Shown one piece after another: positions 1 through 64,000 of a DNA stretch of 64,000 bases. The DNA is taken from contig MFLV01000011.1 of the NCBI GenBank assembly GCA_001781435.1, positions 11,268 to 75,267 on the forward strand, read 5' to 3'. Numbering within the stretch: position 1 is the stretch's first letter; every line of letters begins with the position of its first letter. The notes beneath the pieces were generated by a model. It did no database searches, had not been told where the DNA came from, and was given only the letters and a program-made list of their open reading frames with translations. The DNA is from Candidatus Kaiserbacteria bacterium RIFCSPLOWO2_01_FULL_51_21 (lineage in GTDB: Bacteria > Patescibacteriota > Minisyncoccia > Phycocordibacterales > 2-01-FULL-51-21). Both the position numbers and the translations under genes were made by a program.

Positions 1-1173
1 GATGCGTGTCGGGTCGTCTTTAGGTTTTGCCTGCATACCGGCAAGTTCGTGCACAAAGGGTTTCATTGCCCCATCCATTCCCACATGATGAATAATGGGA
101 ATGGCATTCGCTTGCGCGAGCGCGAGGTCGTCTTCCCCGAACGCCGGAGCAATGTGTACGATGCCGGTTCCTTCCGCCATGGTGACAAAATCGGCGGTGT
201 AAATTTTCCAAGCATTCTCTTTATTCACAAACGACTCGTTGACAAAGTAATCAAATACCGGCCGGTAACGCTTTCCCGCAAGTTCAGAACCCAAAAACTC
301 CGTCACAATCGTGTACACTCCCTCGAGGGTTCTGAGGCGATCGCGTGCCAGAATAAACCGCTCATCGCCAATTTGCACGAGCACGTAGCTTGCGCCGGCC
401 GCTACGGCAAGCGCCATGTTCCCCGGCAGAGTCCACGGCGTTGTGGTCCACGCCAAAAGATAGGTTCGGGGGCCTGCCCCATCAGAAGCGGACACTTGAG
501 CATCGCCAGCTCCACCAGTTCCAATAGGGTCAAGCAATTCGAATTTAACGGTGATGGCAAGATCAGTAACATCTTTATACCCCTGGCTTACTTCAAAATT
601 CGAGAGTGTCGTCCCGCAACGCGGGCACAACTGCATCGCTTTAAATCCTTCGTAAATGAGTTTTCTGTCGAAGAGCGTTTTAAATGCCCACCACACCGAT
701 TCGGTATAGGAAGTGTCCATCGTCTTATAATCGCGCTCCATATCCACGAATCGTCCCATCCGCGGCACGATACGTTTCCAGTCAGCGACATACCTAAGCA
801 CCCTCTCGCGTGCCGCTTTGTTGAAACGACCAACGCCAAGTATTTCAATATCTTTTTTTGTTTTGATATTGAGCTCCTCTTCGATCTGGTTTTCCAAAGG
901 AAGGCCGTGGCAATCCCAACCCCAGCGTCGGCGCACCCGGAAGCCTCGCATCGTTTTGTAGCGCGGAATAGCGTCCTTAATGGTGCCTGCAAGTATGTGC
1001 CCATAATGCGGCAATCCCGTGGCGAATGGGGGGCCATCATAGAAAATAAACTCCCCCAGAGAGGCTTTCTTCCCTTCGGATTTTTGGAAAATATTGTTTT
1101 TATTCCAGAATTCCAAAACCGCCTCTTCTCTCCTCGCCCGCTCGCTCTTTTCCTTCTGTTTCTCCATGTCCAT
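1..1173 (-). CDS. ileS: Isoleucyl-tRNA synthetase, N-terminal 391 aa; the gene continues beyond the window start
   Basis: Minus-strand translation from the ATG at 1171-1173: MDMEKQKEKSERARREEAVLEFWNKNNIFQKSEGKKASLGEFIFYDGPPFATGLPHYGHILAG...WDCHGLPLENQ. The class I HYGH motif is present and there is no stop before position 1. The listed plus-strand ORF 49..1284 is antisense to this gene. Confidence 0.8.
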   Translation of the reverse strand, partial: MDMEKQKEKSERARREEAVLEFWNKNNIFQKSEGKKASLGEFIFYDGPPFATGLPHYGHILAGTIKDAIPRYKTMRGFRVRRRWGWDCHGLPLENQIEEELNIKTKKDIEILGVGRFNKAARERVLRYVADWKRIVPRMGRFVDMERDYKTMDTSYTESVWWAFKTLFDRKLIYEGFKAMQLCPRCGTTLSNFEVSQGYKDVTDLAITVKFELLDPIGTGGAGDAQVSASDGAGPRTYLLAWTTTPWTLPGNMALAVAAGASYVLVQIGDERFILARDRLRTLEGVYTIVTEFLGSELAGKRYRPVFDYFVNESFVNKENAWKIYTADFVTMAEGTGIVHIAPAFGEDDLALAQANAIPIIHHVGMDGAMKPFVHELAGMQAKPKDDPTRI

Positions 1174-1318
1174 AAAAACCTTTATATTGTAACATTTTTG
1201 AAACCCGCCCAAAAAATCTACCCCAGCAAGAATTTTCGCCCCGGGTTTCCCATTTTCTTGATTTATTTTTTATATATGATATAATAAAAATTAGATTAGG
1301 CCATGGGAGGGCCGAACA

Positions 1319-1960
1319 ATGACTACCATTTCACAGCGAGTCGAAGACCCGCTGCTTGCGGTGTTGCTTCGTCTCTTTCCACACCCGACAGTCAAGGATG
1401 CAATGAACTGTCTGAAGATTGAACAGGTCCAAGATGCCGCGGTCAGGGTGGCAGAAAGAGCACGTCAGTTCGCCATCGACGAAGACGAAAGACGCCGAAC
1501 GAAAGGGGGGAAGGACCTCATCAACTATCGCGGATTTTACGTCGGCGCCGTTGGTATCGGGCTGATCTTAAGTCCCTGGCAAGGTCCCTATCCGTATACC
1601 TGGTTTGCTTTTGCCGCGTTTAACACCAAGCCTTCCAAAAAGGCTCGCAAATATTGCGCTGAAAAGCGACTCATGCGTGGCGCACGCAAGAACAGATGCA
1701 CGTGTTTGGGTGGTCTTGCGGTATCAGGAGAGCTACAGCCTGATGGCCGTAGTGGCATCCAGGGCTTGAATCTCGACCCCTGCGGGGCATGCCGGGATGA
1801 TGCGGCAGGTGAATACCGTTCGCTTTTCCGCAACGGCACCCTCCTCCTCACCGCTCAACCGGGTAGTCAGTTTCGGGAAGTGAAAACAATGTCGCAGCTC
1901 ATGGAGGCCCACGGCGAGAAATGGCCTCAACTGAGTAAGCATCGTGCGGGTCGTCCTTAG
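1319..1960 (+). CDS. CDA-fold zinc deaminase (cytidine/deoxycytidylate deaminase-like) with N- and C-terminal extensions
   Basis: Core ...FYVGAVGIGL...KYCAEKRLMRGA...(38 aa)...PCGACRD matches the C-A-E ... P-C-x-x-C zinc-ligand pattern of tetrameric cytidine deaminases. It has an ~70 aa N-terminal and ~45 aa C-terminal extension. Confidence 0.55.
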   Translation: MTTISQRVEDPLLAVLLRLFPHPTVKDAMNCLKIEQVQDAAVRVAERARQFAIDEDERRRTKGGKDLINYRGFYVGAVGIGLILSPWQGPYPYTWFAFAAFNTKPSKKARKYCAEKRLMRGARKNRCTCLGGLAVSGELQPDGRSGIQGLNLDPCGACRDDAAGEYRSLFRNGTLLLTAQPGSQFREVKTMSQLMEAHGEKWPQLSKHRAGRP

Positions 1961-2042
1961 AGAATGGAACTGGAACATCGGATGTTCTAGTTTACGAGGC
2001 ATCGTCTTGGTAATCTCTCAGTAAGAATATTCGCGTCAACCT

Positions 2043-2079
2043 GCGACCTCGAGTTATGCTCGAGGCGCATTTTTTTTAT
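2043..2079 (+). terminator. Rho-independent terminator after the deaminase gene
   Basis: Hairpin CCTCGAG-ttatg-CTCGAGG followed by TTTTTTTT. Confidence 0.5.
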
Positions 2080-2085
2080 AACTCC

Positions 2086-3795
2086 TCACATCCGCTCGGG
2101 GGTTTTGATGCCAAGGAGAAAAAGACCATTCATCATGGTTTGGTGAAATGCTTTGGTGAGTGCAAGTTTGTAGGGAGATTCGGGGGTATCGTCAATTATT
2201 TTTTCTTTTGCGTACCAGCTGTTGAACGTGCCGGCAAGCTCGGTGAGAAACGTGGCGACATAGTGCGGCTCGTATTCCCGCGCCGCGCGCTCAACAATTT
2301 CAGGAAAACGATATAAGAGTCGTTCAATTTCAATAACCTCTTTCGGCACACGCTCGACGTTATCCGCGCTTCCCGCTCTTCCAAGAATGGAGTGAGCACG
2401 CGTTGCCGCGTATTGAAGATAAGGACCACTGTCGCCCTCAAACGAAACAGATTTTTCAAAATCAAAAACGATATCGCTCCCCATTCCTTGCTTGAGAATG
2501 GAATACTTGATGGCGCCAATTGCGATTGCCTCGATAGTCTCCTGCTCCTTCCCCGTCGCCCGTTCGCTCATTTTCTCCTTCACTCTTTTTGAAACTTCAT
2601 CGATAAGCGACTCGGCAGTAACAATGTCACCAGTGCGCGAGGACATTTTCCCAGACGGGAGCCGCAGCATCCCATGCGGAATATGCACGATTTTTTCCGC
2701 GAGTTTCGCGTTAATGCGGCGAAGCGCGGCAAGAACTACCTTGAAGTACTCGACTATCTCATTGCCCGTGATGGAAACAAAAATGTCAGCCGGGTGACGC
2801 TCCTCTTTTAGAAACGCCAGACCGATTTCTTTTGCTTCATAGGTTGGCAGTCCTTCGGAATTCAGAAACACGCGGGTATGGAGTCCTTCTTTTCCCCCAC
2901 GAAAAACTATAGCCCCCTCACTTTGTTCAAAAACTTCTGGGTGTTCTTCGACAATTCTTTTTCCATATACTCCGCTATAAGATTCAAAATAATAATAATC
3001 AAATCCTGTTCCAGTTTTTTCATTAAATGTTCCCAGTTTTTTATAAATTTTTTCAAATTCCCTGAATGATTCGGCTTTCCCTTCAGAATAAAGTTCTAAT
3101 AAATCCTTTTTTTTACTACCTTTTCCATAGAGGCTTTCATATATTTCTTTATTAATTTCTCGAATTTCTTTTTTGGCTTCCTCCTCTTCTTCATATTTAG
3201 CAGCACCCCATCCGTAAGCCTCTCCCCATTTAACATTTGGTTTCTTCATTTTCCCCCAAAGCGCCTTTGCAACATGAAGCCCGACATCACCCTGATAGCT
3301 TGCCCGCTTCACTTCCGCGCCGGAAAACTCAATGAGCCGCGCAATAGATTCACCAATCGCATTACTCATAAGATGCCCAATGTGAAATTCCTTGAATGGG
3401 TTCGGGTCGGTGTATTCCACCATTACCTTCTTTCCAAGAAGCATCTTGTTCTTTCCCCACTCTTCCCCCGATTCGAGAATTTTCCTTACATTACCGGCAA
3501 AAAAATCCCTTGAGAGAAAAAAGTTGATGAAACCGGCCCCCGCCACGTCAACTTTTTCCACCTCCTCCAGCTGCTGTTGTACGATATATCGTACAACTTT
3601 CTCGGCAAGCTCCCGTGGATTGCCGCCCTGCGATTTCGCCAGTACTAGCGCAACATTGCTCGCATAATCTCCGTGCAAGATATCGGCCGGATGCTCCAGA
3701 TAAATGTCGGGGATGGAGAGACCGAGACTTTTGAGCGCCTCCATTATCGACTGCTTGATTTTCTCAACAATCATTGCGGCCATTGTAGCACGCAC
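2086..3795 (-). CDS. argS: Arginyl-tRNA synthetase
   Basis: EFHIGHL (HIGH motif) and an ArgRS-like anticodon-binding C-terminus. It contains a K/E-rich low-complexity insert (KYEEEEEAKKEIREINKEIYESLYGKGSKKKDLLELY). Confidence 0.9.
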   Translation of the reverse strand: MRATMAAMIVEKIKQSIMEALKSLGLSIPDIYLEHPADILHGDYASNVALVLAKSQGGNPRELAEKVVRYIVQQQLEEVEKVDVAGAGFINFFLSRDFFAGNVRKILESGEEWGKNKMLLGKKVMVEYTDPNPFKEFHIGHLMSNAIGESIARLIEFSGAEVKRASYQGDVGLHVAKALWGKMKKPNVKWGEAYGWGAAKYEEEEEAKKEIREINKEIYESLYGKGSKKKDLLELYSEGKAESFREFEKIYKKLGTFNEKTGTGFDYYYFESYSGVYGKRIVEEHPEVFEQSEGAIVFRGGKEGLHTRVFLNSEGLPTYEAKEIGLAFLKEERHPADIFVSITGNEIVEYFKVVLAALRRINAKLAEKIVHIPHGMLRLPSGKMSSRTGDIVTAESLIDEVSKRVKEKMSERATGKEQETIEAIAIGAIKYSILKQGMGSDIVFDFEKSVSFEGDSGPYLQYAATRAHSILGRAGSADNVERVPKEVIEIERLLYRFPEIVERAAREYEPHYVATFLTELAGTFNSWYAKEKIIDDTPESPYKLALTKAFHQTMMNGLFLLGIKTPERM

Positions 3796-3807
3796 CGAGA
3801 GCCCAAT

Positions 3808-4503
3808 TCAGAGCTTGAGGCGACGGCTGACTGCCTGCCGAATCTCCTTGCGGATTGATTCAACTGAACGCATCTTGCCGCGAGGAGCACAGGTGATTTC
3901 AATCCAGTCAGGCCGCGTTGCGGCAAGAGAGCGGTATTGCCGTATCGCCGCCCGCTGGAGAGAAGGGTTGCGTTCGTGGTAATCTTTTCGCCACTTTGTG
4001 TTATTCAAGTAGGGGCGTTTTTTCTTTTCGGCGATAAATTTCTGCGAGACGGCAAGGAGCACATGTAAATAAATTACGAGCGACGGTCGCGGTATGCCGA
4101 GCTCCCGGTACTCAAGCTTTTCAAGCCACTTGATAAAAGCACTCCGCTTCCTCCCGGACGAAAATTTTGCCGACTGGTATGCCGCATTGCTCGGCGTGTA
4201 GCGGTTGCAAACCACGACGCCACGGGAAAGCGCCTTGGTAATTTTAGGAATGGCGCTCACGCGGTCGAGTATATAGGGCAACGATGCAATTTCAGGAAAC
4301 ATTGCCACAAAATCGCCGAATTCTCCCGCGAGCGCTCTCCCAACGAGCGCCCCGGCAAGTGATTCCCGGTAGCGGGGAAAATCGAAGTACGCAACGCGGT
4401 GCTTTTTTGAGAGCTCCTTCACGAGCGCTTTCGCTTGAGTCTTCTTGCCGGCTCCGTCGGAGCCCTCAATGACGATAAGACTTCCTTTCTTCATTGTCGA
4501 CAA
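3808..4503 (-). CDS. tmk: Thymidylate kinase
   Basis: LIVIEGSDGAGKKTQ P-loop and an overall Tmk-like sequence. Confidence 0.9.
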   Translation of the reverse strand: MSTMKKGSLIVIEGSDGAGKKTQAKALVKELSKKHRVAYFDFPRYRESLAGALVGRALAGEFGDFVAMFPEIASLPYILDRVSAIPKITKALSRGVVVCNRYTPSNAAYQSAKFSSGRKRSAFIKWLEKLEYRELGIPRPSLVIYLHVLLAVSQKFIAEKKKRPYLNNTKWRKDYHERNPSLQRAAIRQYRSLAATRPDWIEITCAPRGKMRSVESIRKEIRQAVSRRLKL

Positions 4504-4509
4504 TTTCTC

Positions 4510-5778
4510 TTACAAAAATTGCTCGGGAATCGGAAATTGTTTGCATAGAGTTCTCACTTCTTCCCGAATTTCTTTTTTCTTTGCGTCGTTGTCCTTGTTT
4601 TTGAGCGTCTCAACCAGGAGTTCAGCCACTCGAGCGGACTCTTTCTCCTTGAAACCGCGGGTCGTTATCGCCGGCGTACCAAAGCGGATACCGGAAGGGT
4701 CCATCGGTTTCCTCGGGTCATCGGCAATCATGTTCTTGTTAAGGGTAATGCCCACCTCGTCAAGCACCGTCTCCGCTTCTTTGCCCGAAATACCGAGCGA
4801 GCCATGCACGTCGGCAAGAATCAGATGGTTGGATGTCCCCCCACCGATCATGCGGATACTGTGGCGGTGCAGCACTTCCTCCATCGCTTTGGCATTCTTA
4901 AGTATCTGCGCTGCATACGTTTTGAATGAAGGATGCAGGGCTTCACCAAAGGCAACCGCTTTTGCTGCAATGTTGTTCATATGCGGACCCCCTTGAAAGC
5001 CAGGAAAGACCGTTTTGTCTATTTTTTTGGCAATATCTTCGCTCTCTCTCGTCAAAATCATGCCTCCGCGGGGGCCTCGTAGTGTCTTATGCGTGGTGGT
5101 CGTAAGCACATCAAAACCAGAATCAAAGGGGTTCTTCGCGGCACGCCCGGCAATGAGACCGGCGATATGGGCGATGTCCATAACCGCATATGCTCCGACT
5201 TCTCGAGCGATGGAAACAAATTTTTTGTAATCGAGTTCCCGCGAGTATGCCGAAAAGCCCGCGAGTACAATTTTCGGCTTTGCTTCTTTGGCAACGCGCA
5301 ACATTTCGTCGTAATCAATTTCTCCCGTGTCAGGATCTTTCATTTTGTACCGTACAAAGTTGAAGAACTTGGTGATGTAGGTCACGGGATGCCCGTGCGT
5401 AAGATGCCCTCCGTGAGAGAGATCCATGCCGAGCACCGTGTCCCCTGGTTCAAGAAGAGCAAAGTAGAGAGCAACGTTGGCAGGGGCGCCAGAGAGCGGC
5501 TGCACATTGGCAAACTGGCAGTTGAATAATTTTTTAGCCCGCTCGATGGCAATTGTTTCAACAACATCAGTGAACTCCTGCCCACCGTAGTAGCGCTTAC
5601 CGGGATACCCTTCGGAATATTTATTGGTAAGGACCGAGCCCATCGCTTCGCGAACGGCTCGGGATACGTAATTTTCCGAAGGGATAAGCTCCAGCCCTTC
5701 CGCCTCTCGTTGTTCTTCGCCTTCAAGAGCATCAAAAACCTCCTTATCCTGTTTTTGTATGTGTTCGTAGAAATTCAT
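4510..5778 (-). CDS. glyA: Serine hydroxymethyltransferase
   Basis: LELIPSENYVSRAVREAMGSVLTNKYSEGYPGKRYYGG and TTTTHKTLRGPRGG. Confidence 0.95.
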   Translation of the reverse strand: MNFYEHIQKQDKEVFDALEGEEQREAEGLELIPSENYVSRAVREAMGSVLTNKYSEGYPGKRYYGGQEFTDVVETIAIERAKKLFNCQFANVQPLSGAPANVALYFALLEPGDTVLGMDLSHGGHLTHGHPVTYITKFFNFVRYKMKDPDTGEIDYDEMLRVAKEAKPKIVLAGFSAYSRELDYKKFVSIAREVGAYAVMDIAHIAGLIAGRAAKNPFDSGFDVLTTTTHKTLRGPRGGMILTRESEDIAKKIDKTVFPGFQGGPHMNNIAAKAVAFGEALHPSFKTYAAQILKNAKAMEEVLHRHSIRMIGGGTSNHLILADVHGSLGISGKEAETVLDEVGITLNKNMIADDPRKPMDPSGIRFGTPAITTRGFKEKESARVAELLVETLKNKDNDAKKKEIREEVRTLCKQFPIPEQFL

Positions 5779-5789
5779 ACAACAGCATA

Positions 5790-6749
5790 CTACCCGTGGA
5801 GCGCTTTATTGTAACCGCCGGCAACCGTAAGTTCCGCTTTTATGGAGCCATGTGGTTCATAGTCGACCAGTTCCACGTACTCCGGCTTGAAGCTTTCAAG
5901 AGAGTTAAAGGACTCCGTGAAGCGGAGCTTCGGAAATGGTTTGGGTTCGCGCCCGAGTTGTTCCTCGACTTGTGCGCGGTGATTTTCATACATATGCACG
6001 TCTCCAAAAGTATGGATAAATTCTCCCGGTTCTCGCCCGAGAATCTGCGCCACAATGACAGCCAAAAGCGCATAACTTGCAATGTTGAAGGGAACGCCGA
6101 GAAAGACATCGGCGCTACGCTGATAGAGCTGTAAGCATACTTTCCCTTTTTTTATATTGAGTTGGTAAAGATTGTGGCAAATGGGAAAGCGGGCACCTTC
6201 TCCAGGACGCGCCATGGCATAGAGGTATTCCGGATTCCACGAGGTAACGAGGGTATTGTGTGCATCGGCGTCCTTGCGGAGTTCATCAATAGTCCATTGC
6301 AGCTGATCTACCGTTCTGCCGTCAGACGCCGGCCAGCGCCTCCAAAGTTCACCATAAATATGTCTAAGCTCCCCATGTTCCTTCGCAAATGATGCATCGG
6401 TTTTAATCCTCTCAATAAAAGCATCTTTTCCCATGGCAGCCACAAGACCTTTTTCGACTTTTTCGACATAGAGTTTATACGGATAGTCGTCCCATATGTG
6501 CACGTCTTGGTCAACGAGATATTTGATGTTCGATTGGCCGGAGAGAAACCAAAAGAGTTCATGAAGAACCCCCTTCCAATAGACTCGCTTCGTGGTGAGC
6601 ATCGGAAAACCATCTGAGATATCAAAACGGATTTGTCTGCCGAATACGCTGTATGTTTTGACTCCCGTACCTTTATCAACCTGCTCTTCTCCCGTGAGCG
6701 TTTCGCGCAAAAGATCAAGATATTGGTATTCGGGGTGTCTCTTTTCCAT
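5790..6749 (-). CDS. thyA: Thymidylate synthase (ThyA type)
   Basis: MEKRHPEYQYLDLL...PICHNLYQLNIKKGKVCLQLYQRSADVFLGVPFNIASYALL. The start is chosen at MEKRH so that it abuts dcd; the ORF could extend to 6818. Confidence 0.9.
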   Translation of the reverse strand: MEKRHPEYQYLDLLRETLTGEEQVDKGTGVKTYSVFGRQIRFDISDGFPMLTTKRVYWKGVLHELFWFLSGQSNIKYLVDQDVHIWDDYPYKLYVEKVEKGLVAAMGKDAFIERIKTDASFAKEHGELRHIYGELWRRWPASDGRTVDQLQWTIDELRKDADAHNTLVTSWNPEYLYAMARPGEGARFPICHNLYQLNIKKGKVCLQLYQRSADVFLGVPFNIASYALLAVIVAQILGREPGEFIHTFGDVHMYENHRAQVEEQLGREPKPFPKLRFTESFNSLESFKPEYVELVDYEPHGSIKAELTVAGGYNKALHG

Positions 6750-6750
6750 G

Positions 6751-7308
6751 CTAGCGTTTTTTCTTTGCCTTCCGCGGCGCGACGTAGCCCCGAACGTTGT
6801 TGCCTTGATACCTTCCAACTTGGCGATAATTTTTCGCCGTCCGGGACGAAATGGTGGAAAAGGTCAACTGGGCAATCTGCATGCCGGGGCGGAGGATGAT
6901 GGGCACACTGTTAAGATTGCAAAGCTCAAGCGTCACCTGCAAGAAATGCCCGGGATTGATGAGCGATGCTGAGTTATGGACCAAAAGCCCGATACGGGCA
7001 AGGGAGCTTTTTCCGTTCATTTCAATGAGATACACATCCGAACCGAAGTGTTCTTTTGAGCAACCGAGGATTGAGACGCCAGGGTGGAGCACAAATGTTC
7101 CGCCATTCTTTACGGTCACTGTGTGAGTTTTTGGGAAAATCTTTTTTACCGGGTCGATGATGCTTGTGGTATGCGGTTCGGTGATGATGAAGGTGTTGCC
7201 AAGTGAAATATCATAACTCACTGGCTGGAGTCGCTTGCGGTCGAAAGGTTTGAGGACAATCGTGCCATGCTTCACTTCTTTCGCAATGTCGATATCAGAG
7301 AGAAACAT
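6751..7308 (-). CDS. dcd: dCTP deaminase (dUTPase superfamily)
   Basis: MFLSDIDIAKEVKHGTIVLKPFD...VHNSASLINPGHFLQVTLEL is typical of Dcd. Confidence 0.85.
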   Translation of the reverse strand: MFLSDIDIAKEVKHGTIVLKPFDRKRLQPVSYDISLGNTFIITEPHTTSIIDPVKKIFPKTHTVTVKNGGTFVLHPGVSILGCSKEHFGSDVYLIEMNGKSSLARIGLLVHNSASLINPGHFLQVTLELCNLNSVPIILRPGMQIAQLTFSTISSRTAKNYRQVGRYQGNNVRGYVAPRKAKKKR

Positions 7309-7339
7309 ACTTGTGGGTTTATTGTCTTTAATATTCTAG

Positions 7340-7369
7340 CGTAATTCGTGATTCGTAATTCGTAATTCG
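7340..7369. repeat. Heptamer-periodic ATTCGTA/TACGAAT intergenic repeat, single arm
   Basis: gTAATTCGtgATTCGTAATTCGTAATTCGg, 7-nt period, between dcd and the CYTH gene. Confidence 0.6.
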
Positions 7370-7373
7370 GTTC

Positions 7374-8078
7374 TTATTGAACCACGAATATTTTGTCCGT
7401 GCCATAATACTCCGGCCAGTGACTATTGTAGTAGGCAAACATTCGCTCAAGCCGCTCCTGTGGAAGCTCCTCAACGCCGAGCTCGCGCATAAACCCCTCG
7501 AGGGATTGCTTCGCCAAAGGAATCTCCGCGGTGTCATCCACGACTTTCTCAAACTCCGCCAGGTAGCCATAACCGGCGTTTTTATCAAGGCAGACCGTCG
7601 CACTCTTATAAGAATACTCCTCCCGCTCCCGCGACCACTTCGCCTGATAGCGAAAGCCGGCGTCAAGGAGAAGCTGGTCAAGCTCTTCAATTCTCATGCC
7701 GGTGACTGGCGCTTCGAACTCAAGCCGCGAAATCGTATTGTGACTTGAACCTTCATCGAGTGACGCTTTCACAACAAAAAGAAGATTGCGGTCGTCAATA
7801 AGGCGGGTGCGAATTGAAAAATCTTTCCCTCGTTCCAACATATCCGAAAGTTTTTTTTGATCCTCCGGCGAGAATGTGTGTGCAAGTGTCGCGCGAAGTT
7901 TTGAGATATCACCACCGACAAAATAGTGGTTAAGCTGTTTGCTTCGAGTGTGGCAGATAGCGGAAGGATCGAGTGTTTGCATGTCTCTACGCAACTTCTC
8001 TGCGCGTTCGCGATTTCCAAGAAGCGATTTGATTTCGATTTCGCAGGATGGCATGTTCCCAATTATACGCTTCCCCAT
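7374..8078 (-). CDS. CYTH-domain protein (class IV adenylate cyclase / triphosphatase-like)
   Basis: N-terminal CEIEIKSLL (ExExK motif) and a C-terminal YLAEFEKVV segment. Confidence 0.5.
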   Translation of the reverse strand: MGKRIIGNMPSCEIEIKSLLGNRERAEKLRRDMQTLDPSAICHTRSKQLNHYFVGGDISKLRATLAHTFSPEDQKKLSDMLERGKDFSIRTRLIDDRNLLFVVKASLDEGSSHNTISRLEFEAPVTGMRIEELDQLLLDAGFRYQAKWSREREEYSYKSATVCLDKNAGYGYLAEFEKVVDDTAEIPLAKQSLEGFMRELGVEELPQERLERMFAYYNSHWPEYYGTDKIFVVQ

Positions 8079-8129
8079 GAACCCGAGAGAAGCTTACTCT
8101 CGCGAGAGTCCCGTGGTATAACACGAGAA

Positions 8130-8636
8130 ATGCAAAAGCCTCGGGTAAGCACGGTCGTCGCAATAGGCTCTGGCAATCGCGCCATTGGGGAAGGTGGGAA
8201 GCTTCTGTGGCATATCCCTGAAGACCTTAAGCGCTTTAAGGCAATCACCTTGGGACACCCTGTCGTCATGGGACGCAAGACTTTTGATTCTATCGTTGCC
8301 ATCCTCGGCAAACCCTTACCAGGAAGAGTCAGCATCGTGATAACCCGCGATGCCACATGGCACTATCCGGAGGTGATTGTTGTCCATTCGCTTGAAGAGG
8401 GGCTCGCGAAAGCCCGCGAGCTCGACCAAAAAGAAATCTTCATAGGCGGTGGCGGACAAATCTACGAGCAGGCGCTTCCTTTCCTCGATCGCCTGTATCT
8501 CACGCTTATCGACGAGGAAAAAGAAGGCGATTCTTTTTTTCCGCCCTACGAACATCTCTTTACTAAAAAAATTTCAGAGGAAGCGCGTGAATGGAAAGGT
8601 GTTTCTTATCGATGGGTTACCCTTGAGCGCGACTAG
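8130..8636 (+). CDS. folA: Dihydrofolate reductase
   Basis: MQKPRVSTVVAIGSGNRAIGEGGKLLWHIPEDLKRFKAITLGHPVVMGRKTFDSI. The start is an internal Met of ORF 7926..8636. Confidence 0.85.
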   Translation: MQKPRVSTVVAIGSGNRAIGEGGKLLWHIPEDLKRFKAITLGHPVVMGRKTFDSIVAILGKPLPGRVSIVITRDATWHYPEVIVVHSLEEGLAKARELDQKEIFIGGGGQIYEQALPFLDRLYLTLIDEEKEGDSFFPPYEHLFTKKISEEAREWKGVSYRWVTLERD

Positions 8637-8676
8637 CGAGTTTGCTCTCCTCGCATTCACCCGCGGCCGTGGGGCT

Positions 8677-9420
8677 TCACTCTCCGCCCTTTTTCCATCG
8701 GACCCTCCGCCAGAACGGCGCGAATATGTCGTCTTTGAGCGAAACACGGAATTCACTCCAGCCGCGCCTCGTACGCCGACCCTGCCATATCGTTTTCGGC
8801 ACCTCACGAATAACTGCAAGGGGTGTTTGTTCGTTTCCTTCTCCCATGACGAGCACTGCCGCCGCGGCAAGTGCGTCAGCCAGGTTTGCTTGCTCCATTT
8901 TAAGACGCCGCCCGAAGATATCGGGAAGTCCTCGGTAATCGTAGAGCGGCTGAAATCCGGAGTAGCCAAGAGCAAAGCCAATAGCCCCGCGGCGAAGTGG
9001 TGTTGACGTCGAGTCGGTGATAATGACTCCAAGATGTTTTAAACGAAAATGGAGCTTGAGTGCGCGGCGCAGGCGCGAAGCCGAAGCGTCGGGATTCTTC
9101 GGCCAGAGGATGTAGTGCCCTTTGCCGTTGCTCTCATCAATGCCGGCATTTCGAATAAGGACGCCGCGTGCGATCGTGTGAAAAACGTTGCGTCCAGCAG
9201 CGCGCGCATTCGGAAGAAAGAGTGAAGATTCCTTCCGAGCAAGCGCCTTTTTATCATTTGCCTCAACCGGGAGACAAAGTCCTTCATGAATACTTACGAC
9301 TTTTGAGGCAACGGCGAGCACATCTCCCTCTCGAAGTCGGAGGTCCGAATGAAAAATCGCCGCGAGGAGGTCATCGTGTGGCGGAATGAGCGCGTGGAGT
9401 TTGACTGGTCTAACGTACAC
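8677..9420 (-). CDS. CofE-like gamma-glutamyl ligase family protein (F420-0:glutamate ligase homolog)
   Basis: GIDESNGKG and VIITDSTSTPLRRGAIGFALGYSG motifs resemble the CofE / folate-related gamma-glutamyl ligase family. It lies next to folA. Confidence 0.45.
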   Translation of the reverse strand: MYVRPVKLHALIPPHDDLLAAIFHSDLRLREGDVLAVASKVVSIHEGLCLPVEANDKKALARKESSLFLPNARAAGRNVFHTIARGVLIRNAGIDESNGKGHYILWPKNPDASASRLRRALKLHFRLKHLGVIITDSTSTPLRRGAIGFALGYSGFQPLYDYRGLPDIFGRRLKMEQANLADALAAAAVLVMGEGNEQTPLAVIREVPKTIWQGRRTRRGWSEFRVSLKDDIFAPFWRRVRWKKGGE

Positions 9421-9605
9421 TTATTTTACTTCAATCCCTTACAGGGACAAGTCACGAATAGTTTTTTGCTAAAAACTTCCTCGACCCCGCCTCGGATACC
9501 TTTGTATCCTGCGGCTCTGAATCCTCTAAGTATCGGATTCAGCACCTTGTGGATATTTGTGCGAATTGCATTCTCAAAATATCTCACAAGGTCGATTGAT
9601 GTTTC

Positions 9606-10028
9606 CTACTTCACATCGATCCCCATTGACCGGGCGGTACCGGCAATAATCTTAATCGCTTGTTCCATGTCGTTGGCGTTTAAGTCAGGCATTTTCTTTT
9701 CGGCAATTTGACGAAGTTGCTCTTTAGTGACCACTCCCGCCTTTACCGTCGGCGTCTTGCCGGAACCTTTTTCAATACCAAGCGCCTTGAGAAGAAGCCG
9801 CGAGGCGGGTGGAGTTTTTAAAATAAAATCGAATGTGCGATCCTCATAGACAGAAATTTCAACTGGCACGATATCGCCACCCATATTTTTGGTGCGTTCG
9901 TTGAACTTCGTCACAAACTCGCCGATGTTCACTCCTGCGGGACCGAGCGCCGTGCCGATCGGCGGCGCCGGAGTCGCTTTGCCCGCGGGCGCCTGAAGTT
10001 TGATTTTTTTGACTATTTTTTTGGCCAT
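9606..10028 (-). CDS. rplK: Ribosomal protein L11
   Basis: [43 protein letters not shown]. Confidence 0.95.
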
Positions 10029-10135
10029 GAAATTAACTTACAACTTACAACACACAACCTACAACAGAAGCAAACAAAACACAAATTAATTGCTTATCCC
10101 TGTTGTCAGTAGTAGGTTGTTGGTTGTGGGTCGAA
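10029..10135. repeat. CA-rich/GT-rich imperfect inverted repeat (long hairpin) between nusG and rplK
   Basis: acaacttacaacacacaacctacaaca ... tgttgtcagtagtaggttgttggttgtggg. Confidence 0.5.
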
Positions 10136-10681
10136 TTAGATTTTTTTTACTTGTAAAAAATCTAGTTCGACCGGCGTTTCCCGCCCGAACATCGGCACGA
10201 GAACCTTTACCTTACCGCGCTCCTCGTCAATCTCTCCGATACGCCCCTCAAGATCTTTAAACGGCCCATCAACGATGATGACTGCGTCGTTTGGCGAAAG
10301 ATCGATGGTGTGTTTCACAATATCCTCTCCCATACGTCTGAAGAGCTCTTCTATTTCAGCTTTTTCAAGCGGTACTGGATGAACGCCGGAGCCGACAAAG
10401 CCGGTCACCCGCGGCGTGTTGCGGACCACATACCAAGAGTCGTCGGTTACCGTCATATCAACGAGTACGTAACCAGGGTAGATTTTTTCCTCTTCCATGA
10501 CCCGTTTGCCTCCCTTGATTTTTATTTTCTTTTCAGTCGGCACCACAACGCTGAAAATTTTGTCCTCCATGCCAAGCGACTCAATGCGCTGCTTCAAGTT
10601 TCGTGCAACCGCATTTTCATATCCCGCGTAGGTGTGGATGGCGTACCAGTTGCGCTCTGTATGTAATCCCTGTTTCGCCAT
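10136..10681 (-). CDS. nusG: Transcription antiterminator NusG
   Basis: NWYAIHTYAGYENAV...KOW-like C-terminus GRETPVELDFLQV. Confidence 0.95.
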   Translation of the reverse strand: MAKQGLHTERNWYAIHTYAGYENAVARNLKQRIESLGMEDKIFSVVVPTEKKIKIKGGKRVMEEEKIYPGYVLVDMTVTDDSWYVVRNTPRVTGFVGSGVHPVPLEKAEIEELFRRMGEDIVKHTIDLSPNDAVIIVDGPFKDLEGRIGEIDEERGKVKVLVPMFGRETPVELDFLQVKKI

Positions 10682-10686
10682 ATTTT

Positions 10687-10869
10687 CTATGCGCCGATAA
10701 TGAGCTTAAGAATCGTTGTAAAAAAGAAATCGAAGACGCCCAAGAAAAATGCGGTGAAAAGCGAGATGCCGATAACAAAGGCCGAGAGCACCAGCGCCTG
10801 CCGGCGGGTGGGCCAACTCACATGCTTGAGCTCTCCGCGTGTCTCCTTAAGATAATCCGTTATGCGCAT
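10687..10869 (-). CDS. secE: Preprotein translocase subunit SecE
   Basis: A 60 aa protein with a single C-terminal TM helix, in the conserved secE-nusG-rplK order. Confidence 0.8.
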   Translation of the reverse strand: MRITDYLKETRGELKHVSWPTRRQALVLSAFVIGISLFTAFFLGVFDFFFTTILKLIIGA

Positions 10870-11083
10870 ATATTGGCAATTTTAAAAGCCCTCGCGGGCT
10901 TCGTATGGGGGCAGTATACACTACGGTCGGAAACGTGCAATCCCCGTACTAGATTTGGCATTGTCTCCCTGTTGCAACCGTCATCATAAGAGAGGACGAT
11001 GAACCGTGTTTCGAGCACAGCTGATTCAGCTGAACGAGAGAGACAAAGCAACTATGCCAAAATTCAGTGACGGGGCAAGCGGC

Positions 11084-11113
11084 AGAAAAATGAACGGCGC
11101 CGGGGTCGCGGCG
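11084..11113 (+). terminator. Plus-strand intrinsic terminator with no annotated plus-strand gene upstream
   Basis: AACGGCGCCggggtcGCGGCGCCGTTTTTT. Confidence 0.4.
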
Positions 11114-11181
11114 CCGTTTTTTGCGTTGAGGACATTGAGGACTAGGCCTGCGCCGTCCTCCCGCCCGTAGGTTTCTTTTTC

Positions 11182-11499
11182 TTATTGTTCTCGTTGGACG
11201 ACCGGGGGAACGGCAGAGACCTTTCTGCCCGAGCCGTTCGTCCGAATTCCGGCGAGTGTGAAGGCCTGTGCATCAGTCTCGACGTGAAGCACACCAATCC
11301 TCCTCAGCTCCCTCTTGTCCCGAAGATGGTAGCACACCACCCTCACGGACTCTTCTTTCTTCACTACGCCCTCAACACGCAGAAGGTCGTGGGACGGGGT
11401 CTCGCCGATTAAGGTGTACTTGAAAGGCGAGAGTGAAAGATTCTGCTGTTCCGACTGGCGATGCTCCTTCTTCCAGTCTTTCCGGGTCTTCTTGGACAT
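11182..11499 (-). CDS. Hypothetical basic protein
   Basis: ORF only; no recognisable motif. Confidence 0.3.
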   Translation of the reverse strand: MSKKTRKDWKKEHRQSEQQNLSLSPFKYTLIGETPSHDLLRVEGVVKKEESVRVVCYHLRDKRELRRIGVLHVETDAQAFTLAGIRTNGSGRKVSAVPPVVQREQ

Positions 11500-11609
11500 G
11501 TGCTTCTCCCGTAAAAGTTGTACGCGCCAAACGCTACGTGTACGCTATTTTTAACTATAGTACTTCGTAACGAAAAAGTCAAGGAATACCCCTTTAAAGC
11601 GAGCGGTCT

Positions 11610-12398
11610 TTATCTAATCTCGTAGGTAATGGAGACGTTCGAGACAATTTTATTCTCACCAACCGGCACTTCCGGCGCTATTCTATCCCCGCCCATACCA
11701 AGCCCTTCGGCCTTACCGTAGAAAATCGGGTAGGGCTGCTGCCCCGACTCGCTGAAGCTCACGATGCGAACCAAGGTAACATCGAGGTCTTTGGCTAGAG
11801 CCGCAGCTTTTTCCTTTGCGTCACTGATTGCTTTCTTGCGAGCCTCCTGCTGGAGAGCATCTTCATCGTCAATGGTAAAATCAAGTCCGCTCACGTTGGT
11901 GACACCGAACTCCCCGACTCCCGTGAGAAGCTCCCCGGCTTTTTTTGTGTTGCGCACCTTAACCGACAGCGTCTGATTCACGCGATATCCTTTGAGTATC
12001 TGCTTCCCGGGCGGACAACCGTACTGCGTACATACTTGGTTTTGGTACTCGTATTCCGGATAGACTGAATAGTTCACGGTCTTAAGATCTCTCTCCTCCA
12101 CCCCCTGGGCTTTAAGATAGCTAATGACTTTATTGATTTTGCCTGTCGCAACTTCCTGTGCCTCCGCAACCGTGGCTTTCAGTTCATCGACGGAAACCAT
12201 AAAGGTCGCTATGTCCGGCACCGCAAATACCTCGCCCTCGCCGTTAACCGAAATGGTATTGGAGATTGGCACACCTCCGCCGATAAAACGGTAGCCTTTA
12301 AGCTCAGTAACCGTCTTTGAAAGCACAAAAAGGGAAAGTAGCCCGACGAGCAAAAGAACTGCGGCAGACATGTAGGAACGATTGAGCAAGTCTTGCAT
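11610..12398 (-). CDS. SIMPL-domain (DUF541/BP26-like) periplasmic protein
   Basis: N-terminal TM or signal sequence and a SIMPL-like segment ...NYSVYPEYEY...VSNVSITYEI. Confidence 0.55.
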   Translation of the reverse strand: MQDLLNRSYMSAAVLLLVGLLSLFVLSKTVTELKGYRFIGGGVPISNTISVNGEGEVFAVPDIATFMVSVDELKATVAEAQEVATGKINKVISYLKAQGVEERDLKTVNYSVYPEYEYQNQVCTQYGCPPGKQILKGYRVNQTLSVKVRNTKKAGELLTGVGEFGVTNVSGLDFTIDDEDALQQEARKKAISDAKEKAAALAKDLDVTLVRIVSFSESGQQPYPIFYGKAEGLGMGGDRIAPEVPVGENKIVSNVSITYEIR

Positions 12399-12514
12399 AG
12401 TAGCGAATGCGAGTAGTTATCGGTTACTAATACTATTAAAAAAGCAGTATACCCTGTAGTAGATTTTTCGCAAGAAAAACTCACTACAGGGTATACCCGA
12501 AGAGCCCATGGGTT

Positions 12515-13159
12515 CTAATTAAGGGTATCAGCAAGCTTGTGGTTAACGTCGCGGTGATGCATCTCGTCGTTGCGGGTCGCAATAATGACTTCCCTGAGGC
12601 GCGCGGCAGGAGCAAGAGACCAATAGCGGATAGCGAGTGCGGGAGCAGGGATGTTTTTTCGCTCATTCGCCTCCACTTCCGCCAAATACTCGCTATAGCT
12701 GTGGACCGCGGCCTCTTCGAGATATCCGGCGAGACGATGAGCCGTGTGCGGAGAAAAAAGATAGATGCAGAAATAGCTCAAACCAAACACCCATTGCGCG
12801 ACAAATATCAGCAAACGCTCCAGAGACGTCGGCTGAGCGATATGAATAAACACCATCAAATGCATCCGCTCGTTTTCAGCCTCCGCAAGGAGGGTGCGTA
12901 TCCATCCACCATCGTCGCGAAGGTGGCGAAGCGCCTTGAAATGCTGCATCATCCCGCCGACCATCCCCGGCACCGCCGCAACCGTCTCAAGCACCACGGC
13001 ACGGTGTCCGTACCGCTCTCGAAAAAATGTATCCGCAACCCACAGGGCGAATCGCACCAGCCCATAGGCAACCGTGTCACGGAGACCGTGGGGTTTGTAG
13101 TGAAAGAAGAGCTGGTGCTCTGACACTATTATATTGTCCGGGGTAGCGTGTAGATGCAT
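12515..13159 (-). CDS. aox: Alternative oxidase (AOX/PTOX family di-iron ubiquinol oxidase)
   Basis: Diagnostic AOX motifs are present: LETVAAVPGMVGGM, NERMHL, LEEAAVHSY and RNDEMHHRDVNH. Confidence 0.75.
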   Translation of the reverse strand: MHLHATPDNIIVSEHQLFFHYKPHGLRDTVAYGLVRFALWVADTFFRERYGHRAVVLETVAAVPGMVGGMMQHFKALRHLRDDGGWIRTLLAEAENERMHLMVFIHIAQPTSLERLLIFVAQWVFGLSYFCIYLFSPHTAHRLAGYLEEAAVHSYSEYLAEVEANERKNIPAPALAIRYWSLAPAARLREVIIATRNDEMHHRDVNHKLADTLN

Positions 13160-13193
13160 AGATTATGCCTTGAAGAGAGTATAGCAAACAGCC

Positions 13194-13919
13194 CTAGAAA
13201 TGGGCGAGCTGAATCGCCGCAAACAGTACGCCAACTCCGAGAACGGTCATGAAGGTGGTAAGAATTTTCGGGTGAGCATGGTGACTTTCAGGTATAAGGT
13301 CACTCGCGCCGATGTAGAGAAAGAATCCTGTAAAGAGTGCGAGGATGATGCTTAGATATTTTTCCGGCAGGGTAAAAAAAAGAGTTGAGCCCGCGCCAAG
13401 AACCGGCGTAACTGCGTCCACCAAGAGCCAGCGAAATGCACTGCTACGGCGTCCTGCGTTTTTGAGAACTAAATTGACCGTGTTGATGCCGTCGGAGAAG
13501 TCGTGGACAAGAACTGCGGCTGTTACTACTGCGCCAATCGCCGCAGAGACTTGGAATGCCAGGCCAATTGCCACACCGTCGAGGAAGCTATGGAAACAGA
13601 GGCTCCCCGCTCCAAGAATCCCGCGGTGAGTCGAGGCGTGCTCAACCCCCTCTTCCCCACTGTGGGAATGAAAAAAAATTGTTCTATCAAGTAAAAGATA
13701 GAGGAGAAAACCAACGGTAACAAACTGTGTGACGGTTGCGACGTCAAAAAATTGCTGTCCAAGCTCAATCGATTCTGGCAGTAAATCGAAAAAGGCAACG
13801 CCAATGACCGCTCCGGCGCTAAATCCCAAAATCAAGTGCAACTTGTCGCGGAAACGAAGCGCAAAAAGACCGCCGACGAGTGTTGAGACAAACGCAGCAA
13901 AAGCAATGGCAAGTATCAT
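13194..13919 (-). CDS. zupT: ZIP-family zinc/iron transporter
   Basis: HSFLDGVAIGLAF and HDFSDGIN motifs. The start is chosen at MILAIAF to avoid overlapping tRNA-His. Confidence 0.75.
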   Translation of the reverse strand: MILAIAFAAFVSTLVGGLFALRFRDKLHLILGFSAGAVIGVAFFDLLPESIELGQQFFDVATVTQFVTVGFLLYLLLDRTIFFHSHSGEEGVEHASTHRGILGAGSLCFHSFLDGVAIGLAFQVSAAIGAVVTAAVLVHDFSDGINTVNLVLKNAGRRSSAFRWLLVDAVTPVLGAGSTLFFTLPEKYLSIILALFTGFFLYIGASDLIPESHHAHPKILTTFMTVLGVGVLFAAIQLAHF

Positions 13920-13947
13920 ACGAATGTAAGTTAGCGAGTACTTTTTT

Positions 13948-14022
13948 TGGGTGCCTACTGGGATTCGAACCCAGTCTGGCTCCTCCACAGGGAGCAGTGC
14001 TGACCATTACACCATAGGCACC
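13948..14022 (-). tRNA. tRNA-His (anticodon GUG), with encoded CCA
   Basis: Reverse complement GGTGCCTATGGTGTAATGGTCAGCACTGCTCCCTGTGGAGGAGCCAGACTGGGTTCGAATCCCAGTAGGCACCCA; anticodon loop CUGUGGA. Confidence 0.8.
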
Positions 14023-14068
14023 ATCTGTTCAAACTAACAAAGTCTGGATAGGCCAATCGTGTTAGTTT

Positions 14069-14155
14069 TGGTGCGCGGGAGAGGATTTGAACCTCCAAGC
14101 CCTTACGGGCACCACCACCTCAAGATGGCGTGTCTACCGATTTCACCACCCGCGC
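14069..14155 (-). tRNA. Type II tRNA with a long variable arm; anticodon read as GAG (Leu)
   Basis: Reverse complement GCGCGGGTGGTGAAATCGGTAGACACGCCATCTTGAGGTGGTG...GGAGGTTCAAATCCTCTCCCGCGCACCA. Confidence 0.65.
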
Positions 14156-14814
14156 GCATTTTTGTCAAGTTTAAGCGCTTTATATATCTTTTCCTTCTTC
14201 CGCGCTAGACAGACAGCGGTATCGCTATAATACATTTTTTTAATAATTTTCAAAGACTCTTTCTTAGCATACTTAAGCTGGTAGGTAGAACCTTTACCGT
14301 CCTTTGTAATATGCCCTATTACTTCTGACCTCACCCGGAGCGATTGCCGGATCCAATCAATAAAACTCTTACTTGCAGAAGCTAACTGTAAGTAGTACAT
14401 GAAACTTGAACGCCACCGTGGATCCCAATAAGAATAAAAAGATCCGTCACCGTCAAAACATCCGCGCAGAAAATCAAAAAAATACTGCTGAGGAACATCG
14501 ACTGCTCCAATGGTCTTTGACTTGGCAGGCGTTAATCCAATACCAAGTAGAAACTGATAAAACAAAATATCCCCGAATTGAACACGGAAGTAATCTCGTT
14601 TTTTATGTCCACTGGAGTGTTTGGCCAATTTAGAGTCAAGACCGAGACAATGTTTGAATGTTTTAAGCTGTTCAATGTCTTTTGACACAAGAACGATATG
14701 GTATCCATCAATTGAAAGACACCCATCGGTCGCAATAAGTCCAATTGCATAGGCAAATTCCGGCGACCATTTAATTTTTACTTTTCCCTTTGGCTTTACC
14801 CCTCTTGCTCCCAC
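14143..14814 (-). mobile_element. Free-standing LAGLIDADG homing endonuclease gene (two-motif, single-chain type); its 3' end overlaps tRNA-Leu by 13 nt
   Basis: Two LAGLIDADG motifs, YAIGLIATDGCL and FLRGCFDGDGSF. The gene is markedly more AT-rich than its flanks. Confidence 0.8.
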
Positions 14815-14904
14815 ATATCTATTTTACCTCAAGGCCATAGCGTATACCAAATAAATTATACACGAAATCCTCGTTGGCTTGAGAGGTCTTAGCAATCACT
14901 TTTC

Positions 14905-15357
14905 CTATACCGCCGCTACTTCTGCGGGAGATTCTTTATTGTCAGGGGTTTTTAAAACTACCTGTTGCGACCGGCGCATTTGTTTGCGGATTTCTTTTGC
15001 CGCTTTGTTGCGAATATAGTAGAGCTTCGCGCGCCGCACGCGGCTCCGAGACACCTTTTCAATCTTATCGATTGCCGGAGAATAGAGCGGAAATACCCGT
15101 TCAACTCCTACCCCATCAATAACCCGACGTATGGTAAATGTCGCGCCTGCCTCACTGCCATGCTTGCGTGCAAGCACGAGCCCCTCAAATGCCTGGAGGC
15201 GCGCATTCTTCGTCGTTACCTCTTTTTTGTTGGCAGCTTTGGTGTGTTTCAATTCCTCAATTTTTTGCCACACACGCACGGTGTCGCCGGGGCGAACATC
15301 GAGTTTTTTGCGCTCTTCCATATTTACCGGAGAGATTTTGATTTCTGGCATTTTCAT
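14905..15357 (-). CDS. rplS: Ribosomal protein L19
   Basis: [11 protein letters not shown]...[13 protein letters not shown]...[19 protein letters not shown]. Confidence 0.9.
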
Positions 15358-15399
15358 GACGCGAATACTCTAACACGAGCATCACCGCTCCGCAAGAAT

Positions 15400-15520
15400 C
15401 TTTGGTAATGTGCAAGCACATATGGCGGTTGACGTTGACATTCCACCTGCCGTCATTGCGATTCGCGTTGACAACCGAGACGTTTGCGTGCCTCGCGCCA
15501 CCCATACCACCATCCATTGA
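15400..15520 (-). pseudogene. Degenerate duplicate of the 3' end of the upstream 254-aa gene
   Basis: DNA at 15400-15500 is about 75% identical to 15760-15840. Translations VVNANRNDGRWNVNVNRH and VVFAGRRDGGWDVDVYRL align. Confidence 0.45.
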
Positions 15521-15706
15521 ATTCTCTCCGGATTGTATCGGATTCGGAGTCGGAACTCCTTAGTGTGCGGCACCAACTCGTTTCTTTTTTACGGGATTTG
15601 CACCCGAAACCTCGCCACCCGAAGCTTGCGCCGCGGATGCCAGCGTGTTCACATAAAAATATACCTCTCCTTTCGCCGAAGCGAAAGGAGAGGTAGTGAC
15701 CAAGGG

Positions 15707-16471
15707 TCACAGAGTCGCAGCGTCCGAGTTGCGGACAAAGAGGCGGTAGTCGGCATCCCAGCGATAGCCGTAGTCGAGCCGGTAGACGTCGACATCCCAC
15801 CCGCCGTCACGGCGACCCGCGAAGACAACCGAGACGAGATCGTTCTTGTCGATGACGAAAAAGAAGTTCGCCCAGCTATCGGTACGCAGACCGACATTCG
15901 TGCCCTTCTCTTGGCGCTCGATGAGCGATTCGATTTGGGGCAAAGCGAAAACGTGGTTTCGTTCGACGAGGAACGAAACCAGTTCGCCGACGTCTCGTGT
16001 CGAGACCTTAAGGACGGCTTGCGCCATCTCAATGAAGGTCAGCTCTTGGCCCAGTGCATAGATTGAGGCCGGGCTGGGAACTTCTGCTCCCTGTTTGGTC
16101 GACAGCCAGCGATCGATGTTGCCGTCGCGATAGCCGTAGAGGTTTTCGCGGAAGCAGTCCTCCGTCTTCTTTTCGGCGGTTGCCGGAAGTTGCACCAGTC
16201 CCCCGATGCGGTTGAGCACCGCGGCAGGAGGAGCGGTGGAAACGGAGTGCGGCTCGGGCACCACCCTATTGAAGCGCCCCTCGATTGCGTCTTGCAGATA
16301 CGCCTTTAGCTCTTCTGGGTTGAACGGATAGCCGTTCGGCTGCCGTAACTGCCTTCCAAGCTCGAAGAGCTGGCCGGTGATGGATTCGTACAAATCGCCT
16401 GCGACCTGTGCGGCCATGACGATATCTCCTTTAGTTTGAAAAGAGCTGTCCCGGGGAGCGGAAACCCACAC
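15707..16471 (-). CDS. Hypothetical protein on a GC-rich island (function unknown)
   Basis: Long ORF of about 60% GC versus about 50% in the surroundings. C-terminus ...GRRDGGWDVDVYRLDYGYRWDADYRLF. A likely start is at MAAQVAGD (16417). Confidence 0.5.
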   Translation of the reverse strand: MWVSAPRDSSFQTKGDIVMAAQVAGDLYESITGQLFELGRQLRQPNGYPFNPEELKAYLQDAIEGRFNRVVPEPHSVSTAPPAAVLNRIGGLVQLPATAEKKTEDCFRENLYGYRDGNIDRWLSTKQGAEVPSPASIYALGQELTFIEMAQAVLKVSTRDVGELVSFLVERNHVFALPQIESLIERQEKGTNVGLRTDSWANFFFVIDKNDLVSVVFAGRRDGGWDVDVYRLDYGYRWDADYRLFVRNSDAATL

Positions 16472-16513
16472 CCGTCAGCTGAATATAATTATACATCACT
16501 GGACGCCATATTG

Positions 16514-17272
16514 TCAAGCTGTCGTCTGGGTAAGTATTTTTTCGGCTTTTTCGAAATCTTCCGGAAGCGGTGTCTCAAGTTTTATGCGGGCGCCGGAGGG
16601 CAAGCTAAGTTCGAGCGAAAGGGCATGGAGTGCGAGGCGAGTAAACCCGAGCGCACAGGGGCGATTTGGCGCGTAGAGCTTATCACAGACAATTGGATGC
16701 CGAAGTGCTTTAAAGTGCACGCGGATTTGATGGGTACGGCCGGATTTGGGAGAAACTTCAACAAACGAAAACTGCGGCGTCGAAGAAAGCACGCGATACT
16801 CGGTCACCGCTTCACGCAAGGTACCGCGTGCATCGCGCTCGGCGGACCAGAGCGGAAAATCCTTGCGGCTTTTGCCGATGGGAAGATTGATTGTCCCCTG
16901 TTTTTCAGGAAGCGCGCCGTATACAAACGCATTGTAGATTTTTTTGACGCGGCGGTTTTTGAACTCGTTTTTGAGATACTCAAATGCTTTCTGATTTTTC
17001 GCAAGAATCATGATGCCCGAAGTGTCGCGGTCAAGCCGATGCACGATGCCCGGCCTCAAGATTTCACGTCCATCAGAAAGAGAGCCACGCTCACCGATTT
17101 CCGCGAGCGCCGGATAGCGCCGTAAAATCCAGTCCACAAGAGTAGGTTCCTCTGTCTTCCCCCCTGCATGAACCGCAAGACCACTCGACTTATTGACCGC
17201 GAGCACATCAGCGTCTTCGTAGACAACCGTGACATCACTTTCCGAAATTTCGTTTGCGTTTTGAGAATTCAT
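16514..17272 (-). CDS. RluA-family pseudouridine synthase
   Basis: HRLDRDTSGIMILAK catalytic motif. The start is taken at MNSQNAN to avoid overlapping uppS. Confidence 0.8.
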   Translation of the reverse strand: MNSQNANEISESDVTVVYEDADVLAVNKSSGLAVHAGGKTEEPTLVDWILRRYPALAEIGERGSLSDGREILRPGIVHRLDRDTSGIMILAKNQKAFEYLKNEFKNRRVKKIYNAFVYGALPEKQGTINLPIGKSRKDFPLWSAERDARGTLREAVTEYRVLSSTPQFSFVEVSPKSGRTHQIRVHFKALRHPIVCDKLYAPNRPCALGFTRLALHALSLELSLPSGARIKLETPLPEDFEKAEKILTQTTA

Positions 17273-17933
17273 CAAGTATGGCAAAAAATTCTTGCTTGCT
17301 GAACGCCGGCCAGTAGGTTTTGGTGAAAAAAAGTTCGCTGTAAACACTTTGCCACGGCAAGAACCCCGAGAGACGCTGTTCCCCGCCGGTGCGGATGATA
17401 ATGTCCGGGTCCGGCATTGGGTAAGTGAATAAATTCTTTGCAATAAGTGCTTCCGTGATTTCTTCCGGTTCCAGCTGTTGAGCAACAATCCGCTGTACGG
17501 TTCTCACAATTTCAACACGTCCTCCGTAGGCAAGTGCGATATAAAAGTGGATCCCCTCGTTATCCATTGTTTCCGCCTCCGTCTTTGTTATCAACTTCTG
17601 GATATCGAGAGGCAAGAGAGCCAAATCGCCGACACATTTAAGAACGCCCCCTTCCTTTTTAAAATCCGTCATGAAGTCCCGGAGTGACAAACGAATCAGC
17701 TTAAAGAGGTGGGAAACTTCTTCCTCTGTCCGTTTAAGGTTTTCCGTAGAGAGTGCGTATACAATAAGATTTTTTACTCCAACTTCCTTTGCCCACCGAA
17801 TCACCTCTCTGACTTTATCGAGGCCCGCTCGATGCCCTTCAAGCTGCGGGAGATTGCGCTCACGCGCAAAACGACGATTGCCGTCCATAATAATGCCGAC
17901 GCAGGCCGGCGCATTTGCGGTGGTTGTGGTCAT
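17235..17933 (-). CDS. uppS: Undecaprenyl pyrophosphate synthase
   Basis: VGIIMDGNRRFA...YALSTENLKR. Confidence 0.9.
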   Translation of the reverse strand: MTTTTANAPACVGIIMDGNRRFARERNLPQLEGHRAGLDKVREVIRWAKEVGVKNLIVYALSTENLKRTEEEVSHLFKLIRLSLRDFMTDFKKEGGVLKCVGDLALLPLDIQKLITKTEAETMDNEGIHFYIALAYGGRVEIVRTVQRIVAQQLEPEEITEALIAKNLFTYPMPDPDIIIRTGGEQRLSGFLPWQSVYSELFFTKTYWPAFSKQEFFAILDEFSKRKRNFGK

Positions 17934-17935
17934 TG

Positions 17936-18214
17936 TCAGTACACAATACTAAAACCCTCGTATGCTGTCGTCGGTTTCCTCCACACAACGACGATATCCT
18001 TTACATTCGCGAGAATCGGTCCTCTTTTAAGATCTTTCAACAATAGTTCAAGCTTTTCGCGCGTACCTTGTGCGATAATGTGCACCGACCCGTCGAGGAG
18101 ATTTTCCACTGTTCCAACAATGCCAAACCGCCGCGCATGCCGCAGAGCAAAATCCCGATACATCACAAGCTGGACTCGTCCCGTTACAAGGCACTCAATC
18201 TCCTCAATCATCAA
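17936..18214 (-). CDS. acyP: Acylphosphatase
   Basis: VTGRVQLVMYRDFALRHARRFGIVGTVENLLDGSVHIIAQG. Confidence 0.8.
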   Translation of the reverse strand: MMIEEIECLVTGRVQLVMYRDFALRHARRFGIVGTVENLLDGSVHIIAQGTREKLELLLKDLKRGPILANVKDIVVVWRKPTTAYEGFSIVY

Positions 18215-18297
18215 TCATCCTATTGAAACACAGCAAAACATAGGAAAGAAACGATTTTGATACACGCTGTAGGATTCGGACGGTCTTCGGTTTTCTG

Positions 18298-18370
18298 TGG
18301 GCGGTGCAAGACTCGAACTTGCGACCTACCCGGTGTAAACGGGTTGCTCTACCAACTGAGCTAACCGCCC
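18298..18370 (-). tRNA. tRNA-Val (anticodon UAC)
   Basis: Reverse complement GGGCGGTTAGCTCAGTTGGTAGAGCAACCCGTTTACACCGGGTAGGTCGCAAGTTCGAGTCTTGCACCGCCCA. Confidence 0.8.
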
Positions 18371-25827: not shown

Positions 25828-26406
25828 ATGATTGGCCAATTATCCGGAACCATCGCCCGCCATGCCGACGGATTCGTGATGCTTGATGTCGGCGGCGTCG
25901 GCTACAAAATACGGGTTACTGCCACCGTATACCAATCGCTTGCGCATGAGCGGGAACAAGTGACACTCTTCACCCACTTGGCAGTCCGAGAGAACGCTCT
26001 CGACCTGTATGGTTTCCAGGACATGCGAGAACTTCGTTTTTTTGAGCTCTTGATTTCCGTATCGGGTATCGGACCAAAGACGGCCATCGCGATCTTAAGC
26101 ATCGCCGACGTCGGCACTATTGTCGCGGCGGTAAGCGAAGGGAACAGCGCCTATCTCACCAAGGTCGCCGGCATCGGAAGAAAAATCGCCGAGAAAATCG
26201 TTCTCGAACTTCGAGATAAGTTGGGCGCTGTCGAGCCGGGCGAAGGAACCTTGGGAATTAAGGACGATGCTGATGTGCTTGAGGCGCTTCGCTCCCTCGG
26301 CTACCAGAGCGCCGAAGCGCGGGAGGCCCTCAAGCGCATACCGAAAGAAACGATGGGTGCGGGAGGCCGCTTGAAAGCGGCTCTTAAAACACTCAGTGCA
26401 AAATAG
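25828..26406 (+). CDS. ruvA: Holliday junction helicase subunit RuvA
   Basis: MIGQLSGTIA...LISVSGIGPKTAIAILS...LTKVAGIGRKIAEKIV. Confidence 0.9.
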   Translation: MIGQLSGTIARHADGFVMLDVGGVGYKIRVTATVYQSLAHEREQVTLFTHLAVRENALDLYGFQDMRELRFFELLISVSGIGPKTAIAILSIADVGTIVAAVSEGNSAYLTKVAGIGRKIAEKIVLELRDKLGAVEPGEGTLGIKDDADVLEALRSLGYQSAEAREALKRIPKETMGAGGRLKAALKTLSAK

Positions 26407-27655
26407 CATGCGCTACGCCCGAAGGCTCATACCGGATTTCTTTTTCAATTACTATCATTATGCCCTCGCTTTTCTCGGGGCACTCATCTATCGCTTTCCC
26501 TCCTCCAAGCTTACCGTTATCGCCGTAACCGGCACCAAGGGGAAGTCGACAACCGTTGAGCTCGTAAATGCCATCCTTGAAGAGAGCGGGTTCAAAACCG
26601 CGATCGCGGGAACCATTCGCTTTAAAATAGGAAACAAATCAAGGCCAAATCTTTACAAGATGACTATGCCGGGGCGCTTTTTTCTCCAAAAATTCCTCCG
26701 GCAGGCAGTTGATAGCGGCTGCCGTTATGCAGTCCTTGAGATGACGTCGGAGGGCGTAAGGCAGTTTCGGCACAAATATATCGAGCTTGACGCGCTCATT
26801 TTCACAAATATCGCGCCCGAGCATATCGAGTCGCACGGCTCGTTCGAAAAATATCTCGAGGCGAAATTGAAGCTTGTTGGATCGCTCGCCCGCTCCACAA
26901 AAAAGCGCCGTATCATGGTTGCAAATGCCGATGATGCACAGGGAAAAACATTTCTCGCGGCCGCCGGCGCTTCAGAGAAATTTCCCTTTCGCCTTGCAGA
27001 TGCGAAACCCTTTTCCCTGACAGAGAAGGGCATCGATTTCACCTTCGCCAGCCATGCCATGCACTCGCCGCTTATCGGAGAGTTCAATCTTATGAACATT
27101 CTCGCCGCTACGACCCTCGCCAATTCATATGATATATCCTCTGGAACCATTGCACGCGCGCTTGGAAAGGTCCGGCACATTCCCGGACGAGTCGAGTTTG
27201 TCAGCGAAGGACAGCCGTTTAAAGTCGTTGTCGATTATGCCCACACACCCGATTCGCTGCACGCACTCTTCGAGGCGTTTAAAAACAAACGCTTGGTCTG
27301 CATTATCGGCTCGACTGGCGGTGGCCGCGACACGTGGAACCGCCCGCAAAAAGGCACAATCGCTGACCAGTACTGTGATGTCTCAATCATCACTGACGAA
27401 GACCCCTATGATGAAGACCCCGAGAAAATTGTCGCAGAGATAGCAAAAGGTTTTTCAAAACACAAGCCAGAGATTATCATGGACCGCCGCGAGGCAATTC
27501 GAAAAGCAATTTCACTCGCCAAAGCGGACGACGCGGTTCTTATTACCGGGAAAGGCACTGACCCCTACATGATGACTGCCCGCGGTAGGAAAATCCCCTG
27601 GAGCGACACGAAAATCGCGCGAGAAGAGTTACGCGCTATGTCTGGACACGGATAG
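26396..27655 (+). CDS. Mur ligase family protein (MurE/MurF-like, short form)
   Basis: VTGTKGKSTT P-loop, RYAVLEMTSEG and C-terminal VLITGKGTDPYMM. Confidence 0.65.
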   Translation: MQNSMRYARRLIPDFFFNYYHYALAFLGALIYRFPSSKLTVIAVTGTKGKSTTVELVNAILEESGFKTAIAGTIRFKIGNKSRPNLYKMTMPGRFFLQKFLRQAVDSGCRYAVLEMTSEGVRQFRHKYIELDALIFTNIAPEHIESHGSFEKYLEAKLKLVGSLARSTKKRRIMVANADDAQGKTFLAAAGASEKFPFRLADAKPFSLTEKGIDFTFASHAMHSPLIGEFNLMNILAATTLANSYDISSGTIARALGKVRHIPGRVEFVSEGQPFKVVVDYAHTPDSLHALFEAFKNKRLVCIIGSTGGGRDTWNRPQKGTIADQYCDVSIITDEDPYDEDPEKIVAEIAKGFSKHKPEIIMDRREAIRKAISLAKADDAVLITGKGTDPYMMTARGRKIPWSDTKIAREELRAMSGHG

Positions 27656-27731
27656 CGATGTGGAAAAACATATTACTTCTTAACAGAACGGGTATGAGAG
27701 CATACAATAGAGACGTCCCTAACCCAAAAAG

Positions 27732-28613
27732 ATGAACGCTAAAAACGATTTATTTTTCTTTCTTTTTATACTCTTTGTCGTCGGCATTGCCTGGCTTTTA
27801 ACCGGGGGTCCAGAGAAGCTTACCAGCCGAAACCCTTTCCTCTTCCCTCCTCCACCCTTGGGAACCGGAACTACCTACGGATCAGGCGAAGGATGGTTGT
27901 CTTTCCTCAAAGGCAGTGGTAAAGAGAAGCCCTCAACAACCTCGAAAACTCCGGGCGCTACCTCTGCCAGCGCCACAGTCCAACTGCGCAGCAGCTCAGC
28001 AAAAGCGACAAAACCTTCTGAAGAATACGTAACGATTGAGGTAAAGGGGGGAGCTGTCGATATCACCGGCTGGCGCCTGAAAAGCCAAATTACCGGGAGA
28101 GAAACAACAATCGGGAAAGGGGCGGCGCTTGCATACTCCGCGCAGGTAAACCCAGAAAGCGACATCGTGCTTCAGCCGGGCGAAAAGGCAGTGATTGTAA
28201 CGGGCCGCTCTCCAATCGGAGTGTCTTTTCGGCTCAACAAATGTAGCGGCTATTTCGCGCAATTTCAAAAGTTCACCCCTTCGCTTCCCAAACATTGTCC
28301 GGCGCCAGATGAAGAACTAGACCTCTTCGGTCCAAAAAACCTTCCTGATGCGTGTATTGACTTCATTGAACGAGCACCGAGATGCCAAATGGTGGTCTCC
28401 ATGCCAACCACTCTTCCACCGGAATGTGTGCCATTTATCACCGAAAAACTAAACTATAACCAATGCGTCAGCGCTCATCGCAGTGACAGCGACTTCATCG
28501 AACACGAGTGGCGTGTCTACCTCAATCGTCCCGAGGAACTCTGGAAAGCGCAGCGCGAGGTTATCGACCTCATTGATACCTCCGGCAAAGTGATCTCAAC
28601 CGTTACGTACTAG
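27732..28613 (+). CDS. Secreted or membrane-anchored protein with a lamin-tail-like domain (hypothetical)
   Basis: N-terminal TM. EYVTIEVKGGAVDITGWRLKS resembles an LTD motif. Cys-rich C-terminal domain. Confidence 0.45.
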   Translation: MNAKNDLFFFLFILFVVGIAWLLTGGPEKLTSRNPFLFPPPPLGTGTTYGSGEGWLSFLKGSGKEKPSTTSKTPGATSASATVQLRSSSAKATKPSEEYVTIEVKGGAVDITGWRLKSQITGRETTIGKGAALAYSAQVNPESDIVLQPGEKAVIVTGRSPIGVSFRLNKCSGYFAQFQKFTPSLPKHCPAPDEELDLFGPKNLPDACIDFIERAPRCQMVVSMPTTLPPECVPFITEKLNYNQCVSAHRSDSDFIEHEWRVYLNRPEELWKAQREVIDLIDTSGKVISTVTY

Positions 28614-29101
28614 CGGCCGAGCACTTGAAACAAAAATACGCCTGCGGCAACGCTGACATTGAGCGACTCTTTTTTACCGCGCATGGAAATCTCGGCAATC
28701 GTGCCGCATAAAGCAAGAAGGCGGGGCGAAATGCCCCTCTTCTCGTTGCCGAAAAGGACGGCGAGAGGAAATCGCGGTTTGAATTTTTTGTAATCAATCG
28801 CCTTCGGTGACTGTTCAACCGCCACGATATGAAACCTCCCTTCCCCCAGGCGCTTGAGAAGCGCCTGGGGGGATTTCACCTGCTCCCACGGAACAAAATC
28901 CTCCGCGCCGAGCGCCGTTTTATGGAAATCTTTGCGTTTTCTCCCGAAGCGATCAAGCGGTGCCGGCGTGTAGCCGGTGAGATATATCTTCGAGACCCCC
29001 ACCGCATCGGCGGTGCGAAAAATCGAGCCCACATTATGGACGCTTCGGATGTTATGGAGAATGAGGGCTGTTTCTTTTTTCATCCCGTTACTGTAGTACA
29101 C
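28610..29101 (-). CDS. SpoU/TrmH-family RNA 2'-O-methyltransferase
   Basis: LILHNIRSVHNVGSIFRTADAVGV...AVLFGNEKRGIS...NVSVAAGV. Confidence 0.8.
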   Translation of the reverse strand: MYYSNGMKKETALILHNIRSVHNVGSIFRTADAVGVSKIYLTGYTPAPLDRFGRKRKDFHKTALGAEDFVPWEQVKSPQALLKRLGEGRFHIVAVEQSPKAIDYKKFKPRFPLAVLFGNEKRGISPRLLALCGTIAEISMRGKKESLNVSVAAGVFLFQVLGR

Positions 29102-29109
29102 TATACCCT

Positions 29110-29487
29110 ATGATTCTCAATCCCTTCCCCGACCTTTTCTCTCTAAGTTTCTTCGCCCCCTTTCTTTTGCGGCTTATGCTCGGAGTATGGCTTCTCTCTT
29201 CGGCTTATCGGCATGTTCAGAGCCGACACGGCCTGGAAAACAGGCGGTTTTTTCTCTGGTGCACGGTACTCTCAAAAACGATTGTCGGAATTCTTCTCAT
29301 TGCCGGTCTTTGGACGCAAATTGCCGCGCTCCTCGCCGCCCTCATCGCACTTGAAGCACTCTTTGTTCGGAGACGCGTTCCTTTGCTCGCCGAAGAGAGT
29401 CCGTGGTTTTATCTCTTTATCCTCGCCATCTCCTTCTCCCTCCTCGTTCTCGGCGCCGGCGCGTTCGCTTTTGATGTGCCATTGTAG
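29110..29487 (+). CDS. DoxX-like membrane protein
   Basis: Four hydrophobic helices in 125 aa. Confidence 0.5.
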   Translation: MILNPFPDLFSLSFFAPFLLRLMLGVWLLSSAYRHVQSRHGLENRRFFLWCTVLSKTIVGILLIAGLWTQIAALLAALIALEALFVRRRVPLLAEESPWFYLFILAISFSLLVLGAGAFAFDVPL

Positions 29488-29582
29488 AACAAACAACTAA
29501 CAACTCACCACCAACAATAGAAAACCACTCAGTTGTGCGTGATTGGTTGTTTGTTGTATGTTGTGTGTTATAAGTTTACATA
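29488..29582. repeat. CA-rich/GT-rich imperfect inverted repeat upstream of tRNA-Lys
   Basis: acaaacaactaacaactcaccaccaacaa ... ttgtgcgtgattggttgtttgttgtatgttgtgtg. Confidence 0.5.
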
Positions 29583-29655
29583 CCGCCCATAGCTCAGTTG
29601 GTAGAGCGGCTCCCTTTTAAGGAGAAGGTCGCAGGTTCGAATCCTGCTGGGCGGA
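29583..29655 (+). tRNA. tRNA-Lys (anticodon UUU)
   Basis: CCGCCCATAGCTCAGTTGGTAGAGCGGCTCCCTTTTAAGGAGAAGGTCGCAGGTTCGAATCCTGCTGGGCGGA. Confidence 0.8.
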
Positions 29656-29830
29656 CTTGTGGGACAAGTCCGCCGACCGGACTGAGTGCAGGCGAAGGAG
29701 GTGGGGTCGCGCAAAAATTCAACAGAATTTTATGCGTGACCGGATGCGGGGCGAATCCGCCGACCGCAGTGCGACGGCGCGAGGTGGGGTCGCGGAAATT
29801 TCTAGCAAGAAATTATCCGTGACCGGGCTA
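29650..29830 (+). repeat. tRNA-trailer structured repeats: a perfect hairpin overlapping the tRNA-Lys 3' end, then two tandem ~75-nt units each with a 15-16 bp bulged hairpin
   Basis: GGCGGACTTGTgggACAAGTCCGCC. Unit 1 ...GGTGGGGTCGCGCAAAAATTCaacagGAATTTTATGCGTGACC. Unit 2 ...GGTGGGGTCGCGGAAATTTCtagcaaGAAATTATCCGTGACC. Confidence 0.6.
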
Positions 29831-30547
29831 AATACTAAGCACAAACCGCTCGAGCGCGGTTTCGAGGTCGTGGATACCGCGGCGGGAATCGTGGACCAGG
29901 GCGACCAGTTTTGACGAAAGGCTTTTAACTTCCTCAAGCGAATAATTTTTGAGGGACTGCTTTGCTTTTTGAAACGGAAACGGCTTCATGCTCGCCGCCT
30001 CCGCCGTCGCGGCGGAGGCGGCGAGAAGCATACTTTTTACCTGCCAGAAAAGCATGGAGGAAATGTAAGAGAGGGTGTCTTCTCCTTCGCCTTCGCTTAA
30101 AAGCGCTTTGTGAAAGAGTACCCAAAGCCTTTTGCGGTCGCGACGGCCGAGCGCATCGGTAAGCGCAAAAACATTGAACTTCTGGCCTTCCGCCGCCGGA
30201 AAATGCAAAATTTCTGCATCTGTTTTTTCGGCCCCTTCGAGAATGTCCAGCGAAACTTTCTCCTCAAAAAGAATAAACGTGTTATGCGACTCCTGCATGT
30301 CGGAAAGAAGCCCCGACACCCGCTCGATTGTCCCCTTTTCAGAAAGCACCTGGTCAAGCACTGCGATGCGCGACACTTCAAAGAGCCCCTGGCTCGCGAT
30401 GAGTCCCGCGAGCTCTTCAGGAACGAACGACTCGCTGTCAAGCATGGTTACCACTGTCTCGGGCCGCTTCGCCACCACGGCGTCAACGAGCGCGTGCAGT
30501 TTCCTGCGCGCCTTTATGTGGTCCCCGCCGTGGATAAGAAAAAGCAT
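29828..30547 (-). CDS. holA: DNA polymerase III delta subunit-like
   Basis: The N-terminal MLFLIHGGDHIKARRKL...LFEVSRIAVL pattern is typical of HolA. Confidence 0.5.
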   Translation of the reverse strand: MLFLIHGGDHIKARRKLHALVDAVVAKRPETVVTMLDSESFVPEELAGLIASQGLFEVSRIAVLDQVLSEKGTIERVSGLLSDMQESHNTFILFEEKVSLDILEGAEKTDAEILHFPAAEGQKFNVFALTDALGRRDRKRLWVLFHKALLSEGEGEDTLSYISSMLFWQVKSMLLAASAATAEAASMKPFPFQKAKQSLKNYSLEEVKSLSSKLVALVHDSRRGIHDLETALERFVLSI

Positions 30548-30600
30548 GATAGTGATTAGGTTTTAGTGATTAGTTTTAAAGCATTTCTGTAACCTACAAC
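30548..30600. repeat. Imperfect inverted repeat (TAGTGATTAG-type) between polA and holA
   Basis: tagtgattaggttttagtgattag ... ctactcactaatcactag. Confidence 0.45.
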
Positions 30601-33021
30601 CTACTCACTAATCACTAGCCTTTCCGCTTCCCCCCAATTCTTCCCCGCCGAGGCGGTAGCCGCAAACGGCACGCCCGCTGTTTCCGAAAGCGGCAAGATG
30701 CTTTCCATGATTTTTTTAATTTCCGGCACGAGTTTCTGAAGAAGTGCCGTGCGGACCTCATAGACAAGCTCATCGTGCACCTGAAGAAGAAGACGACAGT
30801 CGTTTTCGAGCTTTTCTTTTTGCAGATGCTCGTCGATTCGAATCATTGCGAGCTTGATGATATCAGCGGATGTCCCTTGGAGGGGAGCATTAATCGCCAT
30901 GCGCTCGGCAGAAGCGCGCACGTAGGGAATCGAGGAGCGGATACCCTCGAAATAGCGGCGTCTGCCGAAAAGAGTTTCGGTATAGCCGCGACGCGCTACC
31001 GCAGACTTTATTTTCTCGAGATACTCCGCAAGCCCGGAAAAATTTTTGAAATACTCATTGTAGTAGACTTGCGCTTCAGCGCGCGACGTGCCGAGGTTCG
31101 CCTTCAGCGCGTTTACGCCCATGCCATAGAGAATTCCAAAATTGATAACTTTGGCGCGGCGGCGCATTTCCCGATCCACCTGCTCTGGCGGCACCTTAAA
31201 AACCTCTGCCGCCACTGCCGCGTGGACATCGCCGCCGCTTCGAAAAATGCCGATGAGTTTGCTGTCGCCGCTCATAATTGCCGCAAGTCTGAGTTCTATC
31301 TGAGAATAATCAAGCGTAGCGATTGAAAACCCTTCGTCAGCGACAAAGGCGTTGCGAATTGCTCGTCCTAAGTCAGTACGAATGGGAATATTCTGGAGGT
31401 TCGGACTTGAGGAGGACATGCGCCCTGTCGTCGTCCCGCATTGCTCGAAATGCGCATGGAGTCGGCCACGCTCATCAACCATGAGCGGAATGTTGTCGAT
31501 GTAGGTTGAGAGTAATTTTTGGAGTTCCCGGTATTGTAAAATATCGCCGATAACCGGATGGAGGTTGCGGAGTTTCTCAAGCTCCGACTCGCGGGTTGAT
31601 TTTTGCCCGGTACTCGTTAACTTCTGATTTTTAGAAGCAAGCGCCAGTTTGTCAAAAAGCACCTCGCCAAGCTGGCGCGGGGAATTAATGTTGAAAGTCG
31701 CTCCTGCCTGCTCGTATATTTTCTTCTCGAGTTTCGCGAGTTCGCGATGGTACTTTTCTGAAAGCTCTCGGAGGTATCCGGTGTCAATTTTCACGCCCCG
31801 CGCTTGCATTTTTTCGATAATCGGCATAAGCGGCAGTTCGATCTCGCGGTAGACTCGCTCCAGGCCTTCCTTTTTGATAGCCAAGAGAAGCGCCTCCTCT
31901 GAAGCCTTAAACGAATGCTTTTTGGTGAAGTGAAGAATGTCTTCAAGCGACGGGTTCGTGGTATCGGAATGCAAGAGCCACAAGGCTATGCCCGCTCCTT
32001 TGAGTTCCCGCGGGTCAACCGCCTCTTCGAGAGCCTCCTTCTTCTCCGCTCGAGCAAGCGTTTCTCCGAAGAGCGCGCGCACGCGCACGGCGAGCGTCCG
32101 AAAACTCAAATCGGAAAAAAGTGCGAGAATAGCGCCGACATCAAGCGATTCCCGCCAGGTTTTTTTGGGAAGCGCAAAAATAATCGGTGCATCACGGCGA
32201 ATCTCCGCAAGCATCTTGCTAAAGAGCGCCTCCTCCTCCCCTTCTTTGAGTATCTCGATGATGCGCGGCGAGCAACCCACTTTTTCAAAATGCTTCGGGC
32301 CATACTTTAGCGCCTTATACATTTCTTCAATCGTGCCGAATTCCTTGATGAGCGTGCTCGCCGTTTTCTCACCGATTCCCTTAATGCCAATGATATTATC
32401 CGATGGGTCGCCGCGGAGCCCTTTGTAATCCGGAAGCGAGCGCGGCTTAAAGCCAAAGCGTTCCTTCACCGCCTTTTCATCGTAGAGAATGGTGTCATTG
32501 ATTCCTCTCCTCAGCGTATAGACGCGCACCTTCCTGTCGTCGACAAGCTGGAGTGTGTCCATGTCGCCGGAGGCAATAATGATGTCGGTGTTTTTATCTT
32601 TTTTTAATTTCTCGACAATAGTGCCGAGCATATCATCAGCCTCAAAACCCGGCGCTTCATAGATTTGAATATTGAACGCCTTAAAAATGTCGCGGGAGCG
32701 GTTGATTTGGGCCACCAAGTCGCCTTCAAGCTCGACTCGTTTTGCTTTATATCCCTCGTACGCTTCATGCCGATAGGTGGGACCGGGCAAATCGTAGCAC
32801 GCGGCAAGGTAATCGGGTTTCAAGTCATTAATGATCTTGAGAAGCATCGCTGAGAGTCCATAGAGAGCGCCGGTCGGCTCCCCCTTCGCCGAGGTGAACT
32901 GCGGAAGCGCGTGGTACGCGCGATGAATGATCGCATGCGCGTCAAGGAGCACCAATCGCTTTTTCATACCACCACCTTTCTTCGTTGATAACTTTTCTTT
33001 TGTTGCAACTTTTTTGACCAT
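30601..33021 (-). CDS. polA: DNA polymerase I (5'-3' exonuclease plus polymerase domains)
   Basis: N-terminal KKRLVLLDAHAIIHRAYHAL (FEN domain). C-terminal RRRAKVINFGILYGMG...LLQVHDELVYEV polymerase motifs. Confidence 0.9.
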   Translation of the reverse strand: MVKKVATKEKLSTKKGGGMKKRLVLLDAHAIIHRAYHALPQFTSAKGEPTGALYGLSAMLLKIINDLKPDYLAACYDLPGPTYRHEAYEGYKAKRVELEGDLVAQINRSRDIFKAFNIQIYEAPGFEADDMLGTIVEKLKKDKNTDIIIASGDMDTLQLVDDRKVRVYTLRRGINDTILYDEKAVKERFGFKPRSLPDYKGLRGDPSDNIIGIKGIGEKTASTLIKEFGTIEEMYKALKYGPKHFEKVGCSPRIIEILKEGEEEALFSKMLAEIRRDAPIIFALPKKTWRESLDVGAILALFSDLSFRTLAVRVRALFGETLARAEKKEALEEAVDPRELKGAGIALWLLHSDTTNPSLEDILHFTKKHSFKASEEALLLAIKKEGLERVYREIELPLMPIIEKMQARGVKIDTGYLRELSEKYHRELAKLEKKIYEQAGATFNINSPRQLGEVLFDKLALASKNQKLTSTGQKSTRESELEKLRNLHPVIGDILQYRELQKLLSTYIDNIPLMVDERGRLHAHFEQCGTTTGRMSSSSPNLQNIPIRTDLGRAIRNAFVADEGFSIATLDYSQIELRLAAIMSGDSKLIGIFRSGGDVHAAVAAEVFKVPPEQVDREMRRRAKVINFGILYGMGVNALKANLGTSRAEAQVYYNEYFKNFSGLAEYLEKIKSAVARRGYTETLFGRRRYFEGIRSSIPYVRASAERMAINAPLQGTSADIIKLAMIRIDEHLQKEKLENDCRLLLQVHDELVYEVRTALLQKLVPEIKKIMESILPLSETAGVPFAATASAGKNWGEAERLVISE

Positions 33022-33026
33022 GTTGC

Positions 33027-33110
33027 GTACGCGAATTACGAAGTACGAATTAAGAATTACGGAAATGCCTCAAGCTATTCGTACTTCTTACTTCGTAATT
33101 CATACTTCGA
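33027..33110. repeat. TACGAAT/ATTCGTA heptamer repeat, both arms (inverted), between tsaE and polA
   Basis: cgaattacgaagtacgaattaagaattacgg ... tattcgtacttcttacttcgtaattcatacttcg. Confidence 0.65.
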
Positions 33111-33534
33111 TTGTTATTTCCCGCGTTGTCTCGTCAACGAACGCAAAATGTATCTTCACCGCGTCGCGCGGTAGCGATTCTTTGACCCGGTCCGCCCACT
33201 CTACCACAATAAGGTTTTTCGGATCTTTCGCTGTTTTCTCAAAGCGAAGCTGGCGCAGTTCCTTGGGGCTTTCAAGCCGATATGCATCAATGTGTATGAG
33301 CCGCTCAAATTTTTGGTTTTGAAGAGGGTAGATTTTCTGGAGCACAAAGGTCGGACTTGTTACGATACCGGAAACCCCAAGCGCCTTCGCGAGCGCTTTT
33401 ACAAACGCGCTCTTGCCGGCGCCAAGGTCACCGTAGAGCGCCATAACCACGGCAGTGTGTCCGCGGGGTGCAAGCGCTGCGGTCACTTCTTTTGCGAAGA
33501 CTTCAAGTTCGAAAATACTGCGAACAAGTGCCAT
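33100..33534 (-). CDS. tsaE: tRNA threonylcarbamoyladenosine biosynthesis protein TsaE
   Basis: LYGDLGAGKSAFVKALAKALGV...SPTFVLQKIY. Confidence 0.85.
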   Translation of the reverse strand: MALVRSIFELEVFAKEVTAALAPRGHTAVVMALYGDLGAGKSAFVKALAKALGVSGIVTSPTFVLQKIYPLQNQKFERLIHIDAYRLESPKELRQLRFEKTAKDPKNLIVVEWADRVKESLPRDAVKIHFAFVDETTREITIEV

Positions 33535-33577
33535 GCACGTATTCTAGCAAAATTCAAAATTAAACACGCCGCGATTC

Positions 33578-33763
33578 CTAGGAGTCGCGGCGTGCAACTT
33601 CGTACACCTTGCGGCAGCCCCAATACATGTACAGTCCGCGCATGGCGCTCTCTTGCCGGTCTTCTCCCTGAAGATAGGCAAGGGTGCCATAACTTCCGCA
33701 CTGCAATGTTTCGCAGCCGGAAAGCGCAAGCAGGGCAAGCATAAGTAAAAAACGAAAGACCAT
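33578..33763 (-). CDS. Small putative lipoprotein
   Basis: Signal peptide with lipobox LALSGC. Confidence 0.35.
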   Translation of the reverse strand: MVFRFLLMLALLALSGCETLQCGSYGTLAYLQGEDRQESAMRGLYMYWGCRKVYEVARRDS

Positions 33764-33807
33764 GACCTTCTCCTTCCGCTTCTAGTGTAGCAGTGCCAAA
33801 TAAAAAT

Positions 33808-33872
33808 CCGCTCGTCCTATTCCCGCCGCAAGCGGACGGGGTATTCGGCGAGCGGATCTTTATTTTGAGAAC
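33808..33872. terminator. A-tract / hairpin / T-tract bidirectional terminator-like element
   Basis: aaataaaaATCCGCTCG...CGAGCGGATctttatttt. Confidence 0.4.
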
Positions 33873-34053
33873 CTCACGGTTCTCAACGCTTCACTGCTCT
33901 CCCCCACGGGGAAACTCCCGTGTTCCACCTGCGCTTCGCTTCGGATTCCTGCTTCACTAACTCGCAGGCATCCCCTCCCCCTTTCCTCTCTCCGCATTCA
34001 CCTCCGTAGTAAGAGCTATGGAGGTGAATGCGGATAGAAAAGAAAACGAATTC

Positions 34054-34081
34054 AGGCCAGAGTGTTGTGACACCCTGGCCT
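34054..34081 (-). terminator. Intrinsic terminator of the lipoprotein gene
   Basis: GGCCAGagtgttgtgacacCCTGGCC followed on the minus strand by a TTTTCTTTTC run. Confidence 0.5.
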
Positions 34082-34093
34082 GTTTGCCGCTTT

Positions 34094-34600
34094 TCAACGG
34101 CAGTAGCGTTCTCGGTCGGCGCGATTCCGGCAGAACTCCCGCCGGAGGTCCCAGGACCTGATCTTGGTCCCGGACCGGTCAGAGATCCGGAACGTCCGCA
34201 CGGTGGACGTTCCGATACTCTCCCCGTCCTCGTTTACGAGGACGGCGACGAGTGCAATCTCGTCGGACCGACCCCGGAATATCTTCCGGACCGAGATCCC
34301 CATTGGCGCCCCGAGAGGCGAGATGGTCCCCGCCTCGTAGTAGAGGCCACCAGTCCCGACCTGGTAGATTTTCGCCGCATAGCGGGTCGGATTGATGACG
34401 GGAATTTCGGTATAGGACCCGAACTCCCACCTCCACCCTGGAGATGTCGTCCTCGGCTGGGACGCTACGCCAGACGAGGCGTTCACGGCAGGAGCCGCTT
34501 GGACGTGTGAGCCCTGCACCACCTCAGTACTGGTGCAAGCACCGAGCGCAAGGAGCAGAAACGCGGTGGAAAGAGCGGAAAGCATTTGACGAATGCGCAT
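34094..34600 (-). CDS. Lipoprotein, GC-rich (hypothetical)
   Basis: MRIRQMLSALSTAFLLLALGAC lipobox. About 62% GC. Confidence 0.5.
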   Translation of the reverse strand: MRIRQMLSALSTAFLLLALGACTSTEVVQGSHVQAAPAVNASSGVASQPRTTSPGWRWEFGSYTEIPVINPTRYAAKIYQVGTGGLYYEAGTISPLGAPMGISVRKIFRGRSDEIALVAVLVNEDGESIGTSTVRTFRISDRSGTKIRSWDLRREFCRNRADRERYCR

Positions 34601-34758
34601 GGGATCCTCCCTGTTTGCGCCAGGTTTGTGCACTATGCACAGACCTCATTTGATACTCTATAACAAGCATAACATGTACAGGACAAAAAGTCAATGCTTT
34701 TCACGGCTTAAACCAAGGACAAATTGTGGAGTATTGAAAAACAAGCTACCATTGATAC

Positions 34759-36480
34759 ATGCCCGAATTCCACGAAGACAAGCAGGAGCACAAGCTTTTT
34801 GAGCTTCGAAAAAAAGAAGAGGAAGAGCTTGCCGAAATGCTCTCCCAAAAATACGGCGTCGGGTACCTCGACCTCTCCCGCATGTCCATCAATACCGACG
34901 GTCTGCGGCTTGTCGAAGAGACGAAAGCCCGCGAGGCCGCCCTTGCGGTCTTTGGTATGATCGGCAAGAAACTCGCCGTCGCCATTCGCACTCCAAATAA
35001 TCCGAAAGTTTCGGAAATTCTTGAAGAGCTCGGAAAGCGCGGATACCAGCTGACGCTCTACATGGTCTCCGAAGCGTCTCTCAACCGAGCTTGGGAGCGC
35101 TACAAAGACCTTTCGTTCGCCGTTGAAACAAAGGCCGGCGTACTTGATATCTCCGGAGGAGAGATCGAGAAGCTTCTGGTGAAATTCAAAACGCTCAAGG
35201 ATATCGAGGCGGAGATAATGGAGGTCATTAAAATGAAAAAAGCGTATCGAATCTCGCGGATCCTCGAGACCGTACTCGCGGGCGCCTTCGCCTCAAATGC
35301 TTCCGATGTACACGTCGAGCCGGAGGAAGGCTACGTACGCCTGCGGTACCGCCTCGACGGCGTCCTCACTGACGTCCTCACCTTTGATCGCGATACCTAC
35401 ACGCTTCTTCTTGCGCGCATCAAACTGCTCTCGGGATTGAAACTCAATGTGAAGAGTGAAGCGCAGGACGGGCGCTTCAGCGTCTCCATCAATGACCGCG
35501 ACACTGAAATTCGCACCTCAATTATTCCCGGAGCATATGGCGAGTCAATCGTGCTGAGAGTGCTCAGCCCCGAGATGATCGCGCTTCCTATGGAGGAACT
35601 CGGCGTTGAAGAGCGGCTTTTTAAAATTCTTGAACACGAAATCAGAAAGCCAAACGGCATGATTCTCACGACTGGTCCAACCGGCTCGGGAAAAACCACG
35701 ACACTCTATGCTTTCATGAAACGCATCCACACCCCGCAGGTAAAAATCATTACGATTGAAGACCCGATTGAATATCACCTCCCCGGCGTCGTCCAAACAC
35801 AGGTGGAAAAAGAATATACTTTTGCGCAGGGGCTACGCAGTGCACTTCGGCAGGACCCGGATGTGATTATGGTCGGCGAGATCCGCGATACCGACGTTGC
35901 CGAAACCGCCATTAACGCTGCACTTACCGGACATTTGGTATTTTCAACGCTCCACACCAATAACGCTGCGGGTGCATTCCCAAGGCTTATCGACCTCGGA
36001 GTCAATCCGAAGATCATGAGCTCGGCAGTTTCAATCGTTCTTGCCCAACGCCTTGTCAGGAAACTATGCTTGGCGTGCCGTAAGGAGGTCATCCTTGTGG
36101 GTGATGAGAAAAAAACCGTTGAGCGGGTGCTTAGGAGCATTTACGTCAAGAGTCTAATTCCGGCTGAAGTGACAAAAATGTGGGAGCCGGTTGGATGCAA
36201 AGCCTGCTCCGGCTTGGGCTACAAAGGAAGGATCGGCGTCTTTGAAGCAATAACCATGGACCACGCGATTGAGACCTTGATCAATGAGAATCCGAGTGAG
36301 CGGGAAATCTGGAACGCGGCACGCAAACAAGGAATTCTCACGATGCAGCAGGACGGCGTACGCAAAGTGCTTGCGGGAGTTACTTCTCTTGCCGAACTTG
36401 CGCGTGTGGTTGATTTAAGCGATTTGGAAGAAGCGGGAGACTCTGTTATAACAACCGAAGAAGCACCTTCAAACCCATAA
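34759..36480 (+). CDS. pilB: Type IV pilus / type II secretion ATPase (PilB/GspE family)
   Basis: ILTTGPTGSGKTTTLYAF Walker A. DPDVIMVGEIRD...LVFSTLHTN. C-terminal CxxC...CxxC zinc motif. Confidence 0.9.
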   Translation: MPEFHEDKQEHKLFELRKKEEEELAEMLSQKYGVGYLDLSRMSINTDGLRLVEETKAREAALAVFGMIGKKLAVAIRTPNNPKVSEILEELGKRGYQLTLYMVSEASLNRAWERYKDLSFAVETKAGVLDISGGEIEKLLVKFKTLKDIEAEIMEVIKMKKAYRISRILETVLAGAFASNASDVHVEPEEGYVRLRYRLDGVLTDVLTFDRDTYTLLLARIKLLSGLKLNVKSEAQDGRFSVSINDRDTEIRTSIIPGAYGESIVLRVLSPEMIALPMEELGVEERLFKILEHEIRKPNGMILTTGPTGSGKTTTLYAFMKRIHTPQVKIITIEDPIEYHLPGVVQTQVEKEYTFAQGLRSALRQDPDVIMVGEIRDTDVAETAINAALTGHLVFSTLHTNNAAGAFPRLIDLGVNPKIMSSAVSIVLAQRLVRKLCLACRKEVILVGDEKKTVERVLRSIYVKSLIPAEVTKMWEPVGCKACSGLGYKGRIGVFEAITMDHAIETLINENPSEREIWNAARKQGILTMQQDGVRKVLAGVTSLAELARVVDLSDLEEAGDSVITTEEAPSNP

Positions 36481-36689
36481 ATCTCTAAGCAACACTTTTC
36501 ATGCGAGAAGCTGAGCGTCAAGTCTGGAGATAACTCCAGCACTCCCTTACGGGCGCCAGAGTGTCTCCGACAATAGCCCACATAGGTCGCGAGGACCTCA
36601 GTTGCTTAGAGATGTATGGGTTGGACAGAAAAAATCTGAGAAGAACCACAAAAAGCTCACAAACATGCTATCACAAAAAGAAATATATG

Positions 36690-37706
36690 TCAACCCCCTC
36701 CTCTGAGGCTATTGCCGAAGCAGAAGATGTTTTTCTTGACCAGGCGCTGCGTCCGTCCCGTTTCGACGAATATGTCGGACAGGAAAGCGTCAAAGAGAAC
36801 CTCCGCATACTTCTCACTGCGGCAAGGGAACGGCATCATCCTCCGGAGCATCTTCTTTTTTACGGACCACCGGGCTTAGGAAAAACCACTCTCGCCTATC
36901 TCGTTGCAAAGGAGATGGGAGTTTCAATCAAGGTAACCGCCGGACCAGTCATCGAAAAAGTCGGCGACTTGGCGGCAATTATCACGAACCTCGGCAACGG
37001 AGATATCCTGTTCATCGACGAAATTCATCGCTTGCACAAGACGGTTGAGGAGGTGCTGTATCCGGCGATGGAATCCGGACACCTCGATATCATCTTGGGT
37101 AAAGGCCCATCGGCGCGCACCATACAGCTCGAACTGCCTCCTTTCACCCTCGTCGCCGCAACAACCCGCATCGCACTGCTTTCCGCGCCGCTTCGCTCTC
37201 GCTTCGGGGGCGGAACCTTCAGACTCGACTACTATTCCAACGAGGAAATCGAAAAGATACTTCTCCGTTCGGCGAAAATTCTCGGGACGGATATTAATCG
37301 CGAAGCGCTCCGTGAGATTGCGCGACGGAGTCGCGCAACGCCGCGCACCGCAAATTTTCTCTTGAAACGCGCGCGCGACTTTGCGCAGGTGCACCGGAGA
37401 GCTCTCGACCGGGAAGCCGTCATGGAGGCGCTCAAACTTCTCGGCATCGATGAACTCGGCCTCTCTTCTGCCGACCGTGCCATTCTTAGGGTGATTATTG
37501 AAAAATTTGGAGGAGGTCCCACCGGTCTCAACACGCTCGCCGCGGCAACCTCAGAAGAAGAAGCAACGATTGAGGAAGTGTACGAGCCGTATCTTATACA
37601 GCTTGGGCTCTTAGAGCGTACTCCCCGGGGCCGCACCGCGACCGTGAGGGCCTACGAGCACATCGGCGCACAAGCGCCAAAAACGCCGCAGGAGAAACTT
37701 CTATGA
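36690..37706 (+). CDS. ruvB: Holliday junction helicase RuvB
   Basis: LLFYGPPGLGKTTLAYLVA...ILFIDEIHRL. The start is taken at the internal MSTPSSE. Confidence 0.9.
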   Translation, partial: STPSSEAIAEAEDVFLDQALRPSRFDEYVGQESVKENLRILLTAARERHHPPEHLLFYGPPGLGKTTLAYLVAKEMGVSIKVTAGPVIEKVGDLAAIITNLGNGDILFIDEIHRLHKTVEEVLYPAMESGHLDIILGKGPSARTIQLELPPFTLVAATTRIALLSAPLRSRFGGGTFRLDYYSNEEIEKILLRSAKILGTDINREALREIARRSRATPRTANFLLKRARDFAQVHRRALDREAVMEALKLLGIDELGLSSADRAILRVIIEKFGGGPTGLNTLAAATSEEEATIEEVYEPYLIQLGLLERTPRGRTATVRAYEHIGAQAPKTPQEKLL

Positions 37707-38236
37707 AAATCAATGTCGGCTCAAAAAACGAAGTGAAAGTCGAGGCCGTTCGGGAAATTCTTCAAGACTATCCGCACCTAGCGCTGGCGCAGGTTGAGGG
37801 ATTTGAGGCTGATTCAAAGGTATCAGCACAGCCGAGGTCGCTTGAAGAAACAATACAAGGAGCAATGGCCCGGGCACAAAATGTTTTCGTCAATTGCGAC
37901 TATGCGATTGGGCTCGAATCTGGCCTCATGCATGTTCCAAACAGCAAGAGCGGGTACATGGATGTGTGCGTGTGCTCTATTTATGATGGCAAAGAATTCC
38001 ATCTTGGGCTTTCCTCCGCATGGGAATTTCCCGATCCAGGAATCGTACGCCTCATGACTGAGGAGGGACTTGATATGTCTCAAGCAGTTGTCAAAGCTGG
38101 ACTCACAAAAAATACGAATATCGGAGCAGAAAACGGAGCAATCGGGATTATGACAAAAGGCAGGGTGGACAGGAAAGAATATACGAAACAGGCTCTTCGC
38201 ACCGCTCTCATTCATCTGGAAGAGTTTGATTGTTAA
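37703..38236 (+). CDS. Non-canonical purine NTP phosphatase (YjjX/DUF84-like)
   Basis: MKINVGSKNEVKVEAVREIL...IGLESGL. Confidence 0.6.
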   Translation: MKINVGSKNEVKVEAVREILQDYPHLALAQVEGFEADSKVSAQPRSLEETIQGAMARAQNVFVNCDYAIGLESGLMHVPNSKSGYMDVCVCSIYDGKEFHLGLSSAWEFPDPGIVRLMTEEGLDMSQAVVKAGLTKNTNIGAENGAIGIMTKGRVDRKEYTKQALRTALIHLEEFDC

Positions 38237-38621
38237 TTTTCGTTGCAGAATAATGATTCAATTCATACTTAATAGTCCTTATACTCTTGTGGGCTTAATT
38301 GTTGGAATAATTTCGCTACCAAAAAAGGTAAAGGCTGTGGAATCCCCGCGTGCGATAGTCTTGGAAGTAAAAAGCTTCTGGTGGACTTTCGGTTACTTCA
38401 AAAACGCGCGAGCCGTAACTATTGGCCATTGCGTCCTCCTATCACTCACCATAAGGCCAAGGGACTTGGAGCACGAACTTATTCATGTCTTGCAATTCGC
38501 GCGAGCACCAATAATTTATCCAGCATTGTATTATGTTGAACTCATACGCAAAGGATATAAAAACAATAAATACGAAGAAGAAGCGCATCGAATTGCCGGT
38601 AATGTATACAAGGAGAAATGA
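38226..38621 (+). CDS. Small AT-rich hypothetical protein with an HExxH motif (possible mini metallopeptidase)
   Basis: EHELIHVLQ. GC about 40%. Confidence 0.35.
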   Translation: MIVNFRCRIMIQFILNSPYTLVGLIVGIISLPKKVKAVESPRAIVLEVKSFWWTFGYFKNARAVTIGHCVLLSLTIRPRDLEHELIHVLQFARAPIIYPALYYVELIRKGYKNNKYEEEAHRIAGNVYKEK

Positions 38622-38660
38622 TTCGGCTAATTCATGCTTCCTGATTCATAATTCATTCCT

Positions 38661-39191
38661 ATGGCAGGACACAGTAAATGGGCGCAAATTAAACGAAAAA
38701 AAGAAGCAACTGACGCAAAAAAGAGCCAGATATTTTCTAAATTTGCAAAATTAATCGCCTCTGAATCAAAGAAAGCAAAGGGGGACCGTTCGGCTCCGGG
38801 GCTCCGTCTCGCAATTATGCGCGCGAAAGTGGTAAATATGCCAAACGACAACATTGACCGCGCCATTGAGAAAGGCAAAGGAGACGGAGGCACCGCAATG
38901 GACGAAGTGCTCTATGAAGCATATGGTCCTGGCGGCGTTGCCGTCCTTATTGTCGGCCTTACCGACAATCGAAATCGCACGGCGCAGGAGATAAAACACC
39001 TGCTTTCAAAAAATAATCTTTCACTTGCGGCACCAGGCGCAGCTTCGTGGGCTTTTACAAAAACTGCCGAGGGATACACGCCGCAAACCACGCTCGATCT
39101 GTCAGACACGGACCTCGCCGCGCTTGAAACAATGGTAACCGCCCTTGAAGAGCATGACGATGTCCAAGAAGTATTCACCAATGCCGCATAA
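38661..39191 (+). CDS. yebC: YebC/PmpR-family transcriptional regulator (short)
   Basis: MAGHSKWAQIKRKKEATDAKK. Confidence 0.85.
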   Translation: MAGHSKWAQIKRKKEATDAKKSQIFSKFAKLIASESKKAKGDRSAPGLRLAIMRAKVVNMPNDNIDRAIEKGKGDGGTAMDEVLYEAYGPGGVAVLIVGLTDNRNRTAQEIKHLLSKNNLSLAAPGAASWAFTKTAEGYTPQTTLDLSDTDLAALETMVTALEEHDDVQEVFTNAA

Positions 39192-39726
39192 AAACAAACA
39201 ACCGGCAACGGAGAGAGCGCGCCGAAGTCGTTTGATATATCAAACGACTCGGGTTTTAGCGATTGATCCGGGATTTGGCCGCTGCGGTGTTGCGATCCTA
39301 AATCGAGAAAATAATACTGACACCCTAGTATATTCGTCGTGTGTTGTTACCAGATCTTCAGACTCCTTCCCTGCCCGGCTCAAGACGGTTACCGATGCGG
39401 TAACCGAACTCGCTGATCGTTTCTCTCCCTCCCTCATTGCCCTTGAGCGCCTCTATCTTTCGACAAACCAGAAAACCGCTATGCAGGTGGCTGAGGTTCG
39501 CGGCGCGCTTATTTCGCTTGCCGTTAATCGCGGTATTCCTATGGTTGAATACACGCCGCTCCAAGTCAAAATTGCGATCACTGGCTATGGGAAAAGTGGC
39601 AAGCGTGAAGTGGCGCGCATGATTTCTCTACTGGTATCTCTCCCTCCTAAAAAAGGACGCCTCGACGATGAATACGACGCCATCGCCATCGCGCTGACCG
39701 CCCTTGCCTCCTATCGACTCAAGTGA
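39181..39726 (+). CDS. ruvC: Holliday junction resolvase RuvC
   Basis: RVLAIDPGFGRCGVAIL...DAIAIAL. The start is uncertain because several in-frame Met codons (39145-39181) precede it. Confidence 0.8.
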   Translation: MPHKNKQPATERARRSRLIYQTTRVLAIDPGFGRCGVAILNRENNTDTLVYSSCVVTRSSDSFPARLKTVTDAVTELADRFSPSLIALERLYLSTNQKTAMQVAEVRGALISLAVNRGIPMVEYTPLQVKIAITGYGKSGKREVARMISLLVSLPPKKGRLDDEYDAIAIALTALASYRLK

Positions 39727-39962
39727 ACTATCCACAGGCACACGCTTTCCATATTGCAAAAAAAACTTGTTCTGCTACAACTATGACATTAATTCCATTA
39801 ATTAATTTCCGCGATCGTATGCCGTACTTTGAAGAAGAAAAATTCGGTCTTGTAGACGAGGAAGAGGAGGAAGTAGGGGGAGTTGATTTTGGGGAGAAAG
39901 AGGAGGAAGAGGAGAGTGTGGAAGAAGAGGAAGAGGAGGAGTCAGACTCTGAGGAGGTGTAA
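39723..39962 (+). CDS. Hypothetical protein with a highly acidic (E-rich) tail
   Basis: ORF only: ...EEEEVGGVDFGEKEEEEESVEEEEEEESDSEEV. Confidence 0.3.
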   Translation: MNYPQAHAFHIAKKTCSATTMTLIPLINFRDRMPYFEEEKFGLVDEEEEEVGGVDFGEKEEEEESVEEEEEEESDSEEV

Positions 39963-39963
39963 T

Positions 39964-40002
39964 AGCAAAACACTCCCGACATTACGTCGGGAGTGTTTTG
40001 CT
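39964..40002. terminator. Bidirectional terminator between convergent genes
   Basis: Perfect 15-bp stem CAAAACACTCCCGACattaCGTCGGGAGTGTTTTG. Confidence 0.7.
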
Positions 40003-40003
40003 A

Positions 40004-41215
40004 TTAAGTTACGTCAATGCGAAGAAAACGGTGTTTGCCGACGCGAACCGTCATAGGACTCTGTATCATATACGACACATCCAAAATTTTACCTTTCCCT
40101 ACCTCTTCGATGGCTCCGCTTATAATTAATCGGCGCAGTTGAGTGCGTGATTCGCTTATATTGCGGGTAAGCGCTTCAATGAGCGAAGTCCCCTTCGAAA
40201 CCTCAATCTTTGAAACGGAATCGGGGATCGCTCCTTCACGGAAAGTCTTTTCAAAAGACCTTTTAGCCTTCTCCACTTCCGCGGCAGTATAAAAATACAT
40301 ACTAATTTTCTCTGCAAGCCGAGCTTTTGCGTCACGCGGATTAAGCGACCCTGCTTCCATCCCCGTTTTCATTGACTCAATATCAGCGCGAGGCACTTTT
40401 GTGAGAAGCTCGAACGCCGGCAGAATTTGTGTGTCCGACCAACTCATAACTTTGCCGAACATATCAGAGGAAGAGTCGCCAAAGGTAAGCATGTTTCCTT
40501 CCGTTTTCCCCATTTTCTTTCCCGATGGGTCAATGAGAAGCTTCACCGCAAGTACGAATTTTTCCTTGTTCTTGAGCTGCTTCATAAGAGTGCGCCCCGC
40601 AAGCATATTGAAGGTTTGGTCATTCCCGCCGATTTCCCCATCGACATTCATCGCTGCCGAATCGTAGCCTTGCAGCAGTGGGTACAGAAACTCGTGCAGA
40701 TAAATCGGTTTCTGTTCTTTTTGGCGTACCTGGAACATATCCCGTTCCATGAGCTGTTGTACCGTAAAGTGTGCCGCGAGGTTAAGCACTGCCTCAAAAT
40801 TTAATTTTGAAAGCCACGCGGAGTTATGCAGCAGTTTCGCAGGACTTTTGCCGGAAAAAGAAAGAAAGGCGCTCGCTTGTTTTTTATATCGCTTTGCGTT
40901 TGCGAGAACTTGTTTGCGCGTGAGACGCTGCCTCGCCGCTGTCTTGTCAGTTGGGTCGCCAACCATCCCGGTAAAATCACCGATAAGAAGAATGACCTCG
41001 TGCCCAAATGCCTGCAGTGTCTGGAGTTTCAGAAGCGCCACGATGTGGCCAAGGTGGAGCGTTGGTCCGGTCGGGTCAATACCGAAATAAATACGCACAC
41101 GCTCTCCTCTCGCAAGCTTGTCCCGTAAAAAGTCTTCAGACGGGTAGATGCGCTCGATGCCCCGCGTCAAAAATTCTTGCAGCTCTGCGGCATCCATGGA
41201 TCGGGCCTTTGCCAT
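40004..41215 (-). CDS. tyrS: Tyrosyl-tRNA synthetase
   Basis: GIDPTGPTLHLGH (HIGH) and KMGKT (KMSKS), plus a C-terminal S4 domain. The start is taken at MAKARSMD. Confidence 0.9.
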   Translation of the reverse strand: MAKARSMDAAELQEFLTRGIERIYPSEDFLRDKLARGERVRIYFGIDPTGPTLHLGHIVALLKLQTLQAFGHEVILLIGDFTGMVGDPTDKTAARQRLTRKQVLANAKRYKKQASAFLSFSGKSPAKLLHNSAWLSKLNFEAVLNLAAHFTVQQLMERDMFQVRQKEQKPIYLHEFLYPLLQGYDSAAMNVDGEIGGNDQTFNMLAGRTLMKQLKNKEKFVLAVKLLIDPSGKKMGKTEGNMLTFGDSSSDMFGKVMSWSDTQILPAFELLTKVPRADIESMKTGMEAGSLNPRDAKARLAEKISMYFYTAAEVEKAKRSFEKTFREGAIPDSVSKIEVSKGTSLIEALTRNISESRTQLRRLIISGAIEEVGKGKILDVSYMIQSPMTVRVGKHRFLRIDVT

Positions 41216-41328
41216 AGCTCCTACTGTATCATGAGTGCCTGCTCCGTTAGAAGCCACAAATGCGGTGATTTCTATTCTTAAAAAACCACAATTGTCGTCG
41301 AAAGAGTTATGATATAGGATACTGCTTC

Positions 41329-43905
41329 GTGTCCCGCGGCTCATCGAGTCTGAAGACTCATCAGAGCCTGAACGACCTCCTTTCTCGCGGAGTGCGCAGT
41401 ATCAGAAAATCGATGTTTAGAAATTCTAAAGACCAAAACAAAAGACGGCATCGCCTCGTTCTTTTAATAAGTGTTGCCCTGCTTATCTTAGGTTCCCTAG
41501 CGCTTTGGGCTGCGAGCCTGCGTGTGCCTGACCTTGCCTCATTTGAGGAGCGTAAGGTTGAGCAGTCAACAAAAATCTACGACCGAACGGGCAACGTTCT
41601 CCTCTACGACCTCCACAAAAACGCCGAGCGCACCGTGATTCCCTACGAGGAAATGCCTCGGTATATCAAAAACGCGACTGTTGCAATCGAGGACGAGGAC
41701 TTCTATCAGCACCGCGGCATTAAAATCTCTTCCGTTCTCCGCGCGGTCCTTGCAAACCTCACCTCTCTCGGTTTTGCCCAAGGAGGTTCGACGATTACCC
41801 AGCAAGTGGTAAAAAACTCCCTTCTCACGAACGAAAAAACAATCACCCGCAAACTCAAAGAGTGGATCCTCGCGCTTAAGCTTGAACGCCTTCTGAGTAA
41901 GGAGGAAATTTTGGAGCTCTATCTCAACGAAACTCCTTACGGGGGAAGCCTGTATGGCGTTGAGGCGGCGACTGAGTCCTATTTCGGCAAGGGGGCGGCA
42001 GAACTTACTCTTGCTGAATCTGCGTACCTTGCCGCTCTTCCTCAGGCGCCGACCTACTATTCACCCTATGGGTCGCATCGCGACAAATTAGAAGAGCGAA
42101 GGGAGCTCGTGCTTAAGCAAATGCTTAAAAACGGGTTCGTCACTGATGCAGAGTACAAGGCCGCTCTTACTGAAAAAGTTGACTTCAAGCTGCCTGAGAG
42201 CGGCAGCATTAAGGCGCCGCATTTTGTGTTCTATGTCCGAGAATACCTTGAGCAAAAGTACGGTGGGGAAGCTCTTGAAAACCGCGGGCTTAAAGTGATC
42301 ACCACTCTCGATTACGAGCTTCAGCGCGAGGCTGAGGAAATCATCGCCAAGGGAGTAGCAAGCAACGAAAAAAATTTCAACGCGTCAAACGCCGGCATGG
42401 TCGCAATTGACCCGACGACGGGACAGATTCTTGTCATGGTGGGCTCCCGCAACTATTTTGACCCGGGTATCGACGGCAACTTTAATGTAACGCTCGCAAA
42501 ACGCCAGCCGGGTTCTTCGTTCAAACCTTTCGTGTATGCTGAGGCGCTCATGAAGGGCTACACCCCGGATACAATTGTATTCGATCTTAAAACCCAATTT
42601 TCAACCGCATGCCGTCCGGACGATTTTTCCAAAGAACCGCCCTGTTTTTCTCCCAACAACTACGACGAAAAATTCCGCGGTCCCGTCACTTTCCGTGAAG
42701 CGCTTGCGCAGTCGCTTAACGTGCCTTCAGTCCAGGTACTCTATCTCGCCGGGATTACCGATTCGCTCCGGCTTGCAAAAAATCTCGGCATTACCACCCT
42801 CACTGACGAGGGCCGGTATGGCCTCACGCTCGTGCTCGGCGGCGGTGAAGTCAGGCTTCTTGACATGACCGGCTCCTACGCCGTATTTGCTAACGACGGG
42901 GTGCGCAACACCCCGACCGGCATTCTCAAAGTTGAGGACGGGAGCGGAGCGCCCCTAGAAGAGTATCGGTCAAGTGCTGCTCAAGTGCTTGACCCGCAGA
43001 TCGCCCGGCAGATAAACGACATCCTCTCCGACAACGTCGCTCGGACTCCCGAATTTGGCGAGGACTCCGCACTCTATTTTCCCGGCTACGAGGTCGCGGA
43101 CAAAACAGGAACAACAAACGACTCTCGAGATGCGTGGGTAATTGGCTACACTCCTTCGATTGCTGTCGGGGCTTGGGCGGGCAATAACGACAACAGCCCT
43201 ATGGTAAAAAAAATCGCCGGATTTATTGTGGCTCCCCTGTGGCATGAGTTTATGATAAAGGCGCTCGAAAAATTTCCGAACGAGACTTTTAAAAAACCGG
43301 AATCTGAAGATACTGAAAACCTCAAACCGATTTTAAAAGGCCTGTGGCAAGGAGGAGAACAATACATTATTGACAGTATCTCCGGAAAGCTCGCCACCCC
43401 CGATACGCCACCCGAACTCCGCAAAACAAAAGTAATCACCGACGTGCACTCGACCCTTTACTGGGTTGACAAAGACAATCCAAGGGGCCCGAAGCCGGAA
43501 ACCCCCGAGGCAGATCCTCAATTCCCGTACTGGGAATACCCCGTAGCGCTTTGGAAGCAGTCGAGAGGCATCGTAAGCGGCGGGACTAAGCCGACTGACT
43601 ATGACAATATCCACGGACCGGCCCTTGCGCCGCACGTCCAGATAACAAGCCCCTCCTCAAACGCGACTCTTGCGATGGGCGGGAGGGTTACGGCACAAAT
43701 CACAAGCCAGGGAGCATACCCACTTTCCAAAGTCGACTTCTTTGTAAACGGCACGTTTCTCGGCTCGGCGAACCGTGCCCCGTTCTCTTTCTCATTCGTT
43801 CCCGCCGAACTTAGTTCAGTGAGGGACGAGAACACCCTGCGGGTCGTTGCGTACGACTCGGTTTTAAACAACGGAAGTGATATGGTGAACTTTTATCTCC
43901 GCTGA
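41329..43905 (+). CDS. mrcA: Class A penicillin-binding protein (PBP1A-type transglycosylase/transpeptidase) with a C-terminal Ig-like domain
   Basis: GT51 motifs EDEDFYQHRGI...RLLSKEEILELYLN. TP motifs SSFKPF...KTGTT. Confidence 0.9.
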   Translation: MSRGSSSLKTHQSLNDLLSRGVRSIRKSMFRNSKDQNKRRHRLVLLISVALLILGSLALWAASLRVPDLASFEERKVEQSTKIYDRTGNVLLYDLHKNAERTVIPYEEMPRYIKNATVAIEDEDFYQHRGIKISSVLRAVLANLTSLGFAQGGSTITQQVVKNSLLTNEKTITRKLKEWILALKLERLLSKEEILELYLNETPYGGSLYGVEAATESYFGKGAAELTLAESAYLAALPQAPTYYSPYGSHRDKLEERRELVLKQMLKNGFVTDAEYKAALTEKVDFKLPESGSIKAPHFVFYVREYLEQKYGGEALENRGLKVITTLDYELQREAEEIIAKGVASNEKNFNASNAGMVAIDPTTGQILVMVGSRNYFDPGIDGNFNVTLAKRQPGSSFKPFVYAEALMKGYTPDTIVFDLKTQFSTACRPDDFSKEPPCFSPNNYDEKFRGPVTFREALAQSLNVPSVQVLYLAGITDSLRLAKNLGITTLTDEGRYGLTLVLGGGEVRLLDMTGSYAVFANDGVRNTPTGILKVEDGSGAPLEEYRSSAAQVLDPQIARQINDILSDNVARTPEFGEDSALYFPGYEVADKTGTTNDSRDAWVIGYTPSIAVGAWAGNNDNSPMVKKIAGFIVAPLWHEFMIKALEKFPNETFKKPESEDTENLKPILKGLWQGGEQYIIDSISGKLATPDTPPELRKTKVITDVHSTLYWVDKDNPRGPKPETPEADPQFPYWEYPVALWKQSRGIVSGGTKPTDYDNIHGPALAPHVQITSPSSNATLAMGGRVTAQITSQGAYPLSKVDFFVNGTFLGSANRAPFSFSFVPAELSSVRDENTLRVVAYDSVLNNGSDMVNFYLR

Positions 43906-43907
43906 GA

Positions 43908-44162
43908 TTAGCGTAAATCTTTCACGGTGCCGGGAAGCTCCTCATGAAGCCGCTTGAGAATCGACTCTTTTTTAAGAAGAATTTCTCCGCGCACGAGCGG
44001 CGGGACGGCAAGATACACGGTGCCTCTTTGGTAACGAAGTGCCTCGTTTGAAGTGGGGAATCCAGTCACCGCAGTAATATGCGCCGCTACCCGCTCTCGA
44101 ACGTGGCGTGTGGAAGAGAGAGAGGAAAAGCGTCCAAGGAGTGTTTTAATGTGCTGAAGCAT
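43908..44162 (-). CDS. DUF721 / DciA-like protein
   Basis: An 84 aa protein immediately downstream of dnaN; DUF721 proteins typically sit in this position. Confidence 0.45.
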   Translation of the reverse strand: MLQHIKTLLGRFSSLSSTRHVRERVAAHITAVTGFPTSNEALRYQRGTVYLAVPPLVRGEILLKKESILKRLHEELPGTVKDLR

Positions 44163-44280
44163 ACTTTGTTACCACAACGTAGCGTGAGCGAGGTAATTTT
44201 GCAGCACCGCGAATATTTTTCGCGAACATGGTTTTTTCAGCTTTTTCATAATGCAAATCTTGTAAAAATTATAGGGGGCA

Positions 44281-45372
44281 TTACCGGTTCATTGGCATGA
44301 CGAGGTAGAGAAAGGAGGTGTCTGAAACGTCCCGAATCACCATCGGCTTTCCCGAACCGTTAAAGGTAAGAGAGACGCTGTCTCCGGTAATTGCCTGGAA
44401 ACAATCGGTGAGATATTTGAGATTGAAGTTAATCGTGACGTCCTCGCCCATGATTGCCGCAGTAACCGTGTCGGTTGTTTCCCCGATATCGCTTTTCGCT
44501 GAAATGATGAACTGTTTCTTTTTAGGGTAAACCGTGATGCCAACTTGGTTGAATTTACCTGAAAACACCATCGCCTTCTTAAAGATGAGAAGGAGGTCTT
44601 GTTTCAAGAGTACCACTTCAGTCGCTTTCTCCTTCGGGATAATCTGGCGGTAGTCGGGAAAGGTTCCTTCCACGGTTCGTGAGGTAAGGTACAGGTCGTT
44701 GAAAATAAAGGAGATTTGATGTTCACCGACACGGACCGTCATGTCCCCTCTCGTGCGCTCAAGAACTCGAAGCACCTCCGGCACCGCCCGCACAGGAAGG
44801 AGAAAAGGCTTAAATTCATACGGTTGTTTTGTCGGGATTATTCTTTCAGCGAGACGGAATGAATCAGTGGCAACAAAAACTAACTTATTTCCCTCGGGGT
44901 ATACGTATACACTCCCAAGTTCAGGCTTTACGGTTGATAACGATGCACTGTACCACACTGATTTTATTCCCTTTAGAAAATCTCCTTCATTGAAACGGAG
45001 TGGTTTAGTGGTAATGGTAGGGAGGGTCGGAAAGTCGTCGGGTGAAACGGTGGTAATGAGTGTTTCACTTGTCGGTGTTTTGAGAGAGAAAGTGTTACCT
45101 TTTACTTCCAAAGAAACCGAGGTGTTGTAGGTATTGATGAGTGTGTTAAGAAGAATTTCAGCCGGAACCGCAACAATTCCCTCAGAAGTTGCTTTTACTG
45201 GTATTGTTGCTTCGATGCCAAGCTCAAGATTTGTTGAGCGTATAACAAGAGAGTTGTTTTTAACTGAAAGCAGAAGATAGTTGAGGATGGGAAGTGTTGG
45301 ATGACGTTTAGCAATCCGTTCAGTGATTGAAACAGCCTCAGTAAGTTGTTCACGTACACATTCAAGCTTCAT
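44281..45372 (-). CDS. dnaN: DNA polymerase III beta sliding clamp
   Basis: MKLECVREQLTEAVSITERIAKRHPTLPILNYLLLSVKNNSLVIRS. Confidence 0.9.
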   Translation of the reverse strand: MKLECVREQLTEAVSITERIAKRHPTLPILNYLLLSVKNNSLVIRSTNLELGIEATIPVKATSEGIVAVPAEILLNTLINTYNTSVSLEVKGNTFSLKTPTSETLITTVSPDDFPTLPTITTKPLRFNEGDFLKGIKSVWYSASLSTVKPELGSVYVYPEGNKLVFVATDSFRLAERIIPTKQPYEFKPFLLPVRAVPEVLRVLERTRGDMTVRVGEHQISFIFNDLYLTSRTVEGTFPDYRQIIPKEKATEVVLLKQDLLLIFKKAMVFSGKFNQVGITVYPKKKQFIISAKSDIGETTDTVTAAIMGEDVTINFNLKYLTDCFQAITGDSVSLTFNGSGKPMVIRDVSDTSFLYLVMPMNR

Positions 45373-45601
45373 AGAAGTATTATTTTATTTCTCTATATAA
45401 ATCTTTTACTATTATTAGTGGTGTGGATAGGGTGAAAAGTGATTAAAATCACTTATTTAAAGAACATTTTCTATTTCAAGTTGTTCTTAATGGTGTGAAT
45501 AAGTTTTGTTTTTTATCGGATAACTCCTTTTTATTTTTTTCCATACACATTTGAGACACACATTCTCACTTCTTATCCGCGGCTAATAAAGGGGTTATCC
45601 A
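45373..45601. promoter_or_regulatory. Candidate oriC: AT-rich dnaA-dnaN intergenic region with five or more DnaA-box-like 9-mers
   Basis: TGTGGATAG (45421), TGTGAATAA (45493), TTATCGGATAAC (45513), TTATCCGCG (45572), TTATCCACT (45593). Confidence 0.55.
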
Positions 45602-46987
45602 CTACTTTAACAAAGCTCTGATCTGCTCCAACTCTTCAGTAAGGGTGGAGTTTAGTTTTATTTCGTTTCTCATTTTTTCGCAAGAGTGGATGACGGTGGT
45701 ATGGTCGCGCCCCCCGAGCTTTTGGCCGATGGTCGGATAAGAAACACGGAAGTCTTCTCGTAAAAGGTACATAATAATCTGCCGTGGGCGCACGACTTCC
45801 TTCCGCCGCGTTTTTTCGTAGATGTTCGATTCATCAATCTCATAAAAGTCGGCGACCTTTTTGATGACGTCTTTCACGGAAATAAGCTTTTTAGGGCGCG
45901 AAGTGTCTCGGATAAGATTTTTTACCTCAAGAAGGTCCAATGTTTTTCCTTTAAGTTGTGTTTGACAGATAATTGAGTTCAGCACCCCTTCCAACTCTCG
46001 GATATTTCCTTGGATATTCTCCGCAAGGTGCTCAACAATACTTTTCTCAAGAACAAAATTATTATGGCTTGCCTTTGCTTGGAGAATGGCAACCCGCGAT
46101 TCGTAATCCGGTTCTGCGATATCCGCAACCATGCCTGCCGCAAAGCGGGATTTTAAGCGCTCGTCGATATTTTGTATGTAGTTGGGATGTTTGTCGGAGG
46201 AAAAAACAATCTGCTTGTTGTTGTCGTAGAGAGCGTTAAAAAGATGGAACAGTTCCTCCTGGGTTTTCTCGGTTTTTGAAAAAAACTGTACGTCGTCCAT
46301 AATAAACACATCGTAGACGCGGTACTTCTCTTTAAATTGATTCATTTTGTTTTCCTGCAGGGAGTTCATGTAATCGACTGCGAATTTTTCCGATGTCATG
46401 TAGTAAACTTTCTTACTCGGACTTGTTTTTTTAATATGGTTGCCGATTGCCTGCATAAGGTGCGTCTTGCCGCGCCCGGTGCCTCCGTAAATAAAGAACG
46501 GGTTGTATGCAATGCCGGGTTTTTGAATAATCGCCTGAGCCGCAGCGTAGGCAAGGTTATTGAATGGACCCACGACAAAGGTATCGAAGGTGTACCGCGG
46601 ATTGAGGTTGTCGCTTTTATTGATATTGAAGTCGAAGGGAAGCTCGGAGAGGGGGGTCAGTGTTTTCAGCGATTCCTCTTTTTGTTTCCGACGATCTCTG
46701 GCAATAACATACTCAAGACCGCGTACCCCGTCTGAAAAACCACGCAGGGTTTTGAGGATGAATTTGTGGTACTTTGTGGAAAGCCAGTCTTTAACAAATT
46801 GATTTGGGACTCCAACATACACCACCCCCTCCTCTTGTTTGACGACGTGGGTATCTTTAAACCAAGTGCTGAAGTTCGCTTTCGATATTGAAAGCTCAAT
46901 ATCAACAAGAGCGTTTTCCCAAAGTTGTTTTGGGTCGAGAGTTTTTCCCACCACGTGACTTCTGCTGTTTGTTGTGTACACTTCCAT
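45602..46987 (-). CDS. dnaA: Chromosomal replication initiator DnaA
   Basis: NPFFIYGGTGRGKTHLMQAIGN...VFIMDDVQFF...C-terminal HTH. The ORF could extend to 47068. Confidence 0.9.
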   Translation of the reverse strand: MEVYTTNSRSHVVGKTLDPKQLWENALVDIELSISKANFSTWFKDTHVVKQEEGVVYVGVPNQFVKDWLSTKYHKFILKTLRGFSDGVRGLEYVIARDRRKQKEESLKTLTPLSELPFDFNINKSDNLNPRYTFDTFVVGPFNNLAYAAAQAIIQKPGIAYNPFFIYGGTGRGKTHLMQAIGNHIKKTSPSKKVYYMTSEKFAVDYMNSLQENKMNQFKEKYRVYDVFIMDDVQFFSKTEKTQEELFHLFNALYDNNKQIVFSSDKHPNYIQNIDERLKSRFAAGMVADIAEPDYESRVAILQAKASHNNFVLEKSIVEHLAENIQGNIRELEGVLNSIICQTQLKGKTLDLLEVKNLIRDTSRPKKLISVKDVIKKVADFYEIDESNIYEKTRRKEVVRPRQIIMYLLREDFRVSYPTIGQKLGGRDHTTVIHSCEKMRNEIKLNSTLTEELEQIRALLK

Positions 46988-47289
46988 ATTTTCAAAGGTG
47001 AGTGGCGATGAGGTTGCAAAGGCAGTACTTAGTATAGGCAGGCTTTCGTTTTTGTAAAACTTCCTCAAAAAGCCCGAATGTGTTCATAAGGTGTGCATAA
47101 CGTGTGAACACTGTGAAAAGCGCTTACTGGGGTTTACCCCGTTAGAAGTAGGGCGCGAACATGGTTTTGTGGGTAAAGAAAACAGGTAGACCTCCCCGGG
47201 TAACAAAGAGATTCGCTGTTAAAACTAACTGCGTCCGCGACTTCTAATGGGGTTTACGCGATACGCTAAATACGGTATGGTATCTTTGT

Positions 47290-47424
47290 ATGTCAACCAC
47301 CTATAGACCAAAAAAGCGAAAACGCGGCCGCACGCACGGATTTCTCGCTCGCTCGAGAACTCCTGCCGGGCGGCGAGTGCTTGCCCGCCGACGCAGAAAA
47401 AATAGAAAACGCCTTTCAGTGTAA
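47290..47424 (+). CDS. rpmH: Ribosomal protein L34
   Basis: Manual translation [44 protein letters not shown]. Too short to appear in the ORF track. Confidence 0.85.
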
Positions 47425-47428
47425 AAGT

Positions 47429-47788
47429 ATGCCCTTGACGCGGGTTACCCGCATGGACAAGGAGCTTTTTTCACGAGTTCTCCGGCAGGGAGCAGTGGTA
47501 AGGGGTAACTCCTTTTCTCTTCACTACCAAGCTCTTTCACCTAAAGAAAAGAGCCGCATTGCTGTGGTGGTCTCAAAGCGCGTCGCACGGACAGCTACCG
47601 CAAGGAATCAGCTGAAACGGCGGGGTCGGGAATTTCTAAGAAATCACCTGTCTCAAGGGGGCACTCCCTATGCGGTTATTCTCAGACTCACCCCTACTGC
47701 CGCATCTCGCACGCACGCGCAATTTCGTGAAGAGCTGGGGGTGCTTCTTTACTCTCGCGGCATTGCTACGGCGGAAACCAAGCGTTAG
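47429..47788 (+). CDS. rnpA: RNase P protein component
   Basis: MPLTRVTRMDKELFSRVLRQG...VVVSKRVARTATARNQLKRR. Confidence 0.8.
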   Translation: MPLTRVTRMDKELFSRVLRQGAVVRGNSFSLHYQALSPKEKSRIAVVVSKRVARTATARNQLKRRGREFLRNHLSQGGTPYAVILRLTPTAASRTHAQFREELGVLLYSRGIATAETKR

Positions 47789-47836
47789 ACTCCGCACTTT
47801 CTGTACAGATAAGAAAGTGCGGGGTAAAATGGCGCA

Positions 47837-48595
47837 ATGTGGAGTAGTCTCTATCATGCTGTTTTCTACGACCCAATGTACAACGGGCTCATTTTTCTTG
47901 TCTCGGTTGTTCCGGGCGGTGATGTTGGCATCGCCATTATCCTTCTTACGATAGTCGTTCGGTTCGCTCTTTTCCCTCTCTCGTTAAAAGCAACCCGCAC
48001 CCAGCTTCTTATGCGGGAGCTTGAACCGGAGCTTCGCCGTCTTCGCGAAGAGCTTCCGAAAAACAAAGAGGAGCTTGCTCGGCGCACAATGGCGCTCTAT
48101 AAGGAACACCGCGTCAATCCTTTCTCGAGTTTTCTCTTTTTGCTTGTCCAGATTTTTTTTATCTTCACGCTCTACCTTGTCTTTTGGAAGGGAGGTCTCC
48201 CCAATATCCAAGACGACCTTCTGTACTCCTTTACTCCCTCTCCCGGAGCGGTCAGCACGATGCTCTTTGGCGTTTTAGATATTGCCGGCAAGAGCTTTTT
48301 TCTCGCCGCGATTGCCGGCATTACCCAATACTTCCAAACCAAACTCTCCATCCCCCCGCCCCTTCCCCTTCCGAAAGACAAGAAACCTTCCTTTAAAGAC
48401 GATATGGCGCGCAGCTTCAATTTGCAGATGCGCTACGCACTCCCGGTCATTATTCTTGTCGTTTCGTACACCACCTCGATCGTGGTTGCTCTTTACTTTA
48501 TCGTGAGTAATATGGTGTCCATAGGTCAGGAAGCTTACGTGCGGCGCACGCTAAAGAGGCCCACCGAAGCGCCCCCTACGGGCAATGCACACTGA
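47837..48595 (+). CDS. yidC: Membrane insertase YidC/Oxa1 (short form)
   Basis: GIAIILLTIVVRFALFPLSLKATRTQ...ELPKNKEELARRTMALYKEHRVNP. Confidence 0.85.
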   Translation: MWSSLYHAVFYDPMYNGLIFLVSVVPGGDVGIAIILLTIVVRFALFPLSLKATRTQLLMRELEPELRRLREELPKNKEELARRTMALYKEHRVNPFSSFLFLLVQIFFIFTLYLVFWKGGLPNIQDDLLYSFTPSPGAVSTMLFGVLDIAGKSFFLAAIAGITQYFQTKLSIPPPLPLPKDKKPSFKDDMARSFNLQMRYALPVIILVVSYTTSIVVALYFIVSNMVSIGQEAYVRRTLKRPTEAPPTGNAH

Positions 48596-49106
48596 AGAAA
48601 TCAAAAGCATAATCAGGGAATTTCTTGAACGTCTCACGGTTGCCGTCGAGGATGTTTCGGTTCGCGAGGAGGAAAACCCGCCGCTTTTTCACGTCACCAC
48701 AAAAGATTCCGGTGTGCTTATCGGCATTAACGGGGATAACCTTCGCGCTCTTAATGTTGTGGTGAAGAAAATCGTAGAACGTCGCCTTGGCGCCGAGGCT
48801 GCGGCACAGTTTTTTCTCGATGTGAACGGCTACCAAAGCCGGCATATCGCCGAGGTGAGGAGCAAGGTGCGGATGCTTGCGGAGCGCGCGAGGACATTTA
48901 AATATGACGTTGAGATGAGCCCGATGAACGCCTATGAACGAATGATAGTGCATGCGACTTTCACGAACGACCCGGACATCGCCACTGAATCGGTTGGAGA
49001 AGGCAAATTTCGTCGGGTAGTGTTGAAATATATGCCGAATAAACAACCGGCAACTCACAACTCGCAACCGCTTGAAAGAGACATAGAACTTTTTGGTACC
49101 GTATAG
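48585..49106 (+). CDS. khpB: Jag/KhpB RNA-binding protein (KH plus R3H)
   Basis: An R3H-like ...YERMIVHATF... and the rpmH-rnpA-yidC-jag order. Confidence 0.8.
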   Translation: MHTEEIKSIIREFLERLTVAVEDVSVREEENPPLFHVTTKDSGVLIGINGDNLRALNVVVKKIVERRLGAEAAAQFFLDVNGYQSRHIAEVRSKVRMLAERARTFKYDVEMSPMNAYERMIVHATFTNDPDIATESVGEGKFRRVVLKYMPNKQPATHNSQPLERDIELFGTV

Positions 49107-49174
49107 TCCGGCTGTCGGTCGGTTGCTTGTCCCGAGCTTTGTCGAGGGTGATTATACCTTTCTAAAAGACTCGA

Positions 49175-49224
49175 GGTACGAATAGTTCTATTCGTAATTC
49201 TTAATTCGTGCTTCGCTATTCGCT
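49175..49224. repeat. TACGAAT/ATTCGTA heptamer repeat between convergent jag and the T4SS-like cluster
   Basis: ggtacgaatagttctattcgtaattcttaattcgtgcttcgctattcgc. Confidence 0.6.
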
Positions 49225-50451
49225 TCCAAGCTCAAGGCTCCAGAGGGTGCCGTCGTTTTTATTTTTGAAAAACACGTACCGGTCATCAGGACTTATACTT
49301 GGGTCGACGACATCAATGGTTGTGTTGCTTTGGTCGCTAAGTATCCCGAGGAGCGTTGAGTTTCCTGAATCAAGCTCAATTTTCCAAAGATTGTCAACGA
49401 AGGAAACAGATCCTTGATACCACAAATCAGGATACGTGCCCTCGGGAATTTCTGCCGGGACGGCGCAAAACAGAACCGTGTCCGATAACGTGCTCCACGC
49501 GCACTTTTCGAGAGGGAGGGTGTTAAGGGGCAAGGCAGCTATCTCTTTTGTTTTTGTGTTGAGATTTTTAAGACTTATGCCGCCATATCCGCTCTCCGCA
49601 AACACGACGCGAGAAAGGCTTCGGTTGGCGATTGCTGTAAGTCCCGGAACGTTTCCTAGTACCGAGGTAAGCGTCTTTGAAGTGGTGTTTATGAAATAGA
49701 GAAAGCCCGGTGTCTCCCCCGATGGTTTTGAGGAGAGCATGATCGTACTGGTTGCCGGCCAGCTTACGAGCCATTCTTTTAAAGGTGAAGAAAAAAGAAG
49801 CGTTTTCTTTGCCCCGTTTGGCTGCGATGTTGTGACATCCCCGCCTTCCCCGTTCTCTAAAACATACGCAAGGGTTCCTCCGGGCGAAAGTGTAACGCTT
49901 AGGATATTGCGAGGCAAAAAAGTGCCCGCAAGCTCCCTCTCGGTTGTCCCCGTGGCGATAGCCCCCGAAAAAGTGACGATACTCTCTTCATCAGTATCCA
50001 AATATTGCAATACTGCCCCGCTTCCACCGGGAAGCCACAGCGCGCTTTGAACTTTGGGTATTGTGGTGTTGCTTATCCGCTTTGCTTCTCCAGAAGAGAC
50101 TGAAACACTATACACATGCCCGGTGGCCCTCTCCATATAGAGAACCTGGTATTCCTGGGAATCTTTGAGAGGGAGAAACCCCGCAACGGGTACGGATGTC
50201 AGTTGGCGCAGTTTCTGGACAGAAGAAAAAGAAGTCTCTTCGGTTGTTGAAGAGCCCTGTGTCGAGGAGGTGTCAGAGGAAAAGATGTTTGGCCCTTGGC
50301 CAAAAGGGAAGAAGTCAAAACGGCTTCCGGAGGTTCCTGGCGTGGTGGTTTTGTTCGTTTGCAAATAATAGATGCCAACTATCCCAAGCACAAGGAGGAA
50401 AAAAACAACAGCTATAATAATTATGGTTTGACGTGACATATTAAAAACCAA
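49216..50451 (-). CDS. Membrane-anchored beta-propeller-like protein (hypothetical, T4SS-like cluster)
   Basis: N-terminal TM IIIIAVVFFLLVLGIVGIYY, an S/T-rich linker and repeated beta-strand-rich blocks. Confidence 0.4.
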   Translation of the reverse strand: MVFNMSRQTIIIIAVVFFLLVLGIVGIYYLQTNKTTTPGTSGSRFDFFPFGQGPNIFSSDTSSTQGSSTTEETSFSSVQKLRQLTSVPVAGFLPLKDSQEYQVLYMERATGHVYSVSVSSGEAKRISNTTIPKVQSALWLPGGSGAVLQYLDTDEESIVTFSGAIATGTTERELAGTFLPRNILSVTLSPGGTLAYVLENGEGGDVTTSQPNGAKKTLLFSSPLKEWLVSWPATSTIMLSSKPSGETPGFLYFINTTSKTLTSVLGNVPGLTAIANRSLSRVVFAESGYGGISLKNLNTKTKEIAALPLNTLPLEKCAWSTLSDTVLFCAVPAEIPEGTYPDLWYQGSVSFVDNLWKIELDSGNSTLLGILSDQSNTTIDVVDPSISPDDRYVFFKNKNDGTLWSLELGSE

Positions 50452-50971
50452 CTCCTCCAGTTTTTGGGTCGACGCATGTCTGGCTCCCTCCTTTAATATT
50501 TACCTGTACAGTACCACCAGCCTCGTCACAGTTTTTTTTAAGAGTATCTAGTTTGAGAATATTGTTGTTTTGGGTATCTAGGGGTTTCGCGGGTTCTAGG
50601 TTAAGCGGCACGCTTCCTATACTTAAGTTGAGGATTGATGGATTAATGGCATTGAGTAACAGAAAAGAGCCCAGAAGCAGAAGAAGTCCTAGAATCGCAG
50701 AGACAATTTTATCTCGCCCTTCGCTTTTACTGCTAATGGATTCCCCTCCCATATACTGAAATCCCCCGATGCCGATCATAATAACCGCGAGAAAGGCCGC
50801 GACACCGATGGAAATCTGGAACAGGCTTTGTACAAACCCGCCGACGTTGTCGTTTGTGTAAGTGACGCCGGGAAGTCGCTCAAGCGGAACATACTCTGTT
50901 TGAGCTTGCGCATAAAGAGCGGTGGTAAGAAGCAGAAGCACAATTATTAAGAATGGACGAGCGTATTTCAT
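50441..50971 (-). CDS. Pilin-like protein (VirB2/TrbC-type candidate) with a C-terminal extension
   Basis: Signal peptide MKYARPFLIIVLLLLTTALYAQA and two hydrophobic helices (ISIGVAAFLAVIMIGIGGF; ILGLLLLLGSFLLLNAI). Confidence 0.35.
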   Translation of the reverse strand: MKYARPFLIIVLLLLTTALYAQAQTEYVPLERLPGVTYTNDNVGGFVQSLFQISIGVAAFLAVIMIGIGGFQYMGGESISSKSEGRDKIVSAILGLLLLLGSFLLLNAINPSILNLSIGSVPLNLEPAKPLDTQNNNILKLDTLKKNCDEAGGTVQVNIKGGSQTCVDPKTGGVGF

Positions 50972-51984
50972 TTCTTTGAACCAAAGGAAACGGTGAGACT
51001 CCTGCTTGCCGATTGTAGAATTTGTTTGAGATTTTGGACGACAAGAGCAAGGGTTGCCGTGCCGCTTCCTTCAGCGGTTTGCCGAAGGGTCACGCTTCCT
51101 TTTTTACCCTCCTCTGTGGCAACGGGCATTCCGTTGAGTGTCCACTGATAACGGAGTGCGCCGCTTGTCCTTTCTTTTGCGCTCATAAAATAAGGGACTG
51201 CAACAATGCGGCTCTCCGAGCCACTTAAGAAAAACTCTTTTTGAAGAGCGGTATTAAATTGAATACCCAAAAGAGGGTCATCTTCGTATAAAACCACCTC
51301 TGGAGCCGCGGCTCCGATAATCGCCGCGCCGCTCCCCCTCACCGCGCCGTCGGCAGTCGCGATGTCGACGAAAACGCGTACCGAATCGTTAAGTTTTGGC
51401 CCGTCAATGGTAACGGAGCTTCTCCCGCGTCCCGACTGATTGCCCAAGACCGTAGTGTTGCGCCGCCACGTGTAGATAAGCGTTCCCGGGGAAGCTTCTT
51501 TTCCGGAACTTACCACAAGATGAGGAATCGCCGTCACCATAACCGGTGCGTCCGAAGCGGCAAGCGCCTTGCCTTGGTAGAAAGGCGGCGTGTAAGAGAT
51601 TGCTTGCCAAAGGACGTCAACTGTGGAGATAGTAAGTGTCACCGCGGCAGAAACAGGCGCGCCGCTTGGCTCTGTCACCGCGACCGATATGAGAAGTCGT
51701 GTGCCTACCACGCCGGCCACGGCCGTGGTGTTTTTAACACCAACTCCTGAGGCGCCGCGCTTGCCGTTTATGGTCCAGATGATGGTGGAGCGGTCAAGGT
51801 CAATCGAAGCGCTCTGCAGATGAATGAGGACCTGCGCTCCCGGTGTTGGATTTTCTGGACTTGCGACAATCTCAACCGGGCTCAAGCCCGTCGTTTGCGC
51901 TTGCGTTACCGTGCCCGGAGCAAAAGCGCCGCAGGCCGCGAGCATAACAAGGAGAAAAAAGTTTTGCATTTGGCGTCTGGTCAT
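50968..51984 (-). CDS. Secreted hypothetical protein (T4SS-like cluster)
   Basis: Signal peptide MQNFFLLVMLAACGAFA. Confidence 0.4.
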   Translation of the reverse strand: MTRRQMQNFFLLVMLAACGAFAPGTVTQAQTTGLSPVEIVASPENPTPGAQVLIHLQSASIDLDRSTIIWTINGKRGASGVGVKNTTAVAGVVGTRLLISVAVTEPSGAPVSAAVTLTISTVDVLWQAISYTPPFYQGKALAASDAPVMVTAIPHLVVSSGKEASPGTLIYTWRRNTTVLGNQSGRGRSSVTIDGPKLNDSVRVFVDIATADGAVRGSGAAIIGAAAPEVVLYEDDPLLGIQFNTALQKEFFLSGSESRIVAVPYFMSAKERTSGALRYQWTLNGMPVATEEGKKGSVTLRQTAEGSGTATLALVVQNLKQILQSASRSLTVSFGSKK

Positions 51985-53852
51985 AATTTTTGAGGCAAGG
52001 GGTTTGCAATGATGGGCTTGACCGGAAGTTCTTTCCCCTGTGAAAAATCAAGTTCGGTTTTTGCTTTTTTGATGGCGAGGAGCTGTGAGGGGTCGGACGT
52101 GATGATTTGATCTTCAGTATACGAGGCGATGACTTTAATTGCCACATGTTTAAGACCGGCGAAGAAGATTCCCTCCCCGACGTCTGATTCCAAGAGAAGA
52201 TATTTTTCTTCATCAGTGAGATTGAACGTGTGCTGGATAACGTCAATGGAGGAAGGCGATTGTTTGAGCAGAAGTTGCAGCGAAGAGTTCGAAATCATTG
52301 GAAGGCCGTAGGGCGATTTCAAAAAGTCGTCAACGTCCTGCGTTATTGTCGCGAGCCCGAGATAGTATTTGCGTCCGCGTTTCGCCATGCTGTAGAGAAA
52401 GTTTGCCGTATCCTCCGCTTTCATCATCCACCATGCCTCGTCAATCACCAAAAGGCGTTTTTTGAGCTCTTTGCGAATCGCCGTCCAGATAAAATGCGTG
52501 ACAATGTACATGGCGACGGGTTTCAGTTCGTCTTCCATATCGCGCACCGAAAACACCACGAATTGCTTGTTAATATCAACATTTGTCGGGCGGTTGATGA
52601 ATCCCGCCCATGTGCCTTTGGTGTATTTAGAAAGTCGCTGAACAAGCGATTCCCCGCCCTCCATGCCGGCAAGCACGAGTTCAAAATCAGATATAAGCGG
52701 CGGCTCAACCGAGGTAAAGTCACTGTCGCCGGTAATGTCTTTGAGCGCGTAGGTTTCGGTGATTGCCCGGTCGATGATAGCGTCTTCTTCCGGCGTGAGC
52801 CCCCCGAGCATGATACGAAAGAGCCCCACAAGATTCACAATGTTTGAGCGCAAAACGTCCGTGGCGGATTCGTCTTCCCGCGGAATAGGAAGGTCAAACG
52901 GGTTGATATGGTGCTCCGAGGAGAGCGAAATGTTGAAATATCTCCCGCCAACCGCCTCAGCGAGGTAATCGTATTCCCGCTCCGGGTCGATCACGATGAC
53001 CTCGGTGTCGAACATAAGCGAGCGTAGAATTTCCAACTTCATCGCATAGGATTTCCCGGAACCGGATTTAGCGAACACCACCGAGTTGTAATTCTCAAGC
53101 GAGAAGCGGTCGAAGAGGACAAGCGAAGAGTTGTGCCTATTAATGCCGTAGAGAATACCGCGGTCGGCAGTGAGGTCGAAGGAAATAAAAGGGAAGACGC
53201 TTGAAAGGGGCGAGGAGTTGAGTTTCGAATGCACCCCGAGTATGTCGGTCGCCGTCGGCAGGACGCTTTTGTACCCTTGCTCTTGCTGAAAGAGCGCCGG
53301 CTTTACATACACGAGCTTTGATTCGAGCATAGAGCGGATTTCAGACTCCGCTTTGTCGAGCTCCTCCAGATTAGAGGCGTAAATGGAAACGTATATTCCC
53401 ACTTCAAAAATACGCTCCTGCGCCTGCTGAAGCTGGTCGCGCAGCTGCTCAAGGTCGCGATACGCGGTGTCAAGTTTCGGGTCGCGCACCATTCCCTTCT
53501 CTTCCCGAAGGCTGATTTGGCTTTGCACCTCGGCTACCTTTTTCTGAAATTGCCGCAGTATTGTCGCGGTATCAATAGGGTGGATAAAGATAGAAATGTC
53601 GAAGACTTTTTCAAGATTGATAATCGGCGAAAACCAGTTATCGGTGAGAAAGCGCGGATACGAGATGACAAAGAACGTGCGGACAACCTTGTCGCCGAGG
53701 TTCATTTCTCGCGGGGAAACTTTCAGCGCCGAGGGGGCAATGATGTCTTTCAGTTCAAGCACTCCCGCTTTATAAATTTCTTCGGGGAGAATTGGCGAAA
53801 GGCTCGGCACCGTCGTTGTTTTTTTTGATTTGAAAATATCTAAGAGTGCCAT
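51981..53852 (-). CDS. virB4: VirB4/TrbE-family type IV secretion ATPase
   Basis: Walker A VVFAKSGSGKSYAMK and Walker B RLLVIDEAWWM, with a VirB4-like N-terminal domain. Confidence 0.85.
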   Translation of the reverse strand: MALLDIFKSKKTTTVPSLSPILPEEIYKAGVLELKDIIAPSALKVSPREMNLGDKVVRTFFVISYPRFLTDNWFSPIINLEKVFDISIFIHPIDTATILRQFQKKVAEVQSQISLREEKGMVRDPKLDTAYRDLEQLRDQLQQAQERIFEVGIYVSIYASNLEELDKAESEIRSMLESKLVYVKPALFQQEQGYKSVLPTATDILGVHSKLNSSPLSSVFPFISFDLTADRGILYGINRHNSSLVLFDRFSLENYNSVVFAKSGSGKSYAMKLEILRSLMFDTEVIVIDPEREYDYLAEAVGGRYFNISLSSEHHINPFDLPIPREDESATDVLRSNIVNLVGLFRIMLGGLTPEEDAIIDRAITETYALKDITGDSDFTSVEPPLISDFELVLAGMEGGESLVQRLSKYTKGTWAGFINRPTNVDINKQFVVFSVRDMEDELKPVAMYIVTHFIWTAIRKELKKRLLVIDEAWWMMKAEDTANFLYSMAKRGRKYYLGLATITQDVDDFLKSPYGLPMISNSSLQLLLKQSPSSIDVIQHTFNLTDEEKYLLLESDVGEGIFFAGLKHVAIKVIASYTEDQIITSDPSQLLAIKKAKTELDFSQGKELPVKPIIANPLPQKL

Positions 53853-53855
53853 AGA

Positions 53856-53960
53856 ATTAGAAGTACGAATAACGAATAACGAATAACGAACAGATGCTTG
53901 GAGCGATTCTTAACTTGGCTTGTTTTTTTTCGTAATTCATACTTCGTAATTCGTACTTCA
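53856..53960. repeat. TACGAAT/ATTCGTA heptamer repeat, both arms (inverted) around a T-run, upstream of virB4
   Basis: gaagtacgaataacgaataacgaataacgaa ... tgtttttttt ... ttcgtaattcatacttcgtaattcgtacttc. Confidence 0.65.
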
Positions 53961-54611
53961 TTGAGCCTCCGGGAGGCTCAAGGGCCGTTCCAGTTCGCCG
54001 GGATTAAAAATTTTGTAATAGAGCTCGATAATTTCTTCCGTCCCAAGAACGACACTGCGAATACCACAACGCGTGAGTCCCTGCTCGACAATTGAGGCGC
54101 GCTGTTCAAGCTGGGTGCGGTGTTCCTCGAATGCGGCACTTTCGTCTGCCGCGGCTGTTTTTGACGGCTTTCCAAAAGGCAAAAGGTTTCCGAGCCCCCC
54201 TTTTTTAACGGAAATGAGCGGCGGCGTATAGGGAACGATAACAAAGAAACTCTTCGACATAATGTTCGCCTCTTCAGTAAAGGCTTTTATAAAGTCGATG
54301 TATTCCCGCACCTGGATTTTCATGAGGTCGCTCCCCTGGGCGCGATGCCGCTCTTCGAGGAGCGCGATATAGGGGCGGATGTCGAGTTCCCGCGACTGGA
54401 TGAAAATTTGAATGGAAAACTCGAGCGAGTTAAGAAAGTTCTGAAACTGCAGAAGTATGGCGGATTGCTCGTCCTGGGATTTAAGCGCGAAGTTTAAAGA
54501 AGAGGTCATCAACATCATCCGCAGTCCCCCGTCTTTGAGCACCACGACGCCGTCTCGCACCTCGCGAATCGGAACGAATTCCTGGGTTGTGTTTGTTTTG
54601 GCAGTAGCCAT
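53958..54611 (-). CDS. Hypothetical protein (T4SS-like cluster)
   Basis: ORF only. Confidence 0.4.
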   Translation of the reverse strand: MATAKTNTTQEFVPIREVRDGVVVLKDGGLRMMLMTSSLNFALKSQDEQSAILLQFQNFLNSLEFSIQIFIQSRELDIRPYIALLEERHRAQGSDLMKIQVREYIDFIKAFTEEANIMSKSFFVIVPYTPPLISVKKGGLGNLLPFGKPSKTAAADESAAFEEHRTQLEQRASIVEQGLTRCGIRSVVLGTEEIIELYYKIFNPGELERPLSLPEAQ

Positions 54612-54612
54612 G

Positions 54613-54644
54613 AAGTACGAATAACGAGTTACGAATTACGAATA
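54613..54644. repeat. TACGAAT heptamer repeat, single arm
   Basis: gaagtacgaataacgagttacgaattacgaat. Confidence 0.6.
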
Positions 54645-55027
54645 GGAAAAAAGGTGCGGGACTTTTTAATTAAACCATTACAGATTTTACTTACTACCGT
54701 TGTTTGATTTTCAATGGCCAGATACTCTGCTTCTAAAAGGTATCCAATATCTTTTGCAATGAGTAATTGATTTTGTACTTCAGTAAGAGAACCGAGCGCC
54801 ACGGCGTAAAATTGGGTTTTCTCTTTATAAGAAGAGCGGCTGAATCCTTCCGCAAGGTTTGAAGTAATAGAAACAACAGCTCGACGTAACTGGCTCGTTA
54901 ATCCAAACTGCTCTTCTTTGGGAAAGTTTTTTGTAATTTTGTAAACCATAATAACGAGACGATGCCCCTCTCGCCATACGCGAAGGTCTTTAAACGATTC
55001 TATTTTTTGCTCCTTCTCGTAATTCAT
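54629..55027 (-). CDS. Four-helix-bundle protein (23S rRNA intervening-sequence protein family)
   Basis: LRVWREGHRLVIMVYKITKNFPKEEQFGLTSQLRRAVVSITSNLAEGFSRSS...LGSLTEVQNQLLIAKDIGYL is typical of this family. Confidence 0.7.
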   Translation of the reverse strand: MNYEKEQKIESFKDLRVWREGHRLVIMVYKITKNFPKEEQFGLTSQLRRAVVSITSNLAEGFSRSSYKEKTQFYAVALGSLTEVQNQLLIAKDIGYLLEAEYLAIENQTTVVSKICNGLIKKSRTFFPIRNS

Positions 55028-55060
55028 TTTCGTAATTCTTAATTCGTTCTTCGTAATTCG
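55028..55060. repeat. ATTCGTA heptamer repeat, single arm
   Basis: tttcgtaattcttaattcgttcttcgtaattcg. Confidence 0.6.
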
Positions 55061-55479
55061 TTTTCCTTCGTTCCCGCGTACATGCTTTCCTGAATATCGA
55101 GGCTCCAGGAAAGGTCTTTCAACTTATTCTGCGAAAGCCGCGGTATCGAAAGGAGGGGGGGAATGTTTTTTTCTTGGCCGGCTTTTTGGGGAAGCGTCTT
55201 TTGTTCATGTTTCCAGAGATATAATTTTTTTGAAAAAGCGTAGTAAAATGCCGCTTCAAGCGCATAGATGAACGGACGATTGTTTATTTTATAAAAGGCA
55301 AGGGCGGCGCCGAAAAGAATAATCGGAGCTCCAAGGAGAAGGGCAAGATAGAGTCCGAGGAAGGTGTAGAGGATTACCACAAAACCGCCTGCGCCGGCGA
55401 GGTAGACAAACTGCCGGAATGTTAACGGTCCGATGATTTTATCTTCAATCTCAATAAATTGTGGTACTTGGAATTGCAT
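55039..55479 (-). CDS. Small two-TM membrane protein (VirB3/PrgI-like candidate)
   Basis: FVYLAGAGGFVVILYTFLGLYLALLLGAPIILFGAALAF. Confidence 0.4.
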   Translation of the reverse strand: MQFQVPQFIEIEDKIIGPLTFRQFVYLAGAGGFVVILYTFLGLYLALLLGAPIILFGAALAFYKINNRPFIYALEAAFYYAFSKKLYLWKHEQKTLPQKAGQEKNIPPLLSIPRLSQNKLKDLSWSLDIQESMYAGTKENELRRTN

Positions 55480-55485
55480 ATTGGT

Positions 55486-55590
55486 CAGAAGTACGAAGTA
55501 CGAGTTACGAAGTACGAGTGAAGAAAGAATCGGATGTTTTTTTGAGGTTTCATTTTTATTCGTAATTCGTACTTCTTAATTCGCTATTCG
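55486..55590. repeat. TACGAAT/ATTCGTA heptamer repeat, both arms (inverted) around a T-run
   Basis: cagaagtacgaagtacgagttacgaagtacgagtgaag ... tgtttttttgaggtttcatttttattcgtaattcgtacttcttaattcgctattcg. Confidence 0.65.
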
Positions 55591-56321
55591 ATAGGTTCTT
55601 TGTACGGGTCCACGGTATATGTTTGGGGTTGCTTTGGCTTCTGCGCGGTCTCCATTGCCTGATTCCCTATTCCTGATTCCTGCTTCACTTGGACATTCTC
55701 TCTCGGTAATCGAAACATTTCCAGTAGCTTCGTTTCGGCAATCGTACCGGTCGGCAAATTCGCCGGCACCTCCGCTTTTTTCTGTTCAATTCGTAATTCT
55801 GGTACCTGCGGTTCTGCTGCGGTGGACAGTTCTTCAATCTCCCGGAGTAATTTTTTTCGCTCGATAGTTAGTTCGGGCGGCACTTCGGGTATTTTTGATA
55901 TTTGAGGAATATCCTTTGTGCGCCCAAGCGCTCCAACGGTTGTCTGCGGCGCGAAGACCTCCGGCGCGTTCGCAAGCTCTTGTTCAGCATCCACTTTTGC
56001 ATCTTCCTCAAACATACGACGCAGGGCCTCCCGAATAGGCAAGAAGATTTCCTCATTAACGCTTCCCGTGATAAGTTGCGCTTGCGCGGGCGGAATGTCG
56101 AGCTCACGAGTGAGAGTCTTTGTGAAATCATTTGGTGATTCAAGCCCGAGCATGACGAAGAGCGTTTCGTTCTCAAGTGCCCCCGCCTGGTCAACGTGGA
56201 GCTGATACTTTTTAGCAATGTTTTGGAGCCGCGGTCGCAGGTCGACCGCATTAATGGCATCTTTTATTTCTTTTGGAACCTGCGCGAGTCGTTCTTTTAT
56301 GAGCTGTTGTGTTTCATCCAT
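55584..56321 (-). CDS. Hypothetical protein (T4SS-like cluster)
   Basis: ORF only; charged, P/E-rich C-terminal half. Confidence 0.4.
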   Translation of the reverse strand: MDETQQLIKERLAQVPKEIKDAINAVDLRPRLQNIAKKYQLHVDQAGALENETLFVMLGLESPNDFTKTLTRELDIPPAQAQLITGSVNEEIFLPIREALRRMFEEDAKVDAEQELANAPEVFAPQTTVGALGRTKDIPQISKIPEVPPELTIERKKLLREIEELSTAAEPQVPELRIEQKKAEVPANLPTGTIAETKLLEMFRLPRENVQVKQESGIGNQAMETAQKPKQPQTYTVDPYKEPIE

Positions 56322-56323
56322 AG

Positions 56324-58423
56324 TTATGTGGTTTTAGGTTCTTCTTTTGGTTCTTCGTTTGCTTTTTCTTCGTCCGCAGCTTGTTTTGAGGCTTCAGTGA
56401 CGGCATCAAAAACTTTATCCTTCGGGCTTTTCTTTAGGTTTGCCCGTATTCTAGCGGCGGCGGCACGTTTGGTTGGATTGACGAAGCGGGTGGAGCCAAA
56501 CATATTGGTCTCTACGATTCGGGCATCTGCCTCTTGTCGTGCCCTGCCGCGGCTCTTGATTGCATCCTCAATATTTTTAAGAATAGTGTTGCTTTCTTCT
56601 CTTTTCTTCTTAGCCTCGTCGTATTCCTTTGTTCGCTCGTCCACTTTTTGGTTTGCGCCTTGAAGTTCAGTGTATTCTTTTCTTTGCCGTGCGGCCATTT
56701 CGCCGATGTCCGTTCTTACCGCATTGAATGCCTCTTGAGCCGCTTTCTGTGTTTCCCTTGCAGTTTTCAGTTCTTCCGTAGCCACTTTTTCAAGTCGTAG
56801 TAATTCTGGCAGTTCTGAACGTTTATCTTCTGCTTTCTGCCGGTCTTCTCTCTCTTCTTTTGTTTCTGTCTCTTCGCCGATATATTTGCTGAATTTCAGG
56901 GCCGCCTTCACGTCATCTTCCTTGATCTTGGCGTACCCGCCAGCTACGCCTCCACCTAGAGTAAGCCCCGATATTTTTGCCGCCTCTTTTGTTACGCCGA
57001 GACGGCGTGCATCCATACTTCCTCCCGCAACCTTGAGAAGCCCTTTCGCGGTTGGGCGGGCAATAATCTGCGAGATGTCTTTTGCAAGTCCGCTACGCAT
57101 CGGCTTCCCTTCTTTATTTTCGCCAAGAGCAAGGCGTTTAACCAATCGGCTCTGAGAGAGCGCACTTGCTCCGAGACCGAGCGTGTGTCGCCCAACGAAT
57201 CCGGCAGTGCCCAAAACCTTGTTGAATCCAAAGCTTGTAACCGCGGCACCAAGCTCTCCGCTAAGATCTTTTGTTACCCTGACAGCAATGTATAAAAGGC
57301 CTACGATAACTGCCCAGTTGAAAAAAGCATTTACCGCAAAACCTTGTTCACCTTGTTCGTTAAAGCCGGGAATCTTAGATTGTGCGCCCACAATAAAACC
57401 GCTGTTTGCCACAATAACGATAACCGTAATGAGGAATACGAAGAGGGGTGCCACCGCCGCCTGGCTAACGAGAGTCGTCAGCCACCGGTCGAAGTGTTTT
57501 CTTGTTTTGGGGAGAATGGCGAAGAAAAAAGCTGCGGGAGAGAGAACCATGAGAAAAACAAAAGCGATGAGTCGAGCGATAAGAACAAACGCTCCCATGA
57601 AGAATACCCATGCCGTGATGAGATTGAGGGTGATTTGGAGAATAAGAATTATTGCGGTATTTCCCCTATCGAGCTTCGCGGTAGGAATACTGCCAAACAT
57701 GTCTTTTACTCCCATTCTGCTAAGAAGTGTCGTGCCAACGCTTGGCCTTGTGCCGGCAGTGGCGTTAGTTGCCGCGATCATGCTGTTGTTGAACTGGTTT
57801 GCCACCAAATTTGACGCGTCAATAACAACCCTGGTGATAGGCAGACTGAAGTTAATGAGGAGAGCGACGATAATGAGGCGCGGCAGGAGTGCTTTCATGC
57901 CATAGCCCGAAACCCGCAGGATGGTGGCAATGGCAATCGTAAGGAGCGCAAAGATGAAGAAGAGATTGGTGGTGTCCCGGACGATCTTCCAGCCGTTTTC
58001 TATGGCAAGGACGGCTCCAGGGTCTGCGAGAAAATTGTTTCCGACGGTGAAGGCAATGACGTAGTCAAAAACATAGATGGCAATATAAACAAGGGAAGCG
58101 GAGGCTACCTGGAGTAGCCATAAGATTCCGTTTAAAATGTTTAAACCAGCCCAGCTAAAGAATCCAGTCATACCTGTACCTATGCCTAGCGACTCTGCTC
58201 CCCCCAGAACTGCTATTGCGGCAATAAAAGGAAACCAAAAGACTGCCTCAGCATGTTTGGTCGGGGTGAAAATACCGCCAACAACCACCGCTACACACAC
58301 CGCAATAAGAATTGGGCGGCGGTACACGAGGAAACGTGCACTAAGCCATAAAGAGACTTCACGGTACCGCTCTGACGTTTTTTCGAAAAAGTGTGTCATG
58401 GCGTGGGGGGAAATGCTTGGCAT
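56324..58423 (-). CDS. Large polytopic membrane protein, VirB6/TrbL-like candidate, with a charged coiled-coil C-terminal tail
   Basis: At least eight hydrophobic helices followed by a K/E-rich tail of about 200 aa. Confidence 0.5.
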   Translation of the reverse strand: MPSISPHAMTHFFEKTSERYREVSLWLSARFLVYRRPILIAVCVAVVVGGIFTPTKHAEAVFWFPFIAAIAVLGGAESLGIGTGMTGFFSWAGLNILNGILWLLQVASASLVYIAIYVFDYVIAFTVGNNFLADPGAVLAIENGWKIVRDTTNLFFIFALLTIAIATILRVSGYGMKALLPRLIIVALLINFSLPITRVVIDASNLVANQFNNSMIAATNATAGTRPSVGTTLLSRMGVKDMFGSIPTAKLDRGNTAIILILQITLNLITAWVFFMGAFVLIARLIAFVFLMVLSPAAFFFAILPKTRKHFDRWLTTLVSQAAVAPLFVFLITVIVIVANSGFIVGAQSKIPGFNEQGEQGFAVNAFFNWAVIVGLLYIAVRVTKDLSGELGAAVTSFGFNKVLGTAGFVGRHTLGLGASALSQSRLVKRLALGENKEGKPMRSGLAKDISQIIARPTAKGLLKVAGGSMDARRLGVTKEAAKISGLTLGGGVAGGYAKIKEDDVKAALKFSKYIGEETETKEEREDRQKAEDKRSELPELLRLEKVATEELKTARETQKAAQEAFNAVRTDIGEMAARQRKEYTELQGANQKVDERTKEYDEAKKKREESNTILKNIEDAIKSRGRARQEADARIVETNMFGSTRFVNPTKRAAAARIRANLKKSPKDKVFDAVTEASKQAADEEKANEEPKEEPKTT

Positions 58424-59943
58424 TCATTGAGCTGTTGAACAGTGGTTGGGTCGAGCGCGCTCGTCGTTGATTGAATGTCTGCGCTGGCTTGCTGAGCGTC
58501 GGCGACATCGGCCTGCGTGTGGATGAAGTGGCCGCTCAAGAGCCCTGCGTACTGGTTCGCCACCTGATTGAGGGTCGTCGGGTCGTTTGTGCTTGCCGCG
58601 ACGCTATCGAGCTGCTGGAGAAGTGCGATATTAGTATCGGCGCGGGTGATGGCGTCTTTAAGCGCCGTAAGGGTTGGGGTAAGCGCCGCAAGGGTGCCTG
58701 ACGCCGCGATAATACGGTCGTTCGCCACAGAGAGGTCGGAGTCTGAGAGCAGTCCCGATTGGATTTTGTTGTTGTAGCAAGAAATGACGTTTTCAATGAG
58801 CCGCGTTGAATTCGAGAGCACGGCAAGCGAGAATCCTTGAACCGCCTGGTAGTCCTGCTCAATTGCGATTGAAGCCTGAATGTTTGCTCGGAGTGCCGTT
58901 CTCGTTGAGCTAAGGACTTGGTCGGTGGAGACAGTCGTCGCCGAGCCGAGCCGGGAGGTGTAGGAAGAGCGTCCTCCGGTGCCTGAACTGCTTAAGCCGA
59001 AAAGTCCCTGGGCTCCCGTAAGCGCTTGCTTGGCGATCTGGCCCATGAGCGCACTGATGATCTCGTCGATTTCGTCGGCAAGCTCGAGCTGGCGCTGGCC
59101 GCTCCCAAGCGTATTGTTAAGTTGCTCCTCAATGACTGCCCCGGGAGTTTGGGTCACAATGTCGCAGACGCGAACCGAAGACCCGTCGCCGATTTCCGTG
59201 ACACTCGTGCCCGTGTTTGCTGACGGCGCTTGTTGAGACGGGAATACCTGGCAGTTTTTTTCTTGGCTGAAAGAAAGGAACCCTCTGCCAAAATCAAGTT
59301 TTGCTTTCTCGAGGAATCCAGCGCCTGATATCCGGGCATCGAGCGCCGCTTGAGTCATGACATAGGTGCCATAAGGGTTTGAGAAAGGGTCCATAGTGAG
59401 GGTAGACCACTGTTCAAGGGTGGTGAGACGAACGTTGCTGTCGGTTAAAAATCCCTCTATGTTGCTGACCACCGTAGTCAAGCGGCACTTGACTCTCTCT
59501 CGCGACCGCGAGGTCAAAAGAGAAATCTGGATTTGGAGCTTGAACGGACTGCACAGAAATGCCAGATCGGAGCCGAAAATATAGGCTCCCGCCGCCTTGT
59601 CAGCGACGTCGAGAAGAAATCCTTCAAGGTCGGTAACGAACGCCGGGTTACCCTGAAATCCGGAATTGATCCAATCGACGATGCTTTGCGTGATGGATCG
59701 AAGGAGCATTTTCTCGATTCCATATAAAATGCCGTCAAGAATATTTTCTTTAGTATCAAGAGCGGTCGTAGCTTTTAATATCCCGGCAGTTGGAGGTGAA
59801 AGGACGGTTTTCTGAACATCGGTCGGGACGAGATTCCCCCCGCCTCCGATACCAGGGATACTTTGTGCCAAAACAAGCTGGGGTGCGGCTAAAAGCAGGG
59901 CGAGGAGGAGTGAAAGGGCCTTACTGTGCCAGGAGTTTTGCAT
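58396..59943 (-). CDS. Secreted hypothetical protein (T4SS-like cluster)
   Basis: Signal peptide LSLLLALLLAAPQLVLAQS. Confidence 0.45.
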   Translation of the reverse strand: MQNSWHSKALSLLLALLLAAPQLVLAQSIPGIGGGGNLVPTDVQKTVLSPPTAGILKATTALDTKENILDGILYGIEKMLLRSITQSIVDWINSGFQGNPAFVTDLEGFLLDVADKAAGAYIFGSDLAFLCSPFKLQIQISLLTSRSRERVKCRLTTVVSNIEGFLTDSNVRLTTLEQWSTLTMDPFSNPYGTYVMTQAALDARISGAGFLEKAKLDFGRGFLSFSQEKNCQVFPSQQAPSANTGTSVTEIGDGSSVRVCDIVTQTPGAVIEEQLNNTLGSGQRQLELADEIDEIISALMGQIAKQALTGAQGLFGLSSSGTGGRSSYTSRLGSATTVSTDQVLSSTRTALRANIQASIAIEQDYQAVQGFSLAVLSNSTRLIENVISCYNNKIQSGLLSDSDLSVANDRIIAASGTLAALTPTLTALKDAITRADTNIALLQQLDSVAASTNDPTTLNQVANQYAGLLSGHFIHTQADVADAQQASADIQSTTSALDPTTVQQLNECQAFPPTP

Positions 59944-59945
59944 GA

Positions 59946-60935
59946 TTAATATATCTGGTTTGCAAAAAAGTCAGTACCCGACTCTCCTTCTAGAAAAGTG
60001 ACTCCTCGGCTTTTGGCGTAGGCATACAATGTCTCGAGGGAGACTCCGAGCTCGGAGGAGGCGGTTTTGTATAGTTCGAGTCCTGCAAGCGCAGCCACGG
60101 GGTCGCTGAATAACAAACGCATTTCATCAATGGCGGTTGCAATCGCTTCGGCGTTGTTGATGAGCGAAAGGTGCGCTTGGGCTGCGCCTTTAGGTACGGG
60201 CATTTTTAAAAGAGCGCCGATAACTTTGGTGTAGCTTTCAACGATAATCGAAAGGTCGTCGAGTCTTTTTCCGTCGTTATTTGAAAGAGCTTCAGCGACA
60301 ATAACTATTTCGTGGTCAACGTTCGGTTTTCCGTATCGATTCACAATATCGCCGAGCGCATTGGCATACGCATGAATCGCGGCAGTACTTTCGTCGTTTT
60401 GGATAATAAGATTGCTTGCCGCGTACGTTTTTGGTTGAGGAACGGATACTCTTTGAAGAGCGGCGGTTGCAAGTGAAGTGGAGGTTTCTGAATCGACAGG
60501 AGTGCCTTGCTGTCGAAGGCTTAAATATTTTGCGAATACATCGCGAGCAAGTTTATCTGTTATGGTGGGGGACACTCCCGCGCCCTCTCCTTGCACAGCT
60601 CCCTCAGTGACATCAAGTTTATCGTTCGGTCCTTTTACCAGTGGGTCTCTACCCTCCCGCACCTCCGCACCATCGTCGGTGCCGTCTCCATCAGTGTCTC
60701 CTGCCTGCGGATTAGTGCTCCAGAGCGTTTCTTCCCAGTCGGGGAGGCCGTCAGCGTCTGTGTCCTTTAGAGTATCTTGGCCGATAGAAACACCCTGAGT
60801 GTCGCTTCCGATAAGTGCTAGTCGGAATGTTTCCTTCGGCGCATACTGTGTGCGGTAGAACACAAAACCGATGAGGCATATTGCCGCAAACGCAAAAAGC
60901 GCAAGGGTCCAATTTTTGCTCGGTAAAAAGTTCAA
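59946..60935 (-). CDS. Membrane-anchored protein with DxDxDG Ca-binding-like motifs
   Basis: N-terminal TM. DTDADGLPDWEE...GDTDGDGTDDG. Confidence 0.45.
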   Translation of the reverse strand: MNFLPSKNWTLALFAFAAICLIGFVFYRTQYAPKETFRLALIGSDTQGVSIGQDTLKDTDADGLPDWEETLWSTNPQAGDTDGDGTDDGAEVREGRDPLVKGPNDKLDVTEGAVQGEGAGVSPTITDKLARDVFAKYLSLRQQGTPVDSETSTSLATAALQRVSVPQPKTYAASNLIIQNDESTAAIHAYANALGDIVNRYGKPNVDHEIVIVAEALSNNDGKRLDDLSIIVESYTKVIGALLKMPVPKGAAQAHLSLINNAEAIATAIDEMRLLFSDPVAALAGLELYKTASSELGVSLETLYAYAKSRGVTFLEGESGTDFFANQIY

Positions 60936-61048
60936 GGTAATATTCGGCTGTCTATAAAGTATAGCAGTAGCGCGGGCTATTCTATAGGTTTTTTGTGTGT
61001 ATACGATTCTTTGTTGCGGGGTTCTATAAGGGTGTATACTTTGTAGGC

Positions 61049-61408
61049 ATGAGAGTCTCTTTCATTTTTTGTCTTATAACGGCGCTCGTGGTACTTTCTG
61101 TTCCTTTCTCTGCCCTTGCCCTTATCAGTGGAAGAGCCTTAAGTGGAGGAGTCTTACCTTTTGGCGGTTTTGTTACCTCAATTACCTATTGTAATCAGGG
61201 GGTACTGGAGACCATCAGGCCTGCCGGAAGTTCCCCAAGCACTATTATGTGGCTCTACCCAAGCCCCTTGTATCTTTACAATATGAGTGCCCCACCACAT
61301 GTTGGTCAATGGCAACTCGGCCTTTTGGGTGGGATTGCCTCATGCTATGTTGGTAAAATTTATAGAGGATCTGGTCCAACAATCAAATTTTACGGCTCAA
61401 GTAAATGA
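61049..61408 (+). CDS. Small secreted hypothetical protein
   Basis: Signal peptide MRVSFIFCLITALVVLSVPFSALA. Confidence 0.35.
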   Translation: MRVSFIFCLITALVVLSVPFSALALISGRALSGGVLPFGGFVTSITYCNQGVLETIRPAGSSPSTIMWLYPSPLYLYNMSAPPHVGQWQLGLLGGIASCYVGKIYRGSGPTIKFYGSSK

Positions 61409-61439
61409 TTTTTTTCTAATGATGGACCTCGTAGATCCA

Positions 61440-62228
61440 TCATTTAAGGGAAATGCCCAGTTTAAACCACTTTTTGAGAGAAAGTTCCTCTGCGCGGGCT
61501 TTTGGAGATATACCGAGGGTCTGAAATACCTGCTGGACTTTCCCTTTACCAAAGAAACCGCCTAGATTGCCGGAGAGGAGCTTGCGTTTGTGGGCAAATC
61601 CTATTCGAAGTACCTCGAAAAAGTGCTTCTCGGAGAATCGGGTAAAGTTTTTCTTGGAAATACCATCAATTCGCAAGATGGCCGAATCAACGGCAGGCAC
61701 GGGGCTGAAGCTTCCCCTTTTTACCGTAGCTACATAGTATGGTGTTCCGTATGCTTTTATAGAAAGCGAGAGCAAGGATTCTTTTCTATCGCGGGCGATC
61801 CGTTCAGCGACTTCTTTTTGTACCAGGAGAACCATCTGCTTCGGATACACTGAACTTTCTAAAAGTTTTCGTATGAGTGCTCCCGTGATGTAGTACGGAA
61901 TATTTGCAACGACACTATACTTCCCCGCCGACAGTCCCATTGTAGCTTGGTCAATTTGAAGTGCGTCGCCGTGTATGATAACCAACTGTTTCGCGGAAAT
62001 TTCTTTTGCGAATTGTTTTGTAAGCGGCTCGATAAGACGGTCGTCTTTTTCAATGGCGATAACTTTTCCCATACGTTTCAAAAGTTCTCTCGTGAGTATT
62101 CCGCCACCCGGTCCCACTTCAAGCACGATATCTTTATTGGTGAGACGCGCGGCATCGGCAATTTTTCCCGCGATGGTGGACGACGTAAGAAAATGCTGCC
62201 CCAACGATTTTTTCTTTATAAACAACAC
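61440..62228 (-). CDS. rsmA: 16S rRNA (adenine1518/1519-N6)-dimethyltransferase
   Basis: LGQHFLTSSTIAGKIADAA...VLEVGPGGGILT. Confidence 0.85.
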   Translation of the reverse strand: MLFIKKKSLGQHFLTSSTIAGKIADAARLTNKDIVLEVGPGGGILTRELLKRMGKVIAIEKDDRLIEPLTKQFAKEISAKQLVIIHGDALQIDQATMGLSAGKYSVVANIPYYITGALIRKLLESSVYPKQMVLLVQKEVAERIARDRKESLLSLSIKAYGTPYYVATVKRGSFSPVPAVDSAILRIDGISKKNFTRFSEKHFFEVLRIGFAHKRKLLSGNLGGFFGKGKVQQVFQTLGISPKARAEELSLKKWFKLGISLK

Positions 62229-62260
62229 ACTTTTAGCTATTATGATATATCATAATAATT

Positions 62261-64000
62261 TTATTCGAGATAGATTATTTTCTTTTTCTCTACACGCTCC
62301 TCTACTGGCTCGAGATGTTCGTCGCCTAGGTCGATGATGAATTCCGACGGCACGTTGACGCGTGAAGAGCCGAAAATGGTTCGGACGGCGGCAAAAGAGA
62401 GGAATATTTTTTTGCGTGCGCGAGTAAGTGCAACATACATAAGACGCCGTTCTTCCTCTTCATCCCGCTCTTCCCCCTCGAACCCTTCATGGGGGAAAAG
62501 CCCCTCTTCAAGCCCGGTGATGAAGACAACATCAAACTCCAAGCCCTTCGCGGCATGTACCGTCATAAGTTTAACGCTGTCACGGTCGTCTTTCATCTCA
62601 TCCTGGTCCGTCGCAAGCGCCGCGTCAGTAAGGAGCGCTTCGATTCCCTCTTCTGGAGCAAGGGAATCGTACTTTGTCGCAAGCGTTACAAGCTCTCGGA
62701 TATTCTCAAGCCGCTCTAAATCGTCATCACTTCCCGCTTTTAATTTTTCCTCGAGTCCGCTTCGAGCAATAACAAAACGAATTGTATCGGACGGTTTTTT
62801 TACCCCGATGGATTCTCGGATGTTCGCCAAAAGCTTCTGAAATTGAGCTACCTTTTGTCGTTGTCCCAGATTCATTTTCTCCTCTTGTTTCGCAAACATC
62901 GCGAGGAGCGTTACTTTCCCGATGCCGCGCGGTGGCACATTAATGACGCGCTTCACGTCCGCGAGGCTTCCTGGGTTTAACGCCGCGCGCAAAAAGGCGA
63001 GGACATCTTTGATTTCTTTCCGTTCGAAAAATTGGACGCCGAGTACCTGATAGGGCATGCCTTCCGCAAGCATTGCTTCTTCAAGGACGCGCGACTGGAA
63101 GTTCGCGCGATAGAGTACCGCGATGTCACTCGCGGCAATCCCTTGTCGCAGGAGTTTGTGTGCGGTGCCCGCGACGAAGTTCGCTTCTTCCGTTTCGTCT
63201 GATGCGCCGTAAAGCGATATCCTCTCTCCCGTCGCATTCGAGGTGAAAAGTTTTTTTTCTTTTCGTTTCCGGTTCTTGCGGATGACCTCGTTTGCGGCGG
63301 CAAGAATGGATTTCGTCGAGCGGTAATTTTCTTCAAGCATTACGACTTCGGCGCTCGGATGGCGCACTTCAAATTCCAAAAGATTTTCAAGGTCGGCGCC
63401 GCGCCATGAATAAATATTTTGGTCGATGTCTCCGACAACACACAAATTTCCTTCTTTCGATGCAAGCAGTTCCGCAAGTTCGTTCTGGACGACGTTGGTG
63501 TCCTGGTATTCGTCGATGTGAATATAGCGCCACTGTTTCTGGTACTGCCGGAGGGTCTCCGGATTTTTTCTAAGAAGCACGAGTGTTTTAAGAAGCAAAT
63601 CATCGAAATCAAGAGCTCCCTCATCAAGCAATACCTTTTCATATTTCTGCCAGACCGCAGCGACGGTGCGCTCGAAAAAATCGTTGCCCACCGTCTCACG
63701 GTACTCGGTTTCCGTTACTGCGTTTCCCTTTTGGCGCGAGATGGCATTCAGAATTTTGCGCGGCTCCAGTGTTTTCGGGTCGAGCCCAACTTCCTGCATT
63801 GCAGTCTTTATTCCCCGCACGCTGTCGGAGCGGTCATAGATTTTAAAGTGGCGAGTGAGCCCGAACGCCCGGGCGTTCTCCCTAATGATGTGGACGCCGA
63901 GCGAGTGAAAGGTGGCAACGAAGGGACGATTGTAGAGGAAAATAGGCAAGTTAAGACCTCGGTCTTCCCCGAGGATGCGCCCCACCCGCTCCCGCATCTC
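62261..64000 (-). CDS. uvrD: UvrD/PcrA-family DNA helicase, C-terminal ~580 aa; the 5' end lies beyond the window
   Basis: IHIDEYQDTN, VGDIDQNIYSWRGA, LEENYRST and VKLMTVHAAKGLEFDVVF helicase motifs. The open frame continues to the window edge. Confidence 0.85.
   Translation of the reverse strand, partial: EMRERVGRILGEDRGLNLPIFLYNRPFVATFHSLGVHIIRENARAFGLTRHFKIYDRSDSVRGIKTAMQEVGLDPKTLEPRKILNAISRQKGNAVTETEYRETVGNDFFERTVAAVWQKYEKVLLDEGALDFDDLLLKTLVLLRKNPETLRQYQKQWRYIHIDEYQDTNVVQNELAELLASKEGNLCVVGDIDQNIYSWRGADLENLLEFEVRHPSAEVVMLEENYRSTKSILAAANEVIRKNRKRKEKKLFTSNATGERISLYGASDETEEANFVAGTAHKLLRQGIAASDIAVLYRANFQSRVLEEAMLAEGMPYQVLGVQFFERKEIKDVLAFLRAALNPGSLADVKRVINVPPRGIGKVTLLAMFAKQEEKMNLGQRQKVAQFQKLLANIRESIGVKKPSDTIRFVIARSGLEEKLKAGSDDDLERLENIRELVTLATKYDSLAPEEGIEALLTDAALATDQDEMKDDRDSVKLMTVHAAKGLEFDVVFITGLEEGLFPHEGFEGEERDEEEERRLMYVALTRARKKIFLSFAAVRTIFGSSRVNVPSEFIIDLGDEHLEPVEERVEKKKIIYLE

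What the first reader, a model, noticed from the sequence alone, without database searches (positions are those of the whole stretch)
12515..13159. Alternative oxidase (AOX/PTOX) homolog in a small-genome, CPR-like context
The 214-aa protein has the LET-A-PGMV, NERMHL, EEA-H-Y and RxxExxHRDxNH di-iron ligand motifs of ubiquinol:oxygen alternative oxidases. AOX is sporadic in bacteria and unexpected where a respiratory chain and quinones are typically absent. It sits with a SIMPL-domain protein and a ZIP metal transporter, upstream of tRNAs and the homing endonuclease. This is an accessory-like neighbourhood suggestive of horizontal acquisition. Its role could be O2 detoxification using an alternative reductant.
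Basis: partly seen in the sequence, partly recalled or inferred. Interest (0 to 1): 0.6.

Follow-up and report, generated by a model that had tools for sequence, protein, structure and literature searches.

The report
Alternative oxidase gene in a CPR bacterium
A tiny-genome groundwater bacterium (Candidatus Kaiserbacteria) that should have no respiratory chain carries an intact, long-retained, horizontally acquired alternative oxidase, a one-protein, haem-free enzyme that turns oxygen into water, although two residues normally conserved at its quinol entrance are missing.

Summary
Window 12515-13159 (minus strand) encodes an intact 214-aa alternative oxidase: Pfam AOX 249 bits, all six iron ligands, the catalytic Tyr, and a predicted fold with TM 0.82 to trypanosomal AOX. 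The genome is Candidatus Kaiserbacteria RIFCSPHIGHO2_02_FULL_50_9, a CPR bacterium.

The gene is not a recent island. It forms a ZIP-AOX operon ending in a strong terminator, inserted upstream of an ancestral SIMPL-secE-nusG-rplK block. Six related lineages share this position, 30 other relatives lack the gene, its GC is ameliorated, and it is under strong purifying selection.

It belongs to a clade nested among proteobacterial AOXs. All named members of that clade are Parcubacteria. The clade has lost Arg96 (TAO numbering), and this protein has also lost its ion-pair partner Glu215, the proposed proton acceptor.

About 72 kb of the genome shows no quinone or respiratory genes; the rest could not be searched.

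The most likely function is non-energy-conserving O2 reduction using a scavenged quinol, for oxygen tolerance and redox balance.

It is a new member of a known family with a variant quinol entrance. Only one paper notes a CPR AOX, in passing. Interest is moderate.

The parts
12515..13159 (-). AOX coding sequence, 214 aa (alternative oxidase, di-iron carboxylate protein)
   Evidence: ORF. Pfam PF01786 at 249 bits. TAO 3vv9 E = 1.5e-46. AF2 model pLDDT 82, TM 0.82 to 5zdp/3vv9.
12986..12988 (-). Codon of Glu58 = TAO Glu123 (Fe ligand, LET motif)
   Evidence: invariant in all homologs
12860..12871 (-). Codons Glu97..His100 = TAO Glu162/His165 (Fe ligands, NERMHL motif)
12695..12718 (-). Codons Glu148 (= TAO Glu213, Fe ligand), Ala150 (= TAO Glu215, proton acceptor, LOST), Ala151, Ser154, Tyr155 (= TAO Tyr220, catalytic Tyr)
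   Evidence: Role of Glu215 from PMC11492382. The Ala codon GCC is two changes from any Glu codon.
12554..12565 (-). Codons Glu199..His202 = TAO Glu266/His269 (Fe ligands, DEMHHRD motif; Met200 is clade-specific where other AOXs have Ala)
13043..13045 (-). Codon of Leu39 = TAO Arg96 position (conserved Arg LOST)
   Evidence: Ungapped alignment anchored by W40/D43/T44/F45. Arg in 111 of 111 proteobacterial homologs, Leu/Ala in all 7 clade members.
13194..13919 (-). ZIP-family metal transporter, 241 aa, 34 nt upstream of AOX on the same strand: first gene of the ZIP-AOX unit
   Evidence: Pfam Zip 79 bits. Called as 241 aa on public contigs. Spacer. A ZIP gene lies within 2 kb of AOX in 6 of 6 AOX-bearing lineages, in 0 of 30 AOX-less relatives, and in 0 of 80 proteobacterial AOX loci.
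12435..12498 (-). Intrinsic terminator after AOX: 15+7 bp hairpin (12447-12498) followed by a U-run
   Evidence: RNA fold dG -36.4 kcal/mol, z = -4.63, 0 of 200 shuffles as stable; coordinates
11610..12398 (-). SIMPL/YggE-like protein, 262 aa: downstream neighbour, a separate transcription unit, ancestral to the locus
   Evidence: Pfam SIMPL 167 bits. Found immediately upstream of secE in 18-22 of 30 AOX-less relatives.
13949..14155 (-). tRNA-His(GTG) 13949-14021 and tRNA-Leu(GAG) 14069-14155, directly upstream of ZIP on the same strand
   Evidence: ARAGORN; sequence
14143..14814 (-). Free-standing LAGLIDADG homing-endonuclease-like ORF bordering the insertion region
   Evidence: Pfam LAGLIDADG_3 E = 4e-9. 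GC 0.41 and GC3 0.37 against window means of 0.505 and 0.553. Found at the same place in L010 and L096.
10136..10869 (-). secE (10687-10869) and nusG (10136-10681): conserved core anchor of the locus
   Evidence: used as anchor

Best explanation
The gene encodes a functional, membrane-peripheral, di-iron alternative oxidase. An ancestor of a Kaiserbacteria subclade acquired it from a proteobacterium and it has been inherited vertically since. It is transcribed with a ZIP divalent-metal importer, which could supply the two irons.

Most likely mechanism. A reduced lipophilic quinol in the cell membrane binds in the hydrophobic cavity. Because CPR bacteria are not known to make quinones, this quinol is probably scavenged from a host or the environment and reduced by an as yet unidentified dehydrogenase. 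The quinol passes electrons to the Tyr155/di-iron centre, which reduces O2 to water without pumping protons. The enzyme therefore serves to remove oxygen, limit reactive oxygen species and re-oxidise reducing equivalents in oxic groundwater; it does not conserve energy. It needs no haem, no copper and only one small gene, which suits a minimal genome.

The Arg96/Glu215 ion pair that gates semiquinol deprotonation in canonical AOX is absent here (Leu39/Ala150). The proton probably leaves via Asp43 (TAO Asp100) or directly to solvent, and kinetics, pH optimum or quinol preference are probably altered.

Shown: gene integrity, family membership, ligands, fold, operon, evolutionary history, residue losses. 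Inferred: activity, substrate, donor, physiological role.
For: Family and active site: Pfam AOX 249 bits. All six ligands are conserved, as are Tyr220, Asn161, Asp265, Tyr246, Trp247, Arg118, Leu122, Leu212 and Ala216 equivalents (TAO numbering verified in PMC9246349 and PMC6204527). The AF2 model has pLDDT 82 and TM 0.82 with rmsd 2.5 A to TAO; the next family (COQ7) scores only E = 0.34.

Retained function: pN is 0.18-0.26 while pS is saturated at 0.71-0.87 between four lineages. The ligands are invariant across the clade.

Genuine CPR gene: 22 contigs from independent ENA, JGI and NCBI assemblies show the same housekeeping flanks. The locus is about 33 kb from dnaA. GC is 0.549 and GC3 0.619, within about 1 SD of the window genes, and AOX GC tracks local GC in each lineage.

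Single old acquisition: the 7-cluster clade has NJ bootstrap 0.99. The gene occupies the same locus in 6 lineages. It is absent from 0 of 30 NusG-anchored relatives. The nearest outsiders are alpha-, beta- and gamma-proteobacteria at 55-68% identity, and the clade nests inside them when rooted on TAO. This agrees with PMC9540462.

Operon: 34-nt ZIP-AOX spacer and a terminator with z = -4.6.

[quoted passage not shown] CPR cytochrome o oxidases have been read as O2 detoxification (PMC9938205). Blastocystis AOX buffers O2 in an anaerobe (PMC6204527).

Ecology: all named genomes in the clade come from Rifle high-O2 or O2-injection samples, judging by the codes HIGHO2 and RIFOXY (design in PMC5079060).

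Pair loss is tolerated in the family: loss of Arg96 and loss of Glu215 are coupled across 111 diverse representatives (odds ratio 30, p = 3e-6). TAO E215Q keeps about 60% activity, with Asp100 as the alternative acceptor.
Against: No quinone biosynthesis gene, NADH dehydrogenase, other quinone reductase or cytochrome gene appears in the roughly 72 kb of this genome that could be read. CPR bacteria in general lack them (PMC8672522). The substrate and donor are therefore unidentified.

Arg96 is reported as 'fully conserved' and mechanistically important (PMC11492382), and R96A is reported to cause drastic activity loss in other AOXs (PMC6213860). This protein also lacks Glu215. Canonical ubiquinol oxidase activity may therefore be weak or altered.

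No expression or activity data exist. The oxygen-sample correlation rests on five genome names and is confounded by how many Rifle genomes come from those samples.
Confidence: 0.6

Rival explanations
1. The enzyme is a functional di-iron oxidase whose physiological reductant is not a canonical ubiquinol. Candidates are a low-potential or different quinol (menaquinol- or rhodoquinol-like, taken from a non-proteobacterial host) or another lipophilic or phenolic reductant. On this view, the remodelled cavity entrance is an adaptation to that substrate.
For: All clade members replace the Arg96 equivalent and share T168V, I262T and mostly A267M. The Kaiserbacteria group also has Y191G, in the cavity-lining helix. 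A subgroup has R96L/V plus D100N plus Ser219, the same trio reported for Blastocystis AOX, which its authors propose uses rhodoquinol (PMC6204527). Ubiquinone is confined to Proteobacteria among bacteria (own knowledge), and CPR make no quinone.
Against: The head-group contacts Arg118, Leu122, Leu212, Ala216 and Ser219 and the Tyr/di-iron core match those of ubiquinol-using proteobacterial AOXs. Ser219 is universal in bacterial AOX, so it is not diagnostic. About 13% of diverse AOX representatives also lack Arg96, including eukaryotic isoforms in ubiquinone-containing mitochondria (rice AOX1d in PMC6213860). Arg96 loss therefore need not mean a new substrate.
Confidence: 0.22
2. The protein is catalytically crippled: a decaying relic, or a protein retained for a non-oxidase role such as iron binding or sensing. 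The reason would be that it lost both the Arg96 and Glu215 members of the proton-gating pair.
For: R96A is reported to cause drastic loss of activity in other AOXs. Glu215 is proposed as the primary proton acceptor. The gene is linked to metal transporters (ZIP, VIT1, CDF) rather than redox enzymes in Kaiserbacteria. Most clade members have an N-terminal MHxH motif.
Against: There is strong purifying selection with every ligand and second-sphere residue invariant across lineages whose synonymous sites are saturated. The ORF is intact on 22 contigs. TAO E215Q retains about 60% activity and even E215Q/D100N retains 19%. Coupled loss of both residues recurs in the family, which looks like an alternative working configuration.
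Confidence: 0.08
3. The gene is an assembly or binning artefact: a proteobacterial AOX gene wrongly joined to a CPR contig.
For: AOX is otherwise almost exclusively proteobacterial among bacteria (PMC9540462).
Against: The identical gene has CPR housekeeping genes on both sides on 22 contigs from different samples, assemblers and databases. Orthologues sit at the same locus in five further lineages. GC is ameliorated. The clade is distinct, at <=68% identity to any proteobacterial sequence.
Confidence: 0.01

Closest known systems
Proteobacterial alternative oxidases (e.g. Novosphingobium aromaticivorans AOX, Vibrio fischeri AOX; cited in PMC9246349)
   Same: Same Pfam family, same short bacterial length (about 200-220 aa, no N-terminal arm), 55-68% identity. 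The ligands, catalytic Tyr, second sphere and quinol head-group contacts are identical.
   Different: The host has no known respiratory chain or quinone synthesis. The Arg96 equivalent, Arg in 111 of 111 proteobacterial homologs examined, is Leu. The Glu215 equivalent is Ala. Clade-specific changes are T168V, I262T, A267M and Y191G. The gene is linked to a ZIP transporter, which none of 80 proteobacterial loci shows.
Trypanosoma brucei alternative oxidase (TAO; PDB 3VV9, 5ZDP)
   Same: 46% identity. The predicted fold superposes at TM 0.82 and rmsd 2.5 A. All six ligands and Tyr220 are conserved.
   Different: It lacks the N-terminal dimerisation arm and an 8-residue insertion before helix 2. 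It lacks the Arg96-Glu215 ion pair proposed to gate proton transfer (PMC11492382).
Blastocystis alternative oxidase (PMC6204527)
   Same: It is an AOX in an organism regarded as anaerobic and lacking a classical chain, proposed to buffer transient oxygen. Arg96 is replaced by a hydrophobic residue and Thr219 by Ser.
   Different: It is eukaryotic and mitochondrion-related, with complex II and rhodoquinone synthesis (RquA) as a defined electron source. The window protein keeps Asp100, and no donor is known.
Cytochrome o/bo3 ubiquinol oxidase of Saccharibacteria and some Parcubacteria (PMC6031116, PMC9938205, PMC12577380)
   Same: A functional analogue: a lone terminal quinol oxidase in CPR genomes that lack the rest of the chain and quinone synthesis. 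It has been interpreted as O2 scavenging using scavenged quinone.
   Different: It is an unrelated multi-subunit haem-copper proton pump that also needs scavenged haem. AOX is a single 214-aa di-iron protein that conserves no energy.

Membership tests
Alternative oxidase (Pfam PF01786; ubiquinol oxidase, non-electrogenic, EC 1.10.3.11) | Sequence matches the family profile above the curated threshold over its full length | tested here: met
   249.2 bits against cutoff 22.7, profile positions 12-216 of 216
Alternative oxidase (Pfam PF01786; ubiquinol oxidase, non-electrogenic, EC 1.10.3.11) | Six di-iron ligands (TAO E123, E162, H165, E213, E266, H269) | tested here: met
   E58, E97, H100, E148, E199, H202. 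Invariant in clade and outgroups. Numbering from PMC9246349 and PMC6204527.
Alternative oxidase (Pfam PF01786; ubiquinol oxidase, non-electrogenic, EC 1.10.3.11) | Catalytic Tyr220 and second-sphere N161, D265, Y246, W247 | tested here: met
   Y155, N96, D198, Y179, W180
Alternative oxidase (Pfam PF01786; ubiquinol oxidase, non-electrogenic, EC 1.10.3.11) | Four-helix-bundle di-iron fold with flanking amphipathic helices, as in TAO | tested here: met
   AF2 pLDDT 82.3, pTM 0.81. Foldseek gives TM 0.82, rmsd 2.5 A, E = 3e-12 to 5zdp/3vv9; the best non-AOX hit is COQ7 at E = 0.34.
Alternative oxidase (Pfam PF01786; ubiquinol oxidase, non-electrogenic, EC 1.10.3.11) | Quinol head-group pocket residues R118, L122, L212, A216, T/S219 | tested here: met
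   R53, L57, L147, A151, S154
Alternative oxidase (Pfam PF01786; ubiquinol oxidase, non-electrogenic, EC 1.10.3.11) | Glu215-Arg96 ion pair at the cavity entrance (proton-acceptor gate; Arg96 described as fully conserved in PMC11492382) | tested here: not met
   Leu39 and Ala150. This is a conserved mechanistic feature, not a formal family criterion. About 13% of diverse representatives also lack Arg96, and its loss is coupled with Glu215 loss.
Alternative oxidase (Pfam PF01786; ubiquinol oxidase, non-electrogenic, EC 1.10.3.11) | Cyanide-insensitive, SHAM/ascofuranone-sensitive quinol:O2 oxidoreductase activity | not testable with these tools
   Requires expression and respirometry
Alternative oxidase (Pfam PF01786; ubiquinol oxidase, non-electrogenic, EC 1.10.3.11) | A membrane quinone pool and at least one quinone reductase in the same organism | tested here: inconclusive
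   None found in about 72 kb around the gene. The rest of GCA_001781525.1 could not be retrieved with these tools.
Plastid terminal oxidase (PTOX/IMMUTANS-type plastoquinol oxidase) | Groups with cyanobacterial/plastid PTOX rather than AOX proper | tested here: not met
   All close relatives are AOX or 'ubiquinol oxidase' of Proteobacteria at 55-68% identity and mitochondrial AOX at 46%. No PTOX-named relative appears among the best hits. A dedicated AOX/PTOX tree was not built.
Other ferritin-like di-iron families (COQ7, bacterioferritin, RNR R2, Dps) | Best sequence or fold match to one of these instead of AOX | tested here: not met
   Only AOX in Pfam at E < 0.01. Fold matches: COQ7 TM 0.38, bacterioferritin TM 0.41, R2 TM 0.35, all with E > 0.3.

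The most novel reading that the evidence does not exclude
Parcubacteria (Kaiser-, Yonath- and Lloydbacteria and relatives) share a lineage-specific AOX clade. On this reading, its rebuilt quinol entrance (no Arg96, often no Asp100 or Glu215) adapts it to work as a stand-alone, haem-free oxygen reductase on host-derived or non-ubiquinone reductants. That would make it a previously unrecognised minimal 'respiratory' module, explaining how some ultra-small symbionts thrive in oxic groundwater. It would also be a natural test of the Arg96/Glu215 proton-gating model of AOX catalysis.
Probability: 0.3. Interest if true: 0.7.

Novelty: new member of a known kind. Interest (0 to 1): 0.5.

Why it matters
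CPR/Patescibacteria are usually described as obligate fermenters without terminal oxidases, yet many persist and grow in oxic groundwater (PMC12577380). A single-gene, haem- and copper-free oxidase would be the cheapest conceivable way for a minimal genome to consume O2 and re-oxidise cofactors. It is retained under purifying selection in several Parcubacteria lineages and is coupled to a metal importer.

It also raises a concrete, testable question: do these cells hold scavenged quinones, and what reduces them?

For AOX enzymology, the clade offers natural variants lacking the supposedly invariant Arg96, and here also Glu215. These variants test the 2024 proton-coupled electron-transfer model directly.

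The finding is not a new kind of system. The gene is already annotated as an oxidase, and one phylogeny paper noted a CPR hit as a probable proteobacterial transfer.

Tried and rejected
It returned only Proteobacteria at <=66% identity and did not even return the source genome, so it says nothing about spread within CPR.

2. The consensus promoter/terminator scan did no better than shuffles and missed the real terminator, which folding then found.

3. Within-population differences in AOX are all synonymous. I discarded this as evidence because those contigs were retrieved by exact protein identity, which makes the result circular.

4. Candidate donors next to AOX in other CPR-clade loci are a TIGR00275 flavoprotein, a GlcD/YdiJ-like FAD dehydrogenase, DoxX, a nitroreductase and a desaturase. 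None has a homologue in the window or in the Kaiserbacteria loci held.

5. UbiE-like methyltransferases near AOX in L179 score far below NCBIfam cutoffs (76 bits against 158). I rejected them as evidence for quinone tailoring.

6. ZIP, SIMPL, VIT1 and CDF were not co-transferred with AOX. None occurs in 80 proteobacterial AOX loci, and SIMPL pre-dates AOX at the locus.

7. The claim that Arg96 is universal was tested on 150 diverse representatives. It is only about 87% conserved, so I toned down the claim of uniqueness.

8. The 411-aa ORF at 49-1284 (+) is spurious. The real gene there is IleRS on the minus strand, running off the window start.

9. Contamination or misbinning is rejected.

10. 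PTOX and other ferritin-like families are rejected.

11. Literature searches pairing 'alternative oxidase' with Parcubacteria, Patescibacteria or Candidate Phyla Radiation found one relevant sentence (PMC9540462). The two Patescibacteria hits were unrelated.

12. The TAO structure paper (Shiba 2013) is not held, so residue roles are cited from PMC9246349, PMC6204527, PMC6213860 and PMC11492382.
Full report
OBSERVATION. The four quoted motifs are present: LETVAAVPGMV, NERMHL, LEEAAVHSY and RNDEMHHRDVNH. It matches Pfam PF01786 (AOX) at 249 bits, E = 4e-74, over essentially the whole profile. It matches the solved Trypanosoma brucei alternative oxidase (TAO, 3VV9) at E = 1.5e-46 with 46% identity. 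No other Pfam family matches. NCBIfam holds no AOX model.

ORGANISM AND SETTING. The protein is 100% identical to 'oxidase [Candidatus Kaiserbacteria bacterium RIFCSPHIGHO2_02_FULL_50_9]', assembly GCA_001781525.1. It occurs with identical flanks on 22 contigs from ENA, JGI and NCBI assemblies, so the 'CPR-like' guess is correct.

The window is core chromosome. It holds dnaA, dnaN, rnpA and yidC at 44-49 kb, with the cumulative GC-skew minimum at 42-44 kb. It also holds ribosomal proteins, aminoacyl-tRNA synthetases, thymidylate and folate genes, RuvABC, PolA, a PBP, type IV pilus genes and a T4SS-like cluster. In the 64-kb window plus about 8 kb beyond its left end there is no quinone-biosynthesis gene, NADH dehydrogenase, other quinone reductase or cytochrome gene.

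FAMILY MEMBERSHIP. On the ungapped HMMER alignment to TAO, all six iron ligands are present: E58, E97, H100, E148, E199 and H202, equivalent to TAO E123, E162, H165, E213, E266 and H269. Also present are:
- the catalytic Tyr (Y155 = Y220);
- the second sphere (N96, D198, Y179, W180);
- the quinol head-group contacts R53, L57, L147, A151 and S154.

The TAO numbering was verified in PMC9246349 and PMC6204527. An AlphaFold2 model built on 35 homologs (pLDDT 82, pTM 0.81) superposes on TAO with TM 0.82 and rmsd 2.5 A. The next-best family, COQ7, reaches only E = 0.34 and TM 0.38.

EVOLUTIONARY HISTORY. The closest relatives are six further 90%-identity clusters at 66-77% identity. Where named, they are Kaiserbacteria or 'Candidatus Paceibacterota'. 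Beyond them lie hundreds of alpha-, beta- and gamma-proteobacterial AOXs at 55-68% identity. The seven clusters form a clade with NJ bootstrap 0.99.

In all six lineages for which a contig exists, AOX occupies the same chromosomal interval, between rplS (often with a LAGLIDADG ORF) and SIMPL-secE-nusG-rplK-DHFR-thyA-SHMT-argS. A ZIP transporter always lies within 2 kb, with VIT1, CDF, DgkA or PAP2 genes variably present.

I used NusG as an anchor to collect 80 loci from related genomes (75-84% NusG identity). None of the 30 with more than 7 kb of upstream sequence contains AOX or ZIP, but 22 carry SIMPL, mostly directly upstream of secE. SIMPL-secE-nusG-rplK is therefore ancestral, and ZIP+AOX is an insertion confined to a subclade.

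None of 80 proteobacterial AOX loci has a ZIP, SIMPL, VIT1 or CDF neighbour, so the metal-transporter linkage arose in the CPR lineage.

The gene is compositionally ameliorated. Its GC is 0.549 and GC3 0.619, against window means of 0.505 +/- 0.036 and 0.553 +/- 0.066, and AOX GC tracks the local GC in each lineage. Between lineages, synonymous sites are saturated (pS 0.71-0.87) while pN is only 0.18-0.26. Together these results indicate one old horizontal acquisition followed by vertical inheritance under strong purifying selection. It is not a recent accessory island, and it is not an assembly artefact.

OPERON ANATOMY. ZIP (ATG at 13919; the longer GTG ORF overlaps tRNA-His) ends 34 nt before the AOX start. 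The 116-nt AOX-SIMPL spacer folds into a 15+7 bp hairpin followed by UGCUUUUUU, with dG -36.4 kcal/mol, z = -4.6 and 0 of 200 shuffles as stable. This is a canonical intrinsic terminator. ZIP-AOX is thus one transcription unit, possibly read through from the upstream tRNA-Leu and tRNA-His genes, and SIMPL is transcribed separately. That matches the evolutionary inference.

TAO Arg96 lies at the entrance of the quinol cavity. A 2024 QM/MM and mutagenesis study describes it as 'fully conserved'. In that model it forms the ion pair that gates proton transfer from the semiquinone to Glu215. E215Q retains about 60% activity with the pH optimum shifted from 8 to 5.5, D100N retains 40%, and the double mutant 19% (PMC11492382). 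R96A is reported to cause drastic loss of activity in other AOXs (PMC6213860).

The equivalent position is Arg in 111 of 111 proteobacterial homologs but Leu or Ala in all seven Kaiserbacteria-clade proteins. The window protein (Leu39) also has Ala150 in place of Glu215, and its closest sister has Thr there. Further clade-specific changes are T168V, I262T, A267M (next to ligand E266) and Y191G in the cavity-lining helix.

A profile search built from the clade and site typing showed a wider Arg96-less group. Together with one Arg-retaining cluster, it forms a 48-sequence clade with NJ bootstrap 0.86, computed with the diagnostic columns removed. Every member that carries an organism name is a Parcubacterium: Kaiserbacteria (two genomes), Paceibacterota, Yonathbacteria (RIFOXYC1_FULL_52_10 and RIFOXYD1_FULL_52_36) and Lloydbacteria (RIFOXYC12_FULL_46_25). 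Many members are unnamed. A subgroup also has D100N, giving the R96x/D100N/S219 trio reported for Blastocystis AOX.

Arg96 is present in about 87% of them, so it is not strictly universal. Its loss is tightly coupled to loss of Glu215: the counts are 8/5/5/93, odds ratio 30, p = 3e-6. Loss of both partners is therefore a recurrent and apparently viable configuration rather than a sign of decay. It predicts altered proton exit (via Asp43, the Asp100 equivalent, or to solvent), and possibly altered pH dependence or quinol preference.

CANDIDATE PARTNERS ELSEWHERE IN THE CLADE. In the Yonathbacteria locus and in two unnamed contigs, AOX lies next to several other genes:
- a TIGR00275 'aminoacetone oxidase family' flavoprotein (403-419 bits against cutoff 184);
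- a GlcD/YdiJ-like FAD dehydrogenase;
- a SET-domain protein;
- a P-type ATPase.

In one Kaiserbacteria-clade contig it lies next to a membrane fatty-acid-desaturase-like protein. None of these occurs in the window. They are leads for the electron donor, not evidence.

MECHANISM. The best-supported reading (confidence about 0.6) is a working AOX-type oxidase. It sits on the cytoplasmic face of the membrane and takes electrons from a lipophilic quinol. That quinol is most plausibly scavenged, as proposed for Saccharibacteria carrying Ndh and cytochrome bo3 but no quinone pathway (PMC6031116). The enzyme reduces O2 to water without energy conservation.

The role would be oxygen removal and redox balancing, as suggested for lone cytochrome o oxidases in CPR (PMC9938205) and shown for Blastocystis AOX. 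The co-transcribed ZIP importer could supply iron. All named genomes of the clade come from Rifle samples coded HIGHO2 or RIFOXY (natural high-oxygen and oxygen-injection groundwater; PMC5079060), which is suggestive but weak.

The rivals are:
- a different reductant or quinol, fitted by the rebuilt entrance (0.22);
- a crippled or moonlighting protein (0.08), which purifying selection on every catalytic residue argues against;
- an artefact (0.01).

NOVELTY. The gene has been annotated as an oxidase since 2016. One paper on Naegleria AOX noted a single CPR hit as a probable proteobacterial transfer (PMC9540462). No paper in the searchable library discusses AOX in Parcubacteria or Patescibacteria, and recent papers on CPR oxygen adaptation do not mention it.

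The new points here are the Parcubacteria-associated clade, its fixed syntenic insertion with ZIP, its absence from most relatives, and the loss of the Arg96/Glu215 pair. I file it as a new member of a known kind with a variant quinol entrance, of moderate interest (0.5).

LIMITS. The trees are neighbour-joining on sequences chosen by similarity to the query. Deep nodes and the direction of transfer are therefore only indicative. The taxonomic claim for the wider clade rests on the minority of sequences that carry names. Activity, substrate, donor and expression are all untested.

Noticed in passing
window 14143-14814 (-), overlapping tRNA-Leu 14069-14155: A free-standing LAGLIDADG-like ORF (223 aa) is the strongest compositional outlier in the window (GC 0.41, GC3 0.37, against means of 0.505 and 0.553). 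Its stop codon lies 13 nt inside tRNA-Leu(GAG). Orthologues sit at the same place next to rplS in two other AOX-bearing lineages (L010, L096), but none was found in the 80 NusG-anchored relatives.
   Followed up: partly
window 12435-12498 (-): The AOX-SIMPL spacer holds a strong intrinsic terminator: a 15+7 bp hairpin plus a U-run, z = -4.6. The consensus scanner missed it. A promoter-like TTGCGA-16-TATACT (12473..12446) overlaps the hairpin.
   Followed up: yes
AOX family alignment (representatives P0242-P0391): Across diverse AOX representatives, loss of Arg96 and loss of Glu215 (TAO numbering) are strongly coupled (odds ratio about 30, p = 3e-6). This fits the proposed ion pair. It also shows that Arg96 is about 87% conserved rather than 'fully conserved'.
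   Followed up: partly
L178 10715-11989; L093 3937-8114; L179 9994-14449: In the D100N subgroup of the Arg96-less AOX clade (Yonathbacteria and two unnamed contigs), AOX sits next to a TIGR00275 'aminoacetone oxidase family' flavoprotein, a GlcD/YdiJ-like FAD dehydrogenase (66% identical between contigs), a SET-domain protein (70% identical) and a P-type ATPase. This may be a conserved redox module.
   Followed up: partly
L094 400-1992: In one Kaiserbacteria-clade contig, AOX lies immediately downstream of a membrane FA_desaturase-family (di-iron, O2-dependent) gene, with MFS and ZIP genes nearby.
   Followed up: no
window 13148-13159 (-); AOX residues 1-4: The Kaiserbacteria-clade AOX proteins begin with a His-rich MHxH motif (MHLH, MHHH) that proteobacterial homologs lack. 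It might bind metal.
   Followed up: no
window 15707-16471 (-): A 254-aa ORF (called as 236 aa on public contigs) between rplS and the pseudouridine synthase gene has no Pfam or NCBIfam match. It has the highest GC3 in the window (0.71, about +2.3 SD). Only one weak relative (31%) appeared among 80 related loci.
   Followed up: no
window 1-1284 and L181 12617-16156: The 411-aa plus-strand ORF at 49-1284 is spurious. The real gene there is a 1179-aa IleRS on the minus strand, running off the window start. Its Pfam hits include a His_Phos_1 (histidine phosphatase) domain inserted between the tRNA-synt_1 segments; the same is seen in L096.
   Followed up: partly
window 8677-9420 (-): A CofE-like F420_ligase-family protein (247 aa) sits next to rplK in a CPR genome not expected to use F420. 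Only 4 of 80 related loci have a relative, at 35-42% identity.
   Followed up: no
window 49216-58423 (-): There is a T4SS-like gene cluster in the chromosome near the origin, made up of a TrbC/VirB2-like pilin, a VirB4/TraG P-loop ATPase and TrbL/VirB6-like proteins, interspersed with ORFs lacking any Pfam match.
   Followed up: no
window 42000-47100: The cumulative GC-skew minimum at 42-44 kb lies next to dnaN (44281-45372) and dnaA (45602-47068). The window probably contains the replication origin.
   Followed up: no
window 11092-11119 and 11182-11499 (-): A 105-aa ORF without any family match follows SIMPL. It is called on all public contigs of this population but is not conserved in sister lineages. 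A GC-rich bidirectional terminator-like hairpin (11 pairs) follows it, before secE.
   Followed up: no

What the first reader, a model, noticed from the sequence alone, without database searches (positions are those of the whole stretch)
14069..14814. Free-standing AT-rich LAGLIDADG homing endonuclease gene overlapping tRNA-Leu
A two-motif LAGLIDADG ORF of about 38% GC versus about 52% in the flanks lies between rplS and a tRNA-Leu/tRNA-His pair. It overlaps the tRNA-Leu 5' end by 13 nt on the same strand and is not inside an rRNA or tRNA intron. This suggests a recently acquired selfish element or the remnant of an intron whose RNA core has been lost.
Basis: partly seen in the sequence, partly recalled or inferred. 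Interest (0 to 1): 0.55.

Follow-up and report, generated by a model that had tools for sequence, protein, structure and literature searches.

The report
Homing endonuclease cassette replacing tRNA-Leu(GAG)
The AT-rich gene is an intact homing-endonuclease gene that belongs to a widespread mobile cassette of Patescibacteria. The cassette sits on the tRNA-Leu(GAG) gene, leaves a piece of the old tRNA upstream as its own promoter, and supplies a full, sequence-altered tRNA-Leu downstream.

Summary
There is an intact 223-aa two-motif LAGLIDADG ORF at 14143-14814 (-), lower in GC than its flanks, between rplS and tRNA-Leu(GAG)/tRNA-His. Its stop codon lies 13 nt inside the tRNA, and no group I intron core is detectable.

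"Recently acquired" is not supported. The family has thousands of members. In 82 loci the gene always sits directly upstream of tRNA-Leu(GAG), its GC tracks host GC, and dN/dS is 0.05-0.10.

It is still not a core gene. About 30 related loci have rplS abutting tRNA-Leu(GAG) with nothing in between, so empty sites exist.

The new finding is a conserved block just upstream of the start codon, aATTGGTA(G/T)ACGC-TA-nnnnC-TTGAGG (window 14826-14852). It copies the D-loop-to-anticodon-loop part of tRNA-Leu(GAG), and one locus keeps the whole 5' half. This remnant supplies the -35 region of a promoter whose -10 box lies 6 nt before the start codon.

The full downstream tRNAs in cassette-bearing loci vary unusually in the D and anticodon stems.

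Best reading: a free-standing homing cassette that targets tRNA-Leu(GAG) and carries a cleavage-resistant replacement tRNA. A sister family sits upstream of tRNA-Leu(CAA).

The parts
14905..15357 (-). rplS (ribosomal protein L19). This is the upstream host gene. In empty-site relatives its stop codon lies 1-18 nt from tRNA-Leu(GAG).
   Evidence: Pfam Ribosomal_L19 E 1e-29. rplS lies upstream of the endonuclease gene in 76 of 80 loci. Empty sites.
14826..14852 (-). Remnant of a tRNA-Leu(GAG) gene, D-loop to anticodon loop: aTTTGGTATACGC-TA-TGGCC-TTGAGGT. It has one extra nucleotide relative to a real tRNA.
   Evidence: The strict pattern GGTAKACGC-N6-CTTGAGG matches at 14827-14848 (-), with 0 expected by chance. 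The same block lies upstream of the start codon in 61 of 74 cassette-bearing loci. It matches exactly in 30 loci and in no empty-site locus. L054 keeps the full 5' half.
14821..14850 (-). Promoter of the endonuclease gene: -35 TTGGTA (14850-14845, inside the tRNA remnant), 18-nt spacer, -10 TAAAAT (14826-14821). The -10 box ends 6 nt before the GTG start, which is a leaderless-type arrangement.
   Evidence: It is the only minus-strand promoter-like hit in 13900-15450. Family-wide, 60 of 70 start codons have a >=5/6 TATAAT match 4-9 nt upstream, and 41 of the 67 matches scoring >=4/6 lie exactly 6 nt upstream; the rate at random positions is 4.5%.
14143..14814 (-). LAGLIDADG homing-endonuclease gene: 223 aa, single chain, two domains.
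   Evidence: AlphaFold model pLDDT 85.5. Best PDB match is I-Tsp061I (2dch, E 6e-11), followed by I-AniI, I-DmoI and I-SceI. dN/dS in the family is 0.05-0.10.
14722..14751 (-). LAGLIDADG motif 1 (YAIGLIATDG, residues 22-31). The catalytic Asp30 codon is at 14725-14727.
   Evidence: D30 and G31 are invariant in alignment A1. The motif lies at the end of helix 18-30 of the model.
14443..14472 (-). LAGLIDADG motif 2 (FLRGCFDGDG, residues 115-124). The catalytic Asp123 codon is at 14446-14448.
   Evidence: D121, G122, D123 and G124 are invariant. The motif lies at the end of helix 109-122.
14069..14155 (-). Complete resident tRNA-Leu(GAG) with a non-canonical D stem (GTG/CAC) and anticodon stem (CCATC/GGTGG). 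The endonuclease stop codon is tRNA nt 11-13.
   Evidence: ARAGORN. Rfam tRNA 49 bits. Comparison with empty-site tRNAs.
13949..14021 (-). tRNA-His(GTG). This is downstream host context. The same Leu-His order is seen in the empty-site relative L081.

Best explanation
The ORF is the endonuclease gene of a site-specific homing cassette whose target is the chromosomal tRNA-Leu(GAG) gene of Patescibacteria. The cassette has four parts in fixed order. First comes a 5' remnant of a tRNA-Leu(GAG) gene (D-loop to anticodon loop). Second, that remnant has become the promoter region of the endonuclease gene, with a -10 box 6 nt before the start codon, which suggests a leaderless mRNA. Third is the two-domain LAGLIDADG endonuclease with both catalytic Asp residues. 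Fourth, 0-10 nt further on or overlapping, is a complete tRNA-Leu(GAG).

Inferred mechanism. The enzyme cuts cassette-free, canonical tRNA-Leu(GAG) genes somewhere in the D-arm/anticodon-arm segment. Repair from a cassette-bearing copy installs the endonuclease gene together with a replacement tRNA. The D and anticodon stems of that tRNA differ from the canonical sequence, with compensatory changes that keep it functional but probably uncleavable. tRNA function is therefore never lost, so no intron or intein is needed. The tRNA is probably co-transcribed with the endonuclease gene and released by RNase P. The extremely conserved remnant may also act as a non-cleavable operator for autorepression, or as the left homology arm for homing.

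Shown here: the cassette architecture, the fixed insertion site, the empty sites, the intact catalytic motifs, purifying selection, the promoter geometry and the altered resident tRNAs.

Inferred only: cleavage activity, the exact target, immunity of the resident tRNA, co-transcription, and any operator role.
For: 1. Fixed site. In all loci where the downstream DNA is present (L001-L080, L096, L098, window) the homologue lies on the same strand directly upstream of tRNA-Leu(GAG). The gap from stop codon to tRNA is mostly +1 to +10 nt, or the two overlap by 13, 15, 22 or 36 nt.

2. Empty sites. 32 loci retrieved with an rplS profile have rplS followed by a tRNA-Leu (31 GAG, one AAG in L111) and no LAGLIDADG gene. 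The rplS stop is often only 1-18 nt from the tRNA. Occupied and empty sites both occur in hosts with Leu-His synteny and in hosts with Leu-Val-Phe-Gly synteny.

3. Context. L014 carries remnant, endonuclease gene and tRNA-Leu(GAG) in a different genomic context: L9 upstream, a T9SS-tail protein downstream, and no rplS.

4. tRNA remnant. It is found in 61 of 74 loci by a strict rule, and more loci have degenerate copies. The strict pattern occurs only in occupied loci and once in the window, with 0 expected by chance. L054 has the full 5' half GCGCGGGTGGCGAAATTGGTAGACGC-TA-CTACC-TTGAG with a canonical D arm, while its resident tRNA has CTG/CAG.

5. Promoter. The -10 box geometry is conserved. 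In one subclass TTGAGG, the anticodon loop, sits exactly 17 nt upstream of the -10 box (read from the sequences). The window has TTGGTA-18-TAAAAT. No consistent -10 box lies next to the tRNA in occupied loci.

6. Resident tRNAs. The canonical D stem GCG/CGY occurs in 19 of 73 occupied loci and in 20 of 32 empty loci (Fisher p = 8e-4). Resident tRNAs show more mismatches to the remnant's TTGGTAKACGC (Mann-Whitney p = 0.001). Column entropy is higher in the D stem, position 26 and the anticodon stem, but lower in the acceptor, variable and T arms (interaction reached in 0 of 300 label permutations).

7. Enzyme. Catalytic Asp residues are invariant, the two-domain LAGLIDADG model is confident, and dN/dS is 0.05-0.10.

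8. Weak coupling to host phylogeny. Endonuclease identity stays near 0.58-0.60 while rplS identity ranges from 0.3 to 0.7. L061 and L067 share 0.99 rplS identity but only 0.65 endonuclease identity. Mantel r is 0.25-0.37 for endonuclease against host genes, and 0.60 between the two host genes.

9. Precedent. T4 SegB is a free-standing endonuclease in a tRNA cluster that recognises a tRNA-gene motif (PMC2330249).
Against: There is no biochemical evidence for cleavage or for any particular target. No population-level presence/absence polymorphism was seen: all 5 contigs with this organism's rplS carry the gene. Long-term purifying selection (dS > 1 between the closest pairs) and GC that follows the host would also fit a gene kept for a host function. 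The flat endonuclease identity could partly reflect saturation of fast-evolving sites rather than transfer, and pairs with rplS identity >= 0.8 are on average more similar (0.69). The occupied and empty tRNA sets come from different collections and are phylogenetically non-independent. The stem region used for the entropy test was chosen after inspecting the columns. Some resident tRNAs still match the remnant's D-arm block exactly (L028, L031, L038). A simple insertion does not by itself explain why positions 14-38 are duplicated. No relative was found in IMG/VR, so no vector is known.
Confidence: 0.68

Rival explanations
1. Domesticated LAGLIDADG protein. The gene is no longer selfish and serves the host, for example as a DNA-binding regulator of the downstream tRNA-Leu transcription unit or as an RNA maturase-like factor. 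Under this view it is inherited vertically and lost repeatedly.
For: dN/dS is 0.05-0.10 over dS > 1. Every copy examined is intact. ORF GC follows host GC. The gene is fixed in this species. The protein is as conserved as L19: mean pairwise identity 0.60 against 0.56. A sister family fused to an HTH domain also sits next to a tRNA-Leu gene. The LAGLIDADG folds of WhiA and of maturases are among the structural matches.
Against: Most related rplS/tRNA-Leu(GAG) loci lack the gene. The tight 1-18 nt rplS-tRNA junction of empty sites in two host lineages is hard to regenerate by repeated deletion. Both catalytic Asp residues are invariant, unlike in WhiA. Congruence with host genes is weak. The cassette also occurs in a non-rplS context.
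Confidence: 0.17
2. Decayed group I intron. The ORF was once encoded in a group I intron in the anticodon loop of tRNA-Leu(GAG). The ribozyme core was lost and an intact tRNA copy took over. The cassette would then be a fossil and not currently mobile.
For: Homology between the upstream remnant and the tRNA ends at the 3' edge of the anticodon loop. That is the zone where bacterial tRNA group I introns insert, and such introns are common in Patescibacteria (PMC13011429). LAGLIDADG genes are typically intron-borne.
Against: No group I intron model matches in the window at E <= 10 or in 8 other loci at gathering score. A complete tRNA, not a 3' exon, follows the ORF. The Patescibacteria tRNA introns that carry endonuclease genes encode HNH enzymes in tRNA-Asn, not LAGLIDADG enzymes. 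Strong purifying selection on the ORF argues against a fossil.
Confidence: 0.1
3. Recent horizontal acquisition of a foreign AT-rich gene into this genome.
For: ORF GC is 0.41 against 0.51 in the flanks.
Against: The same GC offset of about 7 points is seen in nearly all 81 loci, and ORF GC correlates with host GC (r = 0.79). The closest relative outside the species is 73% identical. The gene is identical and present in contigs from many samples.
Confidence: 0.03

Closest known systems
Free-standing phage homing endonucleases with intronless homing, especially T4 SegB (GIY-YIG) in the T4 tRNA gene cluster (PMC2330249)
   Same: Both are free-standing endonuclease genes embedded among tRNA genes. 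SegB's recognition site contains a conserved tRNA-gene motif. The endonuclease gene and neighbouring tRNA genes are inherited together by gene conversion. The carrier's own copy is presumably protected by sequence differences.
   Different: The enzyme family differs (two-domain LAGLIDADG, not GIY-YIG). The host is a cellular chromosome of Patescibacteria, not a phage. One specific tRNA, Leu-GAG, is involved. A tRNA remnant upstream has been recruited as the promoter. Activity and homing are untested here.
LAGLIDADG endonucleases in rRNA group I introns and insertion sequences of CPR bacteria (PMC11270868), and archaeal rRNA-intron enzymes I-Tsp061I and I-DmoI
   Same: They share the protein fold and single-chain two-domain architecture, and I-Tsp061I is the best structural and sequence match. 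They occur in the same bacterial radiation. They also target a highly conserved structural-RNA gene.
   Different: This gene is not inside an intron or an rRNA gene. Function of the target gene is preserved by supplying a second complete gene copy instead of by splicing.
Integrase-type genomic islands and prophages that integrate into tRNA genes and carry a copy of the displaced tRNA segment
   Same: The logic is the same. The element targets a conserved tRNA gene, reconstitutes an intact tRNA from element-borne sequence, and leaves a partial tRNA repeat at the other end.
   Different: Those elements use tyrosine integrases, duplicate the 3' part of the tRNA and can excise. Here a LAGLIDADG nuclease is involved, the 5' part is duplicated, and there is no integrase.
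I-TevI autorepression through an operator that resembles its homing site.
   Same: A target-like sequence overlaps the endonuclease gene's own promoter and differs from the real target in a way that could prevent cleavage (here, one extra nucleotide).
   Different: This is purely an analogy. No binding or repression data exist for this family.
WhiA (LAGLIDADG-derived transcription factor)
   Same: It has a two-domain LAGLIDADG fold (3hyi), and one JGI annotation names a family member WhiA.
   Different: WhiA lacks the catalytic acidic residues and has a C-terminal HTH domain. This protein keeps both catalytic Asp residues and has no HTH domain.

Membership tests
LAGLIDADG homing endonucleases (single-chain, two-motif) | Two LAGLIDADG motifs in one polypeptide | tested here: met
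   YAIGLIATDG (residues 22-31) and FLRGCFDGDG (residues 115-124). Pfam LAGLIDADG_3 E 4e-9.
LAGLIDADG homing endonucleases (single-chain, two-motif) | A catalytic acidic residue at the C-terminal end of each LAGLIDADG helix | tested here: met
   D30 and D123 are invariant in 28 diverse members and lie at the ends of helices 18-30 and 109-122.
LAGLIDADG homing endonucleases (single-chain, two-motif) | Pseudo-dimeric alpha-beta-beta-alpha-beta-beta-alpha fold with a beta-sheet DNA saddle | tested here: met
   The model has pLDDT 85.5 and the expected order of secondary-structure elements. Foldseek matches I-Tsp061I, I-AniI, I-DmoI and I-SceI at probability 1.00.
LAGLIDADG homing endonucleases (single-chain, two-motif) | Site-specific double-strand cleavage of a long (about 20 bp) target | not testable with these tools
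   This needs a purified enzyme and substrate assays.
Homing (mobile) endonuclease genes in general | Presence/absence at one precise genomic site in related genomes (occupied and empty sites) | tested here: met
   82 occupied sites, all at the 5' side of tRNA-Leu(GAG). 32 empty rplS/tRNA-Leu sites.
Homing (mobile) endonuclease genes in general | Phylogeny decoupled from the host (horizontal spread) | tested here: inconclusive
   Congruence is weak (Mantel 0.25-0.37 against 0.60), the cassette occurs in a non-rplS context, and both states occur in two host synteny groups. Saturation cannot be excluded, and no full species-tree reconciliation was done.
Homing (mobile) endonuclease genes in general | Embedded in a self-splicing intron or an intein | tested here: not met
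   No group I or group II intron model matches, and the ORF is not in frame with a host protein. It is therefore a free-standing gene.
Group I intron in a tRNA gene | Ribozyme core (P3-P9) between a 5' exon and a 3' exon of one tRNA | tested here: not met
   Rfam finds none at E <= 10 in the window region and none in 8 other loci. A complete tRNA, not a 3' exon, lies downstream.
WhiA-type domesticated LAGLIDADG regulators | Loss of the catalytic acidic residues plus a C-terminal HTH domain | tested here: not met
   The catalytic Asp residues are retained, and no HTH domain is found by Pfam.

The most novel reading that the evidence does not exclude
The cassette may be a 'tRNA-replacement gene drive'. 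In this reading the endonuclease destroys the canonical tRNA-Leu(GAG) gene and installs itself together with a cleavage-resistant tRNA-Leu allele. The displaced tRNA fragment becomes the cassette's leaderless promoter and possibly a non-cleavable operator. The host's tRNA-Leu(GAG) expression then depends on the element, which amounts to addiction. Truncation of the remnant blocks reversion by repeat recombination. Continuing conflict between endonuclease and target drives compensatory diversification of the D and anticodon stems of an essential tRNA. A sister family would do the same at tRNA-Leu(CAA) in other phyla.
Probability: 0.35. Interest if true: 0.78.

Novelty: new variant of a known kind. 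Interest (0 to 1): 0.62.

Why it matters
Homing endonucleases normally need an intron or an intein to invade essential genes without killing the host. This cassette suggests a third route: bring a complete, resistant copy of the target gene and discard the old one.

If that is correct, three things follow. It explains a gene found in hundreds of Patescibacteria species that databases list as 'hypothetical protein'. It identifies a natural nuclease family with a conserved tRNA-gene target. It also predicts selfish-element-driven evolution of tRNA stem sequences and of tRNA promoter architecture in genomes that are otherwise extremely streamlined.

There is a practical consequence too. Annotators should expect a pseudo-tRNA fragment and an ORF/tRNA overlap at this locus.

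Tried and rejected
- Group I intron search: none in the window at E <= 10 and none in 8 other loci at gathering score.
- NCBIfam: no family model for this protein.
- IMG/VR scan with the family alignment: no relatives, so no phage vector is known.
- My first remnant pattern used the wrong spacing (N7) and found nothing. The corrected N6 pattern matched.
- blastn-short of the tRNA against the window did not detect the remnant, because of the extra nucleotide and mismatches.
- Search for strain-level empty sites using this organism's exact rplS: all 5 contigs carry the gene.
- Pure vertical inheritance of a core gene: I considered this after seeing universal synteny in the first 80 loci. I rejected it as the main reading once the rplS-anchored scan showed that most related loci are empty.
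- A tRNA-proximal promoter inside the 3' end of the ORF: no consistent -10 box.
- The 1.9-kb rplS-tRNA gap in L092 holds an unrelated 481-aa ORF, not a decayed endonuclease gene.
- The upstream regions of the tRNA-Leu(CAA) sister family share no word of 8 nt or more with their tRNA, so no remnant was detectable there.
- Literature searches found no description of this arrangement.
Full report
**1. What is in the window**

On the minus strand the order is rplS (14905-15357), a 90-nt spacer, a 223-aa ORF (14143-14814, GTG start), tRNA-Leu(GAG) (14069-14155) and tRNA-His(GTG) (13949-14021). The ORF matches Pfam LAGLIDADG_3. It has two motifs, YAIGLIATDG and FLRGCFDGDG.

The TGA stop codon is nucleotides 11-13 of the tRNA, so the 13-nt overlap is real. 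ORF GC is 0.407 against 0.512 for the flanks. Rfam at E <= 10 finds only the two tRNAs and no intron core.

**2. The protein**

A 5.8-billion-protein search returned 3471 hits. The best 120 are all 58-73% identical, 215-250 aa long, and come from Patescibacteria/CPR bins. A profile search of 1.84 billion representatives gave 259 clusters at E <= 1e-30 and 3770 at E <= 1e-10.

In a 28-member alignment, 47 columns are invariant, including D30, D121 and D123, the acidic residues at the ends of the two LAGLIDADG helices. The AlphaFold model is confident (pLDDT 85.5). It matches I-Tsp061I best, then I-AniI, I-DmoI, I-SceI, maturase bI3 and WhiA. The best sequence match to a solved structure is also I-Tsp061I.

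Nei-Gojobori dN/dS for the closest family pairs is 0.05-0.10, with dS above 1. The protein looks like an active single-chain LAGLIDADG nuclease under strong purifying selection.

**3. A fixed genomic position**

A scan of one genome per GTDB species found 318 relatives, and I examined the best 80. Wherever the downstream DNA is present, the gene lies on the same strand immediately upstream of tRNA-Leu(GAG). The stop codon is usually 1-10 nt from the tRNA, or falls inside it at nt 13, 15, 22 or 36. In 76 of 80 loci rplS lies upstream, and in most of them (63 of 80) an RluA-type pseudouridine synthase lies upstream of that.

ORF GC correlates with flank GC (r = 0.79) but is on average 7 points lower in the family. 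The AT-richness is therefore a family trait and not a sign of recent arrival. All five contigs in public assemblies that encode this organism's exact L19 also carry the gene. The identical endonuclease occurs on 21 contigs, including NCBI GCA_001779665.1.

**4. Empty sites**

I next anchored a metagenome scan on an rplS profile instead of on the endonuclease. Among the loci that look like Patescibacteria, 32 have rplS followed by tRNA-Leu (31 GAG, one AAG) with no LAGLIDADG gene. Only two (L096, L098) have the gene.

In the empty sites the rplS stop codon is often only 1-18 nt from the tRNA. The closest rplS relative of the window, L081, has the same tRNA order (Arg-Val ... rplS-Leu-His) and is empty. 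An alignment shows the window simply has extra DNA between rplS and the tRNA.

Occupied and empty sites both occur in hosts with Leu-His synteny and in hosts with Leu-Val-Phe-Gly synteny. The tight rplS-tRNA junction is shared by empty sites of both groups, so it is most simply ancestral. The gene is then an insertion that occurred more than once, always at this tRNA.

L014 carries the same arrangement with ribosomal protein L9 upstream and a T9SS-tail protein downstream, and without rplS. This points to the tRNA, not rplS, as the determinant of position.

**5. The upstream tRNA remnant**

This is the main new finding. Printing the 110 nt upstream of every start codon revealed a block that is far better conserved than anything else in these spacers: aATTGGTA(G/T)ACGC-TA-nnnnC-TTGAGG.

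The block is the D-loop, the 3' strand of the D stem, the 5' strand of the anticodon stem and the anticodon loop (anticodon GAG) of tRNA-Leu(GAG). Compare the empty-site tRNAs...AAATTGGTAGACGC-A-CTACC-TTGAGGT.... The block carries one extra nucleotide (TA where the tRNA has A or G), and this extra nucleotide is shared across host lineages.

A strict rule finds the block in 61 of 74 occupied loci, and several others have degenerate copies. An exact 16-base pattern matches 30 loci. All of them are occupied, and the match always lies just upstream of the start codon. The pattern matches the window once, at 14827-14848 (-), with 0 matches in 100 shuffles.

L054 retains the whole 5' half, GCGCGGGTGGCGAAATTGGTAGACGC-TA-CTACC-TTGAG. 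It has the same acceptor strand as its resident tRNA but a canonical D arm, whereas the resident tRNA has CTG/CAG. L098 also keeps the acceptor strand. So the endonuclease gene is flanked by tRNA-Leu(GAG) sequence on both sides: a 5' fragment upstream and a full gene downstream.

**6. The remnant is the promoter**

In 60 of 70 loci a >=5/6 match to TATAAT lies 4-9 nt upstream of the start codon. Of the 67 matches scoring >=4/6, 41 lie exactly 6 nt upstream. The rate at random positions is 4.5%. This geometry is typical of leaderless mRNAs.

Two subclasses are visible in the sequences. In the short class the sequence runs TTGAGGTGATATAAT-N6-ATG, an extended -10 box with TAGACG of the D arm 17 nt upstream. 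In the long class TTGAGG, the anticodon loop, sits exactly 17 nt upstream of the -10 box and serves as the -35 element.

In the window the scan tool reports TTGGTA-18-TAAAAT at 14850-14821 (-), ending 6 nt before the GTG. It is the only minus-strand promoter-like hit in 1.5 kb.

A T-rich run at a roughly fixed distance upstream of the remnant (consensus), often preceded by a hairpin, suggests that an rplS terminator precedes the cassette in most loci. The window has no clear terminator there. No consistent -10 box lies next to the tRNA in occupied loci, whereas several empty-site relatives have one 8-9 nt upstream of the tRNA. The resident tRNA is therefore probably co-transcribed with the endonuclease gene and released by RNase P. 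This step is inferred.

The TTGGTAnACGCTA core is nearly invariant, even where it lies upstream of the -35 element. Promoter function alone does not explain this. It may be an operator, or a homology arm for homing.

**7. The resident tRNA is unusual**

The canonical D stem GCG/CGY occurs in 20 of 32 empty-site tRNAs but only 19 of 73 resident tRNAs of occupied loci (Fisher p = 8e-4). The rest carry GTG/CAC (as in the window), GAG/CTC, TTG/CAA, TCG/CGA or CTG/CAG, all of which still pair. Resident tRNAs also have more mismatches to the remnant's TTGGTAKACGC (p = 0.001).

Column entropies after rarefaction show that resident tRNAs are less diverse than empty-site tRNAs in the acceptor, variable and T arms. 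They are more diverse in the D stem, position 26 and the anticodon stem. The interaction was reached in 0 of 300 label permutations.

Three caveats apply. The two sets come from different collections. They are not phylogenetically independent. I delimited the stem region after looking at the columns. With those caveats, the pattern is what one expects if the nuclease recognises the D-arm/anticodon-arm segment and carriers survive by keeping a compensated, uncleavable allele.

**8. Mobility against domestication**

Endonuclease identity is almost flat (0.58-0.60) across host distances from 0.3 to 0.7 rplS identity, and rises to 0.69 only for rplS identity >= 0.8. L061 and L067 share 0.99 rplS identity and 0.84 RluA identity but only 0.65 endonuclease identity. 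Mantel correlations with host genes are 0.25-0.37, against 0.60 between the two host genes. Endonucleases from Leu-Val-synteny hosts do not form one group.

This favours transfer, but saturation of fast sites cannot be excluded. Long-lived purifying selection, host-like GC and fixation within the species leave room for a host-beneficial role. I give that rival 0.17.

The intron-fossil idea fits the position where the remnant ends. Otherwise it lacks support: there is no ribozyme core, and a complete tRNA follows the ORF. The published Patescibacteria tRNA introns that carry endonuclease genes encode HNH enzymes in tRNA-Asn (PMC13011429).

**9. Proposed mechanism**

The enzyme cuts canonical, cassette-free tRNA-Leu(GAG) genes. 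Repair templated by a carrier copies the promoter, the endonuclease gene and the resistant tRNA. The old tRNA's 5' part is left upstream.

A full-length 5' repeat, as in L054, could recombine with the resident tRNA and delete the cassette. Truncated remnants carrying the extra nucleotide cannot regenerate a working tRNA, which would lock the cassette in. This last point is inference.

Where the stop codon lies inside the tRNA, as in the window, RNase P processing would produce non-stop mRNA and might keep enzyme levels low. This is speculation.

**10. Comparison with what is known, and novelty**

The nearest concept is intronless homing by free-standing phage endonucleases. The closest case is T4 SegB, which lies in a tRNA cluster and recognises a tRNA-gene motif (PMC2330249). 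The protein is closest to archaeal and CPR rRNA-intron LAGLIDADG enzymes (PMC11270868). The logic of restoring a tRNA from element-borne sequence recalls integrase-type islands.

I found no paper describing a LAGLIDADG gene coupled to tRNA-Leu(GAG), the tRNA remnant, or its use as a promoter. NCBIfam has no model for the protein. I rate it a new variant of a known kind.

**11. A sister family**

More distant relatives of about 300 aa carry an N-terminal HTH domain and come partly from Rokubacteria-like, high-GC contigs. Their predicted C-termini look like translated tRNA. Three of these proteins were looked up (five contigs, L161-L165). In the four whose downstream DNA is held, the gene lies directly upstream of tRNA-Leu(CAA), and tRNA-Ala(GGC) follows in the three that extend far enough. 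No upstream remnant was detectable there. This suggests a wider LAGLIDADG clade specialised on tRNA-Leu genes.

Noticed in passing
L161 3001-4097; L162 3001-4028; L163 940-1964; L164 3001-4033: A distantly related family of about 300 aa, with an N-terminal HTH domain plus the LAGLIDADG domains, sits directly upstream of tRNA-Leu(CAA). tRNA-Ala(GGC) follows in the three loci that extend far enough. The contigs are Rokubacteria-like and high in GC. In L161 the gene overlaps the tRNA by 21 nt. No upstream tRNA remnant was detectable. The association between LAGLIDADG genes and tRNA-Leu may therefore extend beyond Patescibacteria.
   Followed up: partly
L014 2660-3531: The same cassette (remnant aATTGGTATGAGCTACTACTTTGAG, endonuclease gene, tRNA-Leu(GAG)) occurs in a bin labelled Omnitrophica. 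Ribosomal protein L9 lies upstream, a protein with a T9SS C-terminal sorting domain lies downstream, and there is no rplS. Here ORF GC (0.56, GC3 0.74) exceeds flank GC. This could be cross-phylum transfer or a mis-binned contig.
   Followed up: partly
window 12515-13159 (-): The 214-aa ORF two genes downstream of tRNA-His is recorded as Pfam AOX (alternative oxidase) in the matching public contigs. This is unexpected for a Patescibacteria genome, which normally lacks a respiratory chain.
   Followed up: no
window 15707-16471 (-): A 254-aa ORF lies between the RluA-type gene and rplS. It has no recorded Pfam hit in the matching public contigs, and its GC is higher (0.57-0.60) than its surroundings. 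None of the 80 related loci has a homologue at this position. It may be a lineage-specific insertion.
   Followed up: no
L054 about 685-740 (57 nt upstream of the endonuclease start at 741); L098 about 3335-3400: Two loci keep the acceptor-stem 5' strand in the upstream remnant. L054 has the complete 5' half through the anticodon. These look like younger or less eroded insertions and are the best candidates for reconstructing the original insertion junction.
   Followed up: partly
L001-L080 and L096, 10-25 nt upstream of the remnant: Most occupied loci have a hairpin plus T-run (terminator-like) at a roughly fixed distance upstream of the tRNA remnant. Empty sites have rplS running almost straight into the tRNA. 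The window itself has no clear terminator there.
   Followed up: partly
L061 and L067 (endonuclease at 4001-4678 and 4001-4681): Two hosts have 99% identical L19 but endonucleases only 65% identical. Both lack the usual remnant, and L067 has a 597-nt rplS-endonuclease spacer. This may reflect replacement by a different endonuclease lineage.
   Followed up: no

What the first reader, a model, noticed from the sequence alone, without database searches (positions are those of the whole stretch)
15380..16480. GC-rich island with an unknown 254-aa gene and a degenerate duplicate of its own 3' end
The region 15707-16471 is about 60% GC and encodes a protein with no recognisable motifs and an unusual W/D/Y-rich C-terminus (GGWDVDVYRLDYGYRWDADY). 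About 200 bp downstream, 15400-15500 repeats the last ~100 nt of the gene at about 75% identity. This is a partial tandem duplication or a recombination scar. It sits next to the LAGLIDADG gene, so the compositional shift plus the duplication suggests a foreign insertion.
Basis: seen in the sequence. Interest (0 to 1): 0.5.

Follow-up and report, generated by a model that had tools for sequence, protein, structure and literature searches.

The report
Decayed diversity-generating retroelement, half template left
The "degenerate duplicate" is the surviving half of the template repeat of a diversity-generating retroelement, a system that rewrites the end of a gene by error-prone reverse transcription; this groundwater bacterium has lost the reverse transcriptase, so the once-hypervariable gene is now frozen.

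Summary
The repeat is real but shorter than reported: 57-61 nt (15426-15486 vs 15780-15840, minus strand), 82% identical. On the coding strand, all 10 mismatches in the 57-nt core put an adenine (AAC/AAT codons) in the intergenic copy against a non-adenine in the gene copy (P = 2e-8). That is the signature of a diversity-generating retroelement (DGR) template repeat (TR) and variable repeat (VR).

The gene (236 aa from ATG 16417, not 254) belongs to a family of DGR target proteins from Candidate Phyla Radiation (CPR) bacteria. Relatives carry complete cassettes: target, 106-135-nt TR, Avd, reverse transcriptase (RT). A close relative (L033) has the intact cassette at this same site upstream of rplS. 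Another relative (L035) has rluD directly next to rplS, an empty site.

The window therefore holds an inserted DGR cassette that later lost about 1.45 kb: the 3' half of the TR, avd and the RT. I found no RT or Avd in the 64 kb. The VR is identical in all 18 contigs that carry the gene, so the element looks dead.

The predicted target fold is weakly C-type-lectin-like. High GC is typical of these target genes. The LAGLIDADG gene is unrelated.

A covarying ~110-nt three-way-junction RNA just 5' of the TR (15482-15590) is conserved in CPR DGRs and has no Rfam match.

The parts
16488..16517 (-). Promoter-like site of the target gene (TTGACA, 18 nt, TATAAT; 12 of 12). It overlaps the rluD stop codon.
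15707..16417 (-). DGR target (variable-protein) gene, 236 aa. The annotated 254-aa form starts at GTG 16471.
16265..16417 (-). Conserved N-terminal two-helix module (about 50 aa, VAGDLYESITGQLFELGRQLRQPNGYPF...AIEGRF), shared by many CPR proteins.
15726..15840 (-). Variable repeat (VR), full ancestral extent, defined by alignment to the intact TR of L033.
15780..15840 (-). The part of the VR that still has a TR partner in the window.
15662..15695 (-). 15-bp hairpin with a UUCG loop followed by a U run; terminator-like, after the target gene. Similar hairpins follow the target gene in most relatives checked.
15482..15590 (-). Conserved three-way-junction RNA element that directly precedes the TR in CPR DGR cassettes; intact here.
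   Evidence: No Rfam match.
15426..15486 (-). Template repeat (TR) remnant: the 5' half only, with AAC/AAT codons.
15404..15425 (-). 22 nt between the deletion junction (15425/15426) and the rluD relic. Origin unassigned; possibly the extreme 3' end of the lost RT gene.
15358..15403 (-). Relic of the ancestral rluD 3' end plus the rluD-rplS spacer. It aligns to the empty-site relatives L035/L036 and to the 3' end of the RT ORF in L033.
16532..16541 (-). Left copy (AAAAATACTT, inside the rluD 3' end) of an imperfect 10-nt direct repeat flanking the inserted block. The right copy, AAAGATTCTT, is at 15394-15403.
14905..15357 (-). rplS (ribosomal protein L19), the host gene immediately downstream of the remnant.

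Best explanation
The region is the inactivated remnant of a CPR-type diversity-generating retroelement in a Candidatus Kaiserbacteria genome.

A complete cassette was inserted at the 3' end of rluD, about 45 nt upstream of rplS. Its order was: target gene, structured RNA, TR, avd on the opposite strand, RT.

While the cassette was active, TR RNA was reverse-transcribed with misincorporation at adenines, and the cDNA overwrote the VR in the last ~115 nt of the target gene. This changed the Asn (AAY) codons of the template into F, G, R, D and Y codons, which explains the odd W/D/Y-rich C-terminus.

A later deletion of about 1.45 kb removed the 3' half of the TR, avd and all or nearly all of the RT gene. 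It joined the 5' half of the TR to the rplS upstream region. The priming and Avd-binding RNA just downstream of the TR was presumably lost with it (inferred from the deletion span; these elements were not mapped in L033).

The target gene is intact and has a consensus promoter, a ribosome-binding site and a terminator-like hairpin, but its VR is now frozen.

Shown here: the adenine-specific repeat, the truncation, the intact syntenic cassette, the empty site, the absence of RT and Avd in the window, and the invariant VR.

Inferred: the order of events, and that the remnant cannot be reverse-transcribed.
For: (1) Adenine-specific mismatches: 10 of 10 in 57 nt, P = 2.3e-8, and 13 of 14 in 61 nt. 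The TR copy reads VSVVNANRNDGRWNVNVNR in the target's frame.

(2) Family members carry full cassettes. VR/TR pairs are 106-135 nt with 8-23 A-mismatches and 0-3 others. RVT_1 reverse transcriptases with YADD or YCDD, and bAvd on the opposite strand, were found in eight of them.

(3) P0019, P0021 and P0027 are one 219-aa protein differing at only 12 positions, nearly all at adenine-containing (mostly Asn) codons of the TR. DGRs in this family are therefore active elsewhere.

(4) L033 (L19 77% identical) has target, TR (3489-3602), avd, RT (with LGNLTSQ and YADD), rplS and LAGLIDADG in that order. The window aligns to it up to 15426 and again from 15360, so 1,488 nt of L033 correspond to only 65 nt in the window.

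(5) The window VR shares all five substitutions specific to the window's own TR relative to the L033 TR. It was therefore written from its own TR after the two lineages split. The 3' half of the VR differs from the L033 TR at 5 adenines and 1 other position.

(6) L035/L036 have rluD next to rplS with no cassette, and window 15358-15403 aligns to their rluD 3' end.

(7) tblastn with four RTs and two Avds from relatives finds nothing in the window. No [YF]xDD motif occurs in any ORF of 150 aa or more. The window has only one copy of the TR-associated RNA.

(8) The exact protein is on 18 contigs. The 90% cluster holds no variant. Five assemblies are 100% identical over 15300-16600 or up to their contig ends.

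(9) In the Bordetella phage DGR, cDNA synthesis needs RNA downstream of the TR: the priming adenosine and the Avd-binding stem-loop (bioRxiv 10.1101/2023.10.23.563531). The region downstream of the TR is missing here, while intact relatives have a GC hairpin right after the TR.
Against: I could read only 64 kb of a genome whose contig is over 100 kb, so an RT elsewhere in the genome cannot be excluded.

The 120 closest homologues of the L033 RT include none named from this genome, but that list is not exhaustive.

VR invariance rests on assemblies that may all sample one clonal population.

The right-hand deletion breakpoint is only placed to within about 25 nt.

Confidence: 0.9

Rival explanations
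1. It is a still-active DGR with an unusually short TR, served in trans by an RT and Avd encoded elsewhere in the genome. Only the first half of the VR would be diversified.
For: The TR remnant has no non-adenine difference from the VR. The upstream structured RNA is intact. Two relatives (L015, L021) also have a TR without an adjacent RT. The rest of the genome was not available.
Against: The syntenic relative shows the TR was 114 nt and is cut in the middle here. Everything 3' of the TR is gone, which in the studied DGR includes the primer and the Avd-binding element. No VR variant exists among 18 contigs or in the 90% cluster. No RT, Avd or second TR-associated RNA is in the 64 kb.
Confidence: 0.05
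2. It is a plain partial duplication of the gene's 3' region, or a recombination scar that has diverged by ordinary mutation, with no retroelement involved.
For: Two similar segments lie 354 nt apart on the same strand.
Against: Ordinary divergence would not place all 10 mismatches on adenines of one copy (P = 2e-8). The same arrangement next to RT and Avd genes is seen in relatives and in the syntenic locus L033.
Confidence: 0.02
3. The truncation is an assembly artefact: the real genome has the full TR, avd and RT, and the assembler collapsed them.
For: DGR repeats can confuse assemblers. Two short Logan contigs both stop at 15569, before the junction.
Against: Three independent assemblies span the junction and are 100% identical to the window (L028-L030). 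The missing segment is not bounded by the VR/TR repeat, so a repeat collapse would not produce this junction.
Confidence: 0.02

Closest known systems
CPR (Patescibacteria) DGRs: the 'CPR set' of Wu et al. 2018 (PMC5758913), in which the B3 architecture (a subtype with avd, TR and RT) predominates, and DGR clade 2 of Roux et al. 2021 (PMC8144416)
   Same: The host group is the same. The relatives fetched here show the order target, TR, avd (opposite strand), RT. Targets are small proteins with no recognisable domain and a VR at the extreme C-terminus. Mismatches are adenine-specific.
   Different: The window copy has lost the RT, avd and the 3' half of the TR, and its VR does not vary. I did not check whether this exact target family matches one of the 'unknown VR' classes (UVR1-6) of Wu et al.
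Bordetella phage BPP-1 DGR (Mtd target, bRT, Avd, TR with flanking RNA)
   Same: Both show TR-to-VR information flow with adenine mutagenesis. The RT of the syntenic relative is homologous to a 328-aa PDB 'Reverse transcriptase' (8ub7, E = 2e-41), which I believe, from memory, is bRT. A stem-loop sits just downstream of the TR in intact relatives, like the Avd-binding stem-loop.
   Different: The gene order and avd orientation differ. CPR cassettes have a ~110-nt three-way-junction RNA 5' of the TR. That study's cross-DGR survey looked at only 40 nt upstream of the TR. The window element is non-functional.
Treponema denticola TvpA and other C-type-lectin-fold DGR variable proteins

Membership tests
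Diversity-generating retroelement (functional cassette) | A TR/VR near-repeat whose mismatches fall (almost) only on TR adenines | tested here: met
   10 of 10 mismatches at adenines in 57 nt, 13 of 14 in 61 nt; P = 2.3e-8
Diversity-generating retroelement (functional cassette) | The VR lies at the 3' end of a protein-coding target gene | tested here: met
   VR 15726-15840 lies within the last 134 nt of the 236-aa gene
Diversity-generating retroelement (functional cassette) | A DGR-type reverse transcriptase gene near the TR | tested here: not met
   No tblastn hit with four RTs from relatives, and no [YF]xDD ORF of 150 aa or more in the 64 kb. The RT is present in the syntenic locus L033.
Diversity-generating retroelement (functional cassette) | A complete TR with its 3' flanking RNA (priming and Avd-binding elements) | tested here: not met
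   The TR ends at 15426 after 57-61 nt, against 114 nt in L033. The downstream hairpin seen in relatives is absent.
Diversity-generating retroelement (functional cassette) | Accessory protein Avd | tested here: not met
   No tblastn hit in the window. bAvd or DivGenRetAVD hits occur in relatives.
Diversity-generating retroelement (functional cassette) | Ongoing VR diversification in populations | tested here: not met
   The exact protein is on 18 contigs, the 90% cluster has no variant, and five assemblies are identical. Read-level data were not available.
C-type-lectin-fold DGR variable proteins | The VR is displayed on a CLec / FGE-like fold | tested here: inconclusive
CPR DGR target family with the conserved N-terminal module | N-terminal motif VAGELYESITGQLFEIGRQLRQPNGYPF...LQ.AIEGRF followed by a hypervariable C-terminus | tested here: met
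   23 invariant columns, all within the first ~50 residues of the query, across 38 sequences. 317 clusters at 50% identity match the 55-aa module.

The most novel reading that the evidence does not exclude
The ~110-nt three-way-junction RNA that abuts the 5' end of the TR (window 15482-15590) may be an undescribed, conserved module of CPR DGR RNAs. It could be the scaffold that recruits RT-Avd, or the element that stops cDNA synthesis at the TR boundary.

In this window it survives intact after the RT was lost. A possible reason is that its promoter now drives the essential rplS gene, which sits 125 nt downstream.
Probability: 0.4. Interest if true: 0.55.

Novelty: new member of a known kind. 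Interest (0 to 1): 0.35.

Why it matters
The finding itself is ordinary biology once recognised. DGRs are known to be abundant in CPR bacteria, and this copy is dead.

It is still a clean, datable example of how a DGR decays. The intact cassette, the empty site and the truncated remnant are all available at one chromosomal position in related genomes. Other family members show further stages of loss.

The locus also shows that a hypervariable receptor-like gene can be kept, with a strong promoter, after its diversifier is gone.

The by-product may matter more. A strongly covarying RNA structure sits immediately 5' of the TR in CPR DGRs and is not in Rfam. It is directly testable as part of the retroelement ribonucleoprotein.

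Tried and rejected
- Pfam and NCBIfam on the target protein: no hits.
- A PDB sequence search with a profile built from the family alignment: nothing.
- Rfam on the whole window at gathering thresholds, and on 15300-15760 at E <= 1: only tRNAs, and nothing in the intergenic region.
- Search for an RT from the same genome among the 120 best homologues of the L033 RT: none carried this genome's locus-tag prefixes. This is inconclusive, because at least 8000 CPR RTs score better than 1e-30.
- Literature search for Kaiserbacteria plus DGR: nothing.
- The closest full-length homologues fetched first (L001, L003, L004) have neither a TR nor an RT. This briefly suggested the repeat might be idiosyncratic, until other relatives with full cassettes were found.
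- P0383 (1169 aa, 8 'stretches') looked like a multi-copy form of the N-terminal module. It is an unrelated repeat protein.
- A link to the LAGLIDADG gene was considered and dropped. That gene lies beyond rplS and is conserved there in L033, which has the intact cassette.
- A crude dN/dS between the window and L033 targets (0.43 for the scaffold) is unreliable, because the N-terminal parts are not homologous.

Full report
**The observation**

The ORF 15707-16471 (-) exists. Its GC is 58.6% against a window mean of 50.0% (z = 2.5), and its GC3 is 0.72 against about 0.52 in the neighbouring genes. It has no Pfam or NCBIfam hit.

The repeat is real but shorter than described. 15426-15482 matches 15780-15836 over 57 nt without gaps at 82% identity. 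It can be extended by 4 nt that hold three more mismatches of the same kind. The last 73 nt of the gene have no partner in the window.

The protein most likely starts at ATG 16417 (236 aa). All homologues begin MA..VAGELYES. A 12/12 consensus promoter at 16517->16488 leaves the annotated GTG 16471 almost at the transcript start.

**What the repeat is**

Read on the coding (minus) strand, every one of the 10 mismatches in the 57-nt core has an adenine in the intergenic copy and a non-adenine in the gene copy. None of the 43 non-adenine positions differs (hypergeometric P = 2.3e-8).

In the gene's frame the intergenic copy reads VSVVNANRNDGRWNVNVNR, with Asn encoded by AAC/AAT. The gene reads VSVVFAGRRDGGWDVDVYR. 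This is the defining signature of a DGR, with a TR at 15426-15486 and a VR inside the gene. It also explains the odd D/Y/W-rich C-terminus: these residues are what AAY codons become after adenine mutagenesis.

**The family**

The protein is from Candidatus Kaiserbacteria, recovered from groundwater metagenomes. Homologues are CPR proteins of about 180-250 aa. They have an almost invariant ~50-aa N-terminal module and a hypervariable C-terminus. The module alone matches 317 clusters at 50% identity.

Three database proteins (P0019, P0021, P0027) are identical except at 12 positions, nearly all of which lie at adenine-containing (mostly Asn) codons of their TR. DGRs in this family are therefore active elsewhere.

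I fetched 21 genomic loci.
- Eleven have a VR/TR pair of 106-135 nt on the same strand, with 8-23 adenine mismatches and 0-3 others.
- Eight of those continue with bAvd on the opposite strand and an RVT_1 reverse transcriptase carrying YADD or YCDD.
- Three are further decay stages: L015 (TR plus an Avd fragment, no RT), L021 (TR only) and L018 (RNA element plus an RT C-terminal fragment).
- Several have neither a TR nor an RT.

**The decisive comparison**

I used the neighbouring L19 protein to find close relatives.

Locus L033 (L19 77% identical) carries, in order: target, TR (3489-3602, 114 nt, 18 adenine mismatches and 1 other), avd (opposite strand), RT (with LGNLTSQ and YADD), rplS, LAGLIDADG, ZIP, AOX, SIMPL. 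Downstream of the cassette this is the same context as the window.

The window aligns to L033 from inside the target gene down to 15426, and again from 15360 onward. 1,488 nt of L033 therefore correspond to only 65 nt in the window. The window's TR stops at ...GTCAACCG, exactly where L033 (and L007) continue with about 50 more nt of TR, then avd and the RT.

The window VR carries all five substitutions that distinguish the window's TR from L033's TR. It was therefore written from its own TR after the two lineages split. The 3' half of the VR differs from the L033 TR at five adenines and one other base.

Loci L035/L036 (L19 73% identical) have acylphosphatase, uppS, rluD and rplS with no cassette. 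Window 15358-15403 aligns to their rluD 3' end and rluD-rplS spacer, and the 3' end of the L033 RT ORF runs into the same sequence. Relative to this empty site, the window holds an insertion from about 16531 to 15404. The insertion is flanked by an imperfect 10-nt direct repeat.

**Is it still working?**

- tblastn with four RTs and two Avds from relatives finds nothing in the 64 kb, and no ORF of 150 aa or more has a [YF]xDD motif.
- The exact protein occurs on 18 contigs from several samples, and its 90% cluster contains no variant.
- Five independent assemblies are 100% identical to the window over 15300-16600 or up to their ends, and three of them span the junction.
- In the studied Bordetella phage DGR, cDNA synthesis requires RNA downstream of the TR: the priming adenosine and the Avd-binding stem-loop, plus a duplex between upstream and downstream RNA (bioRxiv 10.1101/2023.10.23.563531). 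Intact relatives have a GC-rich hairpin right after the TR. The window has lost that region.

I conclude that the element is dead and the VR is frozen. An RT elsewhere in the unread part of the genome cannot be excluded (one search was inconclusive).

**The target protein**

AlphaFold2 with the family alignment gives pLDDT 88. The model has an N-terminal helical hairpin and a compact alpha/beta domain whose last strands carry the VR. Foldseek against the PDB finds nothing significant.

**A conserved RNA next to the TR**

The spacer between the target gene and the TR is conserved across distant cassettes. RNAalifold on 12 sequences predicts a three-way junction of 23 pairs:
- P1, 12 bp, closing the junction;
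- P2, a 4-bp hairpin;
- P3, 7 bp with a variable loop.

It ends a few nt before the TR, and 19 of the 23 pairs show compensatory changes. 96.4% of cells form pairs, against 32-52% when the 3' partners are slid, and none of 500 shuffles reaches the observed covariation.

A covariance model finds one copy in the window (15482-15590, 96.9 bits). It also finds copies it was not trained on:
- the decayed locus L018;
- two cassettes reached through RT homologues, Giovannonibacteria CP066687.1 and a Jorgensenbacteria scaffold, where the element ends at the TR start.

Rfam 15 has no match at E <= 1. [quoted passage not shown] I could not establish whether the motif found here has been described elsewhere.

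**Composition and neighbours**

Target genes in most cassettes checked are GC-rich relative to their locus. For example, the values are 0.59 vs 0.44 in L011 and 0.61 vs 0.49 in L033, while the RT genes are not GC-rich. The 'GC island' is therefore a property of this gene class rather than proof of recent transfer.

The LAGLIDADG gene (40.6% GC) lies beyond rplS. It is conserved there in L033, is absent in L035, and shows no connection with the DGR.

**Verdict**

This is a known kind of system (a CPR-type DGR) in a decayed state, so I call it a new member of a known kind. Confidence in the DGR-remnant reading is 0.9. Interest is modest (0.35), and most of it comes from the RNA element and the well-resolved decay series.

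Noticed in passing
window 15482-15590 (-); also L033 3384-3492, L037 3367-3475, L039 3391-3502, L018 10701-10813: A ~110-nt three-way-junction RNA lies directly 5' of the TR in CPR DGR cassettes. 19 of 23 pairs show compensatory changes, and it has no Rfam match. It may be an undescribed part of the DGR RNA.
   Followed up: partly
window 16265-16417 (-), protein residues 1-51: This N-terminal two-helix module is almost invariant and is found in 317 clusters at 50% identity, nearly all 180-250 aa. It is sometimes duplicated (P0362, P0365) or fused to other C-termini (P0428). The syntenic target in L033 has a different N-terminus, so the module is swappable. Its function is unknown.
   Followed up: partly
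window 16532-16541 and 15394-15403: An imperfect 10-nt direct repeat (AAAAATACTT / AAAGATTCTT) flanks the inserted cassette relative to the empty site in L035. It looks like a target-site duplication, which would imply the whole cassette moved as a unit.
   Followed up: partly
L015 1272-1861, L018 10552-10955, L021 2516-3323, and L001/L003/L014/L023/L025: Other family members show different decay stages: TR plus an Avd fragment without the RNA element or RT; RNA element plus an RT C-terminal fragment without a TR; TR alone; and target genes with nothing left. Loss of the diversifier seems common in this family.
   Followed up: partly
just after the target-gene stop codon: window 15696-15706, and the matching positions in L007, L017, L018, L021, L023, L025, L033: Short CYTTGGWC-like motifs (for example CCCTTGGTCAC, ACTTGGACCC, and repeated CCTTTGAC) recur just after the stop codon of target genes, before the terminator-like hairpin. 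Unexplained; they could be a DGR target-recognition element.
   Followed up: no
target genes in L033, L007, L011, L020, L037, L039 and the window: CPR DGR target genes are consistently more GC-rich than their genomic surroundings (GC3 0.72-0.78 in five of them, and third codon positions C-rich and A-poor), while the adjacent RT genes are not.
   Followed up: partly
window 14143-14814 (-): A free-standing LAGLIDADG ORF (40.6% GC, GC3 0.37) lies between rplS and two tRNA genes, overlapping the tRNA at 14072-14155 by 13 nt. It is conserved at the same place in L033 and absent in L035.
   Followed up: partly
window 12515-13159 (-): An alternative oxidase gene (Pfam AOX, E = 4e-74), which I believe is unusual for this group (from memory, not checked here), sits in this CPR genome next to ZIP transporter and SIMPL genes. 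The same cluster is present in L033.
   Followed up: no
L031 and L032 (Logan contigs), both ending at window coordinate 15569: Two contigs from different sequencing runs break at the same base, inside the conserved spacer upstream of the RNA element. The cause may be k-mers shared with other DGR cassettes in the community, or strain variation.
   Followed up: no
L029 1-2904: One assembly has a different context upstream of the target gene (a PMT_2 glycosyltransferase on the opposite strand and a shortened rluD). This suggests structural variation in the population.
   Followed up: no
window 15707-15835 vs L033 (VR to the end of the gene): Synonymous divergence between the window and L033 is far lower from the VR to the stop codon (dS about 0.21) than in the rest of the gene (about 1.25). 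This fits repeated overwriting from a conserved TR. The estimate is crude.
   Followed up: partly

What the first reader, a model, noticed from the sequence alone, without database searches (positions are those of the whole stretch)
29650..29830. Structured ~75-nt repeat family in tRNA trailers, with compensatory base changes between copies
A perfect 11-bp hairpin (GGCGGACTTGTgggACAAGTCCGCC) overlaps the tRNA-Lys 3' end. Two tandem units follow, each with the conserved 5' block CCGCCGACC...GAGGTGGGGTCGCG and a 15-16 bp stem carrying a single bulged A (GGTCGCGCAAAAATTC/GAATTTTATGCGTGACC; GGTCGCGGAAATTTC/GAAATTATCCGTGACC). A third copy sits beside tRNA-Arg at 25021-25067 (GGTCGCAGAACTTTCC/GGAAAGTATCCGTGACC). 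At one stem position A-U in two copies becomes C-G in the third, and the loop sequences differ freely. That pattern indicates selection on RNA structure rather than primary sequence. The hairpins have no U-tail, so they are not classical terminators. This may be a processing or stability element, or a small mobile RNA element associated with tRNA genes.
Basis: seen in the sequence. Interest (0 to 1): 0.7.

Follow-up and report, generated by a model that had tools for sequence, protein, structure and literature searches.

The report
tRNA-linked structured repeat of Patescibacteria
The hairpin repeats behind tRNA-Lys are real copies of a previously undescribed, strongly conserved ~90-nt three-way-junction element found next to tRNA genes in at least 120 species of Patescibacteria (candidate phyla radiation), and it behaves like a small insertion element aimed at the 3' part of tRNA genes.

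Summary
The window holds six type-A copies. They lie after tRNA-Lys (two), tRNA-Arg-GCG (one good, one decayed), tRNA-Arg-UCU, and rplK. Two related elements with other cores follow tRNA-Arg-CCG and tRNA-Ser.

I estimate about 9 hits by chance. It hit none of 2.9 million viral contigs and no Rfam family.

An alignment of 113 copies gives P2, P3 and P4 paired in 91-99% of cells, with many compensatory changes. G.U outnumbers A.C 64 to 3, so one strand folds. Copies point the same way as neighbouring tRNAs (106 to 1).

A variable guide upstream of the core is complementary to the tRNA T-loop/T-stem or to its 3' end. In about 25 loci the 17-20 nt after the element exactly repeat tRNA positions 57-74. 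Copy number and element type differ between close relatives, distal array units decay, and one copy sits in frame inside uvrC.

Best reading: a non-autonomous, structure-dependent insertion element (confidence about 0.45). The mechanism is inferred, and an RNA role in tRNA transcripts is not excluded.

The parts
29583..29655 (+). tRNA-Lys(UUU), no encoded CCA. Its last 6 nt (GGCGGA) form the start of the 5' arm of stem P1 of unit A.
   Evidence: ARAGORN; Rfam tRNA 73.1 bits
29650..29674 (+). Stem P1 of unit A. X1 (tRNA 3' end plus trailer, GGCGGACTTGT), loop GGG, and guide X' (ACAAGTCCGCC) complementary to X1.
   Evidence: Sequence; RNAfold
29664..29742 (+). Unit A core. Guide X', P2 (ACC/GGT), variable P3 arm, GG, and P4 hairpin 29705-29741 with a bulged A and an AACA loop.
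   Evidence: Covariance model R1: 50.8 bits, E 1e-13
29743..29834 (+). Unit B, in tandem with unit A. Short P1 hairpin CGGAT..ATCCG, P2 ACC/GGT, P3 GTGC-GACG-GCGC, and P4 29788-29824 with an AGCA loop.
   Evidence: R1: 78.8 bits, E 2e-22
24980..25077 (+). Unit C after tRNA-Arg(GCG) (24912-24983). P1 hairpin GGCAAAAGC-GAA-GCTTTTGCC (24980-25000) includes the tRNA 3' end. P4 lies at 25031-25067.
   Evidence: R1: 64.6 bits; sequence
25080..25155 (+). Decayed second tandem unit, distal to unit C.
   Evidence: R1: 20.8 bits, E 3e-4
18382..18502 (-). Unit D, between tRNA-Arg(UCU) (18571-18498) and tRNA-Val(UAC) (18370-18297). P1 hairpin GGCAAAAGTA-TGGGG-TACTTTTGCC, an extra hairpin inserted before P4, and P4 at 18392-18428.
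   Evidence: Pattern match; sequence; R1: 45.5 bits
9440..9535 (-). Unit E, in the spacer after rplK (L11, 9606-10028) and before an F420_ligase-family gene. It has a closed P1 hairpin CTGAATCC..GGATTCAG and a diverged P4.
   Evidence: R1: 54.2 bits; sequence; Pfam
25309..25412 (+). Related 'type B' element after tRNA-Arg(CCG) (25188-25259). Guide GCAGGAATCGAA (25309-25320) is complementary to the T-loop and T-stem. The core is different. It ends in GATTCCTGCCGAGAGGA (25396-25412), an exact copy of tRNA nt 57-73.
   Evidence: Repeat family D7; sequence
22705..22845 (+). Related 'type C' element after tRNA-Ser(UGA) and its terminator. Guide GGTGAGATTCGAA (22705-22717), a ~110-nt different core, then GATTCTCACCCCCTCCG (22829-22845), which matches the tRNA 3' part at 16 of 17 positions.
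   Evidence: Sequence

Best explanation
The units belong to a Patescibacteria-wide family of small (~90-170 nt), non-coding, structure-dependent insertion elements.

Each unit folds on the tRNA-sense strand into a three-way junction with three parts:
- P1 is variable in sequence.
- P2-P3 is a short stem, a G.A-rich internal loop, and a hairpin with a GACG loop.
- P4 is a 16-bp hairpin with the invariant base GGUCGC/GUGACC (including one G.U pair), one bulged A and an AGCA loop. P4 abuts P1 with no linker.

The 3' arm of P1 acts as a guide. It is complementary either to T-loop/T-stem nt 54-65 of the neighbouring tRNA or tmRNA, or to the tRNA's acceptor end plus trailer.

Inferred mechanism:
1. 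The mobile unit is [tRNA 3' segment - spacer (often with a terminator) - guide - core].
2. It enters a tRNA gene at the T-loop (between nt 56 and 57) or right at the 3' end.
3. The gene is rebuilt from the element's own copy of the 3' segment, and the original segment is displaced to just after GUGACC.
4. Repeated insertions and unequal exchange build the tandem arrays seen in this window.
5. A trans-acting host enzyme probably recognises the folded single strand. The conserved core is its handle and P1 mimics the target duplex.

Shown: the family, the fold, strand specificity, tRNA linkage, guide complementarity, flanking duplications, turnover between relatives, and one in-ORF insertion.

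Inferred: mobility as an ongoing process, the unit boundaries, and the enzyme. Whether the active form is DNA or RNA is open.
For: Family and fold:
- The model finds 139 hits in 679 kb of those loci. In a second search, 47 of 102 hits do not match the search pattern.
- P2, P3 and P4 are paired in 97.9%, 91.2% and 99.4% of cells. The covariation score is 0.474 against 0.173 for shuffles (0 of 500 reach it) and at most 0.13 for slid controls.
- RNAalifold gives the same helices.
- G.U 64 against A.C 3 in the variable P4 pairs.

Insertion signatures:
- About 25 loci carry an exact 17-20-nt (up to 28 nt) copy of tRNA nt 57-74 starting immediately after GUGACC. Others keep only the P1-forming 7-10 nt.
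- Guides of 6-17 nt match each different tRNA or tmRNA.
- A ~25-nt direct repeat flanks a copy in a non-tRNA context, in L225.
- Arrays of different element types lie behind one tRNA, with the distal target copies decayed (window 25080-25155).

Turnover:
- tRNA-Lys(UUU) next to holA carries no unit in three relatives, L241, L243 and L244.
- L241, whose holA is 81% identical, has at least 3 intact units where the window has 1 good and 1 decayed. It has a type-A variant where the window has type B.

Context:
- One copy lies in frame inside uvrC and adds ~31 aa. This insertion is absent from the aligned homologues, though some carry other insertions at the same spot.
- Other copies lie beside or within a duplicated 5S gene in antisense, in 5' pseudo-copies upstream of tRNA-Ile, tRNA-Asn and tRNA-Ser, and after rplK.
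- In 31 of 49 long-spacer loci a terminator-like hairpin lies between the tRNA and the element.
- No protein family is linked to the element.
Against: - No transposase, integrase or reverse transcriptase is associated with the element, so the means of movement is unknown.
- There are no terminal inverted repeats, and the duplication length is not fixed (about 6 to 28 nt).
- No hit was found in 2.9 million viral contigs, so no vector is evident.
- Unpaired nucleotides are very strongly conserved (GAAAG, GGA/GA, GG, AGCA, the bulged A), as is the sequence of the P4 base, across deeply diverged lineages. Orientation relative to tRNAs is strict (106 to 1). These are the marks of a functional RNA rather than junk.
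- Some positions look vertically inherited. The same P4 variant follows tRNA-Lys(UUU) in the window, L161 and L195.
- Only one in-ORF case was found among roughly 170 copies.
- Invariance of the P4 base in alignment A1 was partly imposed by the search pattern.
Confidence: 0.45

Rival explanations
1. The element is a cis-acting RNA module of stable-RNA transcripts. It is transcribed with tRNAs and acts as a processing, insulating or 3'-end-protecting signal. For example, the coaxial P1-P4 helix could serve as an endonuclease site or as a block to 3' exonucleases in an organism whose tRNA genes lack CCA. Duplications of the tRNA end would be by-products or would serve alternative pairing.
For: - Orientation is strictly the same as the tRNAs.
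- The fold is strand-specific, with G.U pairs.
- Junction and loop nucleotides are conserved.
- Short-spacer copies (28 loci) have no terminator before them and often sit 13-29 nt before the next tRNA, so they must be co-transcribed.
- P1 includes the last nucleotides of the tRNA.
Against: - In 31 of 49 long-spacer loci a terminator-like hairpin with a T-run precedes the element.
- Relatives do without the element at the same tRNA.
- Copies occur in uvrC, antisense next to 5S, and after rplK.
- Decayed distal units and replacement by other core types at the same site argue against an essential role.
Confidence: 0.25
2. The element is a small self-cleaving or self-ligating ribozyme, an intron-like element. 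The three-way junction has the strand topology of a type I hammerhead: an open stem, two hairpins, and a candidate scissile site between P4 and the 3' strand of P1. It would cut at GUGACC|X and at the equivalent C56|R57 of a tRNA bound by the guide, allowing RNA-level excision and insertion.
For: - There are roughly 25 conserved nucleotides around the junction.
- There is no linker between P4 and P1.
- The same sequence (X) follows both candidate sites.
- The guide plus GAA is complementary to the T-loop nucleotides UUC-R57 and onward.
- Closed-hairpin and open forms are circular permutations broken exactly at this point.
Against: - No Rfam ribozyme family matches, even at E up to 10.
- The hammerhead core sequences CUGANGA and GAA-A15.1/U16.1 are absent (read from the sequence).
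- No pseudoknot candidates were seen.
- The nucleotides 5' of the tRNA site cannot replace the P4 strand.
- Fixing an RNA-level insertion in DNA would need a reverse transcriptase, and none is linked.
Confidence: 0.1
3. The elements are relics of ordinary integrase-mediated integration. The duplicated tRNA 3' ends would be attL/attR scars of islands or prophages that were later deleted, and the conserved core would be leftover island sequence.
For: - Direct repeats of the T-loop-to-3'-end segment of tRNA and tmRNA genes are the classic signature of integrases (established knowledge).
- In L147 a 3-kb islet with a recombinase fragment and defence-like genes is flanked by two copies of the element's 3' half.
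- Serine recombinases lie near 4 loci.
Against: - A 70-nt core with covarying helices, conserved across more than 100 species, is not a random scar.
- A guide complementary to the target has no role in double-strand att recombination.
- No integrase is found in the great majority of loci.
- No viral contigs carry the element.
Confidence: 0.08
4. The element is a trans-acting small RNA or protein-binding decoy, for example a mimic of the tRNA acceptor/T-arm helix that binds a tRNA-handling protein. Its genes would simply cluster with tRNA genes.
For: - P4 stacks on P1 with no linker, as the T-arm stacks on the acceptor stem.
- Two conserved loop modules (GACG and AGCA) swap between arms in a variant, as expected for independent binding modules.
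Against: - No promoter evidence was gathered.
- Copy number is variable and some copies are decayed.
- This reading does not explain the target-specific guide or the flanking duplication.
Confidence: 0.07

Closest known systems
Rickettsia palindromic elements (RPE)
   Same: Both are short (~100-150 bp), non-coding, hairpin-forming repeats in a reduced-genome lineage with no linked transposase. Both are found in intergenic DNA, in RNA genes and occasionally in frame inside protein genes. R. bellii has 526 RPEs, of which 53 are in protein genes and one is in the tmRNA gene (PMC1458961).
   Different: This is a different lineage and I saw no sequence relation. Here insertion in ORFs is rare (1 of ~170), the tRNA/tmRNA 3'-end association is dominant, the orientation is fixed, and there is a target-complementary guide and a 17-20-nt duplication of the tRNA end.
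tRNA/tmRNA-targeting integrative elements and their integrase-less derivatives (e.g. cis-mobilizable elements, CIMEs)
   Same: Both give direct repeats of the T-loop-to-3'-end segment flanking the insert, rebuild the tRNA gene from the element's copy, and accumulate in tandem with older copies pushed distally.
   Different: These elements are ~100 nt, not kilobases. They have no integrase. They carry a conserved folded core and an inverted copy (guide) of the target, neither of which double-strand att recombination needs.
Folded single-strand recombination sites (integron attC; CTX-phi attP(+) used by XerCD)
   Same: In both, strand-specific hairpins with an extrahelical base are recognised as structure rather than sequence, and a stem re-creates a duplex that resembles the target site. 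The recombinase can be encoded elsewhere. This comparison rests on my own knowledge.
   Different: No recombinase link was shown here. The core sequence is highly conserved, unlike attC. The element is a three-way junction, and no cassettes or phage genomes are attached.
MITEs and REP/BIME-type repeats
   Same: All are small, non-autonomous, structured, multi-copy and intergenic.
   Different: This element has no terminal inverted repeats, no fixed-length target duplication and no partner transposase or RAYT gene. It also has strong target and orientation specificity.
tRNA-adjacent minimal HDV-like (theta) ribozymes and type I hammerhead ribozymes
   Same: All are small structured RNAs directly flanking tRNAs. 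The strand topology of the junction equals that of a type I hammerhead.
   Different: The defining cores and pseudoknots are absent and there is no Rfam match. No cleavage evidence exists.
Group I introns in Patescibacteria tRNA genes (Nakagawa et al. 2026, PMC13011429)
   Same: Same phylum, and both interrupt or accompany tRNA genes.
   Different: Those introns are full group I introns at anticodon-loop position 35/36 and were shown to self-splice. This element is ~90 nt, lies outside the intact tRNA, and gave no Rfam match of any kind.

Membership tests
Any Rfam 15 family | Covariance-model match at the gathering score, or any match up to E = 10 | tested here: not met
   Only tRNAs were found in the window. 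Nothing overlapped the units even at E up to 10 across 24800-30000.
Intrinsic (Rho-independent) terminator | GC-rich hairpin followed directly by a U-run | tested here: not met
   P4 is followed by GG.., AAAAAG.. or AAGTAG.., with no T-run. Genuine terminators sit elsewhere, for example around 25419-25450.
Hammerhead ribozyme | Three-way junction with the CUGANGA and GAA core strands and an unpaired H17 at the cleavage site | tested here: not met
   The topology matches type I, but the junction strands are GAAAG, GG and none. There is no Rfam hit.
HDV-like / theta ribozyme | Nested double pseudoknot (P1/P2 crossing, P1.1) with the P2 3' strand after P4 and a catalytic C in J4/2 | tested here: not met
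   No conserved sequence after P4 can pair with an upstream strand. The flank after GUGACC is the variable target copy. There is no Rfam hit.
MITE | Terminal inverted repeats, fixed-length target-site duplication, related autonomous transposon | tested here: not met
   No terminal inverted repeats were seen. Duplications range from about 6 to 28 nt. No recurrent neighbouring protein was found.
tRNA-targeting integrative element | Direct repeats of the tRNA 3' segment flanking the insert | tested here: met
   About 25 loci have exact 17-20-nt (up to 28 nt) repeats of nt 57-74. Window example: 25396-25412.
tRNA-targeting integrative element | Integrase gene within the element | tested here: not met
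   The element is ~100 nt. No protein family recurs within 3.5 kb. The largest cluster covers 10 of 120 loci and is housekeeping.
Rickettsia palindromic element-like selfish repeat | Insertion in frame in protein-coding genes as well as RNA genes and spacers | tested here: met
   There is one case, uvrC in L125, with the ORF continuous through the element. This insertion is absent from the aligned homologues. tmRNA-adjacent copies occur in L146, L170 and L190.
Rickettsia palindromic element-like selfish repeat | Sequence homology to RPE families | not tested
   No RPE models were available, and the lineage is different.
Folded single-strand recombination site (attC / CTX attP type) | Strand-specific hairpin with extrahelical base(s) | tested here: met
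   The bulged A is invariant in 113 of 113 copies (partly forced by the pattern). G.U 64 against A.C 3.
Folded single-strand recombination site (attC / CTX attP type) | Recombination by a tyrosine recombinase acting on the folded strand | not testable with these tools
   This needs genetics or biochemistry.
Group I intron | A core of at least ~200 nt with P3-P9, and interruption of the host gene | tested here: not met
   The unit is ~90 nt and lies outside an intact tRNA. No Rfam family matched.
TIGR / CRISPR-type guide arrays | Long regular arrays of short repeat-spacer units next to an effector gene | tested here: not met
   Units occur singly or as 2-3 tandem copies, with no linked protein.

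The most novel reading that the evidence does not exclude
This would be a new class of protein-less, guide-bearing mini-integrative element. A ~90-nt folded single strand (RNA or DNA) recognises the T-loop/T-stem of tRNA and tmRNA genes by base pairing. It is inserted between nt 56 and 57, either by its own ribozyme-like core or by a host enzyme that reads the three-way junction. It brings a replacement tRNA 3' end with it.
Probability: 0.25. Interest if true: 0.9.

Novelty: new variant of a known kind. Interest (0 to 1): 0.74.

Why it matters
Patescibacteria make up a large share of bacterial diversity and have tiny genomes with very little spare DNA. Even so, this element sits behind many of their tRNA genes, with several copies in this 64-kb window alone.

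It is a deeply conserved, covariation-supported structure that is missing from Rfam and from the literature I could search. On that basis alone it is a solid new RNA/DNA motif family.

It combines a target-complementary guide, a rebuilt tRNA 3' end and no linked enzyme. That points to an unknown way of moving or maintaining DNA at tRNA genes, or alternatively to an unknown step in tRNA transcript handling in organisms that lack many standard RNases.

It also matters for annotation. The duplicated tRNA 3' ends and 5' pseudo-copies can confuse tRNA, tmRNA and island-boundary prediction in these genomes.

Tried and rejected
- **Rfam.** I ran it at gathering score and at E up to 10. Nothing but tRNAs matched.
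- **Loose 15-base pattern on viral contigs.** It gave only chance matches, and none folded like the element. The specific 38-nt pattern gave 0 viral hits.
- **HDV-like fold.** I tried by hand to fit one (P1/P2 pseudoknot using GACC/GGUC). I rejected it because the required 3' strand after P4 does not exist in the family alignment.
- **Hammerhead.** The topology fits, but the core sequences do not.
- **K-turn in P2/P3.** Only a 1-nt bulge lies beside the tandem G.A, not the 3-nt loop a K-turn needs.
- **23S rRNA mimicry.** The similarity rested on an E. coli 23S sequence I recalled from memory. The equivalent hairpin in a Patescibacteria 23S (L136) shares only the generic stem/GA-GA/stem design, so I dropped the idea.
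- **Ribosomal protein L1 leader for the rplK copy.** The downstream gene is an F420_ligase-family gene, not L1.
- **Linked protein.** An all-against-all comparison of ORFs within 3.5 kb of 120 loci found nothing recurrent.
- **More in-ORF insertions.** I searched among about 170 copies. Only uvrC is real. My first script had a coordinate bug and its output was discarded in favour.
- **Longer duplications.** I tested whether the duplication extends into the trailer or terminator. It clearly does in only a few loci (L126, L164, L183). Elsewhere the similarity is weak.
- **Literature.** Searches found no description of this element.
Full report
**1. What is in the window**

The region 29583-29834 reads as follows:
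- tRNA-Lys(UUU), 29583-29655, with no encoded CCA.
- An 11-bp hairpin, 29650-29674, whose 5' arm starts with the last six nucleotides of the tRNA.
- Two tandem units, each ending in a 37-nt hairpin (29705-29741 and 29788-29824).

The same hairpin follows tRNA-Arg(GCG) at 25031-25067. The stringent pattern matches 3 times against 0 expected, and a looser one 4 times against 0.2 expected. The fourth match, 18392-18428 on the minus strand, lies between tRNA-Arg(UCU) and tRNA-Val. The units fold much better than shuffled sequence, with z from -2.8 to -7.7. Rfam 15 finds only the tRNAs, even at E up to 10.

**2. It is a large family**

I built a pattern from the hairpin alone: GGGTCGC-N10-ARCA-N6-TA-N3-GTGACC. 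By my own arithmetic it should match about 9 times by chance in the 596-Gb species-representative genome collection. Almost every record is a Patescibacteria genome: Paceibacterota/Parcubacteria, Nomura-, Kaiser-, Taylor- and Zambryskibacteria, and Saccharibacteria. The same pattern has no match in 2.9 million viral contigs. A looser pattern gave only chance hits there.

**3. Structure**

I aligned 113 distinct copies (A1). The consensus is:

[P1 5' arm]-GAAAG-CC-GGA-[P3: GCGC GACG GCGC]-GA-GGC-GG-[P4: GGUCGCG..AAAUUUUC AGCA GAAAAUU A U..GUGACC]-[P1 3' arm]

Counting pairs on my proposed structure gave these results:

| Measure | Value |
|---|---|
| P2 cells paired | 97.9% |
| P3 cells paired | 91.2% |
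| P4 cells paired | 99.4% |
| Cells with changes on both sides | 658 |
| Same, shuffled mean | 229 |
| Covariation score | 0.474 |
| Same, shuffled (0 of 500 reach it) | 0.173 |
| Same, slid controls | at most 0.13 |

- The middle pair of P2 takes C-G 73, A-U 21, G-C 10 and U-A 4.
- RNAalifold independently predicts the same P2, P3 and P4.
- In the variable P4 pairs G.U occurs 64 times and A.C 3 times, so only the tRNA-sense strand folds.
- The unpaired nucleotides are nearly invariant (A27, G48, A49, G54, loop A-G-C-A, the bulged A). However, the loop, the bulge and the six basal P4 pairs were fixed by the search pattern.
- A covariance model (R1) finds 139 copies in 679 kb of the fetched loci. 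In a second search, 47 of 102 hits do not match the pattern.
- Those hits show that the P4 base varies a little: GGCUGC/GUAGCC, GGUCGA.., GGCCG../..UGGCC.
- They also reveal a variant in which the two tip modules swap arms. The AU-rich hairpin with the AGCA loop sits on the P3 arm, and the GA/GACG/GA module sits on the tip of P4 (e.g. L140:7685-7800).

In the window R1 finds six copies:

| Coordinates | Strand | Bits | Note |
|---|---|---|---|
| 29743-29834 | + | 78.8 | unit B |
| 24982-25077 | + | 64.6 | unit C |
| 9440-9535 | - | 54.2 | unit E, new |
| 29671-29742 | + | 50.8 | unit A |
| 18382-18477 | - | 45.5 | unit D |
| 25080-25155 | + | 20.8 | decayed unit |

**4. Context**

Of the 127 pattern hits, 77 have a same-strand tRNA within 150 nt upstream and 29 have one within 150 nt downstream. 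Only one has an opposite-strand tRNA. At least 15 different tRNA identities are involved.

Several 'no tRNA' cases actually follow the tRNA-like 3' end of tmRNA (L146, L170, L190), or were cut off by the locus edge.

Other contexts:
- Antisense beside 5S rRNA, inside a second, interrupted 5S copy (L121, L129).
- Inside short 5' pseudo-copies lying just upstream of intact tRNA-Ile, tRNA-Asn and tRNA-Ser genes.
- In the spacer after rplK in this window.
- In frame inside uvrC in L125. The 444-aa ORF runs through the element and gains about 31 residues between the CTPC and CRPCFNRQIG motifs.
  - The protein is UvrC.
  - The aligned homologues lack this insertion, although some have other insertions at the same spot.

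No protein family recurs within 3.5 kb of the element.

**5. The guide and the duplicated target**

The P1 arm just upstream of the core is different in every locus. In each case it is complementary to the neighbouring tRNA.

- **Short-spacer class.** All the window's tRNA-linked type-A copies belong here. The 5-7 nt after GUGACC repeat the trailer.
- **Long-spacer class.** The arm plus the following GAA is complementary to T-loop/T-stem nucleotides 54-62 and onward, with guides of 6-17 nt. The sequence starting immediately after GUGACC is a copy of tRNA nucleotides 57 to 73/74.
  - The copy is exact over 17-20 nt (up to 28 nt in L126) in about 25 loci.
  - It is reduced to the 7-10 nt that still pair with the guide in others.

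Closed-hairpin copies and open copies are circular permutations of the same junction, broken exactly between P4 and P1.

The window also holds two elements with the same outer design but other cores:
- After tRNA-Arg(CCG): guide 25309-25320 and an exact 17-nt target copy at 25396-25412.
- After tRNA-Ser: guide 22705-22717 and a 16/17 target copy at 22829-22845.

In 31 of 49 long-spacer loci a terminator-like hairpin with a T-run lies between the tRNA and the element.

**6. Turnover**

I used the neighbouring holA gene to fetch orthologous loci.
- tRNA-Lys(UUU) carries no unit in L241 (holA 81% identical), L243 or L244.
- Upstream of tRNA-Arg(CCG), L241 has at least three intact tandem units where the window has one good and one decayed.
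- Downstream of that tRNA, L241 has a long-P4 type-A variant where the window has the type-B element.
- Elsewhere, arrays of type B plus type A lie behind one tRNA, with the distal target copies decayed.
- A 3-kb islet in L147 is flanked by two copies of the element's 3' half.

**7. Interpretation**

These facts fit a small insertion element better than a fixed processing signal:
- target-site duplications;
- guides matched to many different targets;
- arrays that decay distally;
- presence/absence and type replacement between relatives;
- insertion in a protein gene;
- terminators that shield many copies from tRNA transcription.

Against that reading:
- no enzyme or vector is linked to the element;
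- the orientation is strict;
- the unpaired core nucleotides are deeply conserved, which is what a functional RNA looks like.

I therefore commit, at about 0.45, to a non-autonomous, structure-dependent element. In this reading the unit is [tRNA 3' segment, spacer, guide, core], and it enters tRNA or tmRNA genes at the T-loop or the 3' end while rebuilding the gene. The folded single strand would be read by a host enzyme.

The rivals are:
- a cis-acting RNA of tRNA transcripts (0.25);
- a hammerhead-topology ribozyme (0.10);
- integrase scars (0.08);
- a trans-acting decoy RNA (0.07).

**8. Comparison and novelty**

The closest known things are:
- Rickettsia palindromic elements. R. bellii has 526 copies, of which 53 are in protein genes and one is in the tmRNA gene (PMC1458961).
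- Integrase-type tRNA-targeting islands.
- Folded single-strand sites such as integron attC and CTX-phi attP (my own knowledge).

None of these combines a ~90-nt conserved three-way junction, a target-complementary guide and a rebuilt tRNA 3' end. The group I introns recently described in Patescibacteria tRNA genes are a different thing (PMC13011429). I found no description of this element in Rfam or in the searchable literature.

Noticed in passing
window 7324-7377, 21758-21825, 33025-33117, 38624-38663, 49177-49230, 53859-53968, 54611-54659, 55015-55068, 55488-55605, 22542-22570: Runs of a 7-nt periodic repeat (TTCGTAA / ATTCGTA, and its complement ACGAAKT) recur in many intergenic spacers. 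One run lies directly upstream of tRNA-Ser. They may be a promoter-region or factor-binding array (families D1, D3-D5).
   Followed up: no
window 23679-24186: Four tandem copies of a ~121-132-nt repeat (61-88% identity) lie inside a 491-aa ORF (23405-24880, minus strand). The ORF has no Pfam match, so it is a repetitive protein of unknown family.
   Followed up: partly
window 18275-18395 (minus strand): tRNA-Val(UAC) is bracketed by an inverted repeat. CGGTTTTCTGT lies just upstream and ACAGAAAACCG just downstream, which would extend the acceptor stem in the precursor.
   Followed up: no
window 25373-25395; L122 ~7590-7618; L129 ~3600-3630; window 9440-9460 flank: A small module, GUGUACUG-UUCC(Y)GUAAGGAA, recurs in several element types and beside the rplK copy. 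A related GAAAGUGUACUCAC hairpin is inserted between P4 and the target copy in L126, L146, L147 and L232.
   Followed up: partly
L147 1461-4459: A 3-kb islet sits between two copies of the element's 3' half. By eye its ORFs resemble a recombinase C-terminal fragment, a TIR-like protein and a SLATT-like membrane protein. That would make it a possible defence islet integrated at the tRNA-Tyr site. The domains were not checked with Pfam.
   Followed up: partly
A3 alignment columns ~185-245 (UvrC homologues P0123, P0124, P0131): The loop between the CTPC and CxPCFNRQIG motifs of Patescibacteria UvrC carries different insertions of 10-50 aa in several homologues. It appears to be a hot spot for in-frame insertions. 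Fremin and Bhatt 2021 (PMC8040213) mention overlapping structured-RNA candidates near uvrC. Any relation is unknown.
   Followed up: no
L241 6768-6841 versus window 29583-29655: In the relative whose holA is 81% identical, tRNA-Lys(UUU) is inverted relative to holA and a methyltransferase gene lies beside it. This is a local rearrangement at exactly the element-bearing site.
   Followed up: partly
L225 ~1400-1600: A ~25-nt direct repeat, AAGACCCACTGCGGAGGACGGGTG, flanks a copy that lies upstream of a gene start and has no tRNA nearby. This shows that target duplication is not limited to tRNA sites.
   Followed up: no
window 14022-14068 (minus strand): The 47-nt spacer between tRNA-Leu(GAG) and tRNA-His contains a hairpin (AAAACTAACA...TGTTAGTTT) that starts right after the tRNA 3' end, like stem P1 of the element, but has no core. 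L244 shows the same after tRNA-Lys. These could be empty sites or remnants.
   Followed up: no
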